Shown here: piece after piece, positions 1 through 47,366 of the stretch
How positions within the stretch are numbered: the first letter of the stretch is position 1
Layout: every line of letters begins with the position of its first letter
Source: a virus
Taxonomy: Duplodnaviria > Heunggongvirae > Uroviricota > Caudoviricetes
Length of the DNA stretch: 47,366 nucleotides
Reading direction: 5' to 3' (one strand)
IMG/VR virus record: IMGVR_UViG_2630968533_000004
Position numbers and translations under genes: made by a program
Notes under the pieces: generated by a model
What the model was told of the DNA's origin: nothing
The model's database searches: none
The model's input: only the letters and a program-made list of their open reading frames with translations

Positions 1-1
1 A

Positions 2-1297
2 TTAATTTTTCATTGCTTCGTTATGGGGCATGGTTGGGGCAAACTCGCTTAACTGTGTATTTAACAAAGCTACCTGTGCATTATTGTTTTCAGACATCCA
101 TTTTCCGTATACCTGAAATACCATTTGCGCATCTGCATGGCCCATCTGGTTTGCTATAAATGCCGGGTTAGCACCAGCTGTCAGCGACCAGCAGGCATAA
201 GTATGTCTCGACTGATATGATTTTCGATGGCGGAGTCCGGCACGTTTTATCGCTGCGTCCCACATCTGCCTTATTGAGTCAACGGTAAAATGGTCACCAT
301 AATTTTTTACTCTCGCTGACACTTCAGGTTGAAAAACAAAGGTGCATTTATGTTTTTCTGTTCTGCCATACTCTCTGAGGTGAACATCAATGATATGCTC
401 TTTGCTCAGTCTCGTTAATGTCATCTGACTCCGGAGAGCGTCGATTGCTGGCTTAATAAGATGAATGACCCGATTGGTTCCCGCCTGTGTTTTTGGTACC
501 GTGAAACGGTCTTTTGCTAAATTTCTCCTGATCATCATTGTTCCATTTTTCAGATCTATGTCCTCCCATCCAAGTGCACACAGCTCACCAGGGCGAACGC
601 CAGTATAAACAGAAACACACCATAAATTTTTGGCTTGCTGATTTCTGCACGCATCGATAAGACGGATGAATTCCTCCCGCGAAAGAGGATCCGGAATGGT
701 TCTTGATTCCTTTAATGGCGAGATCCCCTTAAACGGGTTATCTGCCAGGTAACCGTTATCAACACCAAACTGGAACACGGCGTTAAGATTTGTCATGTAA
801 TTATTTACAGTTACAGCCGATCTCCCTGGTTGTGTAACAATATAGTTACTTTTGGGGATCTGGTATCCAGTCAGTAGCTCTTTACGAACCTCCAGTAATT
901 TTTCTTTATTAATCGATGAGGCAAGATTTTTTTCACCGATTATGCTCAGGATATTTTTGATGACGGCACGGTATGTGTTGAGTGATGTTTTTGCGACTTC
1001 AGTTTCTTTCAGTGCCAGAAATTTTTCAGCCAGTTCTTTTATGGTTAAATCTTGTCGGGCCTCACCAAATTTTTCCAGATTGCGTGAGGAGGGAAACTGT
1101 TTTGCATAGTCGAAAACACCAGTTTTTATTGCGTAACAAACAGAGGCGCGTAGCTCACCTGCAACGCGCCTGTTTTTTGCTGTGTCAGGAACCCCCAGGT
1201 TTTCCCTGACTCTTACGCCTTTATAAACAAACCAGATACGTAATTTCCCTCCATGGTTTTCCACGCCTGTCGGATATTTCATTTCAACTTCTCTCAT
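2..1297 (-). CDS. int: Tyrosine-type phage integrase
   Basis: 431-aa ORF; C-terminal catalytic region RHRKSYQSRHTYACWSLTAGANPAFIANQMGH...VYGKW has the R..HxxR..Y layout of lambda-family integrases; sits at prophage edge next to an excisionase-like gene. Confidence 0.9.
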   Translation of the reverse strand: MREVEMKYPTGVENHGGKLRIWFVYKGVRVRENLGVPDTAKNRRVAGELRASVCYAIKTGVFDYAKQFPSSRNLEKFGEARQDLTIKELAEKFLALKETEVAKTSLNTYRAVIKNILSIIGEKNLASSINKEKLLEVRKELLTGYQIPKSNYIVTQPGRSAVTVNNYMTNLNAVFQFGVDNGYLADNPFKGISPLKESRTIPDPLSREEFIRLIDACRNQQAKNLWCVSVYTGVRPGELCALGWEDIDLKNGTMMIRRNLAKDRFTVPKTQAGTNRVIHLIKPAIDALRSQMTLTRLSKEHIIDVHLREYGRTEKHKCTFVFQPEVSARVKNYGDHFTVDSIRQMWDAAIKRAGLRHRKSYQSRHTYACWSLTAGANPAFIANQMGHADAQMVFQVYGKWMSENNNAQVALLNTQLSEFAPTMPHNEAMKN

Positions 1298-1316
1298 TAG
1301 TTAGTGTGGCTTTTAG

Positions 1317-1568
1317 TCAAGTAAGATGACGTCTTGGTCTTGCTGATGCCTGGCGCTCAATCCAGCGATCAATTTCTTCCAGGTTGTAAAAGCATGGACT
1401 GTTATCCCATGGCATACCGTCATGAGCGACATGCTTATATTCCCTTCCTTCCATAAACGATTTTTCCCGGGCCTTTTTTAACGTACCTTTTTTTATTCCT
1501 TTCAGCGCAATTAACTGCTCTTCGGATACCCATTTGCCGGGAGAGACAATCATGATTACTTCGCTCAT
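1317..1568 (-). CDS. Excisionase-like small protein
   Basis: 83-aa basic ORF immediately upstream of int on the same strand; size and position typical of prophage Xis. Confidence 0.6.
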   Translation of the reverse strand: MSEVIMIVSPGKWVSEEQLIALKGIKKGTLKKAREKSFMEGREYKHVAHDGMPWDNSPCFYNLEEIDRWIERQASARPRRHLT

Positions 1569-1640
1569 CGATTTCTTTATCTCTTACATCAGACGAGCGC
1601 CGGTTGCAGAATACCAGTCACAACCGGCGACAGTTGAACA

Positions 1641-4112
1641 TTAAGAATCAGCCTGACTCGGGATCAGTTTTTGCCAGATAGCTGAAACGTATTTTGCCTG
1701 GTAACGGGCGTCATCAAGTGCATTATGGCGCTCACCTTCGAATGGAATAGCCGTTCTGGCATCGAAGTCTATGGCTTTCCCCAGCTCAACGATTGTGCGT
1801 ACATCGCGATCGTTGTAGTAACGCCACGGGCAGGGGATCCCCTGCCGTTCGTATGAACGGCGCAAAATCGTGTTGTCGAAGTTGGCTCCATTTCCCCAGA
1901 CATGAACAAAAAATTCACCGGAGTTTTCGTCGATAAATTCCCGCAATTGTAACAGTGCATCATCTAACGGGATTTCATCGGTCATAATGGCAGATTGCGC
2001 TTCGCGTGATTGTTTAAGCCACCATTTAATGGTGTCCCGATCAATGACTCCGCCAGCAGTTTCCAGATCGATAGTCTTACTAAATTCCGGTCCCATATCT
2101 CCGGTTTGCGGATCGAAAAATATTGCACCTATTGAGATAATCGGGGCATCGGGATTTTTTCCCATGGTTTCAAGGTCGATCATCAGATGAATCCCCGCTC
2201 TGCTGGTGGATGTGAGATTATGATGACCGTTCACCTTAATTAAGGGATCTGACGCCTCGCCAGTTTCACTATCGCTGGCATGATGCTGATTGCTGCCAGT
2301 GTTCTCCTTGTGCTGATGCGCAGTGCCTTCCATTTCCTCCAGATCATTTTTCTGAACTTCAGGCTGATTCTCTCCATCGAATATTTCCTGGTATGTTGCG
2401 TCACCCATCACCGCACCACAATCAGGGCAGTTGCCGCCACCGCTCTGACCGCAGGCGGTGCAGATCTTTTCCGGTTCCTGTTGCACTACTGGTTCAGGTT
2501 GTTTCGTTTCTGGCTCGTTTTGTTGCGTATTTGGGCTGTTTTGTTCCGCTTTCTGGTCGTTCTGTTCCGTTTCTTGCTGGTTCTGGTTCACAGAATCGCG
2601 GGTCTGGATCCCCTTAATCCATTTCGGATCATTCGGGTCGCTAATCCCTTCAACAAATTCACCACGTGATACTGCAAGCAGTTCATCGGCGTCAGGCTGG
2701 CTGATATTGGCTGCCTGCATAATTTTGTTTACTTCGTCAGCGGTAACTTTTACTGACCCTGGTTGTGCGGTCGTGTCAGATGCACCAGTATTTTGTTGTG
2801 AACCTGAGTATGTACCGTTTTTGCGGGCGAAATATTCTTCTTTCGTGATTTCAGTAGCCCCAGCAGACAGCGCCTTATCCAGACCAGAAAGTTTATTTGC
2901 GCGACCGTATTTTTCGCCATCCTTGTCGGTGAAGAGGAAGTAGAACGGCCCCTCACGTTCTACAGATGGTTCGACTTCCACTTTGCATTCGGTTTTTTCG
3001 TTGTCTGGAATTGCCGTTTCCACTGCATCAGTTTCTGGTACTGGCGACGAGAGAGTATCAGTTGCGCTCTGATTTGTTCCTTCATCTTCAAACACGCCCT
3101 TTGTAGTCAGGTATTCAGTAATGTATTTGTTCAGTGCCACAGGGTCTTTGTGAATGTCGATCGGACGTTCACGGACAAGGCCAAAAATAGTCTGGCGGTC
3201 GTAGCGAAGGGCATCAGGCTGTTTGCGCATTGATGCCGAGATACGCTTCCAGTCTTCGCGGTCGTTGTCGATAACTTCATTTTTTGCCCAGCGATGGATG
3301 CTGCCGTCAATGTTTCCGGCATCCACATCACCAGGCCAGAGAGCGTAGGCCAGTTCGTCATCCAGTGTTTTCCATGTCTGCTTGTATTCGCGATGAATGG
3401 CAGCAATGACCGGGTTGATTTTTCCTGTTGAATTTTCAGTGTGCTGTTGATTGGCTCTGGCGCGGGCGAGATCAACAACAGACGTGTATTTTCCGGCTTC
3501 CTTGCGTTCACCTTCGCGACGTTTTTTCCAGATGCGCATCTCTGCCTGAATTTCGGGCCATTTGGCACCAGGCTTACATTTATGCTTAACCCACCCGATG
3601 GCATGCAGCTTAAGCTCCGGATACATAGCGTTAACTTCTGGCATTTTCATCAACGCTTCAACGATATGGCCGTCGAATGTTGCCATGTCTTCCTGCAACA
3701 ATTCCTGTGCGCTAATCACCATATCAACAGTGATGTTTTCACATGTGTCGAACTTAACCATGACAGCGTTCTGTACTTCAGGGGCTAGGTTGTCAAAAGT
3801 GACGTTCATCGGATCGGATTCAGTCTCGACCGGGACAAAGGAAGCAGACGCCTCATCCCAGCGGTTTTCCTGCATATATTCAGCATCCCAGGAATCGAGG
3901 GCAGGGCGGGGTATACCGGGTTTATCCTCGCAAACAAGAAATTTATAAGCGCAGTCCTGAGCAGCCGGATAATGTTCCAGGAATTGCCAGTGAAATTTTG
4001 CGCGGGCGCGACGTTCATCACCGGCTTCAATGGCAGTGGCTACAGCGACGGCACCTTCTTCCTTTATTGCCTGTTCGTCCGGAATGGCGGCGCAAATAAA
4101 GACTTTACTCAT
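1641..4112 (-). CDS. Large exonuclease with C-terminal DnaQ-like (DEDDh) 3'-5' exonuclease domain
   Basis: 823-aa ORF; C-terminus carries MIDLETMG (Exo I), WGNGANFDNTIL (Exo II) and HNALDDARYQAKY (Exo III, H-x4-D) motifs; central CTACGQSGGGNCPDCG zinc-ribbon-like motif and Q/N/E-rich low-complexity linker. Confidence 0.75.
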   Translation of the reverse strand: MSKVFICAAIPDEQAIKEEGAVAVATAIEAGDERRARAKFHWQFLEHYPAAQDCAYKFLVCEDKPGIPRPALDSWDAEYMQENRWDEASASFVPVETESDPMNVTFDNLAPEVQNAVMVKFDTCENITVDMVISAQELLQEDMATFDGHIVEALMKMPEVNAMYPELKLHAIGWVKHKCKPGAKWPEIQAEMRIWKKRREGERKEAGKYTSVVDLARARANQQHTENSTGKINPVIAAIHREYKQTWKTLDDELAYALWPGDVDAGNIDGSIHRWAKNEVIDNDREDWKRISASMRKQPDALRYDRQTIFGLVRERPIDIHKDPVALNKYITEYLTTKGVFEDEGTNQSATDTLSSPVPETDAVETAIPDNEKTECKVEVEPSVEREGPFYFLFTDKDGEKYGRANKLSGLDKALSAGATEITKEEYFARKNGTYSGSQQNTGASDTTAQPGSVKVTADEVNKIMQAANISQPDADELLAVSRGEFVEGISDPNDPKWIKGIQTRDSVNQNQQETEQNDQKAEQNSPNTQQNEPETKQPEPVVQQEPEKICTACGQSGGGNCPDCGAVMGDATYQEIFDGENQPEVQKNDLEEMEGTAHQHKENTGSNQHHASDSETGEASDPLIKVNGHHNLTSTSRAGIHLMIDLETMGKNPDAPIISIGAIFFDPQTGDMGPEFSKTIDLETAGGVIDRDTIKWWLKQSREAQSAIMTDEIPLDDALLQLREFIDENSGEFFVHVWGNGANFDNTILRRSYERQGIPCPWRYYNDRDVRTIVELGKAIDFDARTAIPFEGERHNALDDARYQAKYVSAIWQKLIPSQADS

Positions 4113-4204
4113 TTTGTTTTACCTCATTACAGATTTAAGGGTGAACAAATCCCTGCCATTGCTGGCATATAAGAATGAAATCGGATGTTTATTACGGAAC
4201 TGTT

Positions 4205-4396
4205 TTAAAGACCTGCCGGGATTTCGTTATTATCCTGGTGAATAACTTTATCGACCGGGTAACAGTTACCGGGAATTTTCTGTTCGGTTGCTGCAGTCAC
4301 ACACTCCTGCATTGTCCTGTGAACACTGACTGCAATATCAACTGGCTCTCCGGAAACAAGAAAAACTGTCAGAACAAGTGCAAATGCTGTATTCAT
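4205..4396 (-). CDS. ydfD: YdfD-like small lysis/membrane protein
   Basis: Internal Met of ORF 4205..4450 gives 63 aa MNTAFALVLTVFLVSGEPVDIAV... with hydrophobic N-terminus; start overlaps stop of the upstream dicB-like gene (ATGA); matches recalled Qin YdfD. Confidence 0.6.
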   Translation of the reverse strand: MNTAFALVLTVFLVSGEPVDIAVSVHRTMQECVTAATEQKIPGNCYPVDKVIHQDNNEIPAGL

Positions 4397-4581
4397 TGCC
4401 AGCATCCTTTTTGTATCGGACGTAAACGGGCCAACATTGAAAGAATGCATATTTTATTTAATAGCTTCCGTTCGTGTTTTCTCTTGTTAATGGCATCTTC
4501 AGTAAATACAGGGTTACTGATAGTGACACCAATTTCAAAACAACCTTCAGACGTATTAACGTTTGGTAATAACGTTTCCAT
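4393..4581 (-). CDS. dicB: Cell-division inhibitor DicB
   Basis: Internal Met of ORF 4393..4686 gives 62 aa METLLPNVNTSEGCFEIGVTISNPVFTEDAINKRKHERKLLNKICILSMLARLRPIQKGCWQ, near-identical to recalled E. coli DicB; lies directly downstream of DicF. Confidence 0.75.
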   Translation of the reverse strand: METLLPNVNTSEGCFEIGVTISNPVFTEDAINKRKHERKLLNKICILSMLARLRPIQKGCWQ

Positions 4582-4755
4582 TATCGCGTCCTCAACAATG
4601 AATTTTGTGATGCGGTGCCTGGTGCCTCCAGGTGACGTTAACCAGTTAACAATTAACGCCGGATACAGAGAATCCACCCATAACACTGTTTTTGGTTTTA
4701 ACTGTTCCGCGTGCGCTCAGCCGCATTCACCGCATCACAAAATTCACTTTAAAAA

Positions 4756-4808
4756 GGGCGGCAGAGCAGTCACGGAGTAAAACTGATACCGCCAAACGTC
4801 ACCAGAAA
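4756..4808 (-). ncRNA. dicF: DicF small RNA (53 nt) followed by U-tract
   Basis: Reverse complement of 4756..4808 reads TTTCTGGTGACGTTTGGCGGTATCAGTTTTACTCCGTGACTGCTCTGCCGCCC followed by TTTTTAA, matching the recalled DicF sequence; located between ydfA-like and dicB as in Qin. Confidence 0.8.
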
Positions 4809-5083
4809 ATTGATAACAGAGGGCGTTGCAGCGGGGTTGTCACTTAAGCGTATGGTCAACCTGACAACTCGGTGTCCTCAACGGGGAAGGAATAACCCCG
4901 CCATACTTACCGCCGCGCCATTTCGCGGGTTGCCACAACCGGAAGCGCACGGTCGAATTAAATTTAACGACACCGTACAGTGAGACGAACTTCGCCGTGC
5001 GCTTTCGTGTTGTATGCCTGCTTTTAACCACGTCAGGCGAGGTGGTATCCTTCTTATCCCGAATAACCAAGAAGGAAATCTAT

Positions 5084-5284
5084 ATGACTAAAGAAGAATT
5101 TGTCTCTTATATTTTTGATAAAACGGTTGAAATGTATGCCGCTACTTACGGGTCCTGTAATCCTCTGAATAAACCAGAGGGGAAAGATGATTTCGACAAA
5201 ATTTACCGCTTCTTGGAGGACCGCTATATCAAAAGGTTAGAGGACGCAGGGATCAAATCCCCAGTGAAGTCACCATTGTCCTGA
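5084..5284 (+). CDS. Hypothetical small protein (66 aa)
   Basis: ATG at 5084 preceded by GAAGGAAA RBS; AT-rich; opposite strand to the surrounding early-left operon. Confidence 0.4.
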   Translation: MTKEEFVSYIFDKTVEMYAATYGSCNPLNKPEGKDDFDKIYRFLEDRYIKRLEDAGIKSPVKSPLS

Positions 5285-5630
5285 GAACTTGCAGGACGTC
5301 ATGATCGTAACTTCCATCCAAACCGCGACGGCAAATTGCTTCTCGTATTACCGGAAGCAGTTCGCTGGAAATCTCGGTGCATATTTCACCTGATAATACG
5401 CCTGGCTCAAGTGAGAATATTGGTGAACTTACGGTCTTGGTCTCGACAGTTTCAGAGTCAGTGCCAACATTATAAAGCTCAACGAAAGCGGTCTTGATTT
5501 TCCGGGCCAGATCTTTTGCTGGCTCGCTTGCAATATCTTTCCCGATTTCTCGCAGCACAGAATGCAATGTATGAGCTGCTGTTTTCTGTACATCAGACGG
5601 TAAATCTTTAAATTCCATCGTCAGCCTCAT
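5253..5630 (-). CDS. Hypothetical early-left operon protein (possibly YdfB/YdfC-like)
   Basis: 125-aa ORF between ydfA-like gene and DicF on the operon strand; family assignment from position only. Confidence 0.45.
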   Translation of the reverse strand: MRLTMEFKDLPSDVQKTAAHTLHSVLREIGKDIASEPAKDLARKIKTAFVELYNVGTDSETVETKTVSSPIFSLEPGVLSGEICTEISSELLPVIREAICRRGLDGSYDHDVLQVLRTMVTSLGI

Positions 5631-5782
5631 CAGTCAGTGTTTCTGGCTAACCAGCAACGCGCGCCAGATTCGGTTTTAAACGTTTTGCTTTTGGTATATG
5701 TCATCGCGGTGAACGTACCGTCCTGGTTGGGGAACACGCCACATACCAGAGATTCGCTGTTGCCAAGATCGATAGTATCCAT
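5630..5782 (-). CDS. ydfA: YdfA-like small protein (50 aa)
   Basis: Internal Met of ORF 5630..5938 gives MDTIDLGNSESLVCGVFPNQDGTFTAMTYTKSKTFKTESGARCWLARNTD; first gene of the operon downstream of the dicA-proximal promoter region. Confidence 0.55.
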   Translation of the reverse strand: MDTIDLGNSESLVCGVFPNQDGTFTAMTYTKSKTFKTESGARCWLARNTD

Positions 5783-5897
5783 GCTGACCTCATTTCCCCT
5801 TAACGCCGGGGTAGCGGAACTGTTTGCTGAGAACACCGTGCGGTGTCTTGATGGAAGTAATTTAGTTTTCTCATTATTTTTCGTCAAGGTTTTTTGA

Positions 5898-5909
5898 TGA
5901 GAAAACTCA
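5898..5909. promoter_or_regulatory. Palindromic operator-like site TGAGAAAACTCA upstream of early-left operon
   Basis: 12-bp perfect palindrome in the sequence TTGATGAGAAAACTCAAGTATTGG, repeated almost exactly at 6433..6446. Confidence 0.5.
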
Positions 5910-5974
5910 AGTATTGGCGCAAGATAAAGCCAATACATTGAAATGTAAGGCTTTAAAATTTTGTGAAGGGATGA

Positions 5975-6382
5975 TTATTGATGCTTGTTGCGTTTGCGAG
6001 CCTCTAATAGCTCGGTGAACAGGCGATTAAAATTCTCAACGCGGGCGCGGAGTTCGCTGAGTTGTGCTTGTTGCTCTGATTTAGGAAGTGCGCGATACAA
6101 ACGCAGCATCTCTAACTCATCTTCCGATAAGTCTAAGGCACTATCGAGTGAAACAGGGGGAGCTGGTGTTTTGTCCTCGTCGCCAAACAGTATCCAGGTT
6201 GGTGAACATTGCAATACCTCGGCGAGGCGATGCAAATTTTGCCCGCGCGGGGCTGTATGGTCACTTTCCCATAATGAAATTGATGAGCCAGATACGCCAG
6301 CAGCTTTGCTTAAACCGTTTTGACTTAAGCCTACCTGCTTACGTCTTTCTCTAATGCGTTGACCTAAAGTTTTCTCGTTCAT
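5975..6382 (-). CDS. dicA: DicA-type HTH (XRE-family) repressor
   Basis: Internal Met of ORF 5975..6433 gives 135 aa MNEKTLGQRIRERRKQVGLSQNGLSKAAGVSGSSISLWESDHTAPRGQNLHRLAEVLQCSPTWILFGDEDK...; HTH motif plus C-terminal region resembling recalled DicA; divergent from a Cro-like gene. Confidence 0.85.
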   Translation of the reverse strand: MNEKTLGQRIRERRKQVGLSQNGLSKAAGVSGSSISLWESDHTAPRGQNLHRLAEVLQCSPTWILFGDEDKTPAPPVSLDSALDLSEDELEMLRLYRALPKSEQQAQLSELRARVENFNRLFTELLEARKRNKHQ

Positions 6383-6432
6383 ATTTAGATATCTTAATAA
6401 CCCTTGACTTGAGATTCCTTGAGTGATTAGCA

Positions 6433-6446
6433 TTGAGAAAACTCAA
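6433..6446. promoter_or_regulatory. Palindromic operator-like site TTGAGAAAACTCAA in dicA-dicC intergenic region
   Basis: Sits 14 bp upstream of the dicC ATG, between the divergent repressor genes; same core as 5898..5909. Confidence 0.5.
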
Positions 6447-6459
6447 TATTGGAGGTGCG

Positions 6460-6687
6460 ATGTTTAAATCAGACGTAATTAATTTTTACGGTACGAAAGC
6501 CAAAGTAGCGAAAGCTGCTGGCGTTGACCCATCTGCTGTTTCTCAATGGCAAGAGCTGGTTCCTGAAGGTCGCGCGATGCGTCTACAGGAGGCATCTGGC
6601 GGCGAGCTTCTGTATGATCCCAAGGTTTATGACGAATATCGTAAGACGAAGCGGGCGGGGCGGTTGAACAATGAAAATCACTCCTGA
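6460..6687 (+). CDS. dicC: DicC-like (Cro-like) regulator
   Basis: 75-aa protein MFKSDVINFYGTKAKVAKAAGVDPSAVSQWQ...; GGAGG RBS 5 nt upstream; divergent from dicA. Confidence 0.75.
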   Translation: MFKSDVINFYGTKAKVAKAAGVDPSAVSQWQELVPEGRAMRLQEASGGELLYDPKVYDEYRKTKRAGRLNNENHS

Positions 6688-7192
6688 ACAGGCTCGTGAG
6701 GCTCTGGATGCCTGGATATGTCGACCAGGAATGACACAGGAGCAGGCGACGATATTAATCACTGAAGCATTCTGGGCTTTGAAAGAGCGCCCGAACATCG
6801 ATGTTCAGCGTGTCACAGATGAAGGTGGCGCGGTTGATCAGCGAGCGCTTGGCGTTAATCGAGTGAAGATATTCGAACGCTGGAAGGCTATCGACACTAG
6901 GGATAAGCGTGAAAAGTTCACGGCGCTAGTGCCTGCAATTATGGAGGCTATCCGGATTAATGATTTCAGGTTGTATCGTGAAATTAGTGACGGAAAAAGC
7001 ATCACGTACATGATCGCCGGGTTAAACAAAGAATATGGCGATGTGGTGGAGTCCGGACTGCTTTTTGCTGATCCTGCCGTAGTGGATCGTGAAACTGACG
7101 AACTTATAGAAAAAGCAATTGCTTTCAAACTTGCGTATCGACAGCAATACCAACAAAAAGCTGGATGGAATTATGAGCCTTCTTTTTGCTGA
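6671..7192 (+). CDS. YdaT-like regulatory protein
   Basis: 173-aa ORF in the CII-equivalent position after the Cro-like gene; segment RVKIFERWKAIDTRDKREKFTALVPAIMEAI resembles the recalled YdaT family pattern. Confidence 0.5.
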   Translation: MKITPEQAREALDAWICRPGMTQEQATILITEAFWALKERPNIDVQRVTDEGGAVDQRALGVNRVKIFERWKAIDTRDKREKFTALVPAIMEAIRINDFRLYREISDGKSITYMIAGLNKEYGDVVESGLLFADPAVVDRETDELIEKAIAFKLAYRQQYQQKAGWNYEPSFC

Positions 7193-8138
7193 ACGCCCAC
7201 TGGTTATAAACACACAGCTTGCGATGAAGATTGGCTTAAATGAAGCCATTGTGTTGCAGCAGTTGCATTACTGGTTGAGAGATACCAATTCCGGCATGGA
7301 ATGTGATGGTGTTCGCTGGATTTACAACACAACGGAACAATGGCTGGAACAGTTCCCATTCTGGTCAGAGTCAACGTTAAAGCGCGCGTTTGCAAGTCTG
7401 AAAACGCTGGGGCTTTTGCGTTGTGAAAAGCTCAATAAATCAAAGCGCGATATGACCAATTTCTACACGATCAACTACGGGAGCGAGCTTTTAGATGGTG
7501 GCAAATTGAGCGAATCCATCGGTTTAAAATGCGCCGCTCCATCAGGTCAAAATGACACGATGGAAGAGGTCAAAATGAAACGCTCCATTGGTTCAAAACG
7601 ACCCAATGTCATCGGGTCAAAATGGCCTGATGATCTTACAGAGAATACAACAGAGATTACTACAGAGAATAAAAACACTTTTCGTCCGGAAGCTTCGCAA
7701 CCGGACCCGCAGACCGCTGAACAGGATTTTTTAACCCGGAACCCCGACGCGGTTGTGTTTAGTGCGAAAAAACGCCAGTGGGGTAGCAGGGAGGATTTGG
7801 CGTGTGCGCAGTGGATTTGGGGGCGGATCGTGAACCTTTACGAACAGGCTGCCAGCGACGATGGAGAGATCATGCGACCAAAAGAGCCTAACTGGACAGC
7901 CTGGGCCAATGACGTGCGCACAATGCGGATGCTGGATGGCAGAAGCCACAGACAAATTTGCGAAATGTTTGGTCGGGTACAGCGAGATCAATTCTGGGTA
8001 AAAAACATCATGAGCCCGTCAAAACTCCGCGAAAAATGGGACGAACTGGTCATCCGCCTGGGACGTTCACCTGTACAGCGTTGTATGAATCATATTTCTG
8101 AACCGGATACAGAAATTCCGCCTGGTTTCAGAGGATAA
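7173..8138 (+). CDS. Replication initiation / replisome organiser protein (DnaT-like C-terminus)
   Basis: N-terminus MSLLFAERPLVINTQLAMKIGLNEAIVLQQLHYWL is winged-helix-like; C-terminus WANDVRTMRMLDGRSHRQICEMFGRVQRDQFWV is DnaT-like; gene contains iterons. Confidence 0.6.
   Translation: MSLLFAERPLVINTQLAMKIGLNEAIVLQQLHYWLRDTNSGMECDGVRWIYNTTEQWLEQFPFWSESTLKRAFASLKTLGLLRCEKLNKSKRDMTNFYTINYGSELLDGGKLSESIGLKCAAPSGQNDTMEEVKMKRSIGSKRPNVIGSKWPDDLTENTTEITTENKNTFRPEASQPDPQTAEQDFLTRNPDAVVFSAKKRQWGSREDLACAQWIWGRIVNLYEQAASDDGEIMRPKEPNWTAWANDVRTMRMLDGRSHRQICEMFGRVQRDQFWVKNIMSPSKLREKWDELVIRLGRSPVQRCMNHISEPDTEIPPGFRG
7521..7625. repeat. Origin-like iterons (5 copies of about GGTCAAAATG, roughly 23-bp spacing) plus downstream AT-rich ACAGAGA repeats
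   Basis: ggtttaaaatg, ggtcaaaatga, ggtcaaaatga, ggttcaaaacga, ggtcaaaatgg read directly; followed by ttacagagaatacaacagagattactacagagaataaaaac; lies inside the replication gene like lambda ori inside O. Confidence 0.55.
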
Positions 8139-8178
8139 GTTTTGATTTCAGGTCATGAGGTAATTTTAAGGGGGACTT

Positions 8179-8580
8179 GTGGCAAAAGTTTTTACACAAG
8201 AAGAGCGGGAAAAAATTAAAGGGCAGGTGGTGGAACTCGTGCGCCAGAGCGGTCGTGAGACGTTACGGCAACTGGAAGCTAAAACAGGTGCGACTAGATA
8301 TCTGATGAGCGTTCTTGCCAGAGAGCTGGTAGCCAGTGGCGATGTATACAACTCCGGCTACGGGTTATTCCCGTCTGAACAGGCGCGTAAGGACTGGCAA
8401 AACGCCCGCAAAAAACTATCGAGGGCAAAGGTGAAGAAAACAGCTGTGGTTGATCCGGACCTTATCTGGTCGTTACCTGATGGAGAAATACGTCGCTACG
8501 ACAGTCGCCTAAACATAATCTGTCGCGAGTGCCGGATGAGTGAAGTTATGCAGCGCATACTGGCATTTTATCAGGGATAA
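8179..8580 (+). CDS. Hypothetical protein
   Basis: 133-aa ORF with GTG start preceded by AAGGGGGA RBS; basic; function unknown. Confidence 0.5.
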   Translation: MAKVFTQEEREKIKGQVVELVRQSGRETLRQLEAKTGATRYLMSVLARELVASGDVYNSGYGLFPSEQARKDWQNARKKLSRAKVKKTAVVDPDLIWSLPDGEIRRYDSRLNIICRECRMSEVMQRILAFYQG

Positions 8581-8779
8581 TGTTAGGTATTTTAGACGTT
8601 ACTAGATTAAAAAGCATTAGTTCAGGAGTGAATTGACATTCTCATTTTTCATGGCACAGGGTAGATCTGGCGTGGTTGTCCGCTTTGTGCCAGAAGCGGA
8701 CGTTACAATACAATCACTATGCTAATGCGCATTGATATGTGATATAACAATAATCAACCGTTCAAAAAGGAGCATTTAT

Positions 8780-9802
8780 ATGAGCAGGATGATAATTGAT
8801 ACAAATATTCTTTACTCACTAGTTGGTCTGTCGACAAACCAAAAAATAATTAACTCCCCTATAGATCAATTCAAATTATCCATTACGACACCATCACTCA
8901 TAGAAGTGATCTCTAAATATTGCAATGACTTAGGGGCTGTAAAAAAATGCATTAGCCCAATCATAAACGGAAATATTGAACTAATTAGCATTGGTCATAC
9001 TCCAATCTCAAATGAATTTCTTTATAGGTTGCATTTTTCAGACAAAATAGACGAAGTAAAAGATATTATTGATAATGTTAGAGCACTAAAAATATCTAGA
9101 GAGGCTGAGTTTTATAGGTTCATACTCATACTGGTTGTCTCTGGTTTGTTTGAGGTTATTAGAGAAGATGGATACAAGTTTGATAACGATGTACAAAATC
9201 AAAGTCAACTTAGTCTTGTGCAGACTCTACTTGAATCTAATATGGAATTAATTTTAGACTTCTTTAAAGATGAGTTGCGGAATGGATATATTAATGGAAA
9301 TGAGCAGCAATCAGCTTTGAAAGCTTTTGAAACCATGCTTATCGGACTCCTACATGCTTTTCATGTCAACTATCATATGATTAAAACTGACACAGTTAAC
9401 ATTTCCGGAAGCCAAGACAGACTCAAAAATCTGTATGATAGTATAAAAAATGATAATTTTGATAAAAAGTTTAAAAAATATATGGAGAATCCAATATCCC
9501 TTGCCTGCAAAAAAAAACACGAATCAGTAGTTGATAACTACCTGAAAGAAATGGAGGAGGGGATTTCTGGCGCTCGTGGGCTTACTAAGAATTCGTTGAG
9601 CTTTCTAATGAGCAAGGTTGAGGATGCATATAAAAATGGTCGTAAATTACGAAAAAATGACATATTTGACTTTCTAATAGTTATTTCTCTAAATATGCCA
9701 GACACTTTGATTTTAACACTTGATAAAGGTTTTTTAAAAGACCTTAAAGATCTTCACCCTAACAGCTATAAAAAGTGTCTGGATTTCGGTTTTGTAAATT
9801 AA
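8780..9802 (+). CDS. AT-rich cargo protein, candidate PIN-like nuclease fold (possible defence / abortive-infection gene)
   Basis: 340 aa from ATG at 8780 with AAGGAG RBS; N-terminus MSRMIIDTNILYSLVG resembles the start of PIN domains (catalytic Asp in DTN), C-terminus DTLILTLDKGF resembles a PIN C-terminal strand; K/N/I-rich composition, visibly lower GC than flanking phage genes. Confidence 0.65.
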   Translation: MSRMIIDTNILYSLVGLSTNQKIINSPIDQFKLSITTPSLIEVISKYCNDLGAVKKCISPIINGNIELISIGHTPISNEFLYRLHFSDKIDEVKDIIDNVRALKISREAEFYRFILILVVSGLFEVIREDGYKFDNDVQNQSQLSLVQTLLESNMELILDFFKDELRNGYINGNEQQSALKAFETMLIGLLHAFHVNYHMIKTDTVNISGSQDRLKNLYDSIKNDNFDKKFKKYMENPISLACKKKHESVVDNYLKEMEEGISGARGLTKNSLSFLMSKVEDAYKNGRKLRKNDIFDFLIVISLNMPDTLILTLDKGFLKDLKDLHPNSYKKCLDFGFVN

Positions 9803-10873
9803 AAATATATTGATGTAAAATAAAACGCACCCACATTTAACTTAGCTAGACTATATCCTTCAATTATTCTATCTGCTTTTTGTTAAATGTGGGGTTGCAG
9901 ATGTTACGAGTCAATTAAATTTGCAAGTCAGGTAGAATTGATAAGAATTGCAATACGAATCCGTGAACATTAATGCTAACGCTAAGTATACGAAAGATAT
10001 TGTAAATATACTTCTTTTTTTGTTTTTAAGTTCTTTTATTTGACAGTAGTTCCATCATTCAATTGCGTATTATCTTCCAATGCCAGTGACACTCCCTCAT
10101 TATGAGAGGATTGTGGTAATCAAAAGAAAAATTAATATCACGCCAAGAATATTCGAAACCAACCCTATGGTGTTAAGTCCTGGTGATGTCATTTAGTTTG
10201 CTCTAGGTTTATTATTCAGAAAGCAAAGAATATTCGTTAAATTATTATGTTAGCTTTAATTATTAAAAAACATGTTAATTATCATCAAATGAGCACTTAT
10301 CATCATTTTAGTCAAAGAGGTAGTGAGTATTCATTCTGGATCATAACTGCCTTCCTGTTTACGCTAGTGTTTTTTAAAGTCGATGTCCGCTCATCGCTCA
10401 AAGCGGACTAGAAGGTTAGCTTGTGTCGGACTTTGCGTATTAAATGACTAGTGGTTGAGCCCCATTTCCACAGAAAAAATCAGAGAAACTATACCCAATA
10501 GTTGTATTGAATCACTGACGAGACAGCCTCATATTCATCAGGACTGGTGTACGTCCAATACAGGAGGTTGTGGTGCTGGTTCTCAAATGTGCGCTGGCTA
10601 TTACGGCTGTAATGGCGATTTATTGTCTTGCTATTGTTCTTATGGATCGCCTTTCTGACTGATTTCACATTGGCGAGGTAACGGTAGTTAAGTAGAATGG
10701 CTGCGGGTGCTTGAGGCTATCTGCCTCGGGCATGAACACCAACGGCAGATAGAGAAAAGCCCCAGTTAACATTACGCGTCCTGCAAGACGCTTAACATTA
10801 ATCTGAGGCCAATTTCATGCTAGACACATGTAGGTTAGCCTCTTACGTGCCGAAAGGCAAGGAGAAGCAGGCT

Positions 10874-11029
10874 ATGAAGCAGCAAAAGGCGATGTTAATC
10901 GCCCTGATCGTCATCTGTTTAACCGTCATAGTGACGGCACTGGTAACGAGGAAAGACCTCTGCGAGGTACGAATCCGAACCGGGCAGACGGAGGTCGCTG
11001 TCTTCACAGCTTACGAACCTGAGGAGTAA
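10874..11029 (+). CDS. hokD: Hok/Gef-family type I toxin
   Basis: 51 aa MKQQKAMLIALIVICLTVIVTALVTRKDLCEVRIRTGQTEVAVFTAYEPEE matches recalled HokD/RelF; ORF extends upstream in-frame (10817). Confidence 0.85.
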   Translation: MKQQKAMLIALIVICLTVIVTALVTRKDLCEVRIRTGQTEVAVFTAYEPEE

Positions 11030-11097
11030 GAGACCCGGCGAGGGAGAAATCCCTCGCCACCTCTGATGTGGCAGGCATCCTCAACGCACCCGCACTT

Positions 11098-11122
11098 AAC
11101 CCGCTTCGGCGGGTTTTTGTTT
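11098..11122 (+). terminator. Rho-independent terminator after hok
   Basis: CCGCTTCGGCGG hairpin followed by GTTTTTGTTTTTATTTT. Confidence 0.6.
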
Positions 11123-11245
11123 TTATTTTCAACGCGTTTGAAGTTCTGGACGGTGCCGGAATAGAATCAAAAATACTTAAGTAGCGCGCAGGGATAAGAG
11201 GGATGGTCCCTTAAAGGGGAGAGCTAATTATCCGGAAGGATTCTG

Positions 11246-11497
11246 ATGATGAACATCGAAGAACTGCGTAAAATTTTTTGTGAAGATGGCCTCTATGCGG
11301 TGTGCGTTGAAAATGGAAATCTTGTTAGTCATTACCGCATTATGTGTTTGCGAAAGAATGGGGCTGCGTTAATTAATTTTGTGGATGGTCGAGTGACAGA
11401 CGGATTTATCTTGCGCGAAGGTGAGTTTGTCACTTCATTACAGGCACTGAAAGAGATCGGAATAAAAGCAGGCTTTTCAGCTTTTGCAGAAGAATAA
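11246..11497 (+). CDS. rem: Rem-like small protein
   Basis: 83-aa MMNIEELRKIFCEDGLYAVCVENGN...; size and position after hok as in Qin. Confidence 0.55.
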   Translation: MMNIEELRKIFCEDGLYAVCVENGNLVSHYRIMCLRKNGAALINFVDGRVTDGFILREGEFVTSLQALKEIGIKAGFSAFAEE

Positions 11498-11563
11498 ACT
11501 CATCTACAATCTTGCGCGGGGCTGAACTCCCGCTGAGTAACACCGTGCCACCGGAGAAAACCG

Positions 11564-11842
11564 ATGGCACGCAACGTAAAATATTACAATTCTGATAATT
11601 CGCCCGTTCTTGCCTGCACGCACGAGCGGTATTCTCACGCATTCAAGTCTGAATGGTTCCAACACCCTCCATGCACTGAAGAGCAGGCTGAATGGATAAT
11701 TCAGTGTTACCGCAGGCGCGGATACGAGGTTAAGAAAGCCCTTAGTCTCGACTACCGTCACTGGATAATCTCAGTCAGATTGCCTTACTCCGAACGCCCA
11801 CCACGTGCGTCCCGCACTTTCCAGCAACGGATCTGGAGGTAA
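11564..11842 (+). CDS. Hypothetical protein
   Basis: 92-aa ORF, Cys/His/Trp-rich; overlaps the 5' end of the next ORF. Confidence 0.4.
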   Translation: MARNVKYYNSDNSPVLACTHERYSHAFKSEWFQHPPCTEEQAEWIIQCYRRRGYEVKKALSLDYRHWIISVRLPYSERPPRASRTFQQRIWR

Positions 11843-12893
11843 CGTGCGGGTATTACTTAGACCTGTTCTGGTGCCTGAGCTTGGGCTGGTGGTCCTTAAG
11901 CCGGGCCGTGAATCCATACAGATATTTCATAATCCTCGAGTGCTGGTGGAACCGGAACCAAAAAGCATGCGTAATCTGCCATCCGGAGTCGTTCCTGCCG
12001 TTGGCCAGCCGCTGGCGGAAGACAAAACATTGCTGCCGTTTTTTAGTAACGAACGGGTGATTCGTGCTGCTGGCGGCGTTGGCGCATTGTCTGACTGGCT
12101 ATTACGTCATGTTACATCCTGCCAGTGGCCTAATGGAGATTACCATCACACTGAAACAGTCATTCACCGTTATGGTACCGGCGCAATGGTGTTGTGTTGG
12201 CACTGCGACAACCAACTGCGTGACCAGACATCGGAATCACTGGAGCTGCTTGCTCAACAAAATCTGACAGCATGGGTGATTGACGTCATCCGTCACGCAA
12301 TAAGCGGTACGCAGGAGCGGGAATTATCTTTGGCTGAATTATCCTGGTGGGCGGTCTGCAATCAGGTGGTGGATGCACTACCTGAGGCTGTATCGCGTCG
12401 TTCGCTGGGATTACCAGCGGAAAAAATCTGCTCGGTGTACCGCGAAAGCGACATCGTACCGGGAGAGCAGACCGCCACCAGCATACTGAAACAGCGCACA
12501 AAAAATCTTGCGCCGCTGCCTCACGCCCACCAGCAACAGAACCCACCACAGGAAAAGACGGTGGTCAGCATTGCCGTTGATCCTGAGTCTCCGGAATCTT
12601 TCATGAAACGACCTAAACGTCGCCGCTGGGTTAACGAGAAATACAAACGCTGGGTGAAGACACAGCCGTGTGCGTGTTGTGGTAAGCCAGCCGACGATCC
12701 CCATCACCTGATTGGTCATGGTCAGGGCGGAATGGGGACAAAATCTCACGATATTTTCACGCTACCGCTGTGTCGGGAGCATCACAACGAGCTTCATGCG
12801 GATCCTCTGGCGTTCGAAGAAAAGCATGGTTCTCAGGTTGATTTAATTTTTCGTTTTCTTGATCACGCCTTTGCAACTGGCGTGCTTGGGTAA
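11805..12893 (+). CDS. DUF968-like protein with HNH-type motif
   Basis: C-terminus CACCGKPADDPHHLIGHGQGGMGTKSHDIFTLPLCREHHNELH; GTG start at 11805, an alternative ATG at 11967 would remove the overlap with the upstream ORF. Confidence 0.65.
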   Translation: MRPALSSNGSGGNVRVLLRPVLVPELGLVVLKPGRESIQIFHNPRVLVEPEPKSMRNLPSGVVPAVGQPLAEDKTLLPFFSNERVIRAAGGVGALSDWLLRHVTSCQWPNGDYHHTETVIHRYGTGAMVLCWHCDNQLRDQTSESLELLAQQNLTAWVIDVIRHAISGTQERELSLAELSWWAVCNQVVDALPEAVSRRSLGLPAEKICSVYRESDIVPGEQTATSILKQRTKNLAPLPHAHQQQNPPQEKTVVSIAVDPESPESFMKRPKRRRWVNEKYKRWVKTQPCACCGKPADDPHHLIGHGQGGMGTKSHDIFTLPLCREHHNELHADPLAFEEKHGSQVDLIFRFLDHAFATGVLG

Positions 12894-12905
12894 AAGAGGT
12901 GACTG

Positions 12906-13262
12906 ATGCTCATAGATTTGGTTTTACCTTACCCGCCGACGGTGAACACTTACTGGCGACGCCGTGGCAGCACATATTTTATCTCGGAGGAGGGAAAGCG
13001 TTATCGCCGGGCTGTGGCGCTTATTGTTCGCCAGCAGCGGCTGAAATTAAGCCTGTCCGGAAGGCTGGCGATAAAGGTGATTGCAGAGCCACCGGATAAG
13101 CGTCGTCGCGACCTGGACAATATCCTGAAAGCACCGCTGGATGCGCTGACGCATGCGGGAGTGTTAATGGACGATGAGCAGTTTGATGAAATCAATATCG
13201 TTCGTGGTCAGCCAGTATCTGGCGGACGTCTGGGGGTGAAGATTTACCCCATAATGCATTAA
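12906..13262 (+). CDS. rusA: RusA-family Holliday junction resolvase
   Basis: 118 aa; PDKRRRDLDNILKAPLDALTHAGVLMDDEQ matches the RusA catalytic region; AAGAGG RBS. Confidence 0.85.
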   Translation: MLIDLVLPYPPTVNTYWRRRGSTYFISEEGKRYRRAVALIVRQQRLKLSLSGRLAIKVIAEPPDKRRRDLDNILKAPLDALTHAGVLMDDEQFDEINIVRGQPVSGGRLGVKIYPIMH

Positions 13263-13276
13263 GAGCAGGTCAAAAA

Positions 13277-14098
13277 ATGAAACTGGAAGATTTACCGAAA
13301 TACTACTCCCCAAAATCCCCTGGCCTGACCGATGCATCGGCCTCAACGTCAAAAGATGCGCTGAGTATCACTGATGTGATGGCCGCGCAGGGCATGACAC
13401 AGAATCGGGCTGAGATGGGTTTTTCTGCGTTCCTGGGGAAAATGGGCATCAGTATGAATGACAGGGCGCGGGCAACAGAATTACTGGCAGATTATGCACT
13501 CAGTCGGTGCGATCGTGTGGCGGCGTTGAGAAAACTTCCGGCAGAAATAAAACCGGTAGTGATGCGCATTATGGCTTCGTACGCTTTTGAGGATTATGCC
13601 CGCAGCGCAGCGAGTAAAAAGCAGTGCCCTTGTTGCTATGGGGAAAAATTTATTGAAAGCATAGTTTTTACAAACAAGGTCCAGTATCCGGATGGTAAGC
13701 CGCCGGTATGGGCAAAGTGTACGAAAGGTGTGTATCCGTCTTACTGGGAAGAATGGAAAAAAGTCAGGGAGGTGGTAAAAGTTGCCTGTCCGGAGTGTGG
13801 CGGAAAGGGTGAGGTTTCCACCGCCTGTAAGGATTGCCGTGGGCGTGGTGTCGCCATTCATCGTGAAGAGTCGGTAAAACGTGGTATGCCTGTTGTCAGA
13901 GACTGCCAGCGTTGTGGTGGTCGTGGCTATGAAAGACTACCATCAACGGAGGCATTTAATGCTATATGCGAGGTGACAAACCAGATAACACGCGCGTCAT
14001 GGGAAAAAACAGTTAAGAAATTCTATGATGCGCTGGTGACCCGGTTTGATATTGAAGAAGCATGGGCTGAGCGGCAGTTAAAAAAGGTAACTAGGTAA
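13277..14098 (+). CDS. Late-gene antiterminator Q
   Basis: 273 aa with Cys-rich zinc-binding segments (CPCCYG, CPECGGKGEVSTACKDCRGRG, CQRCGGRG); immediately upstream of pR'-like promoter, terminator and tRNAs. Confidence 0.8.
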   Translation: MKLEDLPKYYSPKSPGLTDASASTSKDALSITDVMAAQGMTQNRAEMGFSAFLGKMGISMNDRARATELLADYALSRCDRVAALRKLPAEIKPVVMRIMASYAFEDYARSAASKKQCPCCYGEKFIESIVFTNKVQYPDGKPPVWAKCTKGVYPSYWEEWKKVREVVKVACPECGGKGEVSTACKDCRGRGVAIHREESVKRGMPVVRDCQRCGGRGYERLPSTEAFNAICEVTNQITRASWEKTVKKFYDALVTRFDIEEAWAERQLKKVTR

Positions 14099-14103
14099 CA
14101 AGG

Positions 14104-14131
14104 TTGATTTTTCCGGAATCTGTGGTAAATT
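14104..14131 (+). promoter_or_regulatory. Late promoter pR'-like (TTGATT - 16 bp - TAAATT)
   Basis: -35/-10 hexamers read directly, just downstream of Q stop; resembles lambda pR' TTGACT/TAAATT. Confidence 0.55.
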
Positions 14132-14178
14132 CGTCATAATGATGGGCTTTTTATGCCTGACGTTAGAAGAGTTTCTAC

Positions 14179-14203
14179 AACCCGCCGCCGAGCGGGTTTT
14201 TTA
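14179..14203 (+). terminator. tR'-like rho-independent terminator
   Basis: AACCCGCCGCCGAGCGGGTTTTTTATT hairpin plus U-tract about 50 nt after the promoter. Confidence 0.6.
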
Positions 14204-14241
14204 TTGCGGAATTAATTACGGACCGTTATTATTCTGCTCCC

Positions 14242-14317
14242 GGCCCTTTAGCTCAGTGGTGAGAGCGAGCGACTCATAATCGCCAGGTCGCTGGTTCAAA
14301 TCCAGCAAGGGCCACCA
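14242..14317 (+). tRNA. tRNA-Ile2 (anticodon CAU, lysidine type) or Met
   Basis: 76-nt cloverleaf folded by hand: acceptor GGCCCTT/AAGGGCC, D-stem GCTC/GAGC, anticodon loop CTCATAA, T-arm GCTGG-TTCAAAT-CCAGC, CCA end; close to recalled E. coli ileX. Confidence 0.85.
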
Positions 14318-14417
14318 TCACAAACCGCCATTAGCTTATCAGGAAGAGCAGACGACACGATAACAGGGTTGTTGGTGCGGGGGCGGGTCCCCGATGGCGG
14401 TCCATTATCGGTATTCA

Positions 14418-14494
14418 GCGTTGTTAGCTCAGCCGGACAGAGCAATTGCCTTCTAAGCAATCGGTCACTGGTTCGAATCCAGTACAGCGCGCCA
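14418..14494 (+). tRNA. tRNA-Arg (anticodon UCU)
   Basis: Acceptor GCGTTGT/ACAGCGC, anticodon stem ATTGC/GCAAT with loop CTTCTAA, T-loop GGTTCGAATCC, CCA end. Confidence 0.85.
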
Positions 14495-14604
14495 TATTCA
14501 TTCTTCCAGATTCCTTCCGGCAGAGCCTTATACTGGAATATACCTGGCTCAGGATATTGTTGAAAACATAATATGTTTGTCAAAAATAAAAGTTCTGTTA
14601 AGTA

Positions 14605-14958
14605 TTGATTGAGTGTTTGTTATACGGTCTAATGGTTTTTTCAGCATTAAATATTTATCATTCATATGGTGTGGGTAGAGTGAATATTGATGAGGCGTCG
14701 GGGTGTTTCATCCTTAGGCAGCGTATTGATATAGTCAATGCAGCACGAGCAAAGGCCTTCAGCCGTTTGACAGTTTTGTTCTGTGCTCCTGATCGTCTTT
14801 CGGGAAGAGACGTTATTATTCTGAATAGTGATGCTATACAGAGGGTTTGCGATGAGTTCATGGTTGCTAATTCAGAATTATTTGCTCTTGTTCAGGAGTA
14901 CAACAGAATAGCCAGGACCTGTGGTATGGATGAACTTCGGATTACTCATCTGGGGTAG
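14605..14958 (+). CDS. Hypothetical protein in late-operon moron slot
   Basis: 117-aa ORF between tRNAs and lysis genes; start uncertain (TTG at 14605, ATG at 14632). Confidence 0.4.
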   Translation: MIECLLYGLMVFSALNIYHSYGVGRVNIDEASGCFILRQRIDIVNAARAKAFSRLTVLFCAPDRLSGRDVIILNSDAIQRVCDEFMVANSELFALVQEYNRIARTCGMDELRITHLG

Positions 14959-15491
14959 ATACATATCTGGATTATCACCTGTTACGGTAAAAAGTGATTG
15001 CTTACTGTTTTTGTGAATGGCATTGCAGCAGCCGGATAATGTCAGTGCTGGCTGACGGTGTGCTGGTGGCGGGTGTGGTGGTTGTTGCTTTCCCGTTGCT
15101 GAAAAAGAAAACGCCAGACTGTTAGCCGGGTATCAGTTAGCGGGAGAAATTTTTAAATACTTCACAATTCAGGCGGTTGACTGTTCTCTGGTTTGCGGGG
15201 AGTTTGTTAAAAGAAACTGGCATGGTGAATCCCCCTGTGCGGAGGGGCAATCAGCGAGTAGGTATATGGGATAATCGCGGATTCAGGTGCTGGTACTGAA
15301 TTCACCGGGAGGCACCCGGCACCATGCACTTCAATAGATTCTCTCCACATTATGGATATTCTTTCAGAATATCCCACGCAGACTTTGTGTAAATGTTAAC
15401 AAATGTGCGTTTTATTTGATCTGATTCGCTGTTTGAGCGTCCAAAACAACGGTATATATAATCCTTTACTATATGACATATGTGAGGAAAA

Positions 15492-15920
15492 ATGGGTTTT
15501 CGTAGCGCATCAATTCTTACGTTGATTATTAGTGGGATTATTATCGGGTGCACTGATGCTGTATCGACAAATTATCATGACCGTACATCATATTACTCCG
15601 ATAAAGCAATAGAGACACAGTATGTGAGTTCATCTGAACGTACTTCTGATGTTAGTGAGGATATCCGTCTGTATGCCCATCAAATCAAGAGCGCCATCGA
15701 AAAACAGTTCGGGGATGCGAGTAAGTATTCAGGAAAAGAGTGTACACTGAGAATGCATATGGCCCCGAATGGCCTTCTACTGGAGGTTAAAAGAGAAAGT
15801 GGAGACCTCGATTTATGTCGTGAAGCGATGAATGCGATAAAGAATGTTGATATACCTGCCCCCCCTTCGCCGGAAGTATATAAAGTATTTCAAAATGGGG
15901 TGCTGGATTTTAAACCCTGA
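15492..15920 (+). CDS. Lipoprotein with TolA C-terminal (domain III)-like domain
   Basis: Signal peptide with lipobox LIISGIIIGC; C-terminus YAHQIKSAIEKQFGDASKYSGKECTLRMHMAPNGLLLEVKRESGDLDLCREAMNAIKNVDIPAPPSPEVYKVFQNGVLDFKP aligns by eye with recalled E. coli TolA C-terminus (...GKTCTLRIKLAPDGMLLDIKPEGGDPALCQAALAAAKLAKIPKPPSQAVYEVFKNAPLDFKP). Confidence 0.8.
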   Translation: MGFRSASILTLIISGIIIGCTDAVSTNYHDRTSYYSDKAIETQYVSSSERTSDVSEDIRLYAHQIKSAIEKQFGDASKYSGKECTLRMHMAPNGLLLEVKRESGDLDLCREAMNAIKNVDIPAPPSPEVYKVFQNGVLDFKP

Positions 15921-16070
15921 TATTTATTGTTTTGTAATAAACGGTTTCGGCTTAGGTTTGTTCTGACACAACTACGGCACTGAGCTAAATTTAGCGGATA
16001 GTCAGCTCTGAGCCAGTGGCGGACGTAACAACTACTATTGCTGAGATTTTAATGGATTGAGGAGCAAGAA

Positions 16071-16466
16071 GTGGGATTAAAGAAAATCGTTATGTTGACT
16101 TTTTGGGTCGGTTTTGTTGCGGGATGCACACCTTTACACCCTTCAGATTGCCACAAAACTACTGCTACAGGTAGTTGCAGTTCAGGACGCTGGGATGATC
16201 AGGATGAATGGGGGGCGCAAGCGCGGGGAATCAGAGCTGCAATTAATGCCAAACTTGATGAGCCGCATAACTGGAAAGGGAAAAAATGCAGGTTGCATAT
16301 GGAATTCTCTCAGGATGGCACGGCGTTAAAAATATCTACCAGTAACGGTGATAAAGCCTATTGCGAAGCGATAAAGTCCGCAGCTCATAAAGCCAAATTT
16401 CCGGCCTTCAACAATCCGGAAGTCTACAGAGATTTTCAGAAATCTGGCTTTGACATGCGAGGTTAG
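16071..16466 (+). CDS. Second lipoprotein, divergent TolA-III-like paralogue
   Basis: Signal peptide with lipobox FVAGC; C-terminus GKKCRLHMEFSQDGTALKISTSNGDKAYCEAIKSAAHKAKFPAFNNPEVYRDFQ shares the Cys...Cys and PxVY pattern of the upstream gene. Confidence 0.7.
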   Translation: MGLKKIVMLTFWVGFVAGCTPLHPSDCHKTTATGSCSSGRWDDQDEWGAQARGIRAAINAKLDEPHNWKGKKCRLHMEFSQDGTALKISTSNGDKAYCEAIKSAAHKAKFPAFNNPEVYRDFQKSGFDMRG

Positions 16467-16717
16467 CTCTTCAATTACTATATCTCATTCATAGCAAACT
16501 GACAGATTTGATGATGTTCTATATACGAAACCTGTGATGTCAAGTCTGAGCTAATACAAATAAACATAATATCAGAGAAATACATTTTATTAGCTCGCTA
16601 CGGCGAGCTTTTTATATTGCATCGTCTCCAGCATATATATCAATTAAGGCTCTGATTGATGTGTCTGGAAGCCTACACATAATAACTATGCCATCCGTTC
16701 CGTGCGGAGGTGAGGCT

Positions 16718-16933
16718 ATGAAATCCATGGACAAAATTTCAACAGGCATTGCCTACGGCACCTCCGCAGGCAGTGCTGGCTACTGGTTTTTACAGCTGCT
16801 CGATAAAGTCACGCCCTCACAGTGGGCAGCAATAGGTGTGCTGGGTAGCCTGGTATTTGGCCTGCTGACGTACCTGACAAATCTTTATTTCAAGATTAAA
16901 GAAGACAGGCGTAAGGCTGCGAGAGGAGAGTAA
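16718..16933 (+). CDS. Holin, phage-21 S21-type (pinholin)
   Basis: 71 aa [31 protein letters not shown]...[15 protein letters not shown]; dual-start MKSM motif; near-identical to recalled S21/EssQ. Confidence 0.85.
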
Positions 16934-16937
16934 TCCA

Positions 16938-17245
16938 ATGACTCAATACTATGAACTGGTTGTGAAAGGAGTCCGTAATTTTGAGAATAAAGTTACGGTA
17001 ACTGTAGCCTTACAGGACAAAGAACGCTTTGACGGTGAAATTTTTGGCCTGGATGTCGCCATGGACCGTGTTGAAGGAGCTGCGCTGGAGTTTTATGAGG
17101 CAGCAGCCAGAATGAGCGTCCGGCAAGTCTTCCTGGAAGTAGCAGAAAAATTGTCAGAAAAAGTTGAGTCTTATCTGCAGCATCAGTACTCCTTTAAGAT
17201 TGAAAATCCTGCCAATAAGCACGAGCGTCCTCATCATAAATATCT

Positions 17246-17249
<4 letters not shown>
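16938..17249 (+). CDS. YdfR-like protein between holin and endolysin
   Basis: 103-aa ORF; same size and position as Qin ydfR. Confidence 0.55.
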
Positions 17250-18273
<1,024 letters not shown>

Positions 18274-18637
18274 ATTAATATTAAATCGGATTATTTTTAG
18301 CGCTGAATGTGAAATTTAAATAAAAAGGACTCTTCCATGAGTCAAAATCCTTGAAATCTTAAGGGTAAGATAAAAGGTCATTAGACAGAATGACACGTTT
18401 TATTAATAAATAAAGCTATTGTTTCATTCGTGTGTTTTTCTTTACAAAAGTAATCCTTGCTATGGTTGGTTAATCATGCGTTAATGGTGTTCTGGTTTGT
18501 TACAAAATTATCTGAAGCAGTCATTGTTATAATTTTATTATTTGTACCTCTTGAGATTTCCTTGTTGGTTTTTCTCTCTGATATTTTTTTTTCGGACCAT
18601 TCTGCCCAAGGGCTAACTTCTTCAAAAGGTAATAATG

Positions 18638-18850
18638 ATGTCTAACAAAATGACTGGTTTAGTGAAATGGTTTAACCCTGAAAAAGGTTTTGGTTTCATC
18701 ACGCCGAAAGATGGTAGCAAAGATGTGTTTGTGCATTTCTCAGCTATTCAGAGCAACGATTTCAAAACGTTAACTGAGAATCAGGAAGTCGAATTTGGTA
18801 TTGAGAACGGACCTAAAGGCCCTGCAGCTGTTCATGTAGTGGCACTTTGA
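18638..18850 (+). CDS. cspI: Cold-shock protein (CspA family, CspI-like)
   Basis: [38 protein letters not shown]... with RNP1/RNP2 motifs; long AT-rich 5' leader typical of csp genes. Confidence 0.85.
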
Positions 18851-19121
18851 GGTAGAAAATATTACAAACCATATTCACTTTAGATGCCCGTGTTGCCATG
18901 GTTCTCAGTATAGAACATCATCTTTTGATGTTTCTGACAGAAATCCTTTCGGGGCAAAATGTATCTTTTGTAAATCAATGATGATTACATTTGATAATAT
19001 TTCACAATACTTAAATGTTAGCCATCTGTCGTTAGATTTAAGAAAGTGAAAATGAAGGCTCCTTCGGGAGCTTTTTTGCTTAGTGTCTAGTCGATGGATA
19101 CTCACATATTACGGTAACATT

Positions 19122-19352
19122 ATGAAAAAAATAATAGTTTTTTTTAACTCTGAACCAGCAATGGTAGTGCCAGTGATGACCGGAGTTAACACCATCATGC
19201 GTGAATATCCAAATGGCGAAACAACACACCTCACTGTAATGGCTGCAGGGTTTCCATCTCTGACCGGAGATCATAAAGTCATTTATGTAGCAGCGGATCG
19301 ACATGTAACTTCAGAAGAAATTCTGGAAGCAGCAATGAGACTCTTGAATTGA
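19122..19352 (+). CDS. Hypothetical small protein
   Basis: ATG inside ORF 19083..19352 (MKKIIVFFNSEPAMVVPVMTG...); no family recognised. Confidence 0.4.
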   Translation: MKKIIVFFNSEPAMVVPVMTGVNTIMREYPNGETTHLTVMAAGFPSLTGDHKVIYVAADRHVTSEEILEAAMRLLN

Positions 19353-19521
19353 TTTGATTCTAATGCATTGATAATAAATGATAATCATCTTTATCTGTTT
19401 GTGTGAAATTTAGACCGTCGTATGTTGATTATTGCGATGTTTCATCTTATCTTTTATACGTTTGCTCCATATAATTGACACTACTGTGTACCAGGACAGT
19501 CATAACAGACTAAAAGAGGAA

Positions 19522-19698
19522 ATGATGAACATTGAAGAGTTAAAAACAAAAACAGAAGCAGATATTTCTGAATATATAACAAAAAAAATCATTGAGCTTA
19601 AGAAAAAGACCGGGAAAGAAGTTACCAGTATCCAGTTTACTGCACGGGAAAAAATGACTGGTCTTGAAAGCTATGATATCAAGATTGATTTAATCTAG
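19522..19698 (+). CDS. gnsB: GnsA/GnsB-family small protein
   Basis: MMNIEELKTKTEADISEYITKKIIELKKKTGKEVTSIQFTAREKMTGLESYDIKIDLI; AAGAGGA RBS; matches recalled GnsB pattern. Confidence 0.7.
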   Translation: MMNIEELKTKTEADISEYITKKIIELKKKTGKEVTSIQFTAREKMTGLESYDIKIDLI

Positions 19699-19993
19699 CA
19701 TGTTTATAGTATTAGCATCAATTTCTCATCAGATGCTATTCAACAATACAAATTACCCATAAACCTCGTTTTTACGGGGTTTTGTTATATTTAAACATTA
19801 CCGAATAGATATAAATCTCGATTGTCGATGGTATTGGTTGTGTGACAATACCTAGTCTTTCCGGTATGCCTGAAGAGAATACAAACGACAGATTATGTAA
19901 GGGAAACGCGCTGAAACTTTCACTCTTTCATGCTGAGTGATTTGACGTTATATTTTTAGCCGCAAGTGAAGAGCAAACGAATGGAGCGACAAA

Positions 19994-20200
19994 ATGCATA
20001 AAGATCAATACACTGATGCCCCCTCCCAGGAGCAGGTTCGTGTAAAAACTATGCTTAATAGCACCATTTCGATGGGTTACCCGGATGTTGTAATTGCATG
20101 TATAGAACATCAAGTATCTCTGGAAGCATTCAGGGCAATTGAGGCCGCGTTAGTAAAGCACGATAAGAATACGAAGGATTATTCCCTGGTGGTTGACTGA
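19994..20200 (+). CDS. Hypothetical small protein
   Basis: 68-aa ORF, no recognised family. Confidence 0.35.
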
Positions 20201-20554
20201 TCACCATAACTGCTAACCATTCTGACCATTTCACAAGTGACAGAGTCAATATCGTATTCTGTCACTGTAAGGCTAATACAGTACTGCAATTCAACTACAG
20301 CAATGCCTCGTATTTAGGTGAATTTACAATATCGTCCAGTTCGGATGCCGGCTGCATTTCTGAAGATAAGGCATTTCGGTTCGCGTATTTTCCCCTCATG
20401 CTCGTCAGTCCTGCGCGTAGTAAGAAACAGGACACTCACACTAATTTGTGTGGGCATGCTGTGATGTCCTTCTGAATTATACCCATGCCATTATGTAACG
20501 CTCTGTTTCAGATGCTCGTCACGGTTGTCAGGCTGTCGGGTCCTCCCAGTGGGG

Positions 20555-20640
20555 GTCCCTGCCACGGGGCGGGAGCGTCGCGGAAAAAGGCTAGTTTTTG
20601 AAATTTCATTCGTCATCACCACTACTGTAATAGATTGATA
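20555..20640. other. Putative cos (cohesive-end) region
   Basis: GC-rich segment CCACGGGGCGGGAGCGTCGCGG followed by AT-rich AAAAAGGCTAGTTTTTGAAATTTCATTCGTCAT, about 130 bp upstream of terminase small subunit; layout resembles lambda cosN-cosB. Confidence 0.35.
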
Positions 20641-20752
20641 TTACAGTATATTTATTTTTGTGGTGTCGATTTTGATTGTTTTTTGTTCATCACTAACACC
20701 GTTTGCCTAAAGTCGTTCGCAAGATGCATGTTTAAAACATTCTGGAGCGGGT

Positions 20753-21247
20753 ATGGATCGAGAGTTAAAAAATCTGACGCTGAATATCAGTCAATTGGCG
20801 GCACTGTCAGGTGTACATCGCCAGACTGCTGCGGCAAGGCTGCAAAATCTACCCGTTGCAGGGGGGCATGAAAGCAACCTCAAGCTTTATCGGGTGGTTG
20901 ATATTGTGTCGGCATTTCTGGCATTACCACCGCCGGTTGCAGAAGGCGAAATGGACGCACATGAGCGCAAAGCCTGGTATCAGTCTGAACGTGAGCGTCT
21001 TAAGTTCGAACAGGAAACGGCACAACTCATTCCGGCCAGTGATGTCAGACGGGAGTTTGCCATCTGGGCAAAAGCGGTCGTGCAGGTGCTGGAGACATTA
21101 CCGGATATTCTTGAACGTGACTGCGGTCTGCAGCCTGCCGCTGTGAGCCGTGTTCAGTCCATTATTGATGATCTGCGCGATCAGATAGCCCTGCGGGTGA
21201 CTGAACCAGGTGCGGATGATGAGGAGGAATTACAGCAGGAGGAGTAA
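20753..21247 (+). CDS. Terminase small subunit
   Basis: 164 aa with N-terminal HTH-like LNISQLAALSGVHRQTAAARL and acidic C-terminus; stop overlaps start of large subunit. Confidence 0.7.
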   Translation: MDRELKNLTLNISQLAALSGVHRQTAAARLQNLPVAGGHESNLKLYRVVDIVSAFLALPPPVAEGEMDAHERKAWYQSERERLKFEQETAQLIPASDVRREFAIWAKAVVQVLETLPDILERDCGLQPAAVSRVQSIIDDLRDQIALRVTEPGADDEEELQQEE

Positions 21248-23349
21248 TGCTGAATCAGGAAACCGCAAAGGCAGCACGAACCGATTCAGGTTATATCCTT
21301 CGCGCACCGAGACGAATGCGGGTTGCTGATGCCGTTGCTCAGTATATGCGGGTGCCCATGGGGGCAGGGAACTCAGTCCCATGGGATCCGCTGGTGGCAC
21401 CGTATGTTATTGAGCCTATGAACTGCCTGGCCTCGCGTGAATACGACGCAGTGATATTTGTTGGCCCGGCACGAACCGGCAAGACTATCGGCCTGATTGA
21501 CGGCTGGGTGATTTACAACGTGATTTGCGATCCTGCTGATATGCTGATCATTCAGATGACGGAGGAAAAAGCCCGCGAACACTCCAAAAAACGACTCGCC
21601 AGAACGTTTCGCGTCAGCCCGGAAGTGGTCAGTCGCCTGAGTCCGAACAAAAATGACAACAACGTTTATGACAGAACATTCCTTGCTGGCAACTACCTGA
21701 AAATCGGCTGGCCGTCAGTCAATATCATGTCTTCATCAGATTATAAATGCGTGGCGCTGACGGATTATGACCGTTTTCCGGAAGATATTGATGGTGAGGG
21801 GGATGCCTTCTCTCTTGCCTCAAAACGTACCACCACATTTATGTCCAGTGGTATGACGCTGGTGGAGAGTTCCCCCGGCAGGGATGTGAAGGATGTGAAA
21901 TGGCGACGGACTTCACCGCATGAGGCTCCACCAACCACGGGGATCCTGTCGCTCTATAACCGTGGCGATCGCCGTCGCTGGTACTGGCCCTGTCCACACT
22001 GTGGTGAGTATTTTCAGCCCTGCGGCGATGTGGTTGCTGGTTTCCGTGATATTGCCGATCCTGTGCTGGCAAGTGAGGCGGCTTATATTCAGTGTCCTTC
22101 CTGTTCAGGACGGATTTTGCCTGAACAAAAACGCGAGCTGAACGGACGTGGGGTCTGGTTACGGGATGGTGAATCCATCAATGCAGATGGCAGTCGTTAT
22201 GGTGATCCCCGGCGTTCACGTATTGCGTCATTCTGGATGGAGGGTCCGGCAGCTGCTTATCAGACACTCTCGCAACTCGTTTACAAACTGCTTACTGCAG
22301 AACAGGAATACGAGACAACCGGAAGTGAAGAGACACTCAAGACGGTTATCAATACCGACTGGGGATTACCTTATCTTCCCCGCGCCAGCATGGAGCAACG
22401 AAAAAGTGAATTGCTTGAGCAGCGGGCAGAGCCAGTTCCTTCCCGCAGTGTGCCGGATGGCGTTAATTTCCTTGTGGCGACAGTGGATGTGCAGGCGGGA
22501 CGTCATCGCCGTTTTGTGGTTCAGGTAACGGGCTATGGCAGCCGTGGCGAACGCTGGATTATTGATCGTTACAACATCACGCAGTCATTGCGCGGTGACA
22601 GCGACGGGGAGAGCCAGCGAATTGATCCGGCCAGCTATCCGGAAGACTGGGATGTCCTGCTGACGGATGTTTTTCATAAAAGCTGGCCGCTGGCCTCCGA
22701 CCCTTCTCAACAAATGCGACTGATGGCAATGGCGGTGGACTCCGGCGGTGAAGACGGGGTCACTGATAATGCCTATAAATTCTGGCGTCGTTGCCGTCGT
22801 GATGGCCTTGGTAAACGTATTTACCTGTTTAAGGGCGACAGCATCCGGCGAGCAAAACTGATCACCCGTACATTCCCTGATAACACCGGACGAACGGGCC
22901 GACGGGCGCAGGCCGCAGGTGATGTGCCGCTCTGGCTTCTTCAGACGGATGCCCTGAAAGACCGGGTGAATAACGCGTTATGGCGTGACTCGCCAGGTCC
23001 CGGCTATGTGCATTTCCCTGACTGGCTGGGGAGCTGGTTTTACGACGAACTGACGTATGAAGAGCGGAGCAGTGACGGGAAATGGAGTAAGCCGGGTCGC
23101 GGTGCCAACGAAGCTTTTGACCTGATGGTGTATGCCGAGGCTCTGGTCATTCTGCATGGATACGAAAAGATCCGCTGGCCGGATGCACCGGAGTGGGCGA
23201 GCCGGGAAACCTGGCTGGAGTGTGTCCCGGACAGTACCGAACCGTCACCCTCACCGGAACCGGTACCCACGCCTGTTAAAAAACAAAAACGGAAGAAAAC
23301 AGTAACTGACGATGTTAACCCCTGGCTGACTTCCGGAGGATGGTTATGA
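21247..23349 (+). CDS. Terminase large subunit (GpA family)
   Basis: 700 aa; Walker A-like VGPARTGKT; CPHCGEYF zinc-ribbon-like motif as in lambda gpA. Confidence 0.9.
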   Translation: MLNQETAKAARTDSGYILRAPRRMRVADAVAQYMRVPMGAGNSVPWDPLVAPYVIEPMNCLASREYDAVIFVGPARTGKTIGLIDGWVIYNVICDPADMLIIQMTEEKAREHSKKRLARTFRVSPEVVSRLSPNKNDNNVYDRTFLAGNYLKIGWPSVNIMSSSDYKCVALTDYDRFPEDIDGEGDAFSLASKRTTTFMSSGMTLVESSPGRDVKDVKWRRTSPHEAPPTTGILSLYNRGDRRRWYWPCPHCGEYFQPCGDVVAGFRDIADPVLASEAAYIQCPSCSGRILPEQKRELNGRGVWLRDGESINADGSRYGDPRRSRIASFWMEGPAAAYQTLSQLVYKLLTAEQEYETTGSEETLKTVINTDWGLPYLPRASMEQRKSELLEQRAEPVPSRSVPDGVNFLVATVDVQAGRHRRFVVQVTGYGSRGERWIIDRYNITQSLRGDSDGESQRIDPASYPEDWDVLLTDVFHKSWPLASDPSQQMRLMAMAVDSGGEDGVTDNAYKFWRRCRRDGLGKRIYLFKGDSIRRAKLITRTFPDNTGRTGRRAQAAGDVPLWLLQTDALKDRVNNALWRDSPGPGYVHFPDWLGSWFYDELTYEERSSDGKWSKPGRGANEAFDLMVYAEALVILHGYEKIRWPDAPEWASRETWLECVPDSTEPSPSPEPVPTPVKKQKRKKTVTDDVNPWLTSGGWL

Positions 23350-23558
23350 ATCAGAATGATATTGAAGCCATGATTCAGCGTTATACGGAAGCTGAAATGG
23401 CGGTGCTGGACGGAAAATCCGTCACTTTTAATGGTCAGCAGATGACCATGGAAAACTTATCTGAGATCCGGCAGGGGCGGCAGGAGTGGGAGCGCCGCCT
23501 TGCGGCTCTGATTACACGACGACGGGGGCATCCCGGGTACCGGCTGGCGAGGTTCTGA
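23340..23558 (+). CDS. Head-tail joining protein (gpW-like)
   Basis: 72-aa ORF between terminase and portal, ending ITRRRGHPGYRLARF like lambda W (...RRRGPAGFYV). Confidence 0.7.
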   Translation: MVMNQNDIEAMIQRYTEAEMAVLDGKSVTFNGQQMTMENLSEIRQGRQEWERRLAALITRRRGHPGYRLARF

Positions 23559-25066
23559 TGGCAATTCTTGATGATGTGATTGGCGTTTTTTCACCAGGAT
23601 GGAAAGCGGCAAGGCTGCGTTCCCGTGCGGTGATCCAGGCTTATGAGGCCGTAAAAACGACGCGGACACACAAAGCCCGACGGGAGAACCGAACTGCCGA
23701 CCAGTTAAGCCAGTACGGGGCCGTGTCGTTACGTGAGCAGGCTCGTTACCTTGATAACAACCACGATCTGGTCATTGGTGTATTTGACAAGCTGGAAGAA
23801 CGGGTGGTGGGGAAAAACGGGATTATTGTCGAGCCACATCCGGTATTACGCAATGGGGCCATTGCCCGTGATCTGGCAGCGGAGATACGTACCCGATGGA
23901 GTGAATGGTCTGTCAGTCCGGAGGTCACCGGGCAGTTTACCCGTCCGATGCTGGAACGTCTGATGCTGCGTACCTGGCTGCGCGATGGTGAGGTGTTTGC
24001 CCAGATGGTTTCCGGGCGCATAAACAGCCTGACGCCTTCTGCCGGTGTTCATTTCTGGCTGGAGGCGCTCGAGCCGGACTTTATTCCCATGACCAGTGAT
24101 GAGAGCAACAGGCTGAATCAGGGCGTGTTTGTTGATGACTGGGGGCGTCCCGAAAAATATCTGGTGTATAAAAGCCGTCCCGTATCCGGGCGGCAGATGG
24201 AAACCAAAGAAGTGGATGCAGAGCGAATGCTGCATCTTAAATTTGTTCGCCGTCTGCACCAGATGCGCGGGACGTCTTTGTTGTCCGGTGTGCTGATCCG
24301 CCTCAGTGCTCTGAAAGAGTATGAAGATTCTGAGCTGACTGCAGCAAGGATCGCCGCTGCTCTGGGGATGTACATCCGGAAAGGCGACGGACAGAGCTAT
24401 GAAACGGATGGTAATGACAGCAAGGAGAATGAACGCGAGCTTACCATTCAGCCAGGCATTATTTACGACGATCTGAAACCCGGCGAAGAAATCGGAATGG
24501 TGAAGTCGGATCGCCCCAATCCTAACCTTGAAACTTTTCGTAATGGTCAGTTGCGTGCCGTGGCTGCGGGCAGTCGTCTGAGTTTTTCCAGTACAGCGCG
24601 CAACTATAACGGCACTTACAGCGCCCAGCGTCAGGAGCTGGTTGAATCTACTGATGGCTACCTGATCCTGCAGGACTGGTTTATTGGTGCCGTCACCCGC
24701 CCGATGTACCGTGCCTGGCTGAAACAGGCTGTGGTATCCGGTGTTATCAGGCTACCCCGCGATCTGGACCGATCTTCACTGTATACCGCGGTGTATTCCG
24801 GACCGGTGATGCCGTGGATTGACCCTGTTAAGGAGGCTGAGGCCTGGAAAATTCAGATTCGTGGTGGAGCGGCGACAGAATCAGACTGGGTACGTGCAGG
24901 TGGTCGTAATCCAGATGATGTCAAACGTCGGCGCAAGGCCGAAATTGATGAAAACCGCAAGCTGGATCTGGTATTTGATACCGATCCGGCCAGTGATAAA
25001 GGAGGCAGCAGTGCCGCAACGAAACGACAGGAGCCGCAGCACACCGACGACCAGTCCGAAGAATAA
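23558..25066 (+). CDS. Portal protein
   Basis: 503 aa from MAILDDVIG; start overlaps W stop (TGATG); position and size of lambda gpB. Confidence 0.85.
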   Translation: MAILDDVIGVFSPGWKAARLRSRAVIQAYEAVKTTRTHKARRENRTADQLSQYGAVSLREQARYLDNNHDLVIGVFDKLEERVVGKNGIIVEPHPVLRNGAIARDLAAEIRTRWSEWSVSPEVTGQFTRPMLERLMLRTWLRDGEVFAQMVSGRINSLTPSAGVHFWLEALEPDFIPMTSDESNRLNQGVFVDDWGRPEKYLVYKSRPVSGRQMETKEVDAERMLHLKFVRRLHQMRGTSLLSGVLIRLSALKEYEDSELTAARIAAALGMYIRKGDGQSYETDGNDSKENERELTIQPGIIYDDLKPGEEIGMVKSDRPNPNLETFRNGQLRAVAAGSRLSFSSTARNYNGTYSAQRQELVESTDGYLILQDWFIGAVTRPMYRAWLKQAVVSGVIRLPRDLDRSSLYTAVYSGPVMPWIDPVKEAEAWKIQIRGGAATESDWVRAGGRNPDDVKRRRKAEIDENRKLDLVFDTDPASDKGGSSAATKRQEPQHTDDQSEE

Positions 25067-25079
25067 TTCTTGGTTCAGG

Positions 25080-27038
25080 ATGCAGGCAGGTCACCAGAGT
25101 GACGCGGATATTTATATTTATGACGAGATTGGTTTCTGGGGTGTTACGGCGAAGCAGTTTATCAGTGATCTGAATGCACTGGGCGATATCACCCACATTA
25201 ATCTCCATATTAATTCACCGGGTGGCGATGTCTTTGAAGGCATCGCCATTTTTAATGCACTGAAAACACATGGTGCGTCCATTACCGTTTATGTCGACGG
25301 TGTGGCGGCGTCAATGGCGTCGGTCATTGCGATGGTGGGAAACCCGGTCATTATGCCGGAAAACTCCTTCATGATGATTCATAAACCATTTGGCTTTACG
25401 GGCGGTGATGCGGAGGACATGCGCACCTATGCCGACCTGCTCGATAAAGTTGAGGCGGTTCTGTTACCCGCTTATGCACAGAAAACCGGGAAAACCACCG
25501 ATGAAATTGCTGCCATGCTGGCGGATGAGACCTGGATGTCCGGTGCCGAATGTCTGGCACAGGGATTTGCTGATCAGGTGACACCAGCCGTTAAGGCAAT
25601 GGCATGTATTCAGTCAAAACGTACAGAGGAATTTAAAAAGATGCCGGAATCCATTCGAAATATGATTACTCCGCCACGCAACAGTGCTCCACGCGTACAG
25701 GATGATGGACCTGCAGCCTCCCGGACGCCAGTGCAGGCAGCAGCACCCGTGGTGGATGAAAACAGCATCCGTGCGCAGGTCCTGGCAGAGCAAAAAGCGC
25801 GTGTAAACGGTATTAATGATCTGTTTGCCATGTTTGGCGGGCGTTATCAGTCGTTGCAGGCTCAGTGTCTTGCCGATCCTGAATGTTCGCTGGAGCAGGC
25901 CCGCGAAAAGCTGTTGAACGAGATGGGGCGCGAGTCCACGCCATCCAATAAAAATACCCCGGCTCATATTTATGCCGGTAACGGTAATTTTGTGGGGGAC
26001 GGGATCCGCCAGGCGCTGATGGCGCGCGCCGGGTTTGAAAAAACTGAACGTGATAATGTCTACAACGGGATGACCCTGCGTGAATATGCCCGTATGTCAC
26101 TGACTGAACGTGGTATTGGTGTTTCCAGTTATAACCCGATGCAGATGGTCGGTGCGGCGTTCACACACAGTACGTCTGACTTCGGTAATATTCTGCTGGA
26201 TGTTGCGAACAAAGCCATTCTGCAGGGCTGGGAAGATGCTCCTGAAACCTATGAACAGTGGACGCGGAAAGGTCAGTTGTCTGATTTTAAAATTGCCCAT
26301 CGTGTGGGTATGGGGGGCTTCAGTGCTCTGCGTCAGGTGCGTGAAGGGGCGGAATATAAATACGTCACCACCGGAGATAAACAGGCCACTATTGCACTGG
26401 CGACCTATGGCGAGCTGTTCAGTATCACCCGTCAGGCCATTATCAATGATGATCTGAATATGCTGACCGATGTCCCGATGAAACTGGGCCGTGCGGCGAA
26501 ATCCACTATTGCCGATCTGGTTTATGCCATTCTGACGTCTAACCCGAAAATCTCCACAGATAATGTAAGTCTGTTCGATAAAGCGAAACATGCAAACGTA
26601 CTGGAGAGCGCTGCAATGGACGTGGCATCGCTGGATAAAGCCCGCCAGTTGATGCGCGTTCAGAAAGAGGGGGAGCGTCATCTGAATATTCGTCCTGCGT
26701 TCGTACTGGTACCGACGGCGATGGAGTCTGTTGCTAACCAGGTCATTCGCTCCTCAAGTGTCAAGGGGGCTGACATTAACGCCGGTATTATTAACCCGGT
26801 GAAAGATTTTGCGACCGTTATTGCAGAGCCTCGTCTTGATGATAACAGCCAGACCACCTTCTACCTGGCTGCGTCAAAAGGCTCCGATACGATTGAAGTG
26901 GCTTATCTCAACGGTGTGGATACGCCATATATTGATCAGATGGAGGGCTTCAGTGTGGATGGCGTGACAACGAAAGTGCGTATTGACGCCGGTGTCGCGC
27001 CAGTTGATCACCGCGGTCTGGTGAAATGTACGGCGTAA
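25080..27038 (+). CDS. Prohead protease (ClpP-like) - scaffold - major capsid protein (HK97-fold) fusion
   Basis: N-terminal ClpP-like region (INLHINSPGGDVFEGIAIFNALK...SMASVIAMVGNPVIMPENSFMMIHKP); C-terminal major-capsid-like region ending VDHRGLVKCTA; single 652-aa reading frame. Confidence 0.8.
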   Translation: MQAGHQSDADIYIYDEIGFWGVTAKQFISDLNALGDITHINLHINSPGGDVFEGIAIFNALKTHGASITVYVDGVAASMASVIAMVGNPVIMPENSFMMIHKPFGFTGGDAEDMRTYADLLDKVEAVLLPAYAQKTGKTTDEIAAMLADETWMSGAECLAQGFADQVTPAVKAMACIQSKRTEEFKKMPESIRNMITPPRNSAPRVQDDGPAASRTPVQAAAPVVDENSIRAQVLAEQKARVNGINDLFAMFGGRYQSLQAQCLADPECSLEQAREKLLNEMGRESTPSNKNTPAHIYAGNGNFVGDGIRQALMARAGFEKTERDNVYNGMTLREYARMSLTERGIGVSSYNPMQMVGAAFTHSTSDFGNILLDVANKAILQGWEDAPETYEQWTRKGQLSDFKIAHRVGMGGFSALRQVREGAEYKYVTTGDKQATIALATYGELFSITRQAIINDDLNMLTDVPMKLGRAAKSTIADLVYAILTSNPKISTDNVSLFDKAKHANVLESAAMDVASLDKARQLMRVQKEGERHLNIRPAFVLVPTAMESVANQVIRSSSVKGADINAGIINPVKDFATVIAEPRLDDNSQTTFYLAASKGSDTIEVAYLNGVDTPYIDQMEGFSVDGVTTKVRIDAGVAPVDHRGLVKCTA

Positions 27039-27061
27039 ACGTCGCAGACAACAACTCTGAT

Positions 27062-27080
27062 GCCCGTAAGGGCTTTTTTT
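27062..27080 (+). terminator. Hairpin + T-tract after capsid gene
   Basis: GCCCGTAAGGGC followed by TTTTTTT. Confidence 0.55.
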
Positions 27081-27123
27081 GTACCTGAAATCAGCCCCTG
27101 AACGGGGCAGTGCGGAGACAGTT

Positions 27124-27447
27124 ATGGCAAAGAATTTTGTAGAAGAAGGAAAAACGGTGGCGATTGTTGCCAGTGCAGCCATCAGCAGCGGAGATCTGGT
27201 GCAGGTGGGTGATGTTTTTGCGGTGGCGCTGACCGATATTCCACAGGGTGAAACAGGCGACGGCATGACCGAAGGTGTGTTTATGCTGCCTAAGCTGAAA
27301 ACGGATGATATGAAAACGGGTAAGAAGGTTTATCTGAAGTCCGGAAAAGTTCAGCTGACTAACAGTGGCTCTGATCCGCTGGTCGGGGTTGTCTGGGCAG
27401 ATGCCGGAACCAGTGCAGAAGAAGTGCCGGTAAAACTCAATGTCTGA
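27124..27447 (+). CDS. Small head-associated protein (DUF2190-like; possible decoration protein)
   Basis: 107 aa from MAKNFVEEGK; GGAG RBS; follows capsid gene. Confidence 0.55.
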   Translation: MAKNFVEEGKTVAIVASAAISSGDLVQVGDVFAVALTDIPQGETGDGMTEGVFMLPKLKTDDMKTGKKVYLKSGKVQLTNSGSDPLVGVVWADAGTSAEEVPVKLNV

Positions 27448-27715
27448 TCCCTTTTCCCGGCTGGCAGCGCGTATGGATGCGATCACGGTCAGAAAGATGG
27501 GAAAGACAGCCTCGGTTAATGATGTCGATATGACTGTGATCCCGGGAGAAACACTGGCAGAGCTGAATGCTCTGTCCGGACCTGCGGTCTCTCTGGTGGT
27601 GTTTTCTTCGGGATACCGCCCACGGCGCGGGGATCGCGTTGTTTATGACGGACAACAATGGACGGTCACACGGCATGAACGCTTTAACGGTAAGCCAATG
27701 ATCTTTATTGAGTAA
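27440..27715 (+). CDS. Head-tail connector/adaptor protein
   Basis: 91-aa ORF in head-completion position. Confidence 0.55.
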   Translation: MSDPFSRLAARMDAITVRKMGKTASVNDVDMTVIPGETLAELNALSGPAVSLVVFSSGYRPRRGDRVVYDGQQWTVTRHERFNGKPMIFIE

Positions 27716-27726
27716 AGAGGTGTGGG

Positions 27727-28317
27727 ATGAAGGGGCTTGAGAATGCCATCCGCAATCTGAACAGCCTTGATACCCGTATGGTGCCACAGGCCAGCGCATG
27801 GGCGATAAACCGTGTGGCACAGAAAGCGGTCTCGGTTGCCACCCGGCAGGTTGCCGGGAATACCGTTGCGGGAGATAACCAGGTGAAAGGGATCCCCCTG
27901 AAACTGGTACGTCAGCGTGTCCGGGTGTTTAAAGCCAGTCCGTCAGGAAAAATGACGGCCAGGATCCGCGTTAACCGGGGCAATCTGCCCGCCATCAAAC
28001 TGAACACAACACGGCGGCGTGCTGGTGAAGGACTGAGAGTGGGAAAATACTTTTTCCGGGGGGCATTTGTTCAGCAACTGGCGAATGGCCGCTGGCATGT
28101 TCTTAGGCGTCTTCCTGAAGCGCGTTTTGCAACAGGGCATGACCATCAGGGCAGGCCAAGAAAAAATCGTCTTCCTGTGGAGGTAGTGAAAATCCCGCTG
28201 TCCGGACCGCTGACACAGGCATTTGAAGATGCCCGCGACCGCATCATTGCTGCGGAAATGCCGAAACAGCTGGGGTATGCACTGAAACAACAACTGAGAT
28301 TATGGCTGACCCGATGA
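27727..28317 (+). CDS. Tail completion protein (lambda gpZ-like)
   Basis: MKGLENAIRNLNS...AFVQQLANGRWHVLRR...VVKIPLSGPLTQAF...LGYALKQQLRLWLTR parallels recalled lambda Z. Confidence 0.8.
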   Translation: MKGLENAIRNLNSLDTRMVPQASAWAINRVAQKAVSVATRQVAGNTVAGDNQVKGIPLKLVRQRVRVFKASPSGKMTARIRVNRGNLPAIKLNTTRRRAGEGLRVGKYFFRGAFVQQLANGRWHVLRRLPEARFATGHDHQGRPRKNRLPVEVVKIPLSGPLTQAFEDARDRIIAAEMPKQLGYALKQQLRLWLTR

Positions 28318-28715
28318 ACCGACATACACAAATCCGCCAGGTCGTACTGGCACGCCTTCGGGAACAGTGTGGAGACAGCGCCACGTTTTTTGACGGGCTT
28401 CCGGCATTTATTGATGCGCAGGAACTGCCTGCCGTGGCGGTGTGGCTGAGTGATGCTCAGTACACCGGAAAAATGACGGATGAAGATGACTGGCAGGCTG
28501 TTCTGCATATTGCCGTCTTCATCCGGGCACAGGCACCGGATTCAGAGCTGGATATGTGGATGGAGAGCACCATTTTTCCTGCCCTGAATGATATACCGGC
28601 ACTTTCCGGACTCATCGACACCCTGATCCCACTCGGTTTTAACTATCAACGTGATAATGAGATGGCCACCTGGGCGATGGCGGAAATCACGTACCAGATC
28701 ACGTACACGAATTAA
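28302..28715 (+). CDS. Tail terminator (lambda gpU-like)
   Basis: ATFFDGLPAFIDAQELPAVAVWLSDAQYTG...DSELDMWMESTIFPALNDIPALS parallels recalled lambda U. Confidence 0.8.
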   Translation: MADPMNRHTQIRQVVLARLREQCGDSATFFDGLPAFIDAQELPAVAVWLSDAQYTGKMTDEDDWQAVLHIAVFIRAQAPDSELDMWMESTIFPALNDIPALSGLIDTLIPLGFNYQRDNEMATWAMAEITYQITYTN

Positions 28716-28725
28716 GGAGGTGGTA

Positions 28726-29469
28726 ATGACCACACCAAATCCACTGGCAAAGACGAAAGGTGCGGGGACGACGTTCTGGATGTATACCGGCAACGGCGAT
28801 GCGTTTGCGAATCCTTTGTCGGACACTGACTGGCTGCGTCTTGCGATGGTGAAGGATCTGCAACCTGGCGAAATGACCGCTGATGCAGAAGATGACACTT
28901 ATCTCGATGATGAAGATGCAGACTGGAAAACGACAACCCAGGGGCAGAAATCCGTTGGTGATACTTCGGCGACGCTGGCCTGGCGTCCGGGTGACAGCGG
29001 GCAGAAAAAACTGGTTCAGTTGTTCGACTCCGGTGAAGTCTGCGCGTTTCGTATCAAATATCCCAACGGTACTGTTGATGTTTTCCGTGGCTGGCTGAGT
29101 TCACTGGGTAAAACCATTGCCTCAAAAGACGTGATGACCCGCACAGTGAAAATCAGCGGTGTGGGGCGTCCGTATCTGGCAGAGGAAGGCACTGAAACAG
29201 TGAGCGTTACCGGGCTGACGGTGGCACCGGCATCTGCCAGTGTAAAAGTGGGAGCAACCACCACGCTGACCTTTACAGTAAAACCTGACGGAGCCAGTGA
29301 CAAAGCGATCAGTGTGCATTCGACAGATCCACAGACTGCCACGGTGACCCTGAACGGGCTTGTGGCCACGGTGAAAGGCGTGAAGCAGGGCAGTGTCAGC
29401 ATTGTGGGCATGACCGCTGACGGGAATTTTGTGGCTGTGGCTGCGGTGACTGTCAGCGCAGCAGGTTAA
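28726..29469 (+). CDS. Major tail protein (gpV-like) with C-terminal Ig-like domain
   Basis: AAGGAGG RBS then ATG 28726; C-terminal VTGLTVAPASASVKVGATTTLTFTVKPDGASDKAISVHSTDPQTATV is Big_2-like. Confidence 0.85.
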   Translation: MTTPNPLAKTKGAGTTFWMYTGNGDAFANPLSDTDWLRLAMVKDLQPGEMTADAEDDTYLDDEDADWKTTTQGQKSVGDTSATLAWRPGDSGQKKLVQLFDSGEVCAFRIKYPNGTVDVFRGWLSSLGKTIASKDVMTRTVKISGVGRPYLAEEGTETVSVTGLTVAPASASVKVGATTTLTFTVKPDGASDKAISVHSTDPQTATVTLNGLVATVKGVKQGSVSIVGMTADGNFVAVAAVTVSAAG

Positions 29470-29489
29470 CAGGACGATACTCATCATTT

Positions 29490-29513
29490 GCCCCGGTTAT
29501 TCGGGGCTTTTTT
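29490..29513 (+). terminator. Hairpin + T-tract after major tail gene
   Basis: GCCCCGGTTATTCGGGGC followed by TTTTTT. Confidence 0.55.
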
Positions 29514-29526
29514 ACAGGTGGAGAAC

Positions 29527-29916
29527 ATGATGTTTCTGAAACAGGACACGTTTAATTATGAAAAACAGTCCGTGGTGCTCAGTGAGCTGTCCGGGCTGCA
29601 GAGAATTGAATATCTGACGTTTGTTCAGCAGCGAACGGCAAAGTTTGATGCCGGGGAGGGAGAACTGCCGGAGGCTGAACGACAGATTGCTTTTCTGCGG
29701 ATGGGGATGGATATCAATGCCTGGCTGGTTTCCCGCTCACTGTGGAATGCGGAACAGTCTCAGGATGTTGAGACGCTTTACGCATCCGTTATTACAACAT
29801 GGTCGTATGATGCCCTGGGTGCGGGGGCGGAGATGGTTCTGTCGCTGAGCGGTATGGGGGCCATTGATAATGCCGGGGATTTGGAGCATGAGGTGCTGAC
29901 GCCGGAAAAGTCCTGA
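29527..29916 (+). CDS. Tail assembly chaperone (gpG-like)
   Basis: MMFLKQDTFNYEKQSVVLSELSGLQRIEYL parallels lambda G; GGTGGAG RBS. Confidence 0.8.
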   Translation: MMFLKQDTFNYEKQSVVLSELSGLQRIEYLTFVQQRTAKFDAGEGELPEAERQIAFLRMGMDINAWLVSRSLWNAEQSQDVETLYASVITTWSYDALGAGAEMVLSLSGMGAIDNAGDLEHEVLTPEKS

Positions 29917-30242
29917 CGCGGGAAATGCAGTTTGTCATGCGGCTTGCCCGGGAGTTCCGGCGGGCAGACTGGCGGCGGATGCTGTCGGAAATGTCGGCCA
30001 CTGAGCTTGGTGAGTGGGGCGATTATTTCCGGATGCAGAGCTTCAGTGATGTGTGGATGGATGCGCAGTTTGCCTCGCTGAAGGCATTGATCGTGAGAAT
30101 GGTGTCCGGCAGCAGTGATGCTGCGGTGGCTGATTTCAGCCTTTTACCGGAAGAGAACGGGATACCGGAGCGAACGGACGAAGAACTGATGCATCTTGGG
30201 GAAGGTATTTCCGGAGGTGTGCGTTATGGACCAGATAGCTAA
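29527..30242 (+). CDS. Tail assembly chaperone G-T fusion via -1 programmed frameshift
   Basis: -1 frame (ORF 29925..30242) is open from 29892 and overlaps the last 8 codons of G; shift window CCGGAAAAG at 29901..29909. Confidence 0.55.
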
Positions 30243-33200
30243 CCTGGTCATTGATTTGGGGATTGATGCGGCAGAGTTTAAAAATGAAATTCCCCGTATC
30301 AAAAACCTTCTGAATGGTGCAGCCAGCGATGCAGAACGGTCTTCTGCCCGTATGCAGCGTTTTATGGAGCGTCAGACTCAGGCCGCCCGGCAGACAACGC
30401 AGGCGGCGTCTTCGGCTGCAACAGCCGCATCCGTCCATGCGCAGACGGTGGAGAAGAACGCACAGGCTCATGAACGCATGGCCCGCGAGGTGGAGAAAAC
30501 CCGCCAGCGTATGGAGGCACTGAGCCAGAAAATACGCGAGGAACAGGCGCAGGCCATGGCTCTGGCGGAGGCTCAGGATAAAGCGGCTGCCGCGTTTTAT
30601 CGTCAGATTGACAGTGTGAAACAGGCCAGTGCGGGGCTGCAGGAATTACAGCGTATTCAGCAGCAGATCCGACAGGCCAGAAACAGTGGCGGGATTGGTC
30701 AGCAGGATTATCTGGCGCTGATTTCTGAGGTTACGGCGAAAACCCGTGTTCTTACACAGGCTGAGGAAGAGGCTACCCGACAGAAAGTGGCGTTTATCCG
30801 TCAGCTTAAAGAGCAGGCAACCCGCCAGAATCTTTCTTCTTCTGAGTTGCTTCGTGCCAGGGCTGCCCAGCTGGGGGTAAGCAGTGCTGCAGAAGTGTAT
30901 ATCCGCAAAATGGAGCAGGCAGGAAAAGCCACGCATTCGCTGGGTCTGAAAAGTGCAGCGGCCCGTCAGGAGATAGGCGTTCTGATAGGTGAACTGGCCC
31001 GCGGAAATTTAGGTGCGCTGAGGGGATCCGGAATAACGCTGGCTAACCGTGCCGGGTGGATAGACACACTGATGTCACCGAAAGGCATGATGCTTGGCGG
31101 GGTTATTGGTGGTATTGCCGCGGCTGTCTATGGTCTGGGTAAAGCCTGGTATGACGGTCAGAAGGAGGGGGAAGAATTTAACCGCCAGCTGTCGCTGACG
31201 GGGCATTATGCCGGAGTCACTGCCGGGCAGCTGTGGACGCTCAGTCGTGCTATTTCCGGGAATGGTATCACGCAACATGCTGCAGTCGGTGCGCTGGCTC
31301 AGGTGGTGGGGAGTGGTGCATTTCGTGGAAACGATATCAGTATGGTGGCGAGAGCTGCCGCACAGATGGAGCGATCGGTTGGCCAGTCGGTCAGCGATAC
31401 CATAAGTCAGTTTAAGCGGCTGAAGGATGATCCTGTAAATGCCGCGAAGGCTCTGGACAATGAGCTGCATTTTCTTACTGCCACTCAGCTTGAGCAGATA
31501 CGCGTCCTTGGGGAACAGGGGCGGTCCAGTGATGCGGCACGGATAGCCATGTCTGCACTGGCAGAGGAAACCGGTCGACGTACTGCGGATATTGATAATA
31601 ACCTCAATGCGCTGGGCAGTACGCTGAAGTATCTGTCTGATTTATGGAGTCGTTTCTGGGATGCGGCCATGAATATTGGTCGTGAAGATTCGCTGGATGC
31701 GCAGATTGCCACTTTGCAGGAGAAAGTGTCGCGGGCGAAAAGACTCCCCTGGACGGCATCATCTTCTCAGGTTGAATACGATCAGCAGCGTCTTAACGAT
31801 CTTCAGGAGAAAAAACGCCAGAAGGATTTGCAGGATGCAAAAGAGCAGGCAGAGCGGAATTATCAGGAGCAACAGAAACGCCGTAATGCTGAAAATGCTG
31901 CACTGAATCGGATGAATGAAACGGAAGCTGCACGACATCAGCGTGAAATTGCGCGTATTAATGCCATGCAGTACGCCGATCAGGCTGTCAGGGATGCGGC
32001 GATACAACGTGAAAATGAACGTTACGAGAAAGCCCTGGCATCCGGTAAGAAAAAAACACGCGAAACCCGTAATGATGAGGCCACCCGGTTATTGCTGCAG
32101 TACAGCCAGCAACAGGCACAGGTGGAAGGACAGATTGCTGCTGCAAGACAGTCAGCAGGCATTGCCACTGACAGGATGACAGAAGCGCATAAACAGCTTC
32201 TGGCTCTGCAGCAGCGCATCAGCGATCTGGACGGGAAAAAACTGACGGCAGATGAAAAGAGTGTGCTGGCCCGTAAAGATGAACTGATTCAGGCACTGAC
32301 GCTGCTGGATGTAAAACAGCAGGAGCTTCAGAAACAGACGGCACTCAACGATCTGAAGAAAAAAACAATTCAGCTGACCAGTCAACTGGCTGAAGAAGAG
32401 CGCGCTCAGCGTCAGCAACATGACCAGGATATCGCCACGGTGGGTATGGGTGATCAGCAGCGGCAGCGATATCAGGTACAACTGAGTCTTCGCCAGAAAT
32501 ACCAGCAACAGCTGGAGCAGTTGAGGCGGGATAGTGAGCAGAAAGGGACATATAACACGGATGACTACAGAAAGGCCGAGCAGGCGCTGACGGAGAGCCT
32601 GAACCGACAACTGAATGAGAATCGCCGTTACTGGCAACAGCTTGAAATTGCTCAGGGTAACTGGAAAAACGGAGTCCTGCGTGCATTTCAGGATTTTACC
32701 GTGGATGCAGATAATACGGCAGGAACAGCAGAACAGGTGTTCTCGTCAGCCTTCAGCAACATGGGAAATGGCCTGGCAACTTTTGTCACTACCGGCAAAC
32801 TCAATTTCAAATCCTTCACCTCTTCTGTGCTGTCAGATATGGCGAAAATCCTGGCGCAGGCAACCATGATGAAATCGATAAAAGGGATTGGCAGTGTACT
32901 GGGATTTGATCTCAGCAGCCTTTCCCTGAATGCCAATGGGGGGATTTATCAGTCTGCTGATTTGAGTCGTTACAGTGGCACGGTGGTTAACCGTCCGACG
33001 TTTTTTGCTTTTGCAAAAGGCGCGGGTGTGATGGGGGAAGCTGGACCTGAAGCCATTCTGCCACTGCGTCGTGGTGCTGACGGTAAGCTGGGGGTTGTGG
33101 CGGATATTGGTGGTTCAGGTATGGCGATGTTTGCCCCGCAGTACAACATCGAGATCAATAACGATGGCACGAACGGGCAGATAGGTCCGGCTGCCCTGAA

Positions 33201-33291
33201 GGTGGTTTATGACCTTGGGAAAAAAGCGGCAGCGGACTTTATGCAACAGCAGGCCCGTGATGGTGGTCGGTTAAGTGGAGCATATCGGTAA
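30226..33291 (+). CDS. Tape measure protein (gpH-like)
   Basis: 1021 aa, Ala/Gln-rich coiled-coil repeats, Gly-rich hydrophobic segment; GGAGGTG RBS. Confidence 0.9.
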   Translation: MDQIANLVIDLGIDAAEFKNEIPRIKNLLNGAASDAERSSARMQRFMERQTQAARQTTQAASSAATAASVHAQTVEKNAQAHERMAREVEKTRQRMEALSQKIREEQAQAMALAEAQDKAAAAFYRQIDSVKQASAGLQELQRIQQQIRQARNSGGIGQQDYLALISEVTAKTRVLTQAEEEATRQKVAFIRQLKEQATRQNLSSSELLRARAAQLGVSSAAEVYIRKMEQAGKATHSLGLKSAAARQEIGVLIGELARGNLGALRGSGITLANRAGWIDTLMSPKGMMLGGVIGGIAAAVYGLGKAWYDGQKEGEEFNRQLSLTGHYAGVTAGQLWTLSRAISGNGITQHAAVGALAQVVGSGAFRGNDISMVARAAAQMERSVGQSVSDTISQFKRLKDDPVNAAKALDNELHFLTATQLEQIRVLGEQGRSSDAARIAMSALAEETGRRTADIDNNLNALGSTLKYLSDLWSRFWDAAMNIGREDSLDAQIATLQEKVSRAKRLPWTASSSQVEYDQQRLNDLQEKKRQKDLQDAKEQAERNYQEQQKRRNAENAALNRMNETEAARHQREIARINAMQYADQAVRDAAIQRENERYEKALASGKKKTRETRNDEATRLLLQYSQQQAQVEGQIAAARQSAGIATDRMTEAHKQLLALQQRISDLDGKKLTADEKSVLARKDELIQALTLLDVKQQELQKQTALNDLKKKTIQLTSQLAEEERAQRQQHDQDIATVGMGDQQRQRYQVQLSLRQKYQQQLEQLRRDSEQKGTYNTDDYRKAEQALTESLNRQLNENRRYWQQLEIAQGNWKNGVLRAFQDFTVDADNTAGTAEQVFSSAFSNMGNGLATFVTTGKLNFKSFTSSVLSDMAKILAQATMMKSIKGIGSVLGFDLSSLSLNANGGIYQSADLSRYSGTVVNRPTFFAFAKGAGVMGEAGPEAILPLRRGADGKLGVVADIGGSGMAMFAPQYNIEINNDGTNGQIGPAALKVVYDLGKKAAADFMQQQARDGGRLSGAYR

Positions 33292-33620
33292 TGGAGACGT
33301 TTCACTGGAAAGTGCGCCCGGATATGAATGTGGTATCAGAGCCGAAAGTGGTGACAGTGAAGCTGGGCGATGGTTATGAACAGCGTCGTGCGGCGGGACT
33401 GAATAACCAGTTGTCGACTTACAGCGTGACGATACGTGTTCGTAAATGTGAACACCCATCTTTGAAAGCCTTTCTGGAACGGCACGGTGGCGTCCGCGCA
33501 TTTCAGTGGACGCCACCTTATGACTGGAAGCCGATCAGGGTGGTTTGTCGTAAATGGTCGGCAAGCGTGGGGGCGCTGTGGGTAACCATAACGGCAGATT
33601 TTGAACAGGTCGTGGCATAG
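33291..33620 (+). CDS. Minor tail protein (gpM-like)
   Basis: 109 aa; start overlaps tape-measure stop (TAATG). Confidence 0.85.
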   Translation: METFHWKVRPDMNVVSEPKVVTVKLGDGYEQRRAAGLNNQLSTYSVTIRVRKCEHPSLKAFLERHGGVRAFQWTPPYDWKPIRVVCRKWSASVGALWVTITADFEQVVA

Positions 33621-33629
33621 GAGGCCCTG

Positions 33630-34328
33630 ATGCAGGATATTCCACAGGAAACACATCATGAGACGACACGCCTCACTCAGTCAGCCCAGGTGGTGCTCTG
33701 GGAAATCGATCTGACAGAGGTCGGTGGTGAACGTTATTTTTTCTGTAATGAGCAGAACGAAAAAGGTGAGCCGGTCACCTGGCAGGGGCGGCAGTATCAG
33801 GCATACCCCATTCAGGGGACGGGATTTGAACTGAACGGTAAGGGCAGTGCTGCCCGTCCGACACTGACGGTCTCTAACCTGCACGGCATGGTCACCGGGA
33901 TGGCGGAAGACCTGCAGAGTCTGGTCGGCGGAACGGTGGTCAGGCGTAAGGTTTACGCCCGTTTTCTGGATGCGGTGAACTTCGTCAACGGAAACAGCGA
34001 CGCCGATCCGGAGCAGGAGGTGATCAGCCGCTGGCGCATCGAGCAGTGCAGCGAACTGAGTGCGGTGAGTGCCTCCTTTGTACTGTCCACACCGACGGAA
34101 ACGGATGGTGCCGTTTTTCCGGGGCGCATCATGCTGGCTAATACCTGCACCTGGACCTATCGCGGTGATGAGTGCGGTTATCACGGTCCGGCTGTCGCGG
34201 ATGAATATGATCAGCCGACGTCCGATATCACGAAGGATAAATGCAGCAAATGCCTGAATGGCTGTAAGTTTCGCAATAACGTCGGCAACTTTGGCGGCTT
34301 CCTTTCCATTAACAAACTTTCGCAGTAA
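33630..34328 (+). CDS. Minor tail protein (gpL-like)
   Basis: 232 aa with C-terminal Cys cluster CTWTYRGDECGYHG...CSKCLNGCKF as in lambda L. Confidence 0.85.
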   Translation: MQDIPQETHHETTRLTQSAQVVLWEIDLTEVGGERYFFCNEQNEKGEPVTWQGRQYQAYPIQGTGFELNGKGSAARPTLTVSNLHGMVTGMAEDLQSLVGGTVVRRKVYARFLDAVNFVNGNSDADPEQEVISRWRIEQCSELSAVSASFVLSTPTETDGAVFPGRIMLANTCTWTYRGDECGYHGPAVADEYDQPTSDITKDKCSKCLNGCKFRNNVGNFGGFLSINKLSQ

Positions 34329-34333
34329 ATCCC

Positions 34334-35077
34334 ATGACAGAGACAGAATCAGCGATTCTGGCGCACGCCCGGCGATGTGCGCCAGCGGAGTCGTGCGGCT
34401 TCGTGGTGAGAACGCCGGAAGGGGAAAGATATTTTCCCTGCGTGAATATCTCCGGTGAGCCGGAGGCGTATTTCCGGATGTCGCCGGAGGACTGGCTGCA
34501 GGCAGAGATGCAGGGTGAGATTGTGGCACTGGTCCACAGTCATCCCGGTGGTCTGCCCTGGCTGAGTGAGGCTGACCGGCGGCTGCAGGTGCAGAGTGAT
34601 TTGCCGTGGTGGCTGGTCTGCCGGGGGGCGATTCACAAGTTCCGCTGTGTGCCGTATCTCACCGGGCGGCGCTTTGAGCACGGGGTGACGGACTGTTACA
34701 CGCTGTTCCGGGATGCTTACCATCTGGCGGGGATTGAGATGCCGGATTTTCATCGCGAGGATGACTGGTGGCGTCACGGTCAGAATCTCTATCTGGATAA
34801 TCTGGAGGCCACAGGGCTGTATCAGGTGCCGTTGTCAGCGGCGCAGCCGGGCGATGTGCTGCTGTGCTGTTTTGGTTCATCGGTGCCGAATCATGCCGCC
34901 ATTTACTGTGGTGACGGCGAGCTGCTGCACCATATTCCTGAACAACTGAGCAAACGAGAGAGGTATACCGACAAATGGCAGCGACGCACACACTCCCTCT
35001 GGCGTCACCGGGCATGGCACGCATCTGCCTTTACGGGGATTTACAACGATTTGGCCGCCGCATCGACCTTCGTGTGA
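34334..35077 (+). CDS. Tail tip assembly protein (gpK-like; JAB/MPN + NlpC/P60 domains)
   Basis: JAMM motif E...VHSHPGG...SEAD and NlpC/P60-like Cys-His region (DCYTLF...HAAIY). Confidence 0.85.
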   Translation: MTETESAILAHARRCAPAESCGFVVRTPEGERYFPCVNISGEPEAYFRMSPEDWLQAEMQGEIVALVHSHPGGLPWLSEADRRLQVQSDLPWWLVCRGAIHKFRCVPYLTGRRFEHGVTDCYTLFRDAYHLAGIEMPDFHREDDWWRHGQNLYLDNLEATGLYQVPLSAAQPGDVLLCCFGSSVPNHAAIYCGDGELLHHIPEQLSKRERYTDKWQRRTHSLWRHRAWHASAFTGIYNDLAAASTFV

Positions 35078-35622
35078 AAACGGGGGCTGAAGCCATCCGG
35101 GCGCTGGCCACACAGCTTCCGTCGTTTCGCCAGAAACTGAATGAGGGCTGGTATCAGGTGCGCATTTCCGGGCGTGATGCAGGCGAAAATGAATTATCTG
35201 CCCGTCTTAATGAACCGCTGGCAAATGGTGCCGTGATCCACGTCGTTCCGCGTCTGGCGGGTGCCAAAAGTGGCGGTGTGTTTCAGGCGGTGCTGGGTGC
35301 GGCGCTGATTGCGGTGGCATGGTGGAACCCTGTTGGCTGGCTGGGGGCCGCGGCTGTATCGGGTCTGTATGCAGCAGGGGCCAGTATGATCCTGGGTGGT
35401 GTGGCGCAGATGCTGGCACCGAAAGCCAGGACGCCCACGGCAGCCAGTACAGATAACGGCAAACAGAACACCTATTTCTCGTCACTGGATAACATGGTTG
35501 CCCAGGGCAATGTTCTGCCGGTTCTGTACGGTGAAATGCGCGTGGGGTCACGCGTGGTTTCTCAGGAGATCAGCACGGCAGACGAAGGGGATGGTGGTCA
35601 GGTTGTGGTGATTGGTCGCTGA
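34975..35622 (+). CDS. Tail tip assembly protein (gpI-like)
   Basis: MAATHTLPLASPGMARICLYGDLQRFGRR... essentially the recalled lambda I N-terminus; overlaps 3' end of K ORF. Confidence 0.8.
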   Translation: MAATHTLPLASPGMARICLYGDLQRFGRRIDLRVKTGAEAIRALATQLPSFRQKLNEGWYQVRISGRDAGENELSARLNEPLANGAVIHVVPRLAGAKSGGVFQAVLGAALIAVAWWNPVGWLGAAAVSGLYAAGASMILGGVAQMLAPKARTPTAASTDNGKQNTYFSSLDNMVAQGNVLPVLYGEMRVGSRVVSQEISTADEGDGGQVVVIGR

Positions 35623-35682
35623 TGCAAAATGTTTTATGTGAAACCGCCTCCGGGCGGTTTTATCGTTTATGGAGCATGACGA

Positions 35683-38600
35683 ATGGGTAAAGGCAGCAGT
35701 AAGGGGCATACCCCGCGCGAAGCGAAGGACAACCTGAAGTCCACGCAGCTGCTGAGTGTGATCGATGCCATCAGCGAAGGGCCGGTTGAAGGTCCGGTGG
35801 ATAGATTAAAAAGCGTGCTGCTGAACAGTACGCCGGTGCTGGACAGTGAGGGGAATACCAATATATCCGGCGTCACGGTGGTGTTCCGTGCCGGTGAGCA
35901 GGAGCAGACACCGCCGGAGGGGTTTGAATCCTCCGGCTCCGAGACGGTGCTCGGTACAGAAGTGAAATATGACACTCCGATCACCCGGACCATCACGTCG
36001 GCAAACATTGACCGTCTGCGTTTTACTTTCGGCGTGCAGGCACTGGTGGAAACCACCTCAAAGGGGGACAGGAATCCATCGGAAGTCCGCCTGCTGGTTC
36101 AGATACAACGTAACGGTGGCTGGGTGACGGAAAAAGACATCACCATTAAGGGTAAAACCACTTCACAGTATCTGGCCTCGGTGGTGGTGGATAACCTGCC
36201 GCCGCGCCCGTTTAATATCCGGATGCGCAGGATGACGCCGGACAGCACCACAGACCAGCTGCAGAACAAAACGCTCTGGTCGTCATACACCGAAATTATC
36301 GATGTGAAACAGTGCTACCCGAACACGGCACTGGTCGGCGTGCAGGTGGATTCGGAGCAGTTCGGCAGCCAGCAGGTGAGCCGTAATTATCATCTTCGCG
36401 GGCGCATTCTGCAGGTGCCGTCGAACTATAACCCGCAGACGCGGCAATACAGCGGTATCTGGGACGGAACGTTTAAACCGGCATACAGCAACAACATGGC
36501 CTGGTGTCTGTGGGATATGCTGACCCATCCGCGCTACGGCATGGGGAAACGTCTTGGTGCGGCGGATGTGGATAAATGGGCGCTGTATGTCATCGGCCAG
36601 AATTGCGACCAGTCGGTGCCGGATGGCTTTGGTGGCACGGAGCCGCGCATCACCTGTAATGCCTGGCTGACCACACAGCGTAAGGCGTGGGATGTTCTCA
36701 GTGATTTCTGCTCGGCGATGCGCTGTATGCCGGTATGGAACGGGCAGACGCTGACGTTCGTGCAGGACCGACCGTCGGATAAGGTGTGGACCTATAACCG
36801 CAGTAATGTGGTGATGCCGGATGATGGCGCGCCGTTCCGCTACAGCTTCAGCGCCCTGAAAGACCGCCATAATGCCGTTGAGGTGAACTGGATTGACCCG
36901 GATAACGGCTGGGAGACGGCAACAGAGCTTGTGGAGGACACGCAGGCCATTGCCCGTTACGGTCGTAACGTCACGAAGATGGATGCTTTTGGCTGTACCA
37001 GCCGGGGGCAGGCACACCGCGCCGGGCTGTGGCTGATTAAAACAGAACTGCTGGAAACGCAGACCGTGGACTTCAGCGTGGGTGCCGAAGGGCTTCGCCA
37101 TGTGCCGGGTGATGTTATTGAAATCTGCGATGATGACTATGCGGGGATCAGCATCGGCGGGCGCGTGCTGGCTGTGAACAGCCAGACCCGGACGCTGACG
37201 CTCGACCGTGAAATCACGCTGCCATCCTCCGGTACCACGCTGATAAGCCTTGTTGACGGTCAGGGTAATCCGGTCAGCGTGGAGGTCCAGTCCGTCACCG
37301 ACGGCGTGAAGGTGAAAGTGAGCCGTGTTCCTGACGGCGTTGCTGAATACAGCGTGTGGGGGCTGAAGCTGCCGACGCTGCGCCAGCGCCTGTTCCGCTG
37401 CGTGAGTATCCGTGAGAACGACGACGGCACGTATGCCATCACCGCCGTGCAGCATGTACCGGAAAAAGAGGCCATCGTGGATAACGGGGCGCACTTTGAC
37501 GGCGACCAGAGCGGCACGGTGAATGGTGTCACGCCGCCAGCGGTGCAGCACCTGACCGCCGAAGTCACCGCAGACAGCGGGGAATATCAGGTGCTGGCGC
37601 GCTGGGACACGCCGAAGGTGGTGAAGGGCGTGAGTTTCCTGCTTCGCCTGACCGTGGCAGCGGATGACGGCAGTGAGCTGCTGGTCAGCACGGCCCGGAC
37701 GGCGGAAACCACATACCGCTTCAGGCAACTGGCGCTGGGGAACTACAGGCTGACAGTCCGGGCGGTAAATGCGTGGGGGCAGCAGGGCGATCCGGCGTCG
37801 GTATCGTTCCGGATTGCCGCACCGGCAGCACCGTCGAGGATTAAGCTGACGCCGGGCTATTTTCAGATAACCGCCACGCCGCATCTTGCGGTTTATGATC
37901 CGACGGTACAGTTTGAGTTCTGGTTCTCGGAAAAGCGGATTGCGGATATCAGGCAGGTTGAAACCACAGCCCGCTATCTTGGCACGGCGCTGTACTGGAT
38001 AGCTGCCAGTATCAATATCAAGCCGGGCCATGATTATTATTTTTACATCCGCAGTGTGAACACCGTTGGCAAATCGGCATTCGTGGAGGCTGTTGGCCAG
38101 CCGAGTGATGATGCATCCGGCTATCTGGATTTTTTCAAAGGAGAGATAGGGAAAACCCATCTGGCTCAGGAGTTGTGGACGCAGATTGATAACGGTCAGC
38201 TTGCGCCTGACCTGGCGGAAATCAGAACGTCCATCACGGATGTCAGTAATGAAATCACGCAGACCGTCAATAAGAAACTGGAAGACCAGAGTGCAGCGAT
38301 CCAGCAGATACAGAAGGTTCAGGTTGATACAAATAATAACCTGAACAGCATGTGGGCTGTGAAGCTGCAGCAGATGCAGGACGGACGCCTTTATATCGCG
38401 GGTATTGGTGCCGGTATTGAAAACACCCCTGACGGCATGCAGAGTCAGGTGCTGCTGGCGGCAGACAGGATTGCGATGATTAATCCTGCGAATGGCAACA
38501 CAAAGCCGATGTTTGTTGGTCAGGGCGATCAGATATTTATGAATGAAGTGTTCCTGAAATATCTGACGGCTCCCACCATTACCAGCGGCGGTAATCCTCC

Positions 38601-39162
38601 GGCATTTTCCCTGACACCGGACGGGCGGCTGACGGCGAAAAATGCCGATATCAGCGGTAACGTGAATGCGAACTCCGGGACGCTCAACAACGTCACGATT
38701 AACGAGAACTGCCGGGTTCTGGGAAAACTGTCCGCGAACCAGATTGAAGGCGATCTCGTTAAAACAGTGGGCAAAGCTTTCCCCCGGGACTCCCGTGCAC
38801 CGGAACGGTGGCCATCAGGGACCATTACCGTCAGGATTTATGACGATCAGCCGTTTGACCGGCAGATTGTTATTCCGGCGGTGGCATTCAGCGGCGCTAA
38901 ACATGAGAGAGAGCATACTGATATTTACTCCTCATGCCGTCTGATAGTGCGGAAAAACGGTGCTGAAATTTATAACCGTACCGCGCTGGATAATACGCTG
39001 ATTTACAGTGGCGTTATTGATATGCCTGCCGGTCACGGTCACATGACGCTGGAGTTTTCGGTGTCAGCATGGCTGGTAAATGACTGGTATCCCACAGCAA
39101 GTATCAGCGATTTGCTGGTTGTGGTGATGAAGAAAGCCACCGCAGGCATCAGTATCAGCTGA
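35683..39162 (+). CDS. Host specificity / central tail fibre protein (gpJ-like)
   Basis: 1159 aa, collinear with lambda J by size and position. Confidence 0.9.
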
Positions 39163-39181
39163 ATTTTATAACCCCAATACG

Positions 39182-39205
39182 GGCGTCAGAAATGACGCCT
39201 TTTTT
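39182..39205 (+). terminator. Rho-independent terminator after J
   Basis: GGCGTCAGAAATGACGCC hairpin then TTTTTT. Confidence 0.6.
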
Positions 39206-39229
39206 ATTGCAGAAAAGCGAGAGGTAATT

Positions 39230-39829
39230 ATGCGTAAATTATGTGCTGTTATTCTGTCCGCAGTAGTCTGGCTGGTTGCCGCTGGTACGCCAGCGAGCGC
39301 AGCAGAGCATCAGTCCACACTAAGCGCCGGGTATCTTCAGACCCATACTGATATGCCAGGCAGTGATGACCTGAAGGGCATTAACGTGAAATACCGTTAT
39401 GAATTTACGGACACGCTGGGGCTGGTGACGTCATTCAGTTATGCCAATGCCAAAGATGAGCAAAAAACGCATTACAGCGATACCCGCTGGCATGAAGATT
39501 CCGTGCGTAACCGCTGGTTCAGCATGATGGCGGGGCCATCTGTACGCGTGAATGAATGGTTCAGTGCTTATGCGATGGCGGGTATGGCTTACAGCCGTGT
39601 GTCGACCTTCTCCGGGGATTATCTCCGCGTAACTGACAACAAGGGGAAAACGCATGATGTGCTGACCGGAAGTGATGACGGTCGCCACAGCAACACGTCT
39701 CTGGCGTGGGGGGCTGGCGTGCAGTTTAACCCGACCGAATCCGTGGCCATTGACCTTGCTTATGAAGGTTCCGGCAGTGGTGACTGGCGCACTGACGGTT
39801 TCATCGTGGGTGTCGGTTATAAATTCTGA
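39230..39829 (+). CDS. lom: Lom-like outer membrane protein (Ail/Lom family)
   Basis: Signal peptide; beta-barrel pattern; C-terminus IDLAYEGSGSGDWRTDGFIVGVGYKF matches recalled lambda Lom. Confidence 0.85.
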   Translation: MRKLCAVILSAVVWLVAAGTPASAAEHQSTLSAGYLQTHTDMPGSDDLKGINVKYRYEFTDTLGLVTSFSYANAKDEQKTHYSDTRWHEDSVRNRWFSMMAGPSVRVNEWFSAYAMAGMAYSRVSTFSGDYLRVTDNKGKTHDVLTGSDDGRHSNTSLAWGAGVQFNPTESVAIDLAYEGSGSGDWRTDGFIVGVGYKF

Positions 39830-39855
39830 TTAGCCAGGTAACACAGTGTTATGAC

Positions 39856-39882
39856 AGCCCGCCGGTTCAGGCGGGCTTTTTT
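39856..39882 (+). terminator. Rho-independent terminator after lom
   Basis: AGCCCGCCGGTTCAGGCGGGCT hairpin then TTTTTT. Confidence 0.6.
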
Positions 39883-39887
39883 GTGGA

Positions 39888-42266
39888 GTGGATATGGCAG
39901 CAGTAAAAATCTCAGGTGTGCTGAAAGATGGTGCGGGAAAACCAATACAGAACTGCACTATTCAACTGAGGGCAAAGCGTAACAGCACCACGGTACTGGT
40001 GAACACGGTGGCTTCTGAAAATCCGGATGAAGCCGGACGTTACAGCATGGATGTTGAGTATGGCCAGTACAGCGTCACCCTGCTGGTTGAAGGTTTTCCG
40101 CCTTCACATGCCGGGACCATTACCGTCTATGAAGGCTCCAGACCAGGTACGCTGAATGATTTTCTCGGTGCCATGACGGAAGATGATGTCATGCCGGAGG
40201 CATTGCGTCGTTTTGAGGCAATGGTGGAAGAAGTGGCACGCAACGCCGAAGCCGCCTCTCAGAGCGCAGCGGCGGCAAAGAAATCCGAAACTGCAGCGGC
40301 ATCATCAAAGAACGCGGCGAAAACCTCAGAAACGAATGCAGCTAATAGTGCACAGGCGGCAGCGGCCTCACAGACTGCATCGGCAAACTCCGCGACAGCA
40401 GCCAAAAAATCAGAAACCAACGCGAAAAATAGCGAGACAGCCGCAAAGACGAGCGAAACCAACGCAAAGTCCAGCCAGACGGCAGCGAAAACCAGCGAAA
40501 CGAATGCCAAAGCCAGTGAAACTGCGGCAAAAAACAGCCAGGTTGCAGCAGCCCAAAGCGAGAGCGCGGCAGCCGGTTCTGCGACTTCAGCAGCCGGATC
40601 AGCAACTGCTGCGGCTAACAGCCAGAAAGCTGCGAAGACGAGTGAAACTAACGCAAAGTCCAGCCAGACGGCAGCGAAGACCAGCGAAACGAATGCCAAA
40701 GCCAGCGAAACTGCGGCGAAAAACAGCCAGGATGCAGCAGCCGAAAGCGAGAGTGTTGCAGCTGGTTCTGCAAGCGCGGCGGCTGCTTCTGCCACTGCAT
40801 CAGCTAACAGTCAAAAAGCAGCAAAAACCAGTGAAACCAACGCAAAGACAAGCGAGACTGCGGCAGCTAACTCGGCGAAAGCATCCGCTGCAAGCCAGAC
40901 AGCGGCTAAAGCAAGTGAAGATGCAGCCAGGGAGTACGCAAGCCAGGCAGCTGAGCCGTATAAACAAGTTTTGCAGCCACTGCCTGATGTGTGGATACCG
41001 TTTAATGACTCGATGGATATGATTGCAGGATTTGGCCCGGGATATAAAAAAATAACAGTGCGCGATGATGTGGTCACTATACCATCCGACAAAATTGTCC
41101 CGTTTTCCCGCGCGAGTTCCGCGACCTATATCAATAAGTCCGGCGCTCTTACCATTGCAGAAATTAATGAGCCACGTTTTGAAAAAGAAGGGCTGTTAAT
41201 TGAAGGGCAGAGAACTAACTATCTAAAAAATTCTAATACACCGGAATTGTGGTACTACCACAGTTTACTGGCGAAAGAGTATGGGGTTGATAATTACGGT
41301 TTTAATTATGCAACCGTCACCGTGACAGACAGTCTTGTAGGCACAACCAGTAGTTATCAGATTCATAGTGTAACTGGAGAGAACAGGTTTTCTCTGTCCA
41401 TCGGTGAAACCTGCACTTTTTCTGCCCGCTTTCGTGGAGTTAATTCACGTTGTCGCGTCCATATATCTCTTGTTATTGGCGAAAATGTTAAAACATCCGT
41501 TGATGTATGTCTGGAGCCAGATACAGGTGAGGTTAAGGCGTACGGTAATAAGGCGCTGGTGACATTCAGAACGGAAAAACAGGGGGACTGGTGTTACTTT
41601 GAAACAACATATACCGCCGCAGAGAATATTGACGAAGTGGTATGCGGTTTTTTTATAACCAATCCTGAAGATGGTGGTTTTTCTTCTGATTCGTCATTAA
41701 CAATGACTACGCCGCAAATTGAAAAAGGGCCATGCGCTTCATCGTTTATTATTTCCGGAAACACACCAACCACGCGCGCCAGTGATATGGTTATTTTTTC
41801 AACCAGAAATAACATAAGTTCTGTCCCTTTAAGCTGTCTTGTTGAAATACATAAAAATTGGGACTCTACGCCAAATCAGGCCCCACGAATTTTAACCACT
41901 ATTGGCGTGGCGACTAATGATGAACAACTGGTATTGGCTTTCAGGACGCCTACAAGTCCGGATGTAGAACCTTTACCTTATGTTCAGTTTGGAGTGAGAT
42001 CTGCATATCTTAGTCCATCTGTGAAGGCCGGGCGCAAAATGATTGCTGGTTTTGTCTGTAATAGCTCGACTGAATTTCGTTGCTGTTGTAATGGTTACCT
42101 GTCACCTGTTCAGACTTCGTCATGGAAGAATACCGGAGCTGCACATGAAATACGTATTGGGGGAACTTCTGCTGGAGGAGAACGTCACTTGTTTGGTCAC
42201 GTTCGTAACCTGAGAATATGGCATAAAGAATTAACTGATGCGCAAATGGGGGAGTCAGTAGAATGA
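39888..42266 (+). CDS. stf: Side tail fibre protein (Stf-like) with Ala/Ser/Thr-rich repeats and distinct C-terminal domain
   Basis: N-terminus AVKISGVLKDGAGKPIQNCTIQLRAKRNSTTV... is lambda-Stf-like; central SETNAK/AAKTSE repeats; C-terminal third is AT-richer with no lambda-like sequence. Confidence 0.85.
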   Translation: MDMAAVKISGVLKDGAGKPIQNCTIQLRAKRNSTTVLVNTVASENPDEAGRYSMDVEYGQYSVTLLVEGFPPSHAGTITVYEGSRPGTLNDFLGAMTEDDVMPEALRRFEAMVEEVARNAEAASQSAAAAKKSETAAASSKNAAKTSETNAANSAQAAAASQTASANSATAAKKSETNAKNSETAAKTSETNAKSSQTAAKTSETNAKASETAAKNSQVAAAQSESAAAGSATSAAGSATAAANSQKAAKTSETNAKSSQTAAKTSETNAKASETAAKNSQDAAAESESVAAGSASAAAASATASANSQKAAKTSETNAKTSETAAANSAKASAASQTAAKASEDAAREYASQAAEPYKQVLQPLPDVWIPFNDSMDMIAGFGPGYKKITVRDDVVTIPSDKIVPFSRASSATYINKSGALTIAEINEPRFEKEGLLIEGQRTNYLKNSNTPELWYYHSLLAKEYGVDNYGFNYATVTVTDSLVGTTSSYQIHSVTGENRFSLSIGETCTFSARFRGVNSRCRVHISLVIGENVKTSVDVCLEPDTGEVKAYGNKALVTFRTEKQGDWCYFETTYTAAENIDEVVCGFFITNPEDGGFSSDSSLTMTTPQIEKGPCASSFIISGNTPTTRASDMVIFSTRNNISSVPLSCLVEIHKNWDSTPNQAPRILTTIGVATNDEQLVLAFRTPTSPDVEPLPYVQFGVRSAYLSPSVKAGRKMIAGFVCNSSTEFRCCCNGYLSPVQTSSWKNTGAAHEIRIGGTSAGGERHLFGHVRNLRIWHKELTDAQMGESVE
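40440..40820. repeat. Tandem direct repeat (about 2 x 189 bp) inside stf
   Basis: Block starting near 40443 (gcaaagacgagcgaaaccaacgcaaagtccagccagacggcagcgaa...) recurs near 40632 with a few substitutions. Confidence 0.6.
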
Positions 42267-42541
42267 AAGATTTTACGCTGAAGTTTCGAGATCGGGAAGG
42301 CTATAAAGCATTCTTGAATGAAATTAATTGGGAAGATAATGAAGTATTGCAAGATCAACTCCTGATTGATGAAATTGGATTCGCTTTCGATGAAGTCGGC
42401 AGAAATGCCGACGACGAACCAATTTATCAACGACGCGACGGTTATTTTGTAAATATTAGAATCTTAGATGAAAAGCTGGACGCATCACCATTTACCGGAA
42501 ATGTAGTGATTCTTGATGCTCCTCTTCGTGAATGGGCTTGA
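42263..42541 (+). CDS. Hypothetical small acidic protein in tail-fibre locus
   Basis: 92-aa ORF; start overlaps stf stop; AT-rich. Confidence 0.45.
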   Translation: MKDFTLKFRDREGYKAFLNEINWEDNEVLQDQLLIDEIGFAFDEVGRNADDEPIYQRRDGYFVNIRILDEKLDASPFTGNVVILDAPLREWA

Positions 42542-42551
42542 GGGGTAATAT

Positions 42552-43592
42552 ATGGCGAACTTAACAGTAATTCCTGATGACATCAAAACGCTAAAATCCG
42601 ACGTTAGCAAATTAAAAAAAGATCAAGGAAGCTACGCAACAAAATCATATGTAGACAATAAAACAACATGGAATGGTTATTGCAATGTAATCTATGATCA
42701 AAAGACATTGCCGACCACTGGAACTATATTTAGCGGTAAGATTCACTTGTCAAATAAGACAGGAGAAACCGAAAACGCTTATGGTGAGATGTACACCAGA
42801 AAAAATATTGACGGTACAAAAGATACAATGACAAGGATTGTCACACACAATGGAACAAAAGGTATCTTTTGGGATTTTAGCGATCTTTACGGTGGAACAT
42901 TAATTTTTCCAGGCAGTGATGGTTACCTTAAGATGGGGAACTGTCTCATGTCGTATGGTGTGCGGGGAAGTAACGCGCTTATTAAGTTTGACTGCACAGA
43001 CACATTACAAATCAAATATGCTAATCATGGGTCAACCATGACAATAAACACACAAGGAACCGCTCACGCTGGCGTTACTGCTAGCTTGTGGGGCAACTCT
43101 AGCCGTCCGGTTGTATATGAAGTTGGTGCTGATGGTGGCGCGTATATGTTCTATGCGCAGAAACATACCGATAACACCTATATGTTAAGCGTTAATGGTG
43201 CATGTCATGCCACCGCATTTAACCAGCATTCCGACCGGGATCTGAAAGACAACATTCAGGTGATCGATAATGCAACCGACCGCATCCGTAAAATGAACGG
43301 CTATACATACACTCTTAAAGAAAATGGCATACCTTACGCTGGTGTTATCGCGCAAGAAGCACTAGAAGCAATCCCAGAAGTTGTAGGCTCTGCAATGAAA
43401 TATCAGGATGGTGGAAGCGGGTCGAAAGGTGAAGAAGGTGAACGTTATTACACAGTAGATTATTCTGGTGTTACTGGCTTGCTTGTTCAGGTAGCCAGAG
43501 AGTCAGACGACAGAATAACAGCACTGGAAGAAGAAAACGCAGAATTAAGACAAAGATTATCTGCAATTGAGGTGGCGCTTGCGTCTAAATAA
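42552..43592 (+). CDS. Tail fibre / tailspike-like protein with C-terminal intramolecular chaperone (peptidase S74) domain
   Basis: C-terminus SDRDLKDNIQVIDNATDRIRKMNGYTYTLKENGIPYAGVIAQEALEAIPEVV...YYTVDYSGVTGLLVQVARESDDRITALEEENAELRQRL fits the endosialidase-chaperone pattern. Confidence 0.7.
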   Translation: MANLTVIPDDIKTLKSDVSKLKKDQGSYATKSYVDNKTTWNGYCNVIYDQKTLPTTGTIFSGKIHLSNKTGETENAYGEMYTRKNIDGTKDTMTRIVTHNGTKGIFWDFSDLYGGTLIFPGSDGYLKMGNCLMSYGVRGSNALIKFDCTDTLQIKYANHGSTMTINTQGTAHAGVTASLWGNSSRPVVYEVGADGGAYMFYAQKHTDNTYMLSVNGACHATAFNQHSDRDLKDNIQVIDNATDRIRKMNGYTYTLKENGIPYAGVIAQEALEAIPEVVGSAMKYQDGGSGSKGEEGERYYTVDYSGVTGLLVQVARESDDRITALEEENAELRQRLSAIEVALASK

Positions 43593-43598
43593 TATTAA

Positions 43599-43619
43599 GG
43601 GGCCGAGCGCCCCGTTTTA
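43599..43619 (+). terminator. Hairpin + T-tract after fibre gene
   Basis: GGGGCCGAGCGCCCC then GTTTTATT. Confidence 0.5.
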
Positions 43620-43628
43620 TTGGGTGGG

Positions 43629-43928
43629 ATGAAAATGGATATAACACCTTTCCTTCATGCACTTTGTGCTGTGGCTGCGCAGGTACTGGTTGGCCTTTTT
43701 ACCGGAAACTGGGTTTACGGTGCGATAGCCGGTTGTACGTTCTTCATTGCGCGTGAACACACCCAGGCAGAATATCGCTGGATTGAAATGTTCGGGCATG
43801 GCAAGCGAATGAATATGCCGTGGTGGGGCGGTTTTGATCTACGCGCGTGGGATGTAGCAAGCCTGATGGATTTTGCTGTGCCGGTGGTGGCGTGTCTGCT
43901 GGTCTGGCTGTTGGTTAATCGTGTGTGA
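43629..43928 (+). CDS. Small membrane protein (two predicted TM helices)
   Basis: Hydrophobic segments ALCAVAAQVLVGLF and FAVPVVACLLVWLLV; start ambiguous (TTG 43620, ATG 43629 or 43635). Confidence 0.5.
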   Translation: MKMDITPFLHALCAVAAQVLVGLFTGNWVYGAIAGCTFFIAREHTQAEYRWIEMFGHGKRMNMPWWGGFDLRAWDVASLMDFAVPVVACLLVWLLVNRV

Positions 43929-44155
43929 AAAAAGGTGAGCTGTATATGCAACGGAGGAAGAAACCCCGTTGCTGGAAGCATGGAAAAAGTATCGGGTATT
44001 GCTGAACCGTGTTGATACGTCAACTGCACAGGATATTGAATGGCCAGCACTGCCGTAGGGTAAAACATATAAATTCTATAATTAGATGTATCTTTCCATT
44101 TACGGCAAGGAAGGGGGCTTGGAAGACGTAAAGCATCTCACACCGAGATTATTTT

Positions 44156-44746
44156 TTATATGTCAGGTGTCTGAAGTTTTGCTTTGGCTCTTAAAATGGT
44201 TTGCCGCGAGGTTTTGAATTCCCGGGCAATGGCACTTATACTTACACCTGACTTAATTCGTTCGAATACCACCTGTTTCTGTTCTTCATTTAACACAGGT
44301 GGTCGACCAAAACGTTTCCCTGCGCCGCGGGCTCTTACTATCCCGGAATGAGTGCGTTCAAGTAAAAGGTCTCGTTCAAATTCAGCGACTGCTGAAATTA
44401 CTTGCATCATCATTTTTCCTGTTGGACTGGTCAGGTCAATGCCACCCAATGCTAAGCAATGCACTCTGATACCTGTTTCGGTCAGTTGTTCCACTGTTTT
44501 CCTGATATCCATTGCATTACAACCAAGGCGATCCAGTTTTGTCACAATCAATTGATCACCACATTTCAGGCGAGCAAGCAACCGGTTAAAACCAGGACGC
44601 TCACTGGTTGCTGCTGAGCCGCTAATGTGTTCTTCGATTATTTGCTGAGGTTTGATTTTAAAACCTGCACTTTCGATTTCCCGGCGTTGATTTTCGGTGG
44701 TCTGATCCAGCGTTGATATCCGACAGTAAGCAAAAATTCGAGACAT
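44156..44746 (-). CDS. pin: Serine recombinase, DNA invertase (Pin/Gin/Hin family)
   Basis: 196 aa; N-terminal catalytic region [16 protein letters not shown] (Ser nucleophile) and C-terminal HTH; matches Pin-family invertases. Confidence 0.9.
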
Positions 44747-45062
44747 AGTGAGACTCTATACGAAATTGGTGTTCATATCATAATGCATCTCAGAAAATAA
44801 TTATGATTATTTTTGTGCATATTTGTATGTACACGTTCGAAAATAAACGAATGCGTATGCAACCCCGTAATTTTGGTGAGACCCAAAATCGATTTTGTGA
44901 AAAAAGGCTTTAACTCGGTTTGTTTTTCGAGTTCCGGGCGGACTCAAGGAAGAAGAATAGTGTTGCGTGTTATTTTAACCAGATTTCAAGTTGTTTGGTC
45001 GTGGAAAAGTGGAGCAAAATGTTGTTAAAGTGGAAAAATGATAAAAAAGTAAGTTTATTATA

Positions 45063-45296
45063 TTACATTTTACCATTTAAATTTTGGTTGTCTTTAAGAA
45101 CTGATATCGCTGTTTGTAATAATTCTTTGTTATCCAGCCATGATTTTTTCTTTATGTTTCCTTCAATGTAATCAAGCAATGTTCTGGTATTGATAGGTCT
45201 TCCCTGTTTTGCTACTTCCACTACAGCATCCCCTAGGATAATTCTTACTTCAGGAAGCTGCGCAGGGAACCACTTTAGGGTGTCTTTTGATTTCAT
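45063..45296 (-). CDS. YdfK/YnaE-like small prophage protein
   Basis: Internal Met gives 77 aa MKSKDTLKWFPAQLPEVRIILGDAVV...; position next to pin as in Qin. Confidence 0.5.
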   Translation of the reverse strand: MKSKDTLKWFPAQLPEVRIILGDAVVEVAKQGRPINTRTLLDYIEGNIKKKSWLDNKELLQTAISVLKDNQNLNGKM

Positions 45297-46082
45297 GAAG
45301 ATATTCCTTAAAATATTATTGATTTTCATTGCGATATTGTATGTCTGATTCAGGATATGTTGACTTATACATCGGTTTTGTCTGGGTTATTGGATATGCC
45401 AATCCCTAATTTTATTAGGGCATGACTAAAAATGCTGAATATGATAAGGAGAGATGTGATTATCAGTATGCTGTTCATATAGCCTCGAATTAGTAATGTG
45501 TTATATATGATATAGTTGACAATTTTTATCTTGGGTGTTCTTAAAGTTCGTAGATAAACATTGTCGTTTCAGGTATACAGGAATGCTAACAGGTGGCAGC
45601 AAAAATCAGGCGGTTTATGGCGCAAGCTGAAGCGGCAACTGTAAACTATCTTATGCAGAGACTCTACACGGATTGGGTTTAAAAGTATACATAGATAACA
45701 GTTTTTATCTGAAAAAGAAAAATATCAAGGTGATATAGCCTATATGCCTTTGATGCGGAGGAATGAATGTGATGGGAGTGATGTATCTGAATAGTTGAAA
45801 AACCGCAGACACGCCTTATGCAAGAACGTGCTGCGGTTGGCTGGTAAATTTTTCGATAGTGTGAGTATTGAATGATTTCCAGCCGTTCTTGATTTTACGC
45901 ATAAATCCATGAAAAAACTACTTATCTGTTGGGGAGTTTTTTTTGGGGCATATATGGGACAGAAATAGGCCCCAGATAGACACTGAGATCGAACTTAGGA
46001 TGCTTTTTAAAAAATGCAACTATCTGAAAAAACCTAGAAAACGCCAAGGAAACCACAGGATGGGAAAAAACACCTGTGAATT

Positions 46083-47366
46083 ATGGATTTCCAGTTATAT
46101 TCGCTCGGCGCAGCGTTAGTGTTTCATGAAATATTTTTTCCTGAATCATCAACGGCAATGGCGTTAATTCTGGCAATGGGAACCTACGGTGCAGGTTATG
46201 TGGCGCGTATTGTCGGAGCATTTATTTTCGGCAAAATGGGCGACAGAATAGGGCGTAAAAAAGTACTCTTTATTACCATCACCATGATGGGGATCTGTAC
46301 CACCTTAATTGGTGTGTTACCGACCTATGCACAGATTGGTGTTTTTGCACCCATCTTGCTGGTGACGCTGCGTATTATTCAGGGATTGGGTGCAGGTGCG
46401 GAAATTTCCGGTGCCGGTACGATGCTGGCGGAATATGCGCCAAAAGGTAAGCGCGGAATTATCTCCTCATTTGTTGCTATGGGGACTAACTGCGGAACCT
46501 TGAGCGCAACGGCAATCTGGGCCTTTATGTTCTTCATTCTCAGTAAAGAGGAACTGTTGGCGTGGGGATGGCGTATACCGTTCCTGGCGAGCGTTGTCGT
46601 GATGGTCTTTGCTATCTGGTTGCGTATGAATCTGAAAGAAAGCCCGGTCTTTGAGAAGGTTAACGACAGCAATCAACCGACAGCAAAACCTGCACCTGCT
46701 GGTAGCATGTTCCAGAGCAAATCCTTCTGGCTGGCAACAGGGCTGCGTTTTGGTCAGGCTGGTAACTCAGGTTTAATTCAGACTTTCCTTGCAGGCTATT
46801 TAGTGCAGACGTTATTGTTTAACAAAGCAATTCCAACAGATGCATTGATGATCAGTTCGATTCTCGGCTTTATGACCATTCCGTTCCTTGGTTGGTTATC
46901 CGATAAAATAGGTCGCCGGATCCCGTATATTATTATGAATACCTCTGCGATTGTGCTGGCGTGGCCAATGCTTTCTATCATCGTAGATAAAAGCTATGCC
47001 CCGAGCACCATTATGGTTGCACTGATTGTGATTCATAACTGTGCGGTGCTGGGATTATTTGCTCTGGAAAACATTACCATGGCAGAAATGTTCGGCTGTA
47101 AAAACCGCTTTACCCGGATGGCTATTTCTAAAGAAATTGGTGGTCTTATCGCTTCCGGTTTTGGTCCTATCCTGGCGGGTATTTTCTGCACCATGACGGA
47201 ATCCTGGTATCCGATCGCCATTATGATCATGGCATATTCAGTGATTGGTTTAATCTCTGCGCTGAAAATGCCAGAAGTGAAAGACCGTGATTTAAGTGCA
47301 CTGGAAGATGCCGCGGAAGATCAACCGCGTGTTGTAACAGCAGCGCAACCTTCAAGAAGTCTGTAA
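46083..47366 (+). CDS. ydfJ: MFS transporter (metabolite:H+ symporter family), host gene at prophage boundary
   Basis: 427 aa, multiple TM helices, MFS motif GKMGDRIGRKK; N-terminus begins inside the conserved first-helix region, so the gene appears 5'-truncated; an upstream out-of-frame MGKNTCELWISSYIRSAQR* reading suggests disruption. Confidence 0.8.
   Translation: MDFQLYSLGAALVFHEIFFPESSTAMALILAMGTYGAGYVARIVGAFIFGKMGDRIGRKKVLFITITMMGICTTLIGVLPTYAQIGVFAPILLVTLRIIQGLGAGAEISGAGTMLAEYAPKGKRGIISSFVAMGTNCGTLSATAIWAFMFFILSKEELLAWGWRIPFLASVVVMVFAIWLRMNLKESPVFEKVNDSNQPTAKPAPAGSMFQSKSFWLATGLRFGQAGNSGLIQTFLAGYLVQTLLFNKAIPTDALMISSILGFMTIPFLGWLSDKIGRRIPYIIMNTSAIVLAWPMLSIIVDKSYAPSTIMVALIVIHNCAVLGLFALENITMAEMFGCKNRFTRMAISKEIGGLIASGFGPILAGIFCTMTESWYPIAIMIMAYSVIGLISALKMPEVKDRDLSALEDAAEDQPRVVTAAQPSRSL

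Follow-up and report, generated by a model that had tools for sequence, protein, structure and literature searches.

A DEDDh-type exonuclease on a RecE-family scaffold in an annealase-less Qin-site prophage

What can a phage exonuclease do in the genomic slot of RecE when it carries another type of nuclease domain and has no annealase at its side? This question is raised by the early-left region of a 47,366-nt tailed-phage record (IMG/VR IMGVR_UViG_2630968533_000004; hereafter the window, i.e. the whole stretch of DNA that was analysed), which we identified as a Qin-site prophage of the mEp460/Tritos type. Its exonuclease gene is the last of the dicA-repressed early-left (dicBF) operon, which otherwise holds only ydfD, dicB, DicF and small ydfA/B/C-like ORFs, the Qin operon being given as ydfABC-dicF-dicB-ydfDE (bioRxiv 10.1101/2023.04.14.536235). 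The sole gene separating it from dicB is ydfD, and xis lies 72 bp beyond its stop codon, in the position occupied by recT in RecET prophages. In the search for a promoter or terminator of its own, consensus sites were fewer than in shuffled sequence, and none was found upstream on the minus strand. K-12 Qin carries its pseudogene counterpart, ydfE, of which the window gene is the intact version; literature searches on Rv2179c together with phage, and on YdfE, returned nothing relevant. The features of the locus are the following.

1317-1568, minus strand: xis (excisionase), directly downstream of the exonuclease gene (ORF list and annotation of an identical phage record)
1641-4112, minus strand: exonuclease gene, complete, 823 aa, ATG start (ORF list), matching PHROG 2082 'exonuclease' over positions 1-822 of 823
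1674-2189, minus strand: DEDDh (DnaQ-like, Rv2179c/DexA-type) 3'-5' exonuclease domain, aa 642-813, Pfam PF16473
2202-2209, plus strand: Chi site (GCTGGTGG) inside the exonuclease gene, ~30 nt away from the module breakpoint that borders the DEDDh-coding segment on its 5' side
2238-3329, minus strand: middle region common with canonical RecE, aa 262-625, including Pfam YdfE_C and ending where the RecE nuclease domain would start
2418-2462, minus strand: CxxC-x7-CxxC zinc-ribbon-like motif, aa 551-565 (C551-x2-C554-x7-C562-x2-C565)
2499-2582, minus strand: imperfect 21-nt (7-aa) tandem repeat encoding a Q/N/E/P-rich linker (Tandem Repeats Finder)
2817-2960, minus strand: mini-domain ERxGPFY...GRANK..., aa 385-432, with columns nearly invariant in a 62-sequence alignment
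3333-4112, minus strand: N-terminal module of the YdfE_N type, aa 1-260, in place of which other family members have the Exonuc_VIII (PF06630) N-terminus known from K-12 RecE
4205-4396, minus strand: ydfD (DUF1482, 63 aa), PHROG 1092 matching ORF residues 19-81, named as in RefSeq at homologous loci

The nuclease domain and its scaffold

The original prediction assigned to the C-terminus a domain bearing all three DnaQ-family motifs and not of the RecE/lambda-Exo type, and both parts of this assignment held. PF16473 (Rv2179c-like 3'-5' exonuclease) matched aa 642-813 with an E-value of 6.7e-67 and 225 bits against a cutoff of 27, covering positions 2-177 of the 177 of the model, with RNase_T as a weak second match only in the Pfam search of the window protein. 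The catalytic residues D646 and E648 (IDLETMG), D746 (GANFDN), H796 and D801 (HNALDD) are intact, and none of the five varies when the protein is aligned with T4 DexA and with five homologues from phages. No PF12684 or YqaJ match to a PD-(D/E)XK nuclease was obtained for the window protein, unlike K-12 RecE and the proteins P0032 and P0038, in which PF12684 was found; tblastn with the RecE nuclease domain was also negative. Since the catalytic domain is of the DEDDh and not of the PD-(D/E)XK type, the expected polarity is 3'-5' instead of the 5'-3' of RecE. The only solved relatives identified by sequence were 8kel and 8ken, variants of one 227-aa 'Exodeoxyribonuclease' chain (E 6e-6) that we take to be T4 DexA, and the same search returned no Rv2179c structure entry at E <= 1. 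This apparently nearer kinship to DexA than to Rv2179c hints at a DNA substrate; the founding member of PF16473 is an exoribonuclease, so RNA is also a possible substrate of the window enzyme.

The N-terminal two thirds of the protein correspond to the non-catalytic part of RecE-family proteins, an origin that the original prediction had overlooked. NCBIfam NF007259 (RecE) matched aa 245-626 only, to model positions 270-603, and its score of 274 bits against a cutoff of 1269 did not reach the RecE equivalog threshold. In BLASTP, residues 278-591 of K-12 RecE aligned with aa 262-625 (E 9e-60), cysteine motif included. Furthermore, 900-aa E. coli proteins, 93-95% identical to the window protein over aa 1-625, carry a PD-(D/E)XK C-terminus and have recT as the next gene. 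DNA homology to such a PD-(D/E)XK/recT allele (locus L002) runs from window position 4194 to 2239 at 96% and then stops, and this break, at residue ~625, coincides with the RecE domain boundary. These RecE matches and the 93-95% identity of its scaffold to PD-(D/E)XK proteins show the window gene to be a RecE-family chimera with a swapped nuclease. The domain architecture, the intact DEDDh active site and a sharp switch between modules where the RecE domains meet are all established at the level of sequence.

Every pairing of N modules with C modules was found in the family. In other enterobacteria, the same scaffold occurs fused to a Rad52-like annealase domain. The mini-domain at aa 385-432, absent from K-12 RecE and corresponding to a gap in the RecE alignment, was modelled by AlphaFold as a beta-hairpin with helices (pLDDT ~85). 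No informative fold relative of the scaffold was found, so its binding to DNA ends or to partners is assumed. Full-length RecE raises end-to-end recombination through its otherwise uncharacterised N-terminal region (review PMC11611040).

A zinc ribbon and a Q/N/E/P-rich linker encoded by repetitive DNA had also been described from the sequence. The linker was recovered, the 21-nt repeat counting 4.0 copies with 74% matches in Tandem Repeats Finder, in agreement with a direct-repeat family, and the Q/N/E/P/T/S fraction reaching 0.53-0.65 over aa 481-560. The CxxC...CxxC motif is likewise present, with a counterpart in K-12 RecE (CNACGQTGGDNCPDC at 518-532), but the zinc site was not borne out: the Pfam DZR match is weak (E 0.13) and AlphaFold confidence is low there, so the element is a zinc-ribbon-like sequence motif and not a demonstrated zinc site. 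Only some family members have it; these include proteins with either nuclease type but none with the Rad52-like domain. The zinc ribbon was ruled out as a defining feature, given this partial distribution, its presence in K-12 RecE and the low model confidence.

Missing partners, Chi sites and prevalence

The claim that no RecT/Bet-like gene lies between the exonuclease gene and dicB extends to the entire window: the Pfam scan of ten non-structural ORFs returned no RecT, Erf or Rad52 family, and tblastn searches of the complete window with RecT, the RecE nuclease domain (591-866) and a Rad52-like domain reached an E-value of 0.23 at best. Small ORFs around 4112-4205, suggested as a place for a missed partner, did not provide one; the 92-bp gap at 4113-4204 holds no minus-strand ORF, and a hidden partner ORF was found neither there nor in 1569-1640. 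Among the same ten ORFs, no anti-RecBCD family (Gam, GamL or Abc2) was detected. No annealase, SSB or anti-RecBCD gene was recognised in the prophage. A cognate annealase adjoining the nuclease gene is also absent from three other E. coli loci and from phage Tritos; at the L002 locus and in Rac, recT-lar-ydaC stand between the nuclease gene and xis.

Chi sites are enriched in the window, with seven on the top strand and two on the bottom strand for 1.5 expected, and none of 100 shuffles reached nine. Five of the seven top-strand sites are located at 0.60-0.93 of the virion map, within its right-hand 40%. The Chi site internal to the exonuclease gene keeps the same offset, 561 nt from the end of the gene, in each of the five copies compared (the window, loci L003, L004 and L005, and Tritos).

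This combination corresponds to the Tritos Rec-module class of Zheng, Casjens, Davidson, Amundsen & Smith (2025, Genome Res, PMC12315714), which comprises a nuclease only, with no annealase, SSB or anti-RecBCD gene, and a Chi-rich top strand; with ten ORFs scanned for Gam/GamL/Abc2, the Rec module of the window is a nuclease-only module of this type. The main text of that article counts only four Tritos-type phages, calls one- and two-gene Rec modules 'somewhat suspect', and does not state that the Tritos nuclease is a RecE-scaffold/DEDDh chimera (PMC12315714).

Of 5426 complete E. coli genomes, 4068 carry the DEDDh module (8107 places, often several per genome) and 1749 carry recT, the window-type exonuclease gene being 4-5 times more frequent than recT in E. 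coli. Carried by about three quarters of complete genomes, it is among the most widespread E. coli prophage genes, and no early-left layout is more frequent in E. coli prophages than the annealase-less one. The Tritos-like layout observed here is therefore real but not new, since a great many E. coli prophages share it and a 2025 publication already defined it as a class. Against three homologues, dN/dS was 0.10-0.20 in the N region and 0.15-0.30 in the DEDDh domain, so the gene is under purifying selection. Intact copies of 812-826 aa are the norm, many database entries being partial, and copies also occur in phage genomes deposited as complete (mEp460_ev081, Tritos, HannyBb and PhiR42_1), mEp460_ev081 having been described as functional and temperate.

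Possible roles of the exonuclease

We tentatively propose, with a probability of roughly 45%, that a DexA/Rv2179c-type DEDDh domain replaced the PD-(D/E)XK 5'-3' nuclease together with recT-lar-ydaC, and that the resulting protein serves as a tethered accessory to host-run phage recombination. It would be produced in lytic growth, its RecE-type scaffold would bring the nuclease to phage DNA ends or recombination intermediates, and the DEDDh domain would remove nucleotides from DNA 3' ends, in support of a recombination-dependent replication otherwise run by host RecBCD-Chi-RecA. It may trim 3' flaps or displaced strands, or expose 5' tails, and would not be one half of a self-sufficient exonuclease-annealase pair. 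Reliance on host recombination is suggested because the window has no annealase or other Rec-module gene and nine Chi sites against 1.5 expected, and the scaffold seems nuclease-agnostic and tied to recombination because the same 625 residues carry the RecE nuclease and adjoin recT at L002, and all module pairings occur. Against an accessory role, 3'-5' DnaQ-like exonucleases usually oppose RecA-type recombination by removing 3' tails (PMC12315714), and an anti-phage function was assigned in 2025 to an E. coli DexA homologue (PMC12153337).

The latter assignment raises the alternative of a defence or superinfection nuclease ('HREX'-like), whose DEDDh domain would selectively degrade modified DNA brought in by T-even-type phages and protect the lysogen or the induced cell. 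According to Kang et al. (2025, PMC12153337), the E. coli DexA homologue EcD (HAK9828821.1, not equated here with the window protein) degrades T4 DNA and spares unmodified DNA, plasmid-borne EcD protects against T4, and no other genus contributes as many bacterial DexA homologues as Escherichia. Those of E. coli must mostly be copies of this prophage module, since it is present in 75% of genomes. The window domain and DexA also have their catalytic residues in common. We nevertheless regard a defence role as unlikely: expression in the lysogen is not expected, because the gene is distal in a repressor-controlled early-left operon and the longer ydfABC-dicFB-ydfDE transcript was not detected in K-12 (bioRxiv 10.1101/2023.04.14.536235). 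In addition, the proposed 5hmC-recognition residues of DexA are not kept (W152 aligns with Y766 and D169 with A780, the alignment of the D169 loop being uncertain), the DexA 'tetramer' residue D90, lost in EcD, is kept as D718, and defence gives no rationale for a fusion to a RecE scaffold. The sole PADLOC hit was to a generic model for Cas-associated DEDDh proteins (E 1e-5), and a defence-system assignment by this route was dropped. An enzyme of scavenging or turnover, degrading host DNA fragments or RNA to feed phage replication with no part in recombination, seems equally improbable. Rv2179c degrades RNA, and such a role would suit the PF16473 membership and the stand-alone ~190-aa homologues that unrelated temperate phages encode, without the scaffold, at the int-proximal end of their early-left operons. 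A scavenging role is established for T4 DexA (PMC12153337). However, a 640-aa RecE scaffold under purifying selection would be superfluous for this purpose, and the exchange partners of the DEDDh domain are recombination effectors; temperate lambdoid phages are not known to degrade the host chromosome.

Two further alternatives stay within the RecET framework. In a self-sufficient single-strand annealing of reversed polarity, 3'-5' resection would expose complementary 5' tails able to anneal unaided or helped by host factors, replacing RecE and RecT together. The protein does occupy the genomic slot of RecE on the same scaffold, and E. coli exonuclease III, by resecting DNA 3'-5', supports end joining in vivo without RecA, but no annealing domain was detectable in the window protein, and both the excess of Chi sites and the missing anti-RecBCD gene favour reliance on RecBCD-RecA, which makes such autonomy quite unlikely. 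Finally, the gene could be a decaying remnant, i.e. a RecET module that lost recT, gained an irrelevant domain and is passively carried by defective prophages. The truncated ydfE pseudogene that is all K-12 Qin holds, the many partial database entries and the doubts of Zheng et al. on one-gene modules (PMC12315714) point in this direction, but decay is very improbable in view of the intact full-length copies, the dN/dS well below 1 in both structured parts, the conserved active site, the 8107 copies in 4068 genomes and the complete phage genomes, one of them from a phage described as functional, that carry the gene.

Returning to the tethered accessory, a broader and more doubtful generalisation would be that the RecE-type scaffold (a YdfE_N or Exonuc_VIII module with the common middle region) is a general recombination platform with swappable effectors (PD-(D/E)XK, DEDDh or Rad52-like), the DEDDh version, which is the most frequent in E. 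coli, being one in which the phage may supply tethered 3'-5' end processing while host RecBCD-Chi-RecA performs strand exchange; the Chi site at the module border may aid shuffling. A RecE scaffold joined to a nuclease of opposite polarity offers a handle on the role of the 600-aa N-terminal region of RecE, as well as on recombination-dependent replication in annealase-less, Chi-rich lambdoid phages. Full-length RecE is used in linear-linear cloning, so the chimera may also matter for recombineering tools. Database names are inconsistent ('exodeoxyribonuclease VIII', '3'-5' exoribonuclease', 'exonuclease'), and DEDDh-bearing proteins should not be named RecE/ExoVIII.

Comparison with known systems

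T4 DexA and Rv2179c have the DEDDh fold family and the five catalytic residues in common with the window domain, at 24-28% identity. Both are single-domain proteins, whereas the window DEDDh domain forms the C-terminal quarter of an 823-aa protein, and neither the extra loops of T4 DexA nor its proposed 5hmC-recognition residues are kept. Rac RecE combines a PD-(D/E)XK nuclease with an Exonuc_VIII-type N-terminus and has recT, lar and ydaC downstream, whereas the window protein has a DEDDh domain, its first 260 residues are of the YdfE_N type, and its gene is without all three. The 'RecE-2' proteins of Zheng et al. (2025) are YdfE_N/YdfE_C proteins from prophages of Salmonella, Enterobacter, Klebsiella and Citrobacter, whose N-terminal scaffold is ~30-40% identical to that of the window and whose early-left position is also the same.

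The K-12 Qin prophage occupies the same chromosomal site as the window prophage, beside rspB, with the same dicB and ydfD neighbours, and its ydfE is 96% identical to the window protein over aa 1-257; however, it is truncated by IS2E, with neither the middle region nor the nuclease domain left, whereas the window gene is intact. Tritos, the prototype of its class, is alike throughout: TRITO_27 is the same 823-aa protein with a DEDDh domain 96% identical to that of the window, the gene order int-xis-exo-ydfD-dicB-DicF is common to both, and the Chi range of the Tritos class ends at 7/2, the count of the window (PMC12315714). Between Tritos and the window, there is no essential difference.

Architecture of the exonuclease

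1641-4112, minus strand: ORF of 823 aa encoding the putative exonuclease

The C-terminal part of this protein (aa 642-813) matched Pfam PF16473, the Rv2179c-like 3'-5' exonucleases, end to end (E 6.7e-67), in agreement with the DnaQ-family domain of the original prediction. All DEDDh residues (D646, E648, D746, H796 and D801) are present, and none of them varies when the protein is aligned with T4 DexA and five phage homologues. The only solved structures reached by sequence were 8kel and 8ken, two variants of a 227-aa chain named 'Exodeoxyribonuclease', which we take to be T4 DexA. The predicted CxxC...CxxC motif and repeat-encoded linker were also recovered, as CxxC-x7-CxxC at aa 551-565 and, N-terminal to it, a Q/N/E/P-rich stretch encoded by four imperfect 21-nt repeats (2499-2582).

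What had been overlooked is the nature of the N-terminal two thirds of the protein, namely the non-catalytic part of the RecE family. The NCBIfam RecE model covers aa 245-626, with a score far under the cutoff because the nuclease part is absent. K-12 RecE aligns with aa 262-625, shares the Cys motif and is near-identical over the final 150 residues, the alignment stopping at RecE residue 591, the start of its catalytic domain. With aa 1-641 as the query, thousands of E. coli proteins of 823 or 826 aa with the same architecture came up, together with 900-aa and 1057-aa proteins, 93-95% identical over this region and ending in PD-(D/E)XK (PF12684). In the one locus examined for the 900-aa form, recT overlaps the gene end, with lar, a DUF1187 gene, xis and int next in line. 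The window DNA matches this locus at 96% identity between 4194 and 2239, past which the two are unrelated, indicating a single recombination junction at codon ~625, which swaps 'RecE nuclease + recT + lar + ydaC' for 'DEDDh nuclease'. A top-strand Chi site (2202-2209, plus strand) lies inside the gene, ~30 nt from this breakpoint, and occurs at the same offset in five of the five DEDDh copies examined, which are 95-97% identical and so not independent. The site might promote swapping of the nuclease module by RecBCD, or its position may be coincidental.

The same modularity extends to 247 relatives, retrieved from 1.8 billion cluster representatives. The N module comes in two versions, YdfE_N (window) or Exonuc_VIII (K-12 RecE), and precedes a middle region common to the dissected relatives. 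Besides DEDDh, a short PD-(D/E)XK and a long PD-(D/E)XK, the C modules include at least two that are foreign to Pfam. All N and C combinations were found among the dissected relatives. An ST131 copy has a different N module and the same DEDDh domain. Exonucleases of both kinds and an annealase occur on this scaffold, which ties it to recombination. Its model gave confident sub-domains but no informative fold relatives. The most conserved scaffold element across 62 homologues is a small beta-hairpin/helix mini-domain (aa 385-432; 2817-2960, minus strand; ERxGPFY...GRANK), absent from K-12 RecE. Five representatives (P0125, P0259, P0263, P0265 and P0266) carry another C-terminal module of ~240 aa on the same scaffold, without Pfam match and with PHROG 26058 (unknown function) as sole match.

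Prophage context and absence of an annealase

1-1297, minus strand: integrase gene, inside which the window begins
46083-47366, plus strand: host MFS-transporter gene, right end of the window
10705-10879, 14242-14491, 15191-15381 and 18479-18896: Rfam matches of the late-regulatory/lysis region (sok antitoxin RNA, two tRNA genes, STnc100 sRNA, cspA-type thermoregulator)

This lambdoid prophage shows 100% identity with Escherichia phage mEp460_ev081 over the first 6.5 kb of the window, beyond which it is a close mosaic relative. As its edges lie in the integrase and host MFS-transporter genes, it represents a prophage integrated at the Qin site and not a packaged genome. In the left part, int and xis are followed by the target gene, ydfD, dicB and the DicF RNA and, after small ORFs, by the repressor and Cro. 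This gene order recurs in the cryptic prophage Qin of K-12, beside rspB, a decayed counterpart in which the pseudogene ydfE is 96% identical to our gene over the first 257 codons, then interrupted by IS2E.

The predicted lack of a RecT/Bet-like gene held throughout. No annealase was found by Pfam among ten non-structural ORFs of the window (which gave RusA, DUF968, Q, YdaT, DUF977 and a TolA-like protein), a PHROG scan named an O-like replication protein, and tblastn of RecT, the RecE nuclease domain and a Rad52-like domain against the whole window found nothing. Within 4112-4205, which was to be checked for a missed partner, the 92-bp gap before ydfD contains no minus-strand ORF, and on the other side xis follows the stop codon after only 72 bp. 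The original prediction was confirmed in every part, and its interpretation is supported.

Elsewhere, the replication module (7119-8138, plus strand) appears to have a single O-like initiator and no lambda-P-type helicase loader, an unusual feature also seen in the Rec-module-less phage LLS (Zheng et al. 2025, PMC12315714). A 356-aa ORF (8732-9802, plus strand) in a low-GC stretch (0.31-0.37), without match in Pfam, PHROGs or PADLOC, sits within 8705-10384, the sole early-right segment where the window departs from mEp460_ev081; it has the look of a moron, an accessory gene gained by insertion, and may serve in defence. The cspA-type thermoregulator stands upstream of a cold-shock gene.

Prevalence, selection and potential function

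The 600 nt encoding the DEDDh domain occur at 8107 places in 4068 of 5426 complete E. coli genomes (at most seven per genome), and recT in 1749. Three loci from lower in the ranking, representing two different integrases and two insertion sites, share the order int-xis-exo-ydfD-dicB. Against three homologues, dN/dS came to 0.10-0.20 for the N region and 0.15-0.30 for the DEDDh domain, with ~0.4 for the linker-rich middle between them. The gene was also found in phage genomes deposited as complete, among them that of mEp460_ev081, a functional temperate phage according to its description (bioRxiv 10.1101/2023.04.14.536235). Such copy numbers, dN/dS below 1 and presence in complete phages make a decaying remnant very improbable. 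Databases give this one protein several names ('exodeoxyribonuclease VIII', '3'-5' exoribonuclease', '3'-5' exonuclease' or 'exonuclease'), of which ExoVIII/RecE is wrong for both the DEDDh and the Rad52-like alleles.

Beyond what was observed directly (architecture, active site, module exchange, no phage-encoded partners, Chi enrichment and selection), we tentatively propose, with a probability of roughly 0.45, a scaffold-tethered 3'-5' DNA exonuclease assisting host-driven recombination-dependent replication. During lytic growth, the scaffold would place the exonuclease at phage DNA ends or joint molecules, where it may aid replication run by host RecBCD-Chi-RecA. Against this accessory role, 3'-5' exonucleases of such type usually oppose RecA-type recombination, and RNA is a possible substrate. 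A defence nuclease appears unlikely. Kang et al. (2025, PMC12153337) report that the E. coli DexA homologue 'EcD' degrades T4 DNA and protects against T4, but of the signature residues given there, W152 and D169 are lost in the alignment (Y766 and A780; the D169 loop aligns with some uncertainty), and DexA D90 is kept as D718, contrary to that signature. Our gene is moreover distal in the DicA-repressed dicBF operon (bioRxiv 10.1101/2023.04.14.536235), and no promoter of its own stood out in a consensus scan. A scavenging enzyme seems just as unlikely, and a self-sufficient annealing system of reversed polarity is a little more doubtful still.

Comparison with the Tritos type

Having surveyed 325 lambdoid phages for their Rec modules, Zheng, Casjens, Davidson, Amundsen and Smith (2025; PMC12315714) reported that some modules encode DnaQ-like 3'-5' nucleases, and defined a 'Tritos' functional type with a nuclease and without annealase, SSB or anti-RecBCD protein. 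Its four members are all Chi-rich (21/6 to 7/2 top/bottom-strand sites), and these authors argued that phages without anti-RecBCD function gather Chi and exploit host RecBCD. The window contains 9 Chi sites against 1.5 expected, 7 of them top-strand, 5 of these 7 within the right 40% of the virion map. Phage Tritos carries the same 823-aa gene, with a 96% identical DEDDh domain and the same gene order. Together with the Chi enrichment, this match places our gene in the published class, which was described recently but is abundant and already annotated, so that its novelty is low.

Follow-up and report, generated by a model that had tools for sequence, protein, structure and literature searches.

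The DicF-DicB-YdfD module of an apparently complete mEp460-type prophage at the Qin site, with a predicted STnc100-family RNA fold between dicF and dicB

The closest described system is the Qin prophage's dicBF operon in Escherichia coli K-12, where ydfABC-dicF-dicB-ydfDE stand under the control of DicA, DicC and Rem. A likeness of another kind is offered by lambda Kil, likewise an early-left-operon division inhibitor of a lambdoid phage, which is made from the PL operon and blocks FtsZ ring formation during lytic development. Kil acts directly on FtsZ in a ZipA-dependent manner, without MinC and without an sRNA partner; the protein is unrelated to DicB and is set apart from it by this description. 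In K-12, the dicBF promoter is repressed by DicA and relieved by the antirepressor Rem (Ragunathan et al, 2023, PMC10448788), DicF regulates ftsZ, xylR and pykA (Balasubramanian et al, 2016, PMC5069750), and DicB acts via MinC to block division as well as ManYZ-dependent entry of phage DNA (PMC6832061). DicF occurs in K-12 as a 53-nt terminated form and as a 72-nt form with a 3' end made by RNase III (PMC5069750). The 5' end of the 53-nt form is an RNase E cut, and a 190-nt DicF species begins at an RNase III cut approximately 137 nt upstream of DicF (PMC10448788).

Besides Qin, the dicF-dicB locus has been described on large lambdoid prophages in EHEC, and a 2016 survey of approximately 2,000 phage genomes contained no DicB or DicF (Balasubramanian et al, 2016, PMC5069750). 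More recently, the functional phage mEp460_ev081 was reported to carry dicB, dicF, dicAC and rem (Ragunathan et al, 2023, PMC10448788). In our own searches the locus matched 4736 of 5426 complete E. coli genomes at a median of two places per genome, with 6–8 matching places in each of the O157 and O111 genomes. It also matched 60 phage records, eight of them over at least 80% of the 951-nt query, and in the record of phage Tritos DicF is annotated. That DicF, DicB and YdfD occur together in an intact phage, which the first-pass annotation of the DNA studied here had put forward, is correct and already known, as the same phage lineage is described in PMC10448788. As stated, this finding adds little, given that dicBF in a functional phage is in print and the locus is near-ubiquitous in E. 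coli. The sequence does provide a natural, apparently inducible host-phage pair in which the timing of DicF and DicB production, and their use to the phage, could be studied.

The DNA analyzed here is a 47,366-nt stretch (hereafter the window; IMG/VR record IMGVR_UViG_2630968533_000004). We are highly confident that positions 4205–4808 lie midway in the early-left operon (dicBF, equivalent to PL) of what is apparently a complete mEp460-type prophage at the Qin site, acting through the mechanism proposed below. Escherichia phage mEp460_ev081 (LR597641.1) has the 4205–4808 stretch with 100% identity, and its genome runs collinear with the window at 99.9% identity for 1–8704 and 10385–20686, 99.7% for 20728–27995, 97% for 28162–38148 and 99.9% for 43947–46091; in sum, about 28 kb align at 99.7–99.9% identity and another 10 kb at 97%. 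Completeness was assessed by translating the annotated CDS of mEp460_ev081 and searching them against the window. Full-length, stop-free counterparts were present for integrase, excisionase, an 823-aa exonuclease, repressor, Cro, a cII-like protein, replication proteins, RusA and Q, for holin, lysozyme, Rz, both terminase subunits and portal, and for the head, connector, tail tube, tape measure and tail tip proteins and J. The essential gene classes were 97–100% identical to this phage, which was isolated as virions. Exceptions among the tested CDS were one swapped accessory gene and a swapped tail-fibre end; in addition, the tail-chaperone T frame stops 3 codons early relative to the mEp460_ev081 record. 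In coordinates, the parts exchanged between the two are the accessory gene at 8705–10384, the J C-terminus at 38149–39123 and the side tail fibre at 40247–43946. The swapped fibre end encodes a 792-aa fibre, whose N-domain is of the prophage tail-fibre type, and a 346-aa protein carrying an S74 chaperone domain, and is plausibly a fibre module. The complete lysis, head and tail modules that had been claimed for this prophage are hence borne out as far as can be read from the genes, and the window is apparently a complete mEp460-type lambdoid prophage. It differs from mEp460_ev081, an isolated temperate phage, in being an integrated copy.

On its right the prophage borders host ydfJ, with a junction whose sequence is the same as that between Qin and ydfJ in K-12; the left junction is situated outside the window, beyond position 1. 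The core shared with the mEp460_ev081 attP extends up to ATGGATTTC. The prophage is integrated at the 5' end of ydfJ, which is Qin's site in K-12. K-12 Qin aligned to the window in eight collinear blocks, comprising int; ydfE'-ydfD-dicB-dicF; ydfA/dicBp; dicC-ydfX; hokD-rem-ydfU; lysis-cspI-gnsB (two adjacent blocks); and pinQ-ydfK-ynfT-ydfJ. Because the blocks are collinear and Qin lacks the replication, head and tail regions in this alignment, Qin appears as a deletion remnant and the window as apparently a complete example of the kind of phage from which Qin derived. The contrast drawn by the first-pass annotation between defective Qin as carrier of DicF and DicB and a complete prophage in the window agrees with the alignment. 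The two share the att site and the ydfJ junction as well as the order ydfA, DicF, spacer, dicB, ydfD, exonuclease, int, but only the window has an intact exonuclease and int together with xis and the replication, head and tail genes, and in the window ydfB/ydfC are exchanged for a 121-aa ORF and a convergent 66-aa ORF. The EHEC O157:H7 prophages CP-933O/M/P resemble the window in that they carry multi-copy dicF loci on lambdoid prophages other than Qin; they have been described as defective, whereas the prophage in the window matches an isolated phage.

The operon begins with a ydfA-like gene (5630–5782, minus strand; DUF1391, PF07151, 94 bits). Directly upstream of it is a region homologous to dicBp, 5651–5856 being 91.7% identical to K-12 ydfA/dicBp. 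A DicA-like (P22 C2-type) repressor of 135 aa (5975–6382, minus strand; HTH_3, 56.9 bits) and a DicC/Cro-like regulator of 75 aa (6460–6687, plus strand; PF14549 P22_Cro, 59.3 bits) were 57% and 70% identical to K-12 DicA and DicC, respectively. Since the repressor is only 57% identical to DicA and diverges mostly in its N-terminal HTH half, the immunity specificity probably differs from that of Qin. The antirepressor Rem (11246–11497, plus strand) was identical to K-12 Rem in 80 of 83 aa (96%). Downstream of ydfD, in the same operon, lies the 823-aa exonuclease (1641–4112, minus strand; PF16473, 225 bits; phrog_2082 over its full length), a full-length counterpart of ydfE, which in K-12 is a pseudogene adjoining IS2E. 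Intact xis (1320–1568, minus strand) and int (2–1297, minus strand) form the distal end of the operon; Arm-DNA-bind_2 and Phage_integrase domains were found in the int/xis region, whose products were 99.8–100% identical to phage proteins over their full length. The corresponding K-12 gene intQ is a pseudogene.

DicF itself is located at 4756–4808 on the minus strand. Rfam RF00039 (DicF) matched at 4807–4756 with 76.7 bits (gathering score 48 bits) over model positions 1–52 of 52, and in a direct comparison all 53 bases of 4808–4756 were the same as K-12 dicF (b1574). The seed and target-pairing sequence is thereby unchanged from the characterized K-12 RNA. A T5 tract at 4755–4751 follows directly 3' of DicF, as does TTTTT in K-12, and the intrinsic terminator hairpin is formed by GGCGGUAUCAG and CUGCUCUGCCGCC ahead of the TTTTT. 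The first-pass annotation had placed DicF, with its U-tract, at exactly these coordinates, and the comparison with K-12 that it called for gave zero substitutions across DicF, seed regions included. The regions flanking DicF, in which processing takes place in K-12, were 97.6–98.9% identical to K-12. Upstream, a conserved 5' leader (precursor region; 4809–4972, minus strand) was identical to K-12 at 160 of 164 positions, and homology to Qin resumes abruptly at its far boundary, 4972, which is 164 nt upstream of DicF. Transferred to the window, the RNase III cut reported for the 190-nt species falls near 4945, in GTGCGCTTCC, so that the homology boundary at 4972 is just upstream of the mapped site; the RNase E cut corresponds to 4808. 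The fold of the leader region (4750–5000) was not better than that of shuffled sequences (z -1.4), so that we propose no structure around the upstream RNase III site. A 51-aa plus-strand ORF over dicF (4692–4847) was treated as spurious.

The dicB gene (4393–4581, minus strand) encodes a 62-aa cell-division inhibitor that is MinC-dependent in K-12. Its frame is open without stops and its product matched PF05358 end to end (positions 1–62 of 62, 126.3 bits against a cut-off of 27 bits) as well as phrog_1251. Identity to K-12 was 54/62 at the amino acid level and 175/189 at the nucleotide level, the lowest value in the locus when set beside the leader, DicF and the spacer. The phage record annotates a 97-aa 'DicB' with a GTG start at 4686, which we rejected, as that frame would cross the structured spacer and the 62-aa frame already matches the Pfam model from end to end. 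The gene that follows, ydfD (4205–4396, minus strand), encodes a 63-aa DUF1482 protein, a lysis protein in K-12, which matched PF07358 over its full length (88 bits, cut-off 25 bits) and was identical to K-12 YdfD in 59 of 63 aa. As in K-12, the stop codon of dicB and the start codon of ydfD share the sequence ATGA, which fits translational coupling of the two genes. A full 62-aa DicB and an overlapping YdfD-like frame had both been claimed on sight of the sequence, and both hold; a disrupted dicB frame, which had been named as evidence against the claim, was looked for and the frame was found open. The functions that had been cited for DicF and DicB are documented for K-12 (PMC5069750, PMC6832061).

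Between dicF and dicB lies a structured spacer (structured part 4597–4748, minus strand). The 174-nt spacer folded with a minimum free energy of -72.5 kcal/mol (z -6.6), and none of 200 shuffled sequences did as well. The closing stem P1 has 21 bp, formed by 4748–4728 with 4617–4597, and its 3' arm ends 8 nt before the Shine-Dalgarno sequence of dicB. P1 is followed by GAAU, the P2 hairpin, a strand a (CAGUUAA), a variable hairpin, the P4 hairpin and P5, the last being a CCUGG-AGGCA-CCAGG hairpin inside 4634–4614. The loop of P4, UUAACUG, is predicted to pair with strand a in a 7-bp pseudoknot. Compared with K-12, 172 of 174 positions were identical, and both changes turn a C-G pair of P1 into U.G.

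Searched alone, the spacer was matched by Rfam RF02076 (STnc100) with 39.8 bits and an E-value of 1.7e-7, over model positions 21–154 only, which is short of the STnc100 gathering score of 47 bits; likewise, STnc100 was absent at the Rfam gathering threshold from the DicF-linked copies in two further loci (L024 and L031). A canonical STnc100 copy is present in the same window, where Rfam matched 15191–15381 (core 15218–15329). Inside this match stands CACCGGGAGGCACCCGGCACC, the only other copy in the window of one hairpin of the spacer and its flanks, CACCTGGAGGCACCAGGCACC; it differs from the first by a compensatory stem change, and by chance 0 such matches would be expected. The 21-nt motif CACCNGGAGGCACCNGGCACC has exactly two occurrences in the window, where 0 were expected. 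The spacer and the canonical copy thus have in common the core fold, GGUGAAU and CACCNGGAGGCACCNGGCACC of the STnc100/PasD family, and the spacer contains the elements of the core architecture in order: P1, GGUGAAU, P2, a junction helix, P4 and P5 of the form CCNGG-AGGCA-CCNGG. They differ in that the spacer is without the 5' and 3' flanks of STnc100 and follows an sRNA terminator within the early-left operon, whereas the canonical copy lies in the late region after Q and tRNAs.

To compare the cores directly, we used a core-only covariance model, R1, built from 56 diverse cores without a DicF-type terminator upstream. R1 matched the spacer over positions 1–118 of 118 with 82.7 bits, a value that is not fully independent as the training set includes a few cores resembling the P4 region of the spacer. 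In comparison, the canonical copy and the K-12 spacer scored 87.4 and 76.2 bits, and a P1-like plasmid has three copies with scores of 84.7, 46.3 and 44.5 bits. A motif scan of public collections returned at least 240 loci. Among the matches listed, those in the genome collections were mostly from Enterobacterales and in prophage-like contexts, and STnc100-type elements often stood in tandem arrays with tRNAs and isrI. Across 123 distinct aligned copies the five nested helices were paired in 95.8% of cells, against 37–45% with slid partners, and 22 of 25 pairs had changed on both sides among these copies; as the alignment was fitted to the model, both counts lean toward the structure.

The pseudoknot, in which the strand after the junction helix that follows P2 pairs with the P4 loop, is proposed here and is absent from the Rfam STnc100 model. 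Both of its strands are unpaired and out of register in the model alignment, and it was scored per sequence instead of by column. Across the family, the mean within-sequence helix was 6.47 bp, represented by 88 distinct helix sequences, compared with 5.08 ± 0.11 bp for cross-sequence pairing and 4.82 ± 0.10 bp for shuffled loops. The models thus place the spacer as an STnc100-family structured RNA with five helices and a predicted pseudoknot. Other identities were considered and set aside. Among 4227 Rfam families only STnc100 was returned, which leaves no tRNA-like or known ribozyme assignment, and ARAGORN found only two true tRNAs, neither of them the core. A factor-independent antiterminator resembling HK022 put, which would read through the DicF terminator, was dropped, as put is a two-hairpin RNA and thus unlike the five-helix core of about 120 nt. 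STnc100 has been treated as a base-pairing sRNA in published suggestions (PMC12370729). Our literature search found no published link between DicF and STnc100: both names occur in three papers, one of which, PMC12370729, mentions DicF once and in an unrelated sentence, and a 2026 preprint relating PasD to STnc100 is without mention of DicF or dicB.

The closing stem sets the DicF-linked cores apart. P1 had 21 bp in 6 of 9 distinct DicF-linked copies and 10 or 15 contiguous pairs in the other three, whereas among the distinct copies elsewhere it had 7–12 bp, with two exceptions. The reported 3' end of 72-nt DicF (PMC5069750) maps about 19 nt past the 53-nt end, near 4737, which is inside the P1 5' arm. 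The long P1 may therefore be an RNase III substrate that would uncouple DicF from the dicB mRNA when transcription reads through. In viral contigs, the spacer's close relatives were each preceded by a DicF paralogue with the same terminator stem, T-tract and AAAGTGAATTTTGTGATGC linker and a different 5' seed, and ORFs other than dicB follow these cores. Because the paralogues keep the terminator and linker while seeds and downstream ORFs differ, the conserved unit in these sequences is a composite of a DicF-type sRNA and a core, with variable cargo. We tentatively extend this to a wider reading, which we regard as possible but somewhat short of probable, in which the spacer is a pseudoknotted STnc100/PasD member fused behind a DicF-type sRNA as a mobile cassette with interchangeable seed and cargo, its P1 having been lengthened to 21 bp for separation of sRNA from mRNA by RNase III.

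The mechanism proposed for the operon combines several kinds of evidence. The sequences, frames, synteny, gene completeness, Qin site identity and the family and structure of the spacer come from the present analysis; experiments in K-12 supply the targets, the mechanism via MinC/ManYZ, control by Rem and DicA, and the nuclease cuts. We infer that the K-12 facts apply unchanged in the phage, that P1 serves as an RNase III substrate, and that the module has its role in lytic growth. In the lysogen, the DicA-like repressor would keep the promoter upstream of the ydfA-like gene off, until repression is lifted by Rem or spontaneously, as shown for Qin. One transcript would then run through the ydfA-like gene, the 121-aa ORF, DicF, the spacer, dicB, ydfD, the exonuclease gene, xis and int. 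DicF could be freed by termination at its own hairpin and U-tract or by nuclease cuts, with an RNase III cut approximately 137 nt upstream and an RNase E cut that sets the 5' end of the 53-nt form; on read-through transcripts, RNase III would also cut the 21-bp P1 and thereby part DicF from the dicB mRNA. DicF, which binds Hfq in K-12, would pair with the ftsZ, manX, xylR and pykA mRNAs, DicB would take MinC to the septum so that Z-rings are blocked, and DicB would also block ManYZ-dependent entry of lambda-type DNA. YdfD would be lytic when over-produced. In its native role the module likely halts division of the host and keeps competing phages out during early lytic growth.

Three other explanations were weighed against this account. 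The prophage could look complete and yet be defective or domesticated, the module being kept because the host gains from it through phage exclusion or stress tolerance, as has been suggested for Qin. Host-side retention was argued by Balasubramanian et al (2016, PMC5069750), and the module, usually present in more than one copy among the 4736 of 5426 E. coli genomes, is far commoner than any single active phage; the left attachment site moreover lies outside the window, and the T frame ends 3 codons early. We nevertheless consider domestication unlikely, given that every essential gene class is full-length and 97–100% identical to a phage isolated as virions, that int and xis are intact, and that the locus is found in 60 deposited phage genomes. 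A second proposal is that DicB has diverged, its altered C-terminus no longer engaging MinC/ZipA, so that the module would act mainly via DicF and YdfD. It would fit that, of the 8 residues out of 62 that differ from K-12, five are within the last 9 (RLRLMPKGCAQ to RLRPIQKGCWQ), and that in nucleotide sequence dicB shows the lowest conservation of any block in the locus. However, the full-length Pfam match at 126 bits, the occurrence of the same allele, 100% identical, in the isolated phage mEp460_ev081 and the evident maintenance of the frame make such a loss of function quite improbable, somewhat more so than domestication.

For the spacer, the corresponding alternative is that its likeness to STnc100 reflects chance or convergent hairpins and that it is merely an RNase III stem-loop. 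The score below the curated gathering value would fit this, and the DicF-linked spacers are near-invariant, so that no covariation can be obtained from those alone. Several observations nevertheless make it very hard to sustain: the E-value of 1.7e-7 was obtained against all Rfam families, CACCNGGAGGCACCNGGCACC is found twice in the window against none expected, and the five helices and the pseudoknot recur in the same order and spacing. Moreover, the P1 and P5 stems show compensatory differences relative to the canonical and P1-plasmid copies, and intermediate TA-type relatives with variable middle hairpins exist. On this evidence we hold coincidental resemblance to be highly improbable and retain the assignment of the spacer to the STnc100 family.

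The spacer result may matter more than the presence of the module, as the RNase III site long known to lie 3' of DicF thereby gains a defined, conserved and tertiary-looking fold. The result also connects DicF with the uncharacterised STnc100/PasD family, with DicF-like sRNAs of different seeds travelling with the fold, and leads to testable hypotheses on sRNA biogenesis and dicB expression. If the tentative cassette reading is true, the 1990 RNase III observation would be tied to a defined and widespread RNA fold that is also found in the tRNA tandem arrays of late operons across Enterobacterales, which would hint that the fold generally serves the processing or stability of phage transcripts and does not act as a base-pairing sRNA.

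The part of the operon ahead of dicF differs from Qin in gene content. The place of K-12 ydfB/ydfC is occupied by the 121-aa ORF (5253–5618, minus strand), which is identical in mEp460_ev081 and matched phrog_33007 over its full length, with zero Pfam matches. The 66-aa ORF (5084–5284, plus strand), annotated in mEp460_ev081 and matching phrog_34441 over its full length, likewise had zero Pfam matches; it converges on the operon and overlaps the end of the 121-aa ORF. This replacement and the convergent ORF inside the operon could alter transcription into dicF.

The structured spacer RNA between dicF and dicB shares its core fold with a canonical STnc100 RNA encoded elsewhere in the window (15191–15381, plus strand; Rfam, 114 bits), in which the pseudoknot has 7 bp (AUCAGCG/UGCUGGU). 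Upstream of this canonical copy lie Q (13277–14098), tRNA-Met(CAT) (14242–14317) and tRNA-Arg(TCT) (14418–14494). Among loci from public collections that contain the spacer hairpin motif, DicF paralogues were found at a minimum of eight (L014, L022, L044, L055, L058, L065, L069 and L145), comprising viral contigs and Shigella flexneri. In these paralogues the terminator stem and T-tract are unchanged and the 5′ seed differs; behind each come the AAAGTGAATTTTGTGATGC linker and an STnc100-type core whose closing stem is long, and the ORFs further downstream are not dicB.

STnc100-type cores also occur in tandem arrays of up to 6–7 per locus (L205, L190, L166, L199, L016, L081 and others). These arrays, in which tRNAs and isrI lie between the cores, belong to prophage-like regions of Pantoea, Enterobacter, Citrobacter, Kosakonia, Klebsiella and other hosts. 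On the P1-like E. coli plasmid pSX4-3 (L003), three cores (822–923, 2438–2555 and 3036–3152) and four tRNA genes are intermixed upstream of lpa/pacA. Of these cores, the second (2438–2555) contains a 52-nt stretch identical to the dicF–dicB spacer, and its closing stem shows compensatory changes relative to that of the spacer. A separate match was seen in the 254-kb record of Aeromonas phage AP1 (MT713136.1), where 247 nt (249906–250152) that carry no annotation are 98.4% identical to E. coli dicF plus spacer; this stretch could reflect either horizontal transfer or an assembly contaminant.

In the deposited phage record DicF itself is not annotated. Two ORFs that are annotated there look like artefacts: a 'DicB' of 94–97 aa (4393–4686, minus strand), which starts within the spacer structure, and an ORF of 51 aa on the strand opposite dicF (4692–4847, plus strand). 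Within the early-left operon, the position of K-12 ydfB/ydfC is taken by a 121-aa ORF (5253–5618, minus strand; phrog_33007) and a convergent 66-aa ORF (5084–5284, plus strand; phrog_34441) that overlaps its end. Both phrogs are of unknown function, and a Pfam search returned no match for either ORF. Lying antisense inside the operon, the 66-aa ORF could influence transcription that continues into dicF.

Three window segments are absent from the collinear temperate phage mEp460_ev081. In 8705–10384 a 356-aa ORF, with no match in a Pfam search, replaces a 449-aa reverse-strand gene; 38149–39123 encodes a different receptor-binding end of J; and 40247–43946 holds a different side-tail-fibre set, including a protein with an S74 chaperone domain (42552–43592). 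The mEp460_ev081 tfa is reduced here to its final 36 codons (43948–44055), adjoining the Pin invertase gene (44156–44746). The frame of tail assembly chaperone T (29925–30242, plus strand) ends three codons before that of mEp460_ev081, with one stop inside the tblastn match, which is probably harmless because T is made as a G–T frameshift fusion.

Some further loci have counterparts in the cryptic K-12 prophage Qin. A hok/sok-type toxin–antisense locus (10705–11026, plus strand; Rfam sok, 115 bits), containing a mok/hok ORF (10874–11026, plus strand), is the equivalent of Qin hokD. Downstream of the lysis cassette, a cold-shock protein gene (18638–18847, plus strand) with a cspA-type thermoregulator 5′ UTR (18479–18896, plus strand; Rfam, 109 bits) is placed like cspI in Qin and is followed by gnsB (19525–19695). 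In the late region, two adjoining ORFs with TolA C-terminal domains (15492–15920 and 16071–16466, both plus strand) lie between STnc100 and the holin; a possible accessory function for them is interference with Tol-dependent uptake.

Follow-up and report, generated by a model that had tools for sequence, protein, structure and literature searches.

Candidate operators of a P22-type immunity region on both sides of a DicA-like repressor gene in a temperate phage

The window analysed here, that is, the whole stretch of 47,366 nucleotides of viral DNA (IMG/VR record IMGVR_UViG_2630968533_000004), carries a repressor gene and a P22_Cro-family gene that are divergently transcribed and flank a right-hand operator region (OR). 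The genes and the small RNA that matter for the analysis are the following.

4756–4807, minus strand: DicF small RNA, belonging to the leftward operon (Rfam RF00039; 76.7 bits, gathering score 48)
5630–5782, minus strand: ydfA-like gene, which opens the leftward operon (Pfam DUF1391, E 4e-27)
5975–6382, minus strand: repressor gene, 135 aa, with an N-terminal P22 c2-type helix-turn-helix and a short DicA-type C-terminal part
6460–6687, plus strand: dicC/cro-like gene (75 aa); ribosome-binding site GGAGG at 6450–6454 (Pfam P22_Cro, E 3e-16; PHROG 409, transcriptional regulator)
6671–7192, plus strand: gene for a YdaT/cII-like regulator (Pfam YdaT_toxin, E 1e-5; PHROG 163, CII-like transcriptional activator, E 2e-40)
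11246–11497, plus strand: Rem homologue, a candidate antirepressor (tblastn, 96% identity to K-12 Rem over 83 aa)

The region also occurs in functional phages such as HannyBb and mEp460_ev081, the latter being 100% identical here and described as functional (PMC10448788); the identical phage record has an annotation for dicB. Of 5426 complete E. coli genomes, 796 carry at least 80% of the 1.1-kb region.

The original prediction had called the repressor cI-like, which holds for its function and not for its domain make-up. In Pfam, helix-turn-helix families were the only matches (HTH_3, E 2e-15), and no Peptidase_S24 or LexA-like cleavage domain was found. Residues 1–72 matched the N-terminal structures of P22 c2 (1ADR, 2R1J and 3JXB; E 8e-16 to 1e-14), and the match with c2 stopped at residue 72. 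Along its full length, the protein is 56% identical to DicA of Qin, which has the same length. Because the S24/LexA-like domain is absent, RecA-mediated cleavage is not expected to be the route of induction.

As had been predicted, the same palindrome lies near both promoters: the exact 12-mer TGAGAAAACTCA was found at 5898–5909 and at 6434–6445, and a pattern search detected no third copy elsewhere in the window. The right-hand string had been placed correctly at 6432–6452, whereas the left-hand 24-mer spans 5894–5917 instead of 5896–5917, an offset of 2 nt. The gap between the right-hand 12-mer and the dicC-like ATG at 6460 is 14 nt, as had been said. The flanks (..CAAGTATTGG and ..CAATATTGG), which had been considered nearly identical, are indeed similar in the window, but they are not kept by relatives, and the similarity on the right-hand side is the GGAGG ribosome-binding site of dicC. 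The right-hand copy (6432–6447) is a perfect 6+4+6 palindrome, ATTGAG-AAAA-CTCAAT, and the symmetry of the left-hand copy is limited to TGAG/CTCA.

The palindrome is not scattered over unrelated positions. In addition to the 12-mer, which occurs nowhere else, its 9-mer core GAGAAAACT has four copies within 580 bp (5864–6443) and only one outside this cluster, with 0.39 copies expected in the whole 47 kb. Two of these copies were rejected as operators. The one at 6368–6376, in codons 2–5 of the repressor gene, scored 0.7 bits, is missing from the relatives that share 75% repressor identity and hence probably does not serve as an operator; the one at 13528, inside the Q antiterminator gene, scored 6.3 bits and was judged to be a chance occurrence. 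The idealised palindrome ATTGAG-N4-CTCAAT was not enriched in the window, with 3 matches at up to two mismatches (2.45 expected) and 12 at up to three (23 expected). Since counting mismatches in this way is uninformative, we used a weight matrix trained on relatives from other genera only, with the window excluded from the training set. Its four best matches in the window were four sites within 5859–6448 (24.2, 19.4, 17.7 and 17.4 bits); the fifth-best score was 10.8 bits, and the best score of shuffled windows averaged 12.8. The signal thus comes from the clustering, the A-tract centre and the conservation of the sites, and not from the arm consensus alone. Among the four are two good sites, 5859–5876 and 6382–6399, that had been overlooked in the original prediction. 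A literature search with the operator string returned unrelated primers only. The candidate operators and the predicted promoters, with their presumed start sites, are listed below.

5859–5876: L2, OL1-like candidate operator, TAATGAGAAAACTAAATT on the minus strand
5859–5887, minus strand: predicted leftward PL-like promoter (dicBp-like; TTGACG, 17 bp, TAAATT; start near 5852; consensus scan)
5895–5912: L1, OL2-like candidate operator and left-hand copy of the original prediction, tgaTGAGAAAACTCAagt
6382–6399: Oa, OR3-like candidate operator, TATTTAGATATCTTAATA, with 10 of 12 arm positions matching and an ATAT centre
6391–6419, minus strand: predicted maintenance promoter of the repressor (PRM-like; AGGAAT, 17 bp, TAAGAT; start near 6385)
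6404–6433, plus strand: predicted rightward PR-like promoter (dicCp-like; TTGACT, 18 bp, TAGCAT; start near 6440; consensus scan)
6407–6424: Om, OR2-like position, ACTTGAGATTCCTTGAGT, with one good half-site
6431–6448: Oc, OR1-like candidate operator, cATTGAGAAAACTCAATa; its 16-bp dyad is perfect and centred on A4

The sites and promoters were compared with the immC region of P22 (BK000583.1), whose annotation, based on experiments, gives the operators and promoters as protein_bind and regulatory features. The region that holds the candidate sites is base-for-base colinear with the annotated OR1–3, OL, PR, PRM and PL. The centres of the OR sites are 24 and 25 bp apart (23 and 25 in P22) and those of the OL sites 36 bp apart (35 in P22). 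Also common to both are the −10 elements TAAGAT (PRM) and TAAATT (PL), the −35 TTGAC, the PRM −35 AGGAAT, a cro gene of the P22_Cro family, 18-bp operators with four central bases, and the order of the sites and their overlap with promoters on both sides.

On the right-hand side, Oc is the best match of the matrix (rank 1, 24.2 bits). At the rightward promoter it extends over the final bases of the −10 and over the presumed start site, abutting TAGCAT in the consensus scan, and aligns with OR1 of P22 and with the Oc site of Qin. Oa (rank 3, 17.7 bits), with two mismatches to ATTGAG-N4-CTCAAT, lies over the −10 of the repressor gene's promoter and over the first base of that gene's start codon, and aligns with OR3. 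The third member of the trio, Om, aligns with OR2 of P22, ACTAAAGGAATCTTTAGT, and overlaps the −35 elements of two promoters, the rightward one (TTGACT) and that of the repressor (AGGAAT). The P22 OR2 equivalent is, in the window, a half-site only (7.0 bits, rank 18), and although its block is kept in relatives, the two −35 elements alone could account for that. Om is at best a weak operator, and because of this weakness the cooperativity between OR1 and OR2 known from lambda and P22 may not apply. The rightward promoter is colinear with the annotated PR; in relatives its −35 is invariant, and its −10 keeps TAnnAT while the middle bases vary. The maintenance promoter was not reported by the consensus scan and was placed by colinearity only, as its hexamers and spacing are identical to those of the annotated PRM. 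The P22 transcript has only 4 nt ahead of the c2 ATG, and the start predicted near 6385 would likewise make the repressor mRNA nearly leaderless.

On the left-hand side, L2 (rank 2, 19.4 bits; one mismatch to the 12-mer) lies in the spacer and −10 of the predicted leftward promoter (TTGACG/TAAATT) and aligns with OL1 of P22, ATTAAGAAGTCTTAAATT. A centre-to-centre distance of 36 bp separates it from L1 (rank 4, 17.4 bits), which contains the exact 12-mer, ends 8 bp upstream of the −35, shows poor symmetry outside TGAG/CTCA and aligns with ATTTAAGTTTTCTTCAAA, inside the annotated OL. The left-hand copy had been proposed as the operator of a PL-like promoter; it is found upstream of the −35, where it corresponds to OL2 of P22, and it is the overlooked L2 that covers the spacer and −10. 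No clear equivalent of OL3 was seen in the window. The leftward promoter is colinear with the annotated PL, with the same TAAATT −10, and with dicBp of Qin, and the presence of DicF in the leftward operon shows it to be the counterpart of dicBp.

With regard to the proteins, the N-terminal DNA-binding domains are homologous (47% identity over 72 aa, tblastn), whereas c2 has 216 aa with a LexA-like cleavage domain and the repressor of the window has 135 aa with a DicA-type C-terminal part. The recognition helices read SGSSISLWES in the window and SNVAISQWER in P22, and the half-sites TTGAG and TTAAG differ at one position. In P22, the repressor makes no contact with the four central base pairs of its operator and has its highest affinity for A-tract centres (KD 4.3 nM, against 14.4 and 57.6 nM; PMC4267663), a preference that fits the invariant AAAA centre of Oc, L1 and L2.

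Conservation was evaluated by phylogenetic footprinting of seven loci from Escherichia, Buttiauxella and viral contigs, with repressors 75–100% identical. The invariant blocks corresponded to the operator cores and the promoter hexamers, while the flanks diverged. In relatives whose repressors share 75% identity and the recognition helix, the operator cores were the same, and among the blocks without any change were TGAGTTTTCTCAAT of Oc, TGAGTTTTCTCA of L1 and, on the minus strand, TGAGAAAACTAA of L2. Among 55 sequence variants, 4 of 52 positions were variable in operator cores, as compared with 50 of 181 in the other intergenic positions (Fisher p = 0.0025); none of the 12 positions of the Oc core and none of the 16 of Oa varied. 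Searching viral contigs with the alignment of repressors yielded near-identical loci only, which inform the analysis of variation, not of covariation. The exact 16-mer was present in 120 viral contigs, and this repressor adjoins it in 78 of them.

These results bear on the possibility that the repeat is a chance similarity, or a functionless leftover of a duplication between the two promoter regions. This would be in keeping with the shortness of the arms, with the lack of window-wide enrichment of the idealised palindrome at up to two mismatches, and with the 9-mer copies at 13528 and inside the repressor gene, which do look like chance. Nevertheless, the top four matrix matches of 47 kb fall within 590 bp, their cores are kept across genera while the flanks diverge, the cores are depleted of variation, and the whole arrangement is colinear with operators that were defined experimentally in P22, all of which makes this explanation barely credible.

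It is also highly improbable, if slightly less so, that the repeats are elements of promoter architecture with no dedicated protein, such as A-tract bends, UP-like elements, sites for Fis, IHF or H-NS or, in the case of L1, the U-tract of a terminator. All three of the best-conserved sites do have an A4/T4 centre, silencing of Qin by Fis and Hfq has been reported, and a hairpin (z = −2.8) follows the stop codon of the repressor gene just before L1, a position from which L1 could also act in termination. What is conserved, however, includes the dyad-symmetric GAG/CTC arms and not the A-tract only. In other immunity types the arms at these positions are different, and some of the centres are not A-tracts (ATCAAT, CATA). 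Moreover, L2 and Oc are inside core promoters, where a bend element would be unexpected. As for termination, no rho-independent terminator after the repressor gene passed the terminator scan, and the stem is not clearly kept in relatives.

The arrangement recurs in other DicA-like loci. When the Oc-like palindrome of each of 16 such loci was picked with a positional restriction, the locus's own palindrome was found twice more downstream of the repressor gene, 34–36 bp apart, in 12 of the 16 (p for both < 0.01). Cross-matching of operators among these loci was confined to specificity groups: Oc of the window matched OL regions at 11–13 of 14 arm positions within its own group and at no more than 9 elsewhere.

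Qin itself belongs to a different specificity. The order of the dicC-like gene, the dicA-like gene, ydfA, DicF and dicB is the same in both elements, the leader of the ydfA-like gene is nearly identical to that of ydfA in Qin, and each has Rem or a homologue of it, an operator 14 bp from the dicC start and a downstream promoter with two operator copies (35–36 bp apart). The operators, in turn, differ, TTGTTAGT-CATA-ACTAACAA in Qin against ATTGAG-AAAA-CTCAAT in the window. Oc of the window, ATTGAGAAAACTCAAT, and Oc of Qin, TTGTTAGTCATAACTAACAA, do not point to the same immunity, and the match with the OL region of Qin, at 8 of 14 arm positions, is at background level. Qin and the phage of the window would be expected to be heteroimmune as a result of these differences. 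Qin is a cryptic remnant, whereas the element in the window is of the functional temperate type of mEp460_ev081 and HannyBb. In Qin, DicA binds Oc, represses dicC and activates dicA (PMC3441716), and it also represses dicBp, an effect antagonised by Rem (PMC10448788). The colinearity with dicC-dicA-dicBp of Qin and with immC of P22 supports the central claim of the original prediction, that of repressor operators at PR-like and PL-like promoters on either side of the repressor gene.

Another lambdoid switch with the same layout is that of CP-933P of E. coli O157:H7 (PaaR2/YdaS/YdaT), which also has a leaderless repressor gene, Cro-like and cII-like (YdaT) genes and repeated palindromes at PR/PRM and PL. 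It differs in that its repressor, PaaR2, is encoded in a toxin-antitoxin operon, and its four 18-bp repeats, with the half-site GTTTAGTAA, are unrelated in sequence to those of the window.

The sites of the window might serve mainly the Cro-like DicC or the YdaT/cII-like protein, with the DicA-like repressor acting elsewhere or only at Oc. DicC is a DNA binder of the P22_Cro family, DicA of Qin was bound in vivo to Oc only and not to Om or Oa (PMC3441716), which also leaves the role assigned to Oa uncertain, and the footprints of the Cro-like YdaS and of PaaR2 overlap in CP-933P (PMC8630535). Against this, changes in the half-site follow the recognition helix of the repressor across loci, a link seen in only 3–4 sequence classes, and the YdaT site of CP-933P, TTGATT-N6-AATCAA, differs in spacing and sequence. 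In addition, every studied lambdoid switch shares its operators between repressor and Cro, so that binding by DicC would complement binding by the repressor rather than replace it. As an alternative we consider this very unlikely, if the least unlikely of the three.

The palindromes are therefore best read as operators of an immunity region of the P22 type with a repressor that ends in a short DicA-type C-terminus, a reading to which, on the sequence evidence, we give a probability of about 0.88. With their own recognition sequence they very probably represent a new specificity of a well-known design, and they do not reveal a new regulatory principle. From the sites and their positions we infer how protein binding, the order of site occupancy, autoregulation and induction may proceed. 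Dimers of the repressor would bind the 18-bp sites, (T)ATTGAG-N4-CTCAAT(A), with the recognition helix reading the outer bases and the uncontacted A/T centre being read indirectly, via the shape of the minor groove. Occupancy of Oc would cover the −10/+1 of the dicC/cro promoter and shut it off. Oa, over the −10 of the repressor's own promoter, could mediate negative autoregulation, or it could be a site preferred by the Cro-like DicC. A dimer at L2 would occlude leftward transcription by covering the spacer and −10 of the promoter that drives the ydfA-dicF-dicB-exonuclease operon; L1, 36 bp upstream and beyond the −35, may be a further site for the same protein. DicC, with preferences of its own, probably binds these sites too, and a bistable switch would result.

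Induction, which in P22 goes via RecA, would presumably be brought about here by the Rem-type antirepressor (11246–11497) and not by RecA-mediated cleavage. The Gifsy-type proteins GfoR and GfhR, with which DicA has been grouped, are short lambdoid repressors that have no Ala-Gly cleavage site and are inactivated by small antirepressors (PMC10448788). The likeness is drawn from their published description, and the antirepressors of the Gifsy type are LexA-controlled, whereas no LexA box (CTG-N10-CAG-like) was found near the rem homologue of the window.

More speculatively, repression and autoregulation might operate through a small loop between OL and OR, held together by oligomerisation of the DicA-type C-terminal part, and not through cooperativity between adjacent sites. 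The idea comes from the degenerate OR2, the two strong sites on each side and the distance of approximately 536 bp between OL and OR, which enclose the repressor gene. A separate speculation is that very few changes in the recognition helix (Gln37 to Leu, Val33 to Ser) encode the shift of the half-site from TTAAG/TTAG to TTGAG. We regard these proposals as tentative and, taken together, rather unlikely to be right; if true, a helix change of a few residues would offer a simple specificity code for building orthogonal repressors.

The analysis provides a set of operators and a likely promoter map for a common E. coli immunity type, and concrete sites at which heteroimmunity with DicA of Qin may be addressed. 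It also makes the control of the cell-division inhibitors dicF and dicB approachable in a live phage, and it opens a route to dissecting how specificity changes in helix-turn-helix domains of the P22 type.

The original prediction, that the same palindromic 12-mer recurs at both promoters flanking the repressor gene, was borne out: TGAGAAAACTCA occurs exactly at 5898-5909 and 6434-6445, and a search of all 47,366 bp of the window gave exact matches at these two sites only. On the right, the copy forms a perfect dyad of 16 bp (ATTGAG-AAAA-CTCAAT, 6432-6447); its flanked string lies at 6432-6452, as predicted, and 14 nt separate the 12-mer from the dicC ATG at 6460, also as predicted. The flanked left string spans 5894-5917, not 5896-5917 (an offset of 2 nt), and the symmetry of the left copy is limited to TGAG/CTCA. 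The core 9-mer GAGAAAACT is present four times within 5864-6443 and once more at 13528, with 0.39 copies expected per whole window. Two copies had been overlooked: an inverted one at 5862-5873 (TGAGAAAACTAA on the minus strand) and an exact GAGAAAACT at 6368-6376, within codons 2-5 (N-E-K-T) of the repressor gene.

Three relatives, two Buttiauxella genomes and a viral contig whose repressors are about 75% identical, contributed three sites each to a symmetrised 18-bp matrix for scoring the candidates; the window was left out.

Candidate sites, with matrix score and rank in the window
6431-6448: Oc, the OR1-like site; 24.2 bits, rank 1
5859-5876: L2, the OL1-like site; 19.4 bits, rank 2
6382-6399: Oa, the OR3-like site; 17.7 bits, rank 3
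5895-5912: L1, the OL2-like site; 17.4 bits, rank 4
next best match: 10.8 bits, rank 5
6407-6424: OR2-like site; 7.0 bits, rank 18
13528-13536: GAGAAAACT copy; 6.3 bits, rank 22
6368-6376: GAGAAAACT copy; 0.7 bits, rank 128

The mean top score in shuffled windows was 12.8. By this measure four sites are well supported, the OR2-like site is a weak candidate, and two copies look like chance. The copy at 13528 falls within the gene for the Q antiterminator (13277-14098), has a poor arm match and was judged to be fortuitous. The intragenic copy is confined to the E. coli clade: relatives whose repressors are 75% identical lack it, and codon choice probably produced it by coincidence.

Genes and predicted promoters
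4756-4807, minus: DicF small RNA (Rfam RF00039, 76.7 bits), further along the leftward operon
5630-5782, minus: ydfA (DUF1391)
5975-6382, minus: repressor ORF, a 135-aa HTH_3 protein
6460-6687, plus: dicC/cro-like ORF, P22_Cro family
6671-7192: YdaT/cII-like ORF
about 11246-11497, plus: Rem homologue, 96% identical to K-12 Rem
6404-6409 and 6428-6433, plus: rightward promoter, TTGACT, 18 bp, TAGCAT (consensus scan)
5887-5882 and 5864-5859, minus: leftward promoter, TTGACG, 17 bp, TAAATT (consensus scan)
6419-6414 and 6396-6391, minus: PRM-like promoter, AGGAAT, 17 bp, TAAGAT (hexamers as in P22 PRM)

The perfect dyad begins within the final two bases of the rightward -10 and spans the predicted start site. 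On the left, L1, the copy in the original prediction, sits upstream of the -35 of the leftward promoter; L2, which the prediction missed, occupies the spacer and -10. Beyond DicF, the leftward operon continues with a dicB-like ORF and the gene for an 823-aa RecE-like exonuclease (1641-4112). Just past the repressor stop codon (5912-5960, minus), alternative hairpins (GTATTGGC-N10-GCCAATAC and AAAGCC...GGCTTT; MFE -14.2 kcal/mol, z = -2.8) directly precede L1 with its TTTT centre, and could form a terminator insulating the leftward promoter. L1 might accordingly be read as the U-tract of a terminator rather than as an operator; the terminator scan, however, passed none, this hairpin included.

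Seven loci whose repressors are 75-100% identical were aligned; the blocks that never vary were Oc (TGAGTTTTCTCAAT), the two -35 elements with the weak site (CAAGGAA.CTCA.GTCAAG), Oa with the -10 and ATG (TATTAAGAT.TCTAAATATGAA), L1 (TGAGTTTTCTCA), L2 (TGAGAAAACTAA) and the leftward -35 (T.GAC), and the stretches separating them diverge. TAnnAT is retained in the rightward -10 and the bases at its middle change, behaviour to be expected of a functional -10. Across 55 distinct viral-contig variants, 4 of 52 operator-core positions were variable, versus 50 of 181 other intergenic positions (Fisher p = 0.0025). The exact 16-mer was found in 120 viral contigs, 78 of which have this repressor adjoining and three to four 9-mer copies; the other 42 carry a single isolated copy, presumably fortuitous in so large a collection.

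When the P22 immunity region, with its annotated OR1-3, OL1-3, PR, PRM, PL and PRM start site, was aligned to the window, the two proved colinear, element by element. OR1 (ATTAAAGAACACTTAAAT) corresponds to Oc, OR2 (ACTAAAGGAATCTTTAGT) to ACTCAAGGAATCTCAAGT at 6407-6424, and OR3 (ATTTAAGATGACTTAACT) to TATTAAGATATCTAAATA at 6382-6399, with centre spacings of 24 and 25 bp in the window and 23 and 25 bp in P22; the PRM hexamers and their 17-bp spacing are identical. The left regions (ATTTAAGTTTTCTTCAAAAATACACTTGACCATTTAATTAAGAAGTCTTAAATT in P22; ACTTGAGTTTTCTCATCAAAAAACCTTGACGAAAAATAATGAGAAAACTAAATT on the window minus strand) align such that L1 is the OL2 equivalent and L2 that of OL1, 36 bp apart compared with 35 bp in P22. 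The half-sites, TTGAG in the window and TTAAG in P22, differ at one position. A repeat due to chance, or left by a duplication, was also considered; clustering, conservation and this colinearity argue against both. Transcription from P22 PRM begins 4 nt ahead of the c2 start codon; by analogy the repressor mRNA is predicted to start near 6385 and would be nearly leaderless.

The repressor itself is 56% identical to Qin DicA along its full length, and residues 1-72 match the solved P22 c2 N-terminal domain (1ADR, 2R1J, 3JXB; E 8e-16 to 1e-14). P22 repressor sites are 18 bp long, contacted at positions 2-7 and 12-17, and the central four bases are read indirectly, with KD values of 4.3 nM for A-tract centres (the tightest), 14.4 nM for ATAT and 57.6 nM for G/C-containing centres (PMC4267663). 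This preference would explain the invariant AAAA centre of Oc, L1 and L2, and suggests that affinity decreases from these three to Oa (ATAT centre) and then to the OR2-like site (ATTC centre).

Qin offers an experimental precedent. Its Oc (TTGTTAGTCATAACTAACAA) is homologous to that of the window and likewise 14 bp from the dicC start; it binds DicA in vivo, one base change abolishing binding, and through it DicA represses dicC and activates dicA, while Qin Om and Oa showed no DicA binding in that in-vivo assay (PMC3441716). Scanning a single genome for each species gave 19 DicA-like loci, and 16 distinct ones were analysed by choosing the best palindrome with its centre 55-65 bp upstream of the repressor start codon. 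In 12 of these 16 loci, the locus's own palindrome recurs twice downstream of the repressor gene, 34-36 bp apart (joint shuffle p < 0.01). The window Oc matches downstream regions of its own group at 11-13 of 14 arm positions and those elsewhere at no more than 9, the pattern expected of immunity-specific operators. That the sites are A-tract or host-protein elements is harder to reconcile with arms that are conserved and differ by immunity type. TTGAG-type palindromes (window, Buttiauxella and, partly, one Citrobacter locus) all accompany the recognition helix ..ISLWES, TTAG-type ones (Qin, PPompW, a Rac-like element and others) ..SQWE..., and ATAAC-type ones ..FKWE...; with few independent classes, this correlation is a lead towards a helix-to-base code and not a demonstrated one. 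A DicA-like locus of Citrobacter braakii (1400-2060), which has a Leu-type helix (SHATISLWES) and operators mixing TTGAG-like and TTAAG/TTAG-like half-sites, may be of intermediate or relaxed specificity, and would then be useful for testing such a code.

We infer that repressor dimers on Oc would shut the dicC/cro promoter, and that repressor on L2, probably aided by L1, would shut the leftward promoter of the ydfA-dicF-dicB-exonuclease operon. Oa covers the repressor's own -10 and could mediate negative autoregulation or be a DicC-preferred site; DicC would turn off the repressor gene through the same sites, giving bistability. A role mainly as Cro or YdaT targets would complement rather than replace repressor binding, and the known YdaT site differs in form from those in the window. 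A domain search found no peptidase domain in the repressor ORF and, because a LexA-like domain is lacking, induction is expected via a Rem-type antirepressor instead of RecA-mediated cleavage. In K-12, dicBp is repressed by DicA and relieved by Rem (PMC10448788). Rem is 96% identical between the window and K-12 although the repressors share only 56%, so that, if Rem acts here, its target must be a conserved repressor part, possibly the C-terminal one. No CTG-N10-CAG LexA-like box was found near rem (11246-11497).

The 1.1-kb region is 100% identical to that of the functional temperate phage mEp460_ev081 and 98.5% to that of phage HannyBb, and at least 80% of it is found in 796 of 5426 complete E. 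coli genomes. Elsewhere in the window, a low-GC island (~8600-10500; 32-35% GC, about 47% around it) contains an ORF of 356 aa (8732-9802, plus) without a Pfam match, a possible accessory (moron) or defence gene; the island differs from mEp460_ev081, where another gene sits on the opposite strand. Rfam matches at 10705-10879, 14242-14491, 15191-15381 and 18479-18896 comprise a sok antitoxin RNA (hok/sok module), two tRNA genes, the sRNA STnc100 and a cspA-type thermoregulator 5' UTR, typical cargo of E. coli lambdoid prophages.

P22 immC and the Qin dicA-dicC-dicBp module, whose descriptions date back decades, have this same design. The gene content of such phages is already on record too: mEp460_ev081 has been noted to carry homologues of dicA, dicC, dicB, dicF and rem (PMC10448788). 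Mildly unusual features are how weak the OR2 equivalent is and how close together OL and OR lie (about 536 bp). The operator sequence made no appearance in the searchable literature and, as it differs from those of both P22 and Qin, points to a new immunity specificity on a known design.

Follow-up and report, generated by a model that had tools for sequence, protein, structure and literature searches.

In phage lambda, the replication origin is embedded in the initiator gene O, in the part of the gene that encodes the linker of the protein, and consists of phased iterons with dyad symmetry (annotated at O codons ~117-145), then an A+T-rich stretch, then a palindrome. The A+T-rich part contains purine repeats of the ACAAAAGA type. 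Plasmids of the RepA_N group likewise carry their origin iterons inside the rep gene. The SPP1 initiator G38P binds direct repeats beside an A+T-rich unwinding element in its own gene 38, at oriL (PMC6316719), and for ORF20 of phage 80alpha complementation in trans failed, a sign that the origin may be embedded (PMC5499656). On plasmids, winged-helix Rep proteins bind the iteron duplex as well as one strand of the DNA unwinding element or DUE (PMC10797057, PMC4081077), and Rep proteins bind repeated single-stranded DNA in their unwinding elements (PMC10797057). The oriC 13-mers, the DnaA-trios and the DUEs of TrfA/RepE plasmids are all short tandem repeats found in the least stable part of the origin and adjoining the duplex sites of the initiator, and the oriC and plasmid repeats vary between organisms.

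The locus described here lies in a 47,366-nucleotide stretch of viral DNA (the whole stretch that was analysed, hereafter the window) belonging to a mEp460-type lambdoid phage. The segment 7494-7706, encoding aa 108-178 of an O-like initiator, between its DNA-binding N-terminal domain and its C-terminal domain, is very likely to be the vegetative replication origin of this phage, located where the gene of its own initiator encodes the linker. It combines the marks of a lambda-type origin (location in an initiator ORF, at least four phased dyad repeats, a promoter-distal A+T-rich stretch and an inverted repeat beyond it) with those of an unwinding element of the n-mer-repeat kind (short repeats in tandem, at a stability minimum and next to initiator sites), and its array occupies the same relative place as the lambda iterons. 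Such a layout had been suggested by a sequence-only reading of this DNA, and it is borne out by the lambda-O-homologous C-terminal domain of the protein, by a periodicity in excess of what the coding sequence requires, and by arrays at the same place in homologues, whose sequence follows the class of the N-terminal domain; since homologous genes keep the array there, the lack of conservation that was to count against an origin is not observed. The phage differs from lambda in that its six 23-bp iterons have another sequence, its initiator has an N-terminal domain that is not of the Phage_rep_O type and bears an appended DnaT-like tail, no P gene is present, and its A+T-rich part consists of 12-bp units in tandem, which lambda does not have in this form. 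An origin in an O-like gene is textbook lambdoid biology, here in an initiator family without Pfam coverage and labelled "hypothetical protein" at NCBI; it is of use in annotation and in the construction of mini-replicons but comes as no surprise. The interesting part is the conservation of the 12-mer across phyla at nucleotide level.

The initiator has an exact counterpart (100% identity) in phage mEp460_ev081, a CDS annotated as "Primosomal protein I". No Pfam match was obtained for it at E <= 0.01, and Phage_rep_O (PF04492) is absent from its N-terminal domain, whereas lambda O matches this family with E = 5.7e-36 in the same Pfam library. The C-terminal half is homologous to the corresponding part of lambda O, with 34% identity over 148 aa (BLASTP E = 3e-28). 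The window's initiator does not match Phg_2220_C (Pfam) either, but this family is matched (E = 9.4e-17) by relatives that combine its N-terminal domain with a C-terminal domain of class C4, and also by SPP1 G38P and the initiator of phage 37. The linker is predicted to be disordered (pLDDT 23-35) in an AF2 model made from a shallow alignment of 12 sequences and of low confidence overall (mean pLDDT 52). Foldseek searches of the PDB with this model returned only non-significant winged-helix matches, among them weak ones (4pql, 4pt7 and 5kbj, E ~0.1) to RepA_N initiators (pSK41/pTZ2162 RepA), which share a winged-helix N-terminal domain with our protein and no sequence similarity. Because the model is of low confidence and its matches are not significant, we draw no conclusion from fold on the C-terminal domain or its relation to DnaT.

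Table 1. Features of the initiator gene, the candidate origin and the adjoining gene (positions in the window).
Feature	Position	Strand	Remarks
O-like replication initiator gene	7173..8138	+	321 aa; phrog_391 'replication initiation O-like', E = 1e-92, matched full length (aa 17-321 vs profile positions 11-298 of 298)
Initiator domains			N-terminal winged-helix-like, aa 1-106; disordered linker, aa 108-174; lambda-O-like C-terminal, ~aa 190-296; DnaT-like tail, aa 301-321
Iteron 0	7494..7516	+	GATGGTGGCAAATTGAGCGAATC; weak copy, in phase with iteron 1 and 23 bp upstream of it
Iteron 1	7517..7539	+	CATCGGTTTAAAATGCGCCGCTC
Iteron 2	7540..7562	+	CATCAGGTCAAAATGACACGATG; dyad arms CATCAGG/CACGATG; core read G-Q-N
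Iteron 3	7563..7585	+	GAAGAGGTCAAAATGAAACGCTC; core read V-K-M
Iteron 4	7586..7608	+	CATTGGTTCAAAACGACCCAATG; dyad arms CATTGGTTC/GACCCAATG; core read S-K-R
Iteron 5	7610..7632	+	CATCGGGTCAAAATGGCCTGATG; best palindrome; core read S-K-W
Three tandem 12-bp units	7638..7673	+	ACAGAGAATACA, ACAGAGATTACT, ACAGAGAATAAA; frame 0, encode TENT-TEIT-TENK; TRF and repeat search
G+C-rich 23-bp palindrome	7684..7706	+	GTCCGGAAGC-TTC-GCAACCGGAC
DnaT-like C-terminal tail, coding sequence	8073..8135	+	VQRCMNHISEPDTEIPPGFRG; last 21 residues, ending in RCMNHISEPDTEIPPGFRG
Next gene, DUF977 / Ren-like	8179..8580	+	Pfam PF06163, E = 6e-27; phrog_142; not a helicase loader

The iterons were first reported, from the sequence only, as five repeats of roughly 11 bp spaced about 23 bp apart. 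A repeat search recovers these five copies in register (7503-7632, with start-to-start spacings of 23, 23, 23 and 24 bp), but the real unit is ~23 bp long and a weaker sixth copy lies upstream, so that the complete array (7494-7632) comprises six units with the core GGTCAAAATG and partial dyad symmetry. The dyad arms are clear in iterons 2, 4 and 5 and weaker or poor in 0, 1 and 3. The 47-kb window contains three exact copies of this 10-mer, all of them in the array (7545, 7568 and 7615); degenerate cores are present at 7521 (GGTTTAAAATG) and 7590 (GGTTCAAAACG), and the weaker sixth is at 7500 (GGCAAATTGA). Matches to the core with one mismatch are not enriched over the 47-kb window, and the signal is thus one of clustering and phasing. 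Conservation of iteron 5 extends to relatives from Edwardsiella and from several enterobacterial genera, and the position of iteron 0 reads GAGGTCAAAGTGA in mEp460_4F5 and Klebsiella MC05. Self-identity at a lag of 23 reaches 0.526 over 7497-7635, as opposed to ~0.25 at other lags, and none of 5000 synonymous-codon shuffles that kept the protein attained this value (mean 0.368, maximum 0.491). The linker peptides quoted in the sequence-only reading are correct; they do not form a repetitive protein linker, as the same DNA core is translated in all three reading frames (GQN, VKM, SKR/SKW). Selection acts on the iterons at DNA level. In relatives, the iteron sequence switches with the class of N-terminal domain, each class having its own four to six iterons with ~23-bp phasing (GGTCAAAATG, GGGCAAATTGC, GGGACAAnTTGTCCC, GGGAAAC and ATGAGGAAAAACCACAT), which is indirect evidence that the initiator may bind them.

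The three ACAGAGA copies noticed earlier in the A+T-rich stretch belong to the 12-bp tandem repeat (TRF), which has a G+C content of 30%, compared to 48% for the whole gene. Of all 40-bp stretches in the gene, this one is the least stable (-45.6 kcal/mol vs a window mean of -56.1 kcal/mol), its instability corresponding to the 97th percentile of the window and not to an extreme, and it is unstructured as single-stranded DNA. Of 65 homologues chosen by their N-terminal domain, 47 carry the array, with fixed codons, and the 12-mers are nearly invariant across initiators that share just 20-50% protein identity. The element is found in 122 phage records from many genera. In all of more than 120 viral (a set ascertained with an exact 25-mer) and 80 genomic loci, it lies inside an initiator ORF. 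The unit ACA-GAG-AnT-ACw is kept from enterobacterial phages to those of Bacillus, Staphylococcus and Synechococcus. In Staphylococcus phage 37 and in Bacillus phages PM1 and 0105phi7-2, the same 12-mer array comes after iterons that are their own; SPP1/80alpha-type phages differ from ours in that they encode a loader, sometimes together with a helicase, and have a Phg_2220_C C-terminal domain. The canonical 12-mer was looked for in SPP1 oriL and is absent, SPP1 having repeats of the GACACGAAAAA type instead.

Glutamate is encoded by GAG in 142 of 142 cases in the 12-mer, as against 43% in the remainder of these genes (p = 3e-49, a statistic that, like the covariation test below, was computed on related sequences and ignores kinship); for the Firmicutes subset the figures are 27 of 27 and 33%. 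The sole free base of the unit is a second codon position, which yields N, I, T or S, and a variant in which the glutamate has become lysine (ACAAAGA) retains the DNA pattern. These data indicate that the 12-mer is under constraint at nucleotide level. By eye, none of the patterns expected of an IHF site, a DnaA box or a DnaA-trio fits the unit. Full-text literature searches for the 12-mer DNA and for the TENTTEITTE peptide retrieved nothing relevant; an earlier description in the subscription literature is possible.

Beyond the 12-mers, the palindrome corresponds in position to the one on the right-hand side of the A+T-rich region of lambda ori, and one class of relatives (N4-C3) has the lambda palindrome almost verbatim after its 12-mers. 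Its consensus in relatives is GTCmGGTTsC-N3-GsAACCnGAC, and compensatory changes are observed in it: pair 9/15 is GC in 22 sequences, CG in 6 and UA in 2, and is never unpaired. The covariation score exceeds that of all 500 shuffles. The covarying positions pair residues that are unrelated in the protein (Ala/Gln, Pro/Glu and Ser/Lys).

These elements suggest the following sequence of events. Dimers of the N-terminal winged-helix domain would bind the six phased iterons, imperfect palindromes around GGTCA-AAA-TGrCC, and the resulting nucleoprotein complex would destabilize the adjoining 36-bp array of ACAGAGAnTACw units, the least stable and least self-structured part of the locus. We propose the 12-mer array as a DNA unwinding and helicase-entry element: it would probably provide the single-stranded DNA that receives the helicase, through a recognition that is probably sequence-specific, and the G+C-rich palindrome would bound the opened region. 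The host DnaB-DnaC would presumably be recruited by the C-terminal part of the initiator, that is, by its lambda-O-like domain and its 21-residue DnaT-like tail. The array differs from the repeats of oriC and plasmid DUEs in its 12-bp unit, in its location in a coding frame and in keeping the same sequence across phyla, N-terminal domains and loader types.

Among the alternatives, the one that fares best, unlikely as we consider it, is that the 12-mer array is not a recognized unwinding element, and that its uniformity stems from its being a recombination joint between an N-terminal/iteron module and a C-terminal module, or from an mRNA signal. Relatives are indeed mosaic. N-terminal and C-terminal classes occur in different combinations (N3-C1 vs N3-C2, N4-C3/C6, N2-C4/C5/C7), with all breakpoints at the element; as the 12-mer stands at the junction of the shuffled modules, recombination could account for some of its uniformity. 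The element is also always in transcribed and translated frame 0. Against this explanation, however, the conservation of the 12-mer spans Proteobacteria, Firmicutes and a cyanophage, and with N-terminal domains that are 50-60% identical or less, synonymous sites at the 12-mer should be strongly diverged. An orphan iteron and 12-mer unit are moreover retained on plasmid pBSG3 outside any initiator ORF, out of frame and non-coding. (A match in phage Aclw_8 was rejected as a further non-coding copy, since it lies in an unannotated gap that is not demonstrably non-coding.) Regarding an mRNA signal, Rfam at a permissive threshold gave no match, and promoter and terminator scans of 7300-7900 found none. 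The element also coincides with the stability minimum.

Slightly less probable is the possibility that the iterons are initiator sites serving autoregulation, copy-number control or incompatibility, the true origin being elsewhere. Plasmid iterons do also act in control. A second binding region, oriR, is known for SPP1 G38P (PMC6316719). However, copies of the core motif cluster nowhere else in the window, the least stable stretch and the palindrome lie beside the array exactly as in lambda ori, and iterons, 12-mers and palindrome are conserved as a single block, all of which speaks against this possibility. As for the idea that the repeats have no role as DNA and arose as a side effect when a repetitive low-complexity protein linker expanded by slippage, the predicted disorder of the encoded linker, the four-codon length of the 12-bp unit (giving a TExT peptide repeat) and natural variants that lack 31 aa (four iteron periods) speak for it, but it is very improbable and already largely refuted by a period of 23 that is not a multiple of 3 with a core in three frames, a periodicity beyond the reach of synonymous shuffles, 12-mer codons fixed across phyla around a residue that varies radically, the out-of-frame orphan on pBSG3 and a palindrome that covaries as DNA.

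The recruitment step of the proposed origin concerns the C-terminus of the protein. The sequence-only reading had correctly pointed out that no DnaC- or P-like loader gene follows the initiator: there is no P gene directly downstream, the next gene being the DUF977 homologue, and no P, DnaC or DnaB homologue is encoded in the whole 47-kb window. It had also assigned to the protein a DnaT-like C-terminal domain, which has to be amended, as the domain is of the lambda O type and the match to DnaT is confined to the last 21 residues. The NCBIfam DnaT equivalog (NF002770) aligns with aa 302-321 only (profile positions 160-179; 14.9 bits, for a cut-off of 201), and PDB chains of DnaT (6aep, 2ru8 and 9zbt_D) match residues 301-321 only. 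This tail is near-identical to the C-terminus of E. coli DnaT (13 of 21 residues identical to 2ru8) and contains the motif SEPDxxIPPGFRG. No similarity to the N-terminal domain or linker of DnaT is present, and none to its three-helix ssDNA-binding core is detectable by sequence. Neither full-text literature searches for the PGFRG motif, which retrieved nothing relevant, nor a 2026 preprimosome structure paper, which describes no role for the extreme C-terminus of DnaT, assign it a function.

Loader or helicase genes (P or helicase) are underrepresented next to initiators that bear the tail, a correlation which suggests that the C-terminal end of the initiator may substitute for a phage loader. 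The tail does not simply replace the loader, since nine variants of the same tailed initiator have a DnaC-like gene directly downstream, 9 nt after the initiator. That these neighbours might be the IstB of IS21 elements was considered and rejected, as they start 9 nt past the stop codon and are followed by same-strand genes, including a DUF977 homologue. The association of the tail with missing P/helicase genes offers a handle on how DnaT and loaderless initiators engage DnaB-DnaC, and the variants in which the tailed initiator lies directly upstream of a DnaC-like gene provide a further clue.

We put forward more tentatively that the 12-mer has a sequence-specific and so far undescribed role in origin opening and helicase entry, and that the DnaT-type tail is a portable peptide coupling the origin-bound initiator to the DnaC(-DnaB) of the host or phage. 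The 12-mer is kept when the DNA-binding domain, the C-terminal domain, the type of loader and the host are exchanged, which points to a common recognition event at origin opening, one that would be shared by a very large group of phage replicons. If so, the 12-mer would be common to the initiators of temperate phages across Proteobacteria, Firmicutes and cyanophages; it would persist whatever the iterons, the N-terminal domain and the loading strategy (P-like, DnaC-like, DnaC plus DnaB, G39P/G40P-like, or none), and would represent a phage counterpart of the DnaA-trio or of the oriC 13-mers, set within a reading frame. The tail would likewise suggest a testable partner for the C-terminus of DnaT, for which no interaction with DnaC is documented (PMC5778457), as well as a phage ancestry for the dnaT-dnaC pair, whose order in the operon (PMC5778457) is mirrored by the tailed initiator and DnaC-like gene of the nine relatives.

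The repeat array in the initiator gene is almost certainly a lambda-style origin, as predicted from its sequence and setting. The window represents a lambdoid phage or prophage of the mEp460 type, and Escherichia phage mEp460_ev081 is 100% identical over 1020 bases surrounding the origin-like region. The 321-aa initiator falls in PHROG 391 ('replication initiation O-like', E = 1e-92), gives no match in a Pfam search, and is named 'hypothetical protein' in most NCBI records. Its C-terminal half and the C-terminal domain of lambda O are homologous (E = 3e-28), and the annotated iterons of lambda ori lie at the same relative place within O; the N-terminal domain of lambda O, however, matches Pfam Phage_rep_O, whereas that of the window initiator does not. 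In an AF2 model (low confidence overall) the N-terminal domain is winged-helix-like, the C-terminal domain is helical and residues 108-174 are unstructured; these residues correspond almost exactly to the stretch that the iterons and the 12-bp tandem units (12-mers) behind them encode.

Features of the origin region and other loci mentioned in the text (window positions)
Feature	Position	Strand	Remark
ORF, 823 aa	1641-4112	minus	position of exonuclease in mEp460 record annotation
Tandem array, 21 bp x4	2499-2582		within 823-aa ORF; unrelated to origin
cI-like repressor	5975-6433	minus	
P22-Cro-like gene	6433-6687		
cII/YdaT-like gene	6671-7192		
Initiator, 321 aa	7173-8138		PHROG 391 match
Iterons	7494-7632		
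Best iteron	7610-7632		CATCGGGTCAAAATGGCCTGATG
12-mer array	7638-7673		three copies, ACAGAGAnTAmw
Palindrome, 23 bp	7684-7706		very stable; GTCCGGAAGC-TTC-GCAACCGGAC
DUF977/Ren-like gene	8179-8580		
ORF, 356 aa	8732-9802	plus	just past replication genes
ORF, 792 aa	39888-42266		late region
Tandem repeats, 21-, 42- and 189-bp periods	40394-40858		within 792-aa ORF; unrelated to origin

The spacing of about 23 bp first read by eye was recovered by a repeat search, which found five in-register copies with start spacings of 23, 23, 23 and 24 bp; a sixth, weaker iteron can be read upstream of them. The true unit is about 23 bp long with partial dyad symmetry, and a search for the exact core GGTCAAAATG across the 47 kb gives three hits, every one inside the array. 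At lag 23 the self-identity of the array is 0.526, whereas other lags give about 0.25; none of 5000 synonymous-codon shuffles that left the protein unchanged reached the lag-23 value. As 23 bp is not a whole number of codons, one core is read in different frames as GQN, VKM and SKR/SKW. The 'repetitive linker' of the sequence-only reading is thus the consequence of the DNA repeat and not its cause. Natural 290-aa variants of the initiator occur (P0015, P0017, P0018, P0021 and P0022, compared with window 7517-7609). P0018, the one aligned, lacks exactly 31 residues, or 93 bp, which is four iteron periods (23+23+23+24); this is an in-frame repeat-mediated deletion leaving about two iterons.

The three ACAGAGA repeats noted earlier proved to be 12-bp tandem copies directly after the last iteron, and the A+T-rich stretch is borne out as well, the 12-mer array being the least stable 40 bp of the initiator gene, with no self-pairing as a single strand. 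With [T/P]-E-x-[T/S] as the peptide definition of a unit, at least two were present in 47 of 65 genes of the N-terminal-domain set, and their codons were fixed. Glutamate is encoded by GAG in 142/142 cases, whereas outside the units these genes use GAG 636 times and GAA 844 times (p = 3e-49, from related sequences uncorrected for phylogeny); for Firmicutes only, the counts are 27/27 against 172 GAG and 343 GAA. The first threonine is ACA (132/132), the variable residue (N, I, T or S) is AnT (120/121) and the last threonine ACT or ACA (118/120), the sole free nucleotide being a second codon position. Bacillus phage 0105phi7-2 has the unit ACAAAGAnTAC, in which Glu becomes Lys but the DNA pattern stays. 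Judged from this codon usage, the constraint is selection on nucleotides.

The palindrome beyond the 12-mers has the consensus GTCmGGTTsC-N3-GsAACCnGAC in 30 distinct relatives, among which pair 9/15 is G-C in 22, C-G in 6, T-A in 2 and never unpaired. Its covariation score (0.118, against 0.032 in shuffles; reached in 0/500) is lost once the partner is shifted by one to three columns. The compensating changes join unrelated residues (Ala/Gln, Pro/Glu, Ser/Lys), and the constraint therefore points to DNA.

The sequence-only reading had staked the origin on conservation of the repeats in homologous genes, and the array indeed lies at the same place in close and distant relatives. An exact search of viral contigs for 25 bases of the 12-mer array gave more than 120 loci, a set ascertained by the element itself; the match lies inside a long ORF with initiator-like features in every locus with a complete reading frame. 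These initiators cluster into five N-terminal (N) and nine C-terminal (C) classes. Iterons are class-specific, each N-terminal class having its own four to six with phasing of about 23 bp and the cores GGTCAAAATG, GGGCAAATTGC, GGGACAAnTTGTCCC (a clean palindrome), GGGAAAC and ATGAGGAAAAACCACAT. To offset this ascertainment, 80 genomic loci were collected by the N-terminal domain alone from Enterobacterales, Pseudomonas, Proteus, Xenorhabdus, Gilliamella, Comamonas and Desulfuromonas as well as Bacillus, Geobacillus, Anoxybacillus, Brevibacillus and Staphylococcus; nearly all have two to five in-frame 12-mers right behind the last iteron. Across the N-terminal family (L186, L076, L190 and other loci) iteron cores are variants of one palindrome, GGTCAA-A-TTGACC, perfect in Gilliamella locus L186 (CCGGTCAAATTGACCGG) and with the Geobacillus form CTCAATTTGAAC, which is in keeping with a conserved, dimeric winged-helix reader and flanks specific to each class. 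With blastn, the 12-mer element matched 122 phage records (Acinetobacter, Bacillus, Klebsiella, Stx phages, Staphylococcus, Vibrio, Burkholderia, Xanthomonas, Erwinia, Geobacillus and one Synechococcus phage), the function annotated under the match being nearly always replication or initiator protein.

An origin within the initiator gene is known from lambda; we found no description of the deeply conserved 12-mer array, a literature search retrieving no paper with its sequence or its peptide. In the N4-C3 pairing a near copy of the lambda ori palindrome follows the 12-mers, and the array is therefore the positional equivalent of the lambda A+T-rich region. We hypothesize that it is an unwinding and helicase-entry element, probably with sequence-specific recognition, by analogy with the repeated DUE sequences bound by DnaA and plasmid Rep proteins (PMC10797057). 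Several N- and C-terminal class combinations have arisen by recombination, with the 12-mers at the joint; that the array is a recombination joint, or an mRNA signal, seems less likely. Small mobilisable Bacillus plasmids such as pBSG3 (NC_014104.1; L215:735-880) carry an orphan phage-type block of three PM1-type iterons (CCTACAGGGAAAGA), three 12-mers (ACAGAGATTACT) and about 45 bp beyond, homologous to the interior of the phage PM1 initiator gene (L210:2830-3130). Stop codons lie just upstream in the PM1-initiator frame and no initiator domains surround the block, so iterons and 12-mers are here kept as DNA outside a coding context. This orphan origin could be a decoy titrating a phage initiator, or a route to amplification during infection.

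As had been noted, no loader gene follows the initiator: the window holds no DnaB-, DnaC-, P- or G39P-like ORF. The DnaT-like C-terminal domain proposed to serve loader recruitment shrinks to a tail, as residues 301-321 match the extreme C-terminus of DnaT but the rest of the initiator does not match DnaT. We surveyed 124 non-identical initiators for the tail and, in the 3 kb downstream, for genes of a loader or helicase. Initiators with the tail (P-x-G-F-R/K) lacked such genes in 57 cases and had them in nine, all a DnaC-like gene only; those without it lacked them in 31 and had them in 27 (DnaC+DnaB, DnaC-like alone, lambda-P-like or G39P/G40P-like). Tail presence and loader/helicase absence are associated (Fisher p = 6.5e-5, uncorrected for relatedness). 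In the nine exceptions (L033, L061, L062, L083, L093, L102, L113, L124, L126) the DnaC-like gene, of 248 aa behind the same tailed initiator, starts 9 nt past the initiator stop, the order of the E. coli dnaT-dnaC operon, for which no physical DnaT-DnaC interaction is documented (PMC5778457). Class N3 is found in two settings: one pairs it with a tail-less C-terminal domain and genes for DnaC and DnaB, the other with a tailed domain and no loader or helicase gene in the 2.4 kb available downstream. Loading strategy therefore goes with the C-terminal module and not with the module that binds the origin. Most economically, the tail would couple the initiator to DnaC(-DnaB) of host or phage.

In L033, the only locus checked, another gene separates the DnaC-like gene from the DUF977 gene; the window phage is without both. 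The 356-aa ORF has no match in Pfam, NCBIfam or PHROGs and may be a variable cargo or accessory gene; mEp460_ev081 has a different gene on the opposite strand at its place. Initiators of L013, L016 and relatives (C3, C6), with neither tail nor loader, share a C-terminal extension (...NTVERD...RMSE..G...F/W..IWKQATE...) that may be another host-recruitment module, and a Dam-type methylase gene follows C3/C6 initiators.

Follow-up and report, generated by a model that had tools for sequence, protein, structure and literature searches.

The window, by which we mean the whole 47,366-nt stretch analysed (IMG/VR virus record IMGVR_UViG_2630968533_000004), contains a Qin-like prophage with a 1.73-kb island of low GC content (32–33%) between the replication genes and sok/hokD. 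The gene in this island (positions 8780–9802, plus strand) begins with ATG and encodes a protein of 340 amino acids. A ribosome-binding site, AAGGAG, was read directly from the sequence at 8767–8772 (plus strand), with the start codon 7 nt downstream. Both the site and the open reading frame had been named in a preliminary description of this DNA and were borne out. The same description had called the product rich in lysine, asparagine, and isoleucine and the gene much lower in GC than its neighbors, and the measured values agreed. The leading residues of the protein were L (12.1%), I (10.3%), K (9.4%), S (8.2%), N (7.9%), and D (7.6%), and the GC content was 0.324 for the gene and 0.326 for the island (8678–10408) vs. 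0.481 for the upstream replication genes, 0.511 for hok–rusA, and 0.485 for the entire window.

Upstream, the nearest annotated gene (DUF977) is 201 bp from the gene of interest, and the interval contains just a 30-codon ORF (8633–8725), which crosses the left boundary repeat of the island. Downstream, sok was located at 10705–10879 (Rfam match, 115 bits) and hokD at 10874–11029 (transferred from an identical prophage annotated in RefSeq), so the gene is indeed upstream of hok, as first described. The arrangement given for Escherichia coli K-12 Qin, with relB-relE directly upstream of hokD, was also correct.

The protein is identical in 340 of 340 positions to the DS-3 sequence in Table S8 of DeWeirdt et al. 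and corresponds to WP_022645725.1, which is annotated in RefSeq at the matching position in strain FDAARGOS_497. WP_022645725.1 is DS-3 (working ID PIN8) of the DefensePredictor study (DeWeirdt et al., bioRxiv January 2025/Science 2026; PMC13092281). Because of this 100% identity, the gene is not a new discovery: a study made public in January 2025 had already predicted and cloned it, exposed it to phages, and mutated it. The DS-3 cloning primers map exactly to window positions 8680–8701 and 10852–10873, and the authors cloned 8680–10873 on a low-copy plasmid with the native promoter in E. coli MG1655, where DS-3 was tolerated (PMC13092281). On cells with this clone, T4, RB69, and a third T-even phage plated 10^3.5- to 10^5.6-fold less well, and in the panel of 24 phages protection was recorded only against Tevenvirinae (PMC13092281). 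D7A and E42A mutants were built, and mutation of catalytic residues was reported to abolish defense; a measured value was obtained for E42A on phage Candy, and the loss of defense is otherwise as stated in the text of the paper (PMC13092281). The authors describe DS-3 as a split PIN made up of one protein, for which they saw no antitoxin, and their HHpred analysis assigned residues 1–75 to PIN with a probability of 0.91 (PMC13092281). Thus, a single-gene anti-phage function, which had been proposed from the letters of the window, belongs to an identical protein that defends MG1655 against T-even phages, and the suggested checks (a clone that includes the native upstream region, challenge with a phage panel, and mutation of the catalytic Asp) were already published (PMC13092281). 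The catalytic Asp itself had been misnumbered as D6; the correct residue is D7. Since the active clone begins at 8680 and the vector has no upstream promoter, a promoter is located within 8680–8779. A consensus scan placed a candidate sigma-70 promoter at 8687–8714 (plus strand), with −35 GTGCCA in the loop of the left repeat and −10 TACAAT; this exact position is inferred from the scan. The published clone also contained ~1.07 kb of DNA downstream of the gene, which may therefore contribute to defense. Our protein does not differ from DS-3; the paper does not include the cassette boundaries, the decayed ORF, the family census, or the neighboring defense systems reported below.

The preliminary description had proposed PIN-like termini split by an insert of about 200 residues, and this architecture was upheld by the fold search, the conserved acidic residues, and the PIN matches of relatives. 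According to secondary structure, the N-terminal part of the PIN domain comprises residues 1–75 (8780–9004, plus strand), with strands at 3–6, 32–36, and 67–69 and the acidic residues D7 and E42. It is followed by an all-helical insert (residues ~76–290; 9005–9649, plus strand) with the invariant E108 and the near-invariant Y170. The C-terminal part (residues 291–340; 9650–9799, plus strand) contains K292, N293, D294, D297, a strand at 309–312, and D315. Among 97 relatives, D7, E42, E108, N293, and D297 were invariant, and K292, D294, and D315 were at least 90% conserved. The acidic positions fit the PIN pattern, being placed after strand 1, at the helix after strand 2, at the helix before strand 4, and after strand 4. 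In the folded protein they may gather in a single pocket, perhaps together with E108. At 50% identity, the family has 154 representatives, almost all of them ~340 amino acids long.

A fold search indicated a three-layer alpha/beta/alpha fold with a parallel sheet. The best structural matches listed were VapC-type RNases and rRNA-processing PINs with 8–22% identity; there was no flap endonuclease among the matches listed, and no specific match was found for the helical insert. Pfam PIN (PF01850) was matched by 41 of the 97 relatives at E values up to 0.01 (best 1.3e-7), and six of the 97 gave weak PIN_12 matches. DS-3 itself matched nothing in the Pfam, PADLOC, PHROGs, and NCBIfam profile libraries: Pfam gave no PIN match even at E up to 10, and PADLOC-DB v2.0.0, which dates from 2023, before DS-3, gave zero families at the same limit. 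In a profile-to-PDB sequence search, the matches to VapC were non-significant (E 0.16–0.6). The earlier statement that no confident family could be assigned holds for these four libraries but not for the literature, where the protein is DS-3. As DS-3 falls below the Pfam PIN threshold, its membership in the PIN superfamily (CL0280) rests on fold and transitive homology. The fold search supports a VapC-like PIN fold in two parts separated by a helical domain of ~215 residues. This insert, located after the third strand, accounts for the length of DS-3 (340 amino acids) compared to VapC (PF01850, ~130 amino acids). DS-3 also differs from VapBC in the lack of a gene for a VapB-like antitoxin in the contexts examined. 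DS-5 is likewise a PIN-family nuclease with catalytic residues required for phage defense but, unlike DS-3, requires a second protein (DUF5830/AcrIF4-like), and its N-terminal PIN_12 domain is not split; according to the authors, the two are not closely related (PMC13092281).

The AT-rich tail downstream of the DS-3 gene is ~600 bp long. It had been described as non-coding; its AT-richness stood, but it is not simply non-coding, since a convergent ORF (~9912–10192, minus strand) persists there as a frameshifted remnant; intact copies of this ORF occur elsewhere. The intact ORF encodes 95 amino acids with two transmembrane segments and is present in the Enterobacter and Serratia copies of the cassette. 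In the window, this ORF differs by two 2-nt deletions, an insertion, another deletion, and a CAA-to-TAA change. Members of this ORF family were also found without DS-3. We considered the membrane protein as a partner of DS-3 and rejected it: the ORF is decayed here, missing beside four distant relatives of DS-3, and solitary elsewhere.

The edges of the island, first placed at 8580 and 10450, are at 8678 and 10408, as defined by inter-genus DNA similarity and a repeat motif. The similarity (~91%) to cassettes of Enterobacter and Serratia starts at 8678 with a 24-nt inverted repeat of the A type (GTCCGCTTTGTGCCAGAAGCGGAC; 8678–8701, plus strand) and stops at a 24-nt inverted repeat of the B type (GTCCGCTCATCGCTCAAAGCGGAC; 10385–10408, plus strand). 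The repeat consensus is GTCCGCT-N4-GC-N4-AGCGGAC, with the A type upstream and the B type downstream of the cargo; two copies of the motif were observed in the window vs. 0.03 expected. Both repeats fold into hairpins: that of the left one has 8 bp and z −4.7, and that of the right one has z −4.6. Flank homology in further E. coli genomes ends at the far edge of the left repeat, and in strain GSH8M-2 a PD-T7-1-like cassette is closed by the same B repeat and the same right flank. The A-cargo-B arrangement was found in 47 cassettes from viral contigs, and the repeats bound other defense cargo in P2-like, P4-like, and lambdoid elements. Neighboring cassettes are linked by a conserved 66-nt unit of B repeat, spacer CTTCAGCTCAGTTACCTG, and A repeat. 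The A repeat is also present in high copy number in genomes of Xanthobacteraceae. In P2, the same A-type repeat of 24 nt directly follows gene G, before fun(Z), and the G-FI junction of the P2-like phage 899 contains two cargo genes arranged as A-cargo-B-18 nt-A-cargo-B. An empty site joining both flanks via one repeat was found in none of 5426 E. coli genomes, and no Rfam family covering the boundary repeats was found. Maintenance of the repeats by covariation as RNA or ssDNA hairpins is disfavored by the 4 compensatory changes among 125 changed stem pairs, a weak count, since the sample was picked by exact stems.

The DS-3 gene was present in 72 of the 5426 complete E. coli genomes; the phage collection contained its flanks only, with no copy of the gene. 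The cassettes with ~91% DNA identity are located in the tail-fiber region of an Enterobacter prophage and next to a P4-like satellite in Serratia. Neighbors of DS-3 differed in every context compared, and none was conserved. Each of the four distant relatives inspected had a known defense system within ~3 kb, namely Shango SngB/C, an MkoC-like Mokosh protein, RosmerTA RmrA in a Tn7-like element, and DarTG. In K-12, relBE occupies the slot upstream of hokD; other strains have a PD-T7-1-like gene or an NgoMIV-type restriction-modification pair there. A 341-amino-acid protein in the matching slot of strain GSH8M-2 was rejected as a DS-3 paralogue, being PD-T7-1-like. K-12 relBE is, like DS-3, a nuclease-based stress or defense module directly upstream of hokD, but RelE is a ribosome-dependent mRNA interferase with the antitoxin RelB and is unrelated to DS-3 in sequence and fold; the repeat-bounded cassette adjoining relBE in K-12 contains flxA.

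Taken together, the island 8678–10408 is very probably a cargo cassette that a Qin-like lambdoid prophage acquired horizontally in its post-replication slot, with DS-3, a stand-alone anti-phage nuclease, as the product of its sole intact gene. By analogy with VapC, DS-3 would be a metal-dependent ribonuclease; the loss of defense reported for the catalytic mutants points indirectly to nuclease activity. Uninfected cells would tolerate it because the helical insert holds the nuclease inactive or limits its substrate. A cue specific to T-even infection would lift this restraint, and the released enzyme would cut tRNA, rRNA, or mRNA, so that translation and phage production stop; the infected cell may then either die, as in the abortive infection suggested at first, or survive. 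RNA cleavage and auto-inhibition are assumptions of this scheme.

It is unlikely, although conceivable, that DS-3 is directed at DNA instead, as a flap-endonuclease-like nuclease with the insert as an arch or clamp, and targets T-even DNA or replication and recombination intermediates. The DNA of T-even phages contains glucosyl-hydroxymethylcytosine and is replicated in a recombination-dependent manner; flap endonucleases, for their part, belong to the PIN-like enzymes and have helical insertions. Such a nuclease would fit these features. The protection recorded only against Tevenvirinae in the 24-phage panel agrees with it as well (PMC13092281). The top structural matches were nevertheless VapC-type RNases and rRNA-processing PINs, with no flap endonuclease among those listed, the insert had no specific counterpart, and the relatives matched Pfam PIN and PIN_12 only.

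We regard as rather improbable a conventional toxin–antitoxin pair, in which a small RNA or peptide encoded in the AT-rich downstream DNA or in the 100 bp upstream would restrain DS-3 until infection leads to its loss. VapC-type PIN toxins normally require an antitoxin (type II toxin–antitoxin systems), and the tested clone contained all of 9803–10873. Tolerance of DS-3 in MG1655 (PMC13092281) would also be explained. Against this, no adjacent co-oriented antitoxin gene of the VapBC type, which is usually upstream and overlapping, was found beside the DS-3 gene. The only upstream candidate is the 30-codon ORF across the left repeat, whereas the small downstream ORF is decayed in E. coli and has the scattered distribution described above. 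No neighbor is conserved across DS-3 contexts, and the authors saw no antitoxin (PMC13092281). Least probable by far is a role in the prophage itself, such as RNA processing or lysogeny control, with protection against T-even phages as a by-product of expression from a plasmid. Such a role would suit a gene of the early-right operon region, which here has replication genes on one side and nin-like genes on the other; but the ~91% identical cassette occupies a tail-fiber region in Enterobacter and adjoins a satellite in Serratia, distant relatives reside in Tn7 cargo and defense islands, the gene is carried by just 72 E. coli genomes, and the protective clone was low-copy with the native promoter (PMC13092281).

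For the repeats, we tentatively propose, with somewhat less than even confidence, that they are sites of a dedicated, integron-like cassette exchange by a putative recombinase, which would shuttle defense genes among lambdoid prophages, P2-like phages, P4-like satellites, and chromosomal islands of Enterobacterales. Movement at the repeats is favored by homology that breaks exactly at them, both between genera and between E. coli genomes; the lack of an empty site in the 5426 genomes and the small number of compensatory stem changes do not support it. At the Z/fun moron locus of P2-like phages, flanking inverted repeats were reported to allow site-specific exchange (Nilsson et al., 2004, as summarized in PMC8987985); from this summary, we infer that those repeats are the 24-nt repeats found here. 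Both the P2 Z/fun locus and the DS-3 locus hold low-GC defense cargo; the former is located at a tail-fiber/sheath junction, whereas the latter is the post-replication slot in a lambdoid prophage. Searches by repeat sequence or keywords retrieved no description of the repeats, and no mention of cassette exchange was found in the hotspot papers searched. If the exchange is real, its generality, the two repeat types, and the defense cargo would be new.

The case of DS-3 indicates that reading of raw sequence can find a genuine defense gene missed by every curated profile library. The exact repeat-bounded structure of the cassette provides a handle on how single defense genes hop between unrelated phage hotspots.

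The gene at 8780–9802 (plus strand; 340 codons and a stop) is preceded by a ribosome-binding site AAGGAG at 8767–8772 on the same strand, seven bases 5' of the ATG. By composition count, the GC content was 0.324 for the gene and 0.326 for 8678–10408, compared to 0.481 for the upstream replication genes, 0.511 for the downstream hok-to-rusA segment, and 0.485 for the whole window. Leucine, isoleucine, lysine, serine, asparagine, and aspartate are abundant in the protein. An Rfam match places sok at 10705–10879, and hokD (10874–11029) was carried over from the RefSeq annotation of an identical prophage, which is inserted at ynfA-rspAB. In that annotation, the order on the 5' side is integrase, excisionase, exonuclease, dicB, repressor/cro, YdaT-like, replication gene, and DUF977; the gene of interest is followed by hokD, rem, ydfU, rusA, Q, tRNAs, lysis genes, and terminase. 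Apart from small points, the preliminary description of the reading frame, its ribosome-binding site, low GC, and hok neighbourhood agrees with the ORF, GC, Rfam, and RefSeq data. Its placing of relBE in K-12 Qin was also correct, relB-relE lying directly upstream of hokD there.

Ordinary Qin-type prophage features of the window include the DicF sRNA (4756–4807, minus strand), tRNA-Met(CAT) (14242–14317, annotated as tRNA-Ile in RefSeq, as expected for a CAT anticodon when lysidine-modified), tRNA-Arg(TCT) (14418–14494), and an STnc100 sRNA match (15191–15381). A second low-GC stretch (18250–20000, GC 0.32–0.38) overlaps an Rfam cspA thermoregulator match (18479–18896). The identical RefSeq prophage has cspI and ymcF annotated there, and the stretch looks like a further cargo region.

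The RefSeq accession at the position of the gene is WP_022645725.1. The DefensePredictor study of DeWeirdt et al. (PMC13092281; preprint 10.1101/2025.01.08.631726, January 2025) lists it among its supplementary data, complete with sequence, under the working name PIN8, with the final name DS-3, and describes a lone protein whose PIN domain is divided between its two ends, with no antitoxin; all 340 of 340 positions of the window translation equal the published sequence. The published cloning primers map without mismatch to 8680–8701 and 10852–10873, therefore the tested fragment corresponds to window 8680–10873. In that study, a pSC101-origin plasmid lacking a promoter 5' of the insert served as the vector, and protection (−log10 efficiency of plating, screen and repeat) was 3.48 and 4.48 for T4, 5.60 and 5.20 for RB69, and 4.70 and 4.30 for Candy (phiLS50-11, Tevenvirinae). 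Among the Table S7 rows listed, PIN8 occurs only with these three phages of the 24-phage panel. The catalytic mutants D7A and E42A were made, and E42A gave a value of 0 on Candy (PMC13092281). The island gene, which had been proposed from sequence as an anti-phage candidate, is thus DS-3, a defence gene previously described and validated by experiment: the identical protein had been cloned, challenged with phages, and mutated, with the predicted outcome (PMC13092281).

DS-3 had no matching model in Pfam, PADLOC, PHROGs, or NCBIfam. A word-indexed search yielded 26 relatives (Serratia, Enterobacter, Proteus, and metagenomes), and an exhaustive profile search yielded 154 representatives at 50% identity, nearly all of about 340 residues and aligned end to end. 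In an alignment of 97 of these 154, D7, E42, E108, N293, and D297 were invariant, and T8, N9, Y12, Y170, K292, D294, and D315 were at least 90% conserved. Pfam PIN was matched by 41 of the 97 relatives (best E 1.3e-7) and PIN_12 by 6. The AlphaFold2 model (pLDDT 89.8, 21-sequence alignment) has strands at 3–6, 32–36, 67–69, and 309–312, with residues ~76–290 all helical. The modelled fold, the conserved acidic residues, and the Pfam PIN matches of relatives support the suggestion of PIN-like termini around a long insert, that is, a split PIN domain. E108, in the first long helix past strand 3, and Y170, within the insert, might serve as a fifth active-site residue or make a regulatory contact.

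DS-3 acts as a one-gene system under its native promoter and protects against T-even phages, and this defence depends on the catalytic residues, as the paper reports. By analogy with VapC, the protein would cleave RNA; before infection the insert would block or gate the active site, keeping the enzyme harmless, and a T-even-specific cue would activate it. The T-even-only spectrum would also fit a DNA-directed, flap-endonuclease-like activity, which is possible, though unsupported by any of the fold matches listed. A rival reading, with an antitoxin hidden downstream of the gene within the cloned fragment, is unlikely: that stretch is not conserved beside the four distant relatives examined, and the one ORF it holds is decayed. 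The ORF in question is the remnant of a 95-aa reading frame with two hydrophobic segments (two-transmembrane) at ~9912–10192 on the minus strand, intact in the Enterobacter and Serratia cassettes and carrying several frameshifts and a stop in the window. The AT-rich tail, taken earlier as non-coding, holds this decayed ORF. The 95-aa family (12 clusters) is also seen where DS-3 is lacking: in Shewanella, and in other lambdoid prophages, where it follows the replication P gene. It is therefore a hitch-hiker; decayed here, absent beside the four distant relatives, and found alone elsewhere, it was rejected as a DS-3 partner.

On the four contigs examined, distant relatives (39–63% identical) had other defence genes as neighbours (E-values in parentheses): Shango at L008 (SngB 4e-182, SngC 4e-243), an MkoC-like Mokosh helicase at L009 (3.6e-64), RosmerTA RmrA as Tn7-like transposon cargo adjoining a DUF4238 gene at L010 (5.5e-140), and DarT/DarG at L011 (3.7e-38 and 1.9e-79). 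No conserved partner gene was present at any of the four loci. The genomic context of the relatives supports a defence role.

The island is a discrete repeat-bounded cassette. DNA similarity of ~91% extends across 8678–10408 to an Enterobacter hormaechei prophage and across 8682–10404 to a Serratia liquefaciens locus, with nothing beyond; the Enterobacter copy lies between tail-fibre gene fragments close to a SIR2 gene, and the Serratia copy adjoins a P4-like satellite. Each end of the similarity falls at a copy of the 24-nt inverted repeat GTCCGCT-N4-GC-N4-AGCGGAC: an A-type copy at 8678–8701 (loop TTGTGCCAGA) and a B-type copy at 10385–10408 (loop CATCGCTCAA). Two copies in the window compare with 0.03 expected, and both fold as hairpins (z ~−4.6). 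A third, degenerate A-like repeat (16001–16024, GTCAGCTCTGAGCCAGTGGCGGAC), located downstream of the Q/tRNA region with a TolA-like gene on either side, may be another cargo boundary.

The DS-3 island was present in only 72 of 5426 complete E. coli genomes and was 100% identical in all 25 copies listed. A chimeric query in which a single repeat joined the two flanks gave no empty site among the 5426 genomes; its matches extended from one flank or the other across the repeat and ended at its far edge. At the position following DUF977, other E. coli strains carried QueH alone, QueH with an NgoMIV-type restriction-modification pair, or a disrupted methyltransferase. At this position in strain GSH8M-2 (L013, 4499–6634; repeats at 4499 and 6611), a 156-aa unknown protein and a 341-aa PD-T7-1/PD-T7-5-like protein (PD-T7-1-like match, E 2.3e-68) lie between these A and B repeats, and the outer flanks match those of the window. 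This locus is a direct example of cassette replacement at the site. In K-12 Qin (L012, 5982–6996; repeats at 5982 and 6973), the repeat pair encloses flxA, which may be cassette cargo; the ydfV ORF, as annotated, contains the A repeat, and ydfV may therefore not be a real gene.

A bare-motif scan of viral contigs gave at least 120 loci. The repeat occurs in lambdoid, P2-like, and P4-like elements, and further copies lie at 3041, 5899, and 7616 in comparison locus L002, 2580 and 5634 in L011, 3297, 5001, 5043, and 6478 in L137, and 1336 in L139. Of the 130 exact-stem matches listed in the scan, 119 had loops that differed by no more than one base from the A core (TGTGCCA) or B core (TCGCTCA), compared to 5.8% expected of random loops. 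Adjacent repeats formed at least 47 A-then-B pairs enclosing 0.6–3.5 kb of mostly low-GC DNA, and at least 16 tight B-then-A junctions, in most of which the two repeats are separated by the 18-nt spacer CTTCAGCTCAGTTACCTG. The order is A-cargo-B, tandem cassettes being joined by a B repeat, the conserved spacer, and an A repeat. Cargo ORFs among the matches listed included DarT/DarG, TIR, SIR2, SLATT, DRT-type reverse transcriptases, ThsA- and LmuA-like proteins, PDC-S35, adenosine deaminase, and RelA/SpoT domains, as well as non-defence genes. The A-type repeat (e.g., GTCCGCTTTGTGCCAATAGCGGAC) was also dispersed in high copy in Xanthobacteraceae, Pseudolabrys, and other Hyphomicrobiales (L146–L225, genome contig scan), with up to 8 copies in 8 kb and 183 A versus 2 B among the matches listed; the same 24-mer is common to Alpha- and Gammaproteobacteria.

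In phage P2, an A repeat stands between gene G and fun(Z), immediately past G. In the P2-like phage 899, the region flanked by the tail-fibre assembly and sheath genes has the order A-cargo-B-18 nt-A-cargo-B. Flanking inverted repeats and site-specific exchange were described for the Z/fun locus of P2-like phages (Nilsson et al. 2004, as summarised in PMC8987985), and we infer from that summary that these are probably the same repeats. A keyword search of the hotspot literature found no mention of the repeats in the text it reached. In a sample selected by exact stems, 4 of 125 changed stem pairs were compensated. A site bound by protein in double-stranded form, or copies in decay, would explain this better than a structure that covariation maintains. 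Cassette exchange may be site-specific, or simply homologous at a conserved regulatory hairpin. With DS-3 already published, the gene is of low interest as a discovery; what most merits follow-up is the organisation of the cassette between its repeats.

What the first reader, a model, noticed from the sequence alone, without database searches (positions are those of the whole stretch)
10680..11130. Apparently intact hok type I toxin locus without the adjacent relBE found in K-12 Qin
The 51-aa Hok reading frame is complete and is followed by the characteristic structured 3' end and terminator. Many chromosomal hok loci are inactivated by insertions, so an intact copy on an apparently complete prophage is notable. 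The upstream leader (about 10680-10873) should encode the mok frame and the Sok antisense RNA, which I could not delimit by eye.
Basis: partly seen in the sequence, partly recalled or inferred. Interest (0 to 1): 0.5.

Follow-up and report, generated by a model that had tools for sequence, protein, structure and literature searches.

The report
Ordinary intact hokD-type hok/sok locus
This is a complete but very common and already annotated hok/sok toxin-antitoxin cassette of a lambda-like E. coli prophage; the cut-down relBE-hokD version in the laboratory strain K-12 is the unusual form, not this one.

Summary
- hok promoter, and an mRNA of about 418 nt starting at 10705
- mok (10817-11029, 70 codons) and hok (10874-11029, 51 aa)
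- an antisense Sok RNA (10825 to 10755, 71 nt) with its own promoter
- a 5' tac element that pairs with a 3' fbi element, and an intrinsic terminator

The Hok protein is identical to K-12 HokD. The DNA is 94% identical to the experimentally validated hokW-sokW of Sakai prophage Sp5, and the sok promoter is identical to Sp5's.

K-12 matches only from 10860 onward. It has lost the hok promoter, tac, ucb, the mok start and Sok to relBE. No relBE is present in the window.

The locus is not notable. At least 80% of this 481-bp stretch occurs in 3927 of 5426 complete E. coli genomes, and 1111 records match at 99% or more. The K-12 relE-hokD junction occurs in only 1165. RefSeq annotates the gene as hokD, phage records as mokW/hokW, and an isolated phage (mEp460_ev081) carries an identical copy.

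Verdict: already known, low interest.

One side observation: an unannotated, conserved 30-aa hydrophobic ORF lies directly upstream (10570-10662).

The parts
10670..10698 (+). hok/mok promoter: -35 TTGGCG, 17-nt spacer, -10 TAGAAT
   Evidence: Promoter scan, 9 of 12 matches. The -10 box ends 7 nt before position 1 of the Rfam hok leader model. The -10 region is shared with Sp5 hokW.
10705..11122 (+). Full-length hok (mok-hok) mRNA, about 418 nt. The 5' end is set by homology; the 3' end is set by the terminator.
   Evidence: The Rfam RF01794 match starts at 10705. Fold: -174 kcal/mol, z = -7.35. Homology with Sp5 hokW runs 10686-11101.
10705..10716 (+). tac element (5' end GGGUGCUUGAGG)
   Evidence: Pairs with 11079-11091 in the full-length fold, pair probability 0.99. 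After removal of the 3' end it pairs with the neighbouring sequence or with ucb. The Rfam consensus tac/ucb stem is satisfied.
10755..10763 (+). ucb / anti-SD box (AAAAGCCCC). It can pair either with the mok SD region or with tac.
   Evidence: Full-length fold pairs 10759-10765 with 10803-10809. In the Rfam structure it pairs with 10705-10712. Element definitions are taken from PMC9841398.
10805..10808 (+). mok Shine-Dalgarno (GAGG), 8 nt before the mok ATG
   Evidence: Read directly from the sequence. Same position as in the R1-type locus and hokC.
10817..11029 (+). mok reading frame, 70 codons. It is in frame with hok and shares its stop codon.
   Evidence: ORF list. Same arrangement as annotated mokW/hokW and mokC/hokC. 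The exact 70-aa product is on at least 1000 public contigs.
10755..10825 (-). Sok antisense RNA, 71 nt. Its 5' tail covers the mok ATG and SD; a long terminator hairpin and a U tail follow.
   Evidence: Maps base for base onto annotated sokW (AP000422 60019-60089). Fold: single-stranded 5' part plus hairpin, -32.8 kcal/mol, z = -5.2. PMC8621323 gives sokW as 71 nt.
10832..10860 (-). sok promoter: -35 TTGCCT (10860-10855), 17-nt spacer, -10 TAACCT (10837-10832)
   Evidence: Identical to the Sp5 sokW promoter region, where mutating the sokW promoter abolished antitoxin activity (PMC8621323). Conserved in all 8 hokD/W-class loci examined. Homologous to R1 TTGCGC-17-TATCCT.
10860..10865 (+). hok Shine-Dalgarno (AGGAGA). 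This is also the point where homology with K-12 hokD begins.
   Evidence: Alignment with K-12: identity starts at 10860.
10874..11029 (+). hok toxin gene, 51 aa, identical to K-12 HokD/RelF
   Evidence: Pfam HOK_GEF 82.9 bits. PHROG 251 114.7 bits. Exact HOKD_ECOLI. RefSeq annotation is hokD.
11037..11058 (+). Stable 3' UTR stem-loop (9 bp). Likely the 3' end-protecting hairpin of the processed mRNA.
   Evidence: Fold. The role is inferred from the equivalent R1 hairpin described in PMC9841398.
11079..11091 (+). fbi element (CCUCAACGCACCC), complementary to the 5' end
   Evidence: Pairs with 10705-10716. Found 45-55 nt after the stop codon in relatives. It co-varies with the 5' end between the GGGUGC and GGCGC classes: a locus's own 5' end pairs better than the other class's in 41 of 43 unique loci.
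11098..11125 (+). Intrinsic terminator (7-bp GC-rich stem, T run)
   Evidence: Terminator scan.

Best explanation
[quoted passage not shown] It sits in the early-right (nin) region of a lambda-like prophage.

What the sequence and comparisons show:
- A constitutive promoter makes a stable mRNA of about 418 nt.
- The first 12 nt of that mRNA (tac) pair with a 13-nt box near its 3' end (fbi).
- The mok ribosome-binding site is paired with an upstream box (ucb).
- A 71-nt antisense Sok RNA is encoded opposite the mok start, with a promoter identical to that of the experimentally validated sokW.

What is inferred from the R1 and Sp5 systems:
1. The full-length mRNA is translationally inert and does not bind Sok.
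2. Slow 3' trimming removes fbi, and the 5' end refolds onto ucb.
3. The mok start is exposed, and ribosomes translating mok open the hok start.
4. Abundant but unstable Sok pairs with the processed mRNA, which RNase III then degrades.
5. When Sok supply falls, through loss of the element or prophage induction, Hok is made. It inserts into the inner membrane and collapses it.

In a prophage, the likely pay-offs are the earlier lysis and larger phage release shown for hokW-sokW, and/or retention of the prophage.
For: - Family signatures: Rfam RF01794 115 bits; Pfam HOK_GEF 82.9 bits; PHROG 251 'MokW-like host killing' 114.7 bits.
- Close relatives: 94% identity over 416 nt to Sp5 hokW-sokW, with mok, hok and Sok in exact register. 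Hok is identical to K-12 HokD.
- End pairing: tac/fbi pairing probability 0.99 in the full-length RNA and lost on truncation, where tac/ucb pairing rises from 0.00 to 0.09-0.67.
- Covariation: tac and fbi co-vary across 43 unique loci.
- Sok: folds as a 5' tail plus terminator hairpin. Its promoter is conserved in all hokD/W-class loci examined.
- No sign of decay: the same 481 bp is identical in many genomes and in the isolated phage mEp460_ev081.
- Experiments on the Sp5 homologue (PMC8621323): HokW is toxic; sokW neutralises it; mutating the sokW promoter abolishes protection; mitomycin C lowers sokW and raises HokW; deleting the locus halves phage release.
- R1 mechanism and element definitions: PMC9841398.
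Against: - No expression data exist for this allele.
- The sok -10 box (TAACCT) matches the consensus at only 3 of 6 positions and was not called by the generic promoter scan.
- The predicted refolding after truncation depends on the chosen 3' end, and the mok SD does not become clearly more open in silico.
- Native chromosomal loci hokA, hokB and hokC did not mediate post-segregational killing in earlier work, as summarised in bioRxiv 10.1101/2025.08.07.668861. An intact sequence therefore does not guarantee an active killer.
- The locus sits elsewhere in the prophage than hokW does in Sp5. Hok differs from HokW at 4 C-terminal residues and Sok differs from sokW at 7 nt, so the Sp5 phenotype may not transfer.
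Confidence: 0.93

Rival explanations
1. The locus is structurally intact but functionally silent. It would be a neutral passenger, like the chromosomal hok loci reported not to kill. Sok or the mRNA fold would repress Hok under all natural conditions, giving no benefit to phage or host.
For: [quoted passage not shown] K-12 tolerates loss of the whole regulatory leader. 1165 genomes carry that truncated form.
Against: - All regulatory elements are conserved, and tac/fbi pairing is kept by compensating changes. That points to ongoing selection on regulation.
- The 94%-identical hokW-sokW has measurable phenotypes in a lysogen (PMC8621323).
- hok genes are about four-fold enriched in prophages (bioRxiv 10.1101/2025.08.07.668861).
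Confidence: 0.15
2. The cassette's main role is host defence by abortive infection or exclusion of other phages, rather than helping its own prophage to lyse or persist.
For: Phage defence is a reported function of plasmid hok/sok (cited in PMC8621323 and in bioRxiv 10.1101/2025.08.07.668861). The locus lies next to a variable cargo slot (8705-10384) whose content differs between near-identical phages, as is common where defence morons sit.
Against: Hok gives no hit in PADLOC. The bioRxiv survey found no enrichment of hok next to defence systems. The neighbouring 340-356-aa ORF matches no defence family.
Confidence: 0.2
3. The locus behaves like the K-12 copy: hok is merely the last gene of a longer operon, read from upstream promoters, with no antisense control.
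For: The locus has the same orientation as the early-right operon, so read-through from upstream is possible. This is inference only.
Against: - It has its own promoter 7 nt upstream of the conserved 5' end.
- relBE is absent.
- The complete leader and Sok module that K-12 lacks are present.
- Cassette homology with Sp5 begins at the promoter -10 region, 10686.
Confidence: 0.03

Closest known systems
hokW-mokW-sokW of Sakai prophage Sp5 / phage 933W (VT2-Sakai, AP000422 59815-60089)
   Same: - 94% nucleotide identity over 416 nt, from the promoter -10 region to just past fbi.
- mok 70 codons in frame with a 51-aa hok, and a 71-nt Sok in the same register.
- Identical sok promoter, hok SD, tac and fbi.
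- Hok 92% identical.
   Different: - Four C-terminal Hok residues differ (TAYEPEE versus VDYESEK).
- Seven nucleotide differences within Sok and its target.
- Here a canonical terminator follows fbi, whereas Sp5 diverges from 11101 on.
- Here the cassette lies between the replication genes and rem/ydfU/Q, not near the right prophage end as in Sp5.
hokD (relF) of the relBEF operon, cryptic prophage Qin, E. coli K-12
   Same: Identical Hok protein. 99.5% nucleotide identity from the hok SD (10860) through the 3' UTR, fbi, terminator and into rem. Same downstream genes, rem and ydfU.
   Different: K-12 has relB-relE in place of everything upstream of 10860. It therefore lacks the hok promoter, tac, ucb, the mok start, the Sok RNA and the sok promoter (all but the last base of its -35 box).
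hok/sok (parB) of plasmid R1 and IncF relatives
   Same: Same order of elements: promoter, tac, ucb, Sok terminator hairpin, mok SD and ATG, sok promoter, hok SD, hok, 3' hairpin, fbi. Same Rfam and Pfam families.
   Different: - Hok is only 41% identical.
- The 5' end is GGGUGC with fbi GCACCC here, versus GGCGC with GCGCC in R1.
- The Sok hairpin is 18 nt longer here.
- The mok ATG lies 57 nt before the hok ATG (in frame), versus 58 nt in R1 (out of frame; positions 116-118 and 174-176 in PMC9841398).
- Carried by a prophage rather than a plasmid.
hokC (gef)-mokC-sokC of E. coli K-12
   Same: Hok 82% identical and 76% nucleotide identity. mok is in frame with hok and shares its stop. Same GGGUGCUUGAGG 5' end.
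   Different: Core-chromosome location next to nhaA. The K-12 copy has IS186 inserted about 20 bp downstream of hokC. Its Sok hairpin is shorter.

Membership tests
[quoted passage not shown] | Small hydrophobic toxin of the Hok/Gef protein family | tested here: met
   Pfam PF01848 82.9 bits against a cut-off of 22, covering the full 42-position profile. Exact match to HOKD_ECOLI.
[quoted passage not shown] | Structured hok mRNA leader (Rfam RF01794) | tested here: met
   115.3 bits against a gathering score of 59, model positions 1-157 of 157, window 10705-10879.
[quoted passage not shown] | mok reading frame with its own SD, starting upstream of hok and overlapping it | tested here: met
   GAGG, then 8 nt, then ATG at 10817. 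The frame stays open through the hok start to 11029. Homologous in position to mokW, mokC and R1 mok.
[quoted passage not shown] | Cis-encoded antisense Sok RNA covering the mok translation start, with its own promoter and terminator hairpin | tested here: met
   At sequence level only. Window 10825 to 10755 is in register with the annotated 71-nt sokW. The promoter TTGCCT-17-TAACCT is identical to Sp5's. The fold gives a 5' tail plus hairpin plus U tail.
[quoted passage not shown] | Long-range tac/fbi pairing of the mRNA 5' and 3' ends | tested here: met
   10705-10716 pairs with 11079-11091 with probability 0.99. The two ends co-vary between sequence classes in 41 of 43 unique loci.
[quoted passage not shown] | Switch after 3' processing: tac pairs with ucb and releases the mok SD | tested here: inconclusive
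   The Rfam consensus tac/ucb stem is fully formable. In silico truncation raises tac/ucb pairing from 0.00 to 0.09-0.67 depending on the chosen 3' end, but mok SD accessibility does not rise consistently.
[quoted passage not shown] | Hok toxicity, neutralisation by Sok, RNase III cleavage of the duplex, unstable Sok and stable hok mRNA | not testable with these tools
   Shown experimentally for the 94%-identical hokW-sokW (PMC8621323) and for R1 (PMC9841398). Not shown for this allele.
K-12-type relBE-hokD (relBEF) operon | relB and relE immediately upstream of hokD, with hok lacking its own leader | tested here: not met
   No RelB or RelE homologue anywhere in the window (best tblastn E = 0.63). 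Homology with K-12 starts only at 10860.

The most novel reading that the evidence does not exclude
The hok/sok cassette may be half of a two-gene block of small membrane proteins. The unannotated 30-aa hydrophobic ORF at 10570-10662 has a strong AGGAGG ribosome-binding site and ends 8 nt before the hok -35 box. It could be a real, expressed inner-membrane peptide that acts with or on Hok, as a second toxin, a modulator or an immunity factor. It would not then be a chance ORF.

What the evidence allows:
- The ORF is open in all but one of the prophage copies recovered (46 distinct sequence variants).
- Its substitutions are conservative and biased to third codon positions.
- It travels with hok in about nine of ten copies.

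Nothing shows expression or a functional link. A second, weaker option: because mok is in frame with hok here, the locus also makes a 70-aa Mok-Hok fusion with its own activity. The mok-hok offset varies (56, 57 or 58 nt) among close relatives, which argues against selection for such a fusion.
Probability: 0.1. Interest if true: 0.4.

Novelty: already known. Interest (0 to 1): 0.08.

Why it matters
It matters little as a discovery. hok/sok is the textbook type I toxin-antitoxin system. This exact allele is annotated as hokD in RefSeq and as mokW/hokW in phage records, and a near-identical prophage copy has been studied experimentally.

The useful outcome is a correction of perspective. The K-12 relBE-hokD arrangement is a derived, truncated state found in about a fifth of complete E. 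coli genomes. The full cassette seen here occurs in about 72%.

The base-level map of promoter, tac, ucb, mok, Sok, fbi and terminator can be reused to annotate the Sok RNA and mok. RefSeq omits both at this locus.

Tried and rejected
- **R1 sequence:** accession KY749247 is not in the plasmid collection. I used a tblastn hit with 100% R1 Hok identity on an IncFII plasmid instead. That copy differs from canonical R1 by small indels in the leader, so the R1 mok-hok offset (58 nt) was taken from PMC9841398.
- **hokW in VT2-Sakai:** the first 50 kb of the record held no hok. hokW lies in the last 15 kb.
- **sok promoter:** the generic promoter scan did not call it, because its -10 box matches only 3 of 6 positions. 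It was placed by homology instead.
- **NCBIfam:** the Hok models score below their cut-offs (48.5 against 73, and 40.2 against 89), so they were not used as evidence.
- **PADLOC:** no hit for Hok.
- **Weak Rfam hits:** isrK (25.7 bits against a gathering score of 50) and rsmX on the hok 3' UTR, and a C. elegans snoRNA on the leader. All were rejected as chance or hairpin-driven.
- **In-frame mok as a novelty:** rejected, because mokC/hokC and mokW/hokW are annotated the same way and the offset is not conserved among close relatives.
- **The 67-aa ORF at 10455-10658** (annotated 'hypothetical' in some genomes): rejected as a gene, because a 1-nt indel breaks its frame in diverged copies.
- **Searching with the 30-aa peptide:** A degenerate DNA pattern was used instead.

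Full report

Yes. A 51-codon ORF lies at 10874-11029 on the + strand. It matches Pfam HOK_GEF over the whole profile (82.9 bits against a cut-off of 22) and PHROG 251 'MokW-like host killing' (114.7 bits). Its sequence is letter for letter UniProt HOKD_ECOLI.

The region upstream, 10705-10879, matches the full Rfam model RF01794, the hok/sok leader (115.3 bits against a gathering score of 59). A GC-rich hairpin with a T run at 11098-11125 is a canonical intrinsic terminator.

With the -35 box included it runs 10670 to about 11125.

**2. Anatomy**

All coordinates below were verified.

| Element | Coordinates | Basis |
|---|---|---|
| hok promoter, TTGGCG-17-TAGAAT | 10670-10698 | The -10 box ends 7 nt before the conserved 5' end GGGUGCUUGAGG at 10705 |
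| mok SD, GAGG | 10805-10808 | 8 nt before the mok ATG |
| mok, 70 codons | 10817-11029 | ORF list |
| hok SD | from 10860 | Alignment |
| hok ATG | 10874 | ORF list |
| sok promoter, minus strand | -35 TTGCCT 10860-10855; -10 TAACCT 10837-10832 | 17-nt spacer; homology |
| Sok RNA, 71 nt, minus strand | 10825 to 10755 | In register with annotated sokW |

The Sok limits come from aligning the VT2-Sakai/Sp5 record. There mokW (70 aa), hokW (51 aa) and sokW (71 nt, 60019-60089) are annotated, and they map base for base onto the window.

The predicted Sok folds as a largely single-stranded 5' part followed by a long terminator hairpin and a U tail (-32.8 kcal/mol, z = -5.2). Its 5' part is complementary to the mok start codon and SD.

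**3. RNA structure**

The 418-nt transcript folds at -174 kcal/mol (z = -7.35). In that fold:
- The first 12 nt (tac, 10705-10716) pair with 11079-11091 (fbi, CCUCAACGCACCC) with probability 0.99.
- The mok SD region pairs with 10759-10765, which is the ucb or anti-SD box.
- The mok start region pairs with sequences downstream of the hok stop codon.

Removing the 3' end frees tac. tac/ucb pairing rises from 0.00 to 0.09-0.67, depending on the assumed end point. The tac/ucb stem of the Rfam consensus is fully formable. The in-silico switch is therefore compatible with the R1 model (PMC9841398) but is not decisive on its own.

Comparative support is better. I examined 77 hok loci taken from one genome per species. 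Two 5'-end classes exist, and each has a matching 3' box 45-57 nt after the stop codon: GGGUGC pairs with GCACCC, and GGCGC pairs with GCGCC. A locus's own 5' end pairs better with its 3' UTR than the other class's 5' end does in 41 of 43 unique loci.

**4. Relation to K-12**

The alignment with MG1655 shows 99.5% identity from 10860 (the hok SD) through hok, the 3' UTR, the terminator and into rem. There is no similarity upstream of 10860.

K-12 has relE-relB there. It therefore lacks the hok promoter, tac, ucb, the mok start and Sok, and of the sok promoter it keeps only the last base of the -35 box.

The window has no RelB or RelE homologue. The genes downstream (rem, ydfU, then a Q-like antiterminator) and upstream (DicF, dicA/dicC-like regulators, replication genes) follow the order seen in Qin.

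**5. Relation to other known loci**

- **hokW-sokW of Sp5:** identity is 94% over 10686-11101. The similar stretch is almost exactly the transcription unit. The sok promoter, hok SD, tac and fbi are identical.
- **Experiments on hokW-sokW (PMC8621323):** HokW is toxic, sokW protects, and mutating the sokW promoter abolishes protection. Protection depends partly on RNase III and Hfq. Mitomycin C lowers sokW and raises HokW. Deleting the locus halves phage release.
- **R1-type plasmid hok/sok and K-12 hokC:** the order of elements is the same.

The differences from R1 are these:
- Hok is 41% identical.
- The Sok hairpin is 18 nt longer.
- The mok-to-hok offset is 57 nt, so mok is in frame with hok. 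R1 has 58 nt (PMC9841398).

In-frame mok is not new, since mokC/hokC and mokW/hokW share stop codons in their annotations. The offset also varies (56, 57 or 58 nt) among close relatives. This fits the published view that mok translation matters and the Mok product does not.

**6. How common is it?**

| Measure | Count |
|---|---|
| Complete E. coli genomes holding at least 80% of the 481-bp query | 3927 of 5426 |
| Records at 99% identity or more | 1111 |
| Median copies per genome that has any | 2 |
| Genomes with the K-12 relE-hokD junction | 1165 |
| Phage records with a match | 79 |

RefSeq labels the gene hokD. The phage matches include an identical copy in the isolated phage mEp460_ev081.

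The window as a whole is close to that phage. Its early half is 99.9% identical and its structural half 97% identical. 'Apparently complete prophage' is therefore reasonable.

A recent survey reports hok in thousands of prophages and phages, with roughly four-fold enrichment in prophages (bioRxiv 10.1101/2025.08.07.668861). The intact state is thus the norm and not a notable exception.

**7. Mechanism and function**

The most likely reading is the standard hok/sok mechanism:
1. The full-length mRNA is inert.
2. Slow 3' trimming removes fbi and the 5' end refolds.
3. mok translation then opens the hok start.
4. Sok pairs with the processed mRNA, and RNase III degrades the duplex.

The cassette architecture, the end pairing, its covariation and the identity of the sok promoter with a tested one are shown here. 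Processing, RNA half-lives, toxicity control and biological role are inferred.

For the role, assistance of lysis and release at induction (as for Sp5) and prophage retention are the best-supported options. Phage exclusion is possible. A silent passenger cannot be excluded, because some chromosomal hok loci failed to kill in earlier tests.

**8. Verdict**

The locus is already known, annotated and extremely common, so interest is low.

**9. Seen in passing**

- A 286-bp block directly upstream (10385-10670) occurs in 1728 of 5426 genomes and is never annotated. It holds a 30-aa hydrophobic ORF with a strong SD.
- That ORF stays open in all but one of the prophage copies recovered (46 distinct sequence variants). 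Its changes are conservative and biased to third codon positions: 4, 4 and 9 variable sites at codon positions 1, 2 and 3 outside the search pattern.
- In 6 of 73 copies the ORF occurs without hok downstream.
- The slot at 8705-10384 carries different cargo in otherwise near-identical phages. Its 340-356-aa ORF matches no family in four libraries.

Noticed in passing
window 10570-10662 (+), within the conserved block 10385-10670: An unannotated 30-aa hydrophobic ORF (MVLVLKCALAITAVMAIYCLAIVLMDRLSD). Its GTG start follows an AGGAGG box by a few nt, and it ends 8 nt before the hok -35 box.
- The 286-bp block occurs in 1728 of 5426 complete E. coli genomes with no annotated feature.
- The ORF is open in all but one of the copies recovered from viral contigs (46 distinct sequence variants). 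Substitutions are conservative, and variable sites fall 4/4/9 by codon position outside the search pattern.
- 67 of 73 copies are followed by hok, 131-132 nt after the second GTG (10573). Six are not.
- No Pfam, NCBIfam, PHROG or PADLOC family. A few GenBank records call it 'hypothetical'.
   Followed up: partly
window 8705-10384, including the ORF 8732/8780-9802 (+): A variable cargo slot between the replication genes and the hok block. Homology with the otherwise 99.9%-identical phage mEp460_ev081 is lost exactly here, and that phage carries a different gene on the other strand. The AT-rich 340-356-aa ORF matches no family in Pfam, NCBIfam, PHROGs or PADLOC. It is 'hypothetical protein' on at least 1000 contigs.
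   Followed up: partly
window 11012-11015 (hok codon 47, TAC, followed by G): The Tyr47 codon sits in a TACG context. A recent preprint states that hokB is recoded Tyr to Cys by TadA A-to-I editing and that a similar event occurs in hokC, hokD and hokE at the cysteine-46 position (bioRxiv 10.1101/2025.08.07.668861). The motif is intact here, so this allele may need editing for full toxicity. I did not test whether the local fold resembles the TadA substrate.
   Followed up: no
window 10455-10658 (+): A 67-aa ORF annotated 'hypothetical protein' in many GenBank genomes is probably not a gene. Diverged copies of the block carry a 1-nt indel inside it that breaks the frame, while the overlapping 30-aa ORF is unaffected.
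   Followed up: partly
window 4756-4807 (-), 14242-14314 and 14418-14491 (+), 15191-15381 (+), 18479-18896 (+): Other Rfam matches above their gathering scores: DicF sRNA, two tRNAs (the 100%-identical FDAARGOS_497 prophage region annotates tRNA-Ile and tRNA-Arg in this area), STnc100 sRNA, and a cspA-type thermoregulator leader. These are typical of Qin-like or lambdoid prophages.
   Followed up: no
window 10686-11101 versus L008 (Sp5): Similarity between this phage and Sp5 starts at the hok promoter -10 region and stops a few nt into the terminator. The two cassettes sit in different prophage regions and different neighbourhoods. The hok/sok transcription unit therefore behaves as a discrete exchangeable module.
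   Followed up: partly
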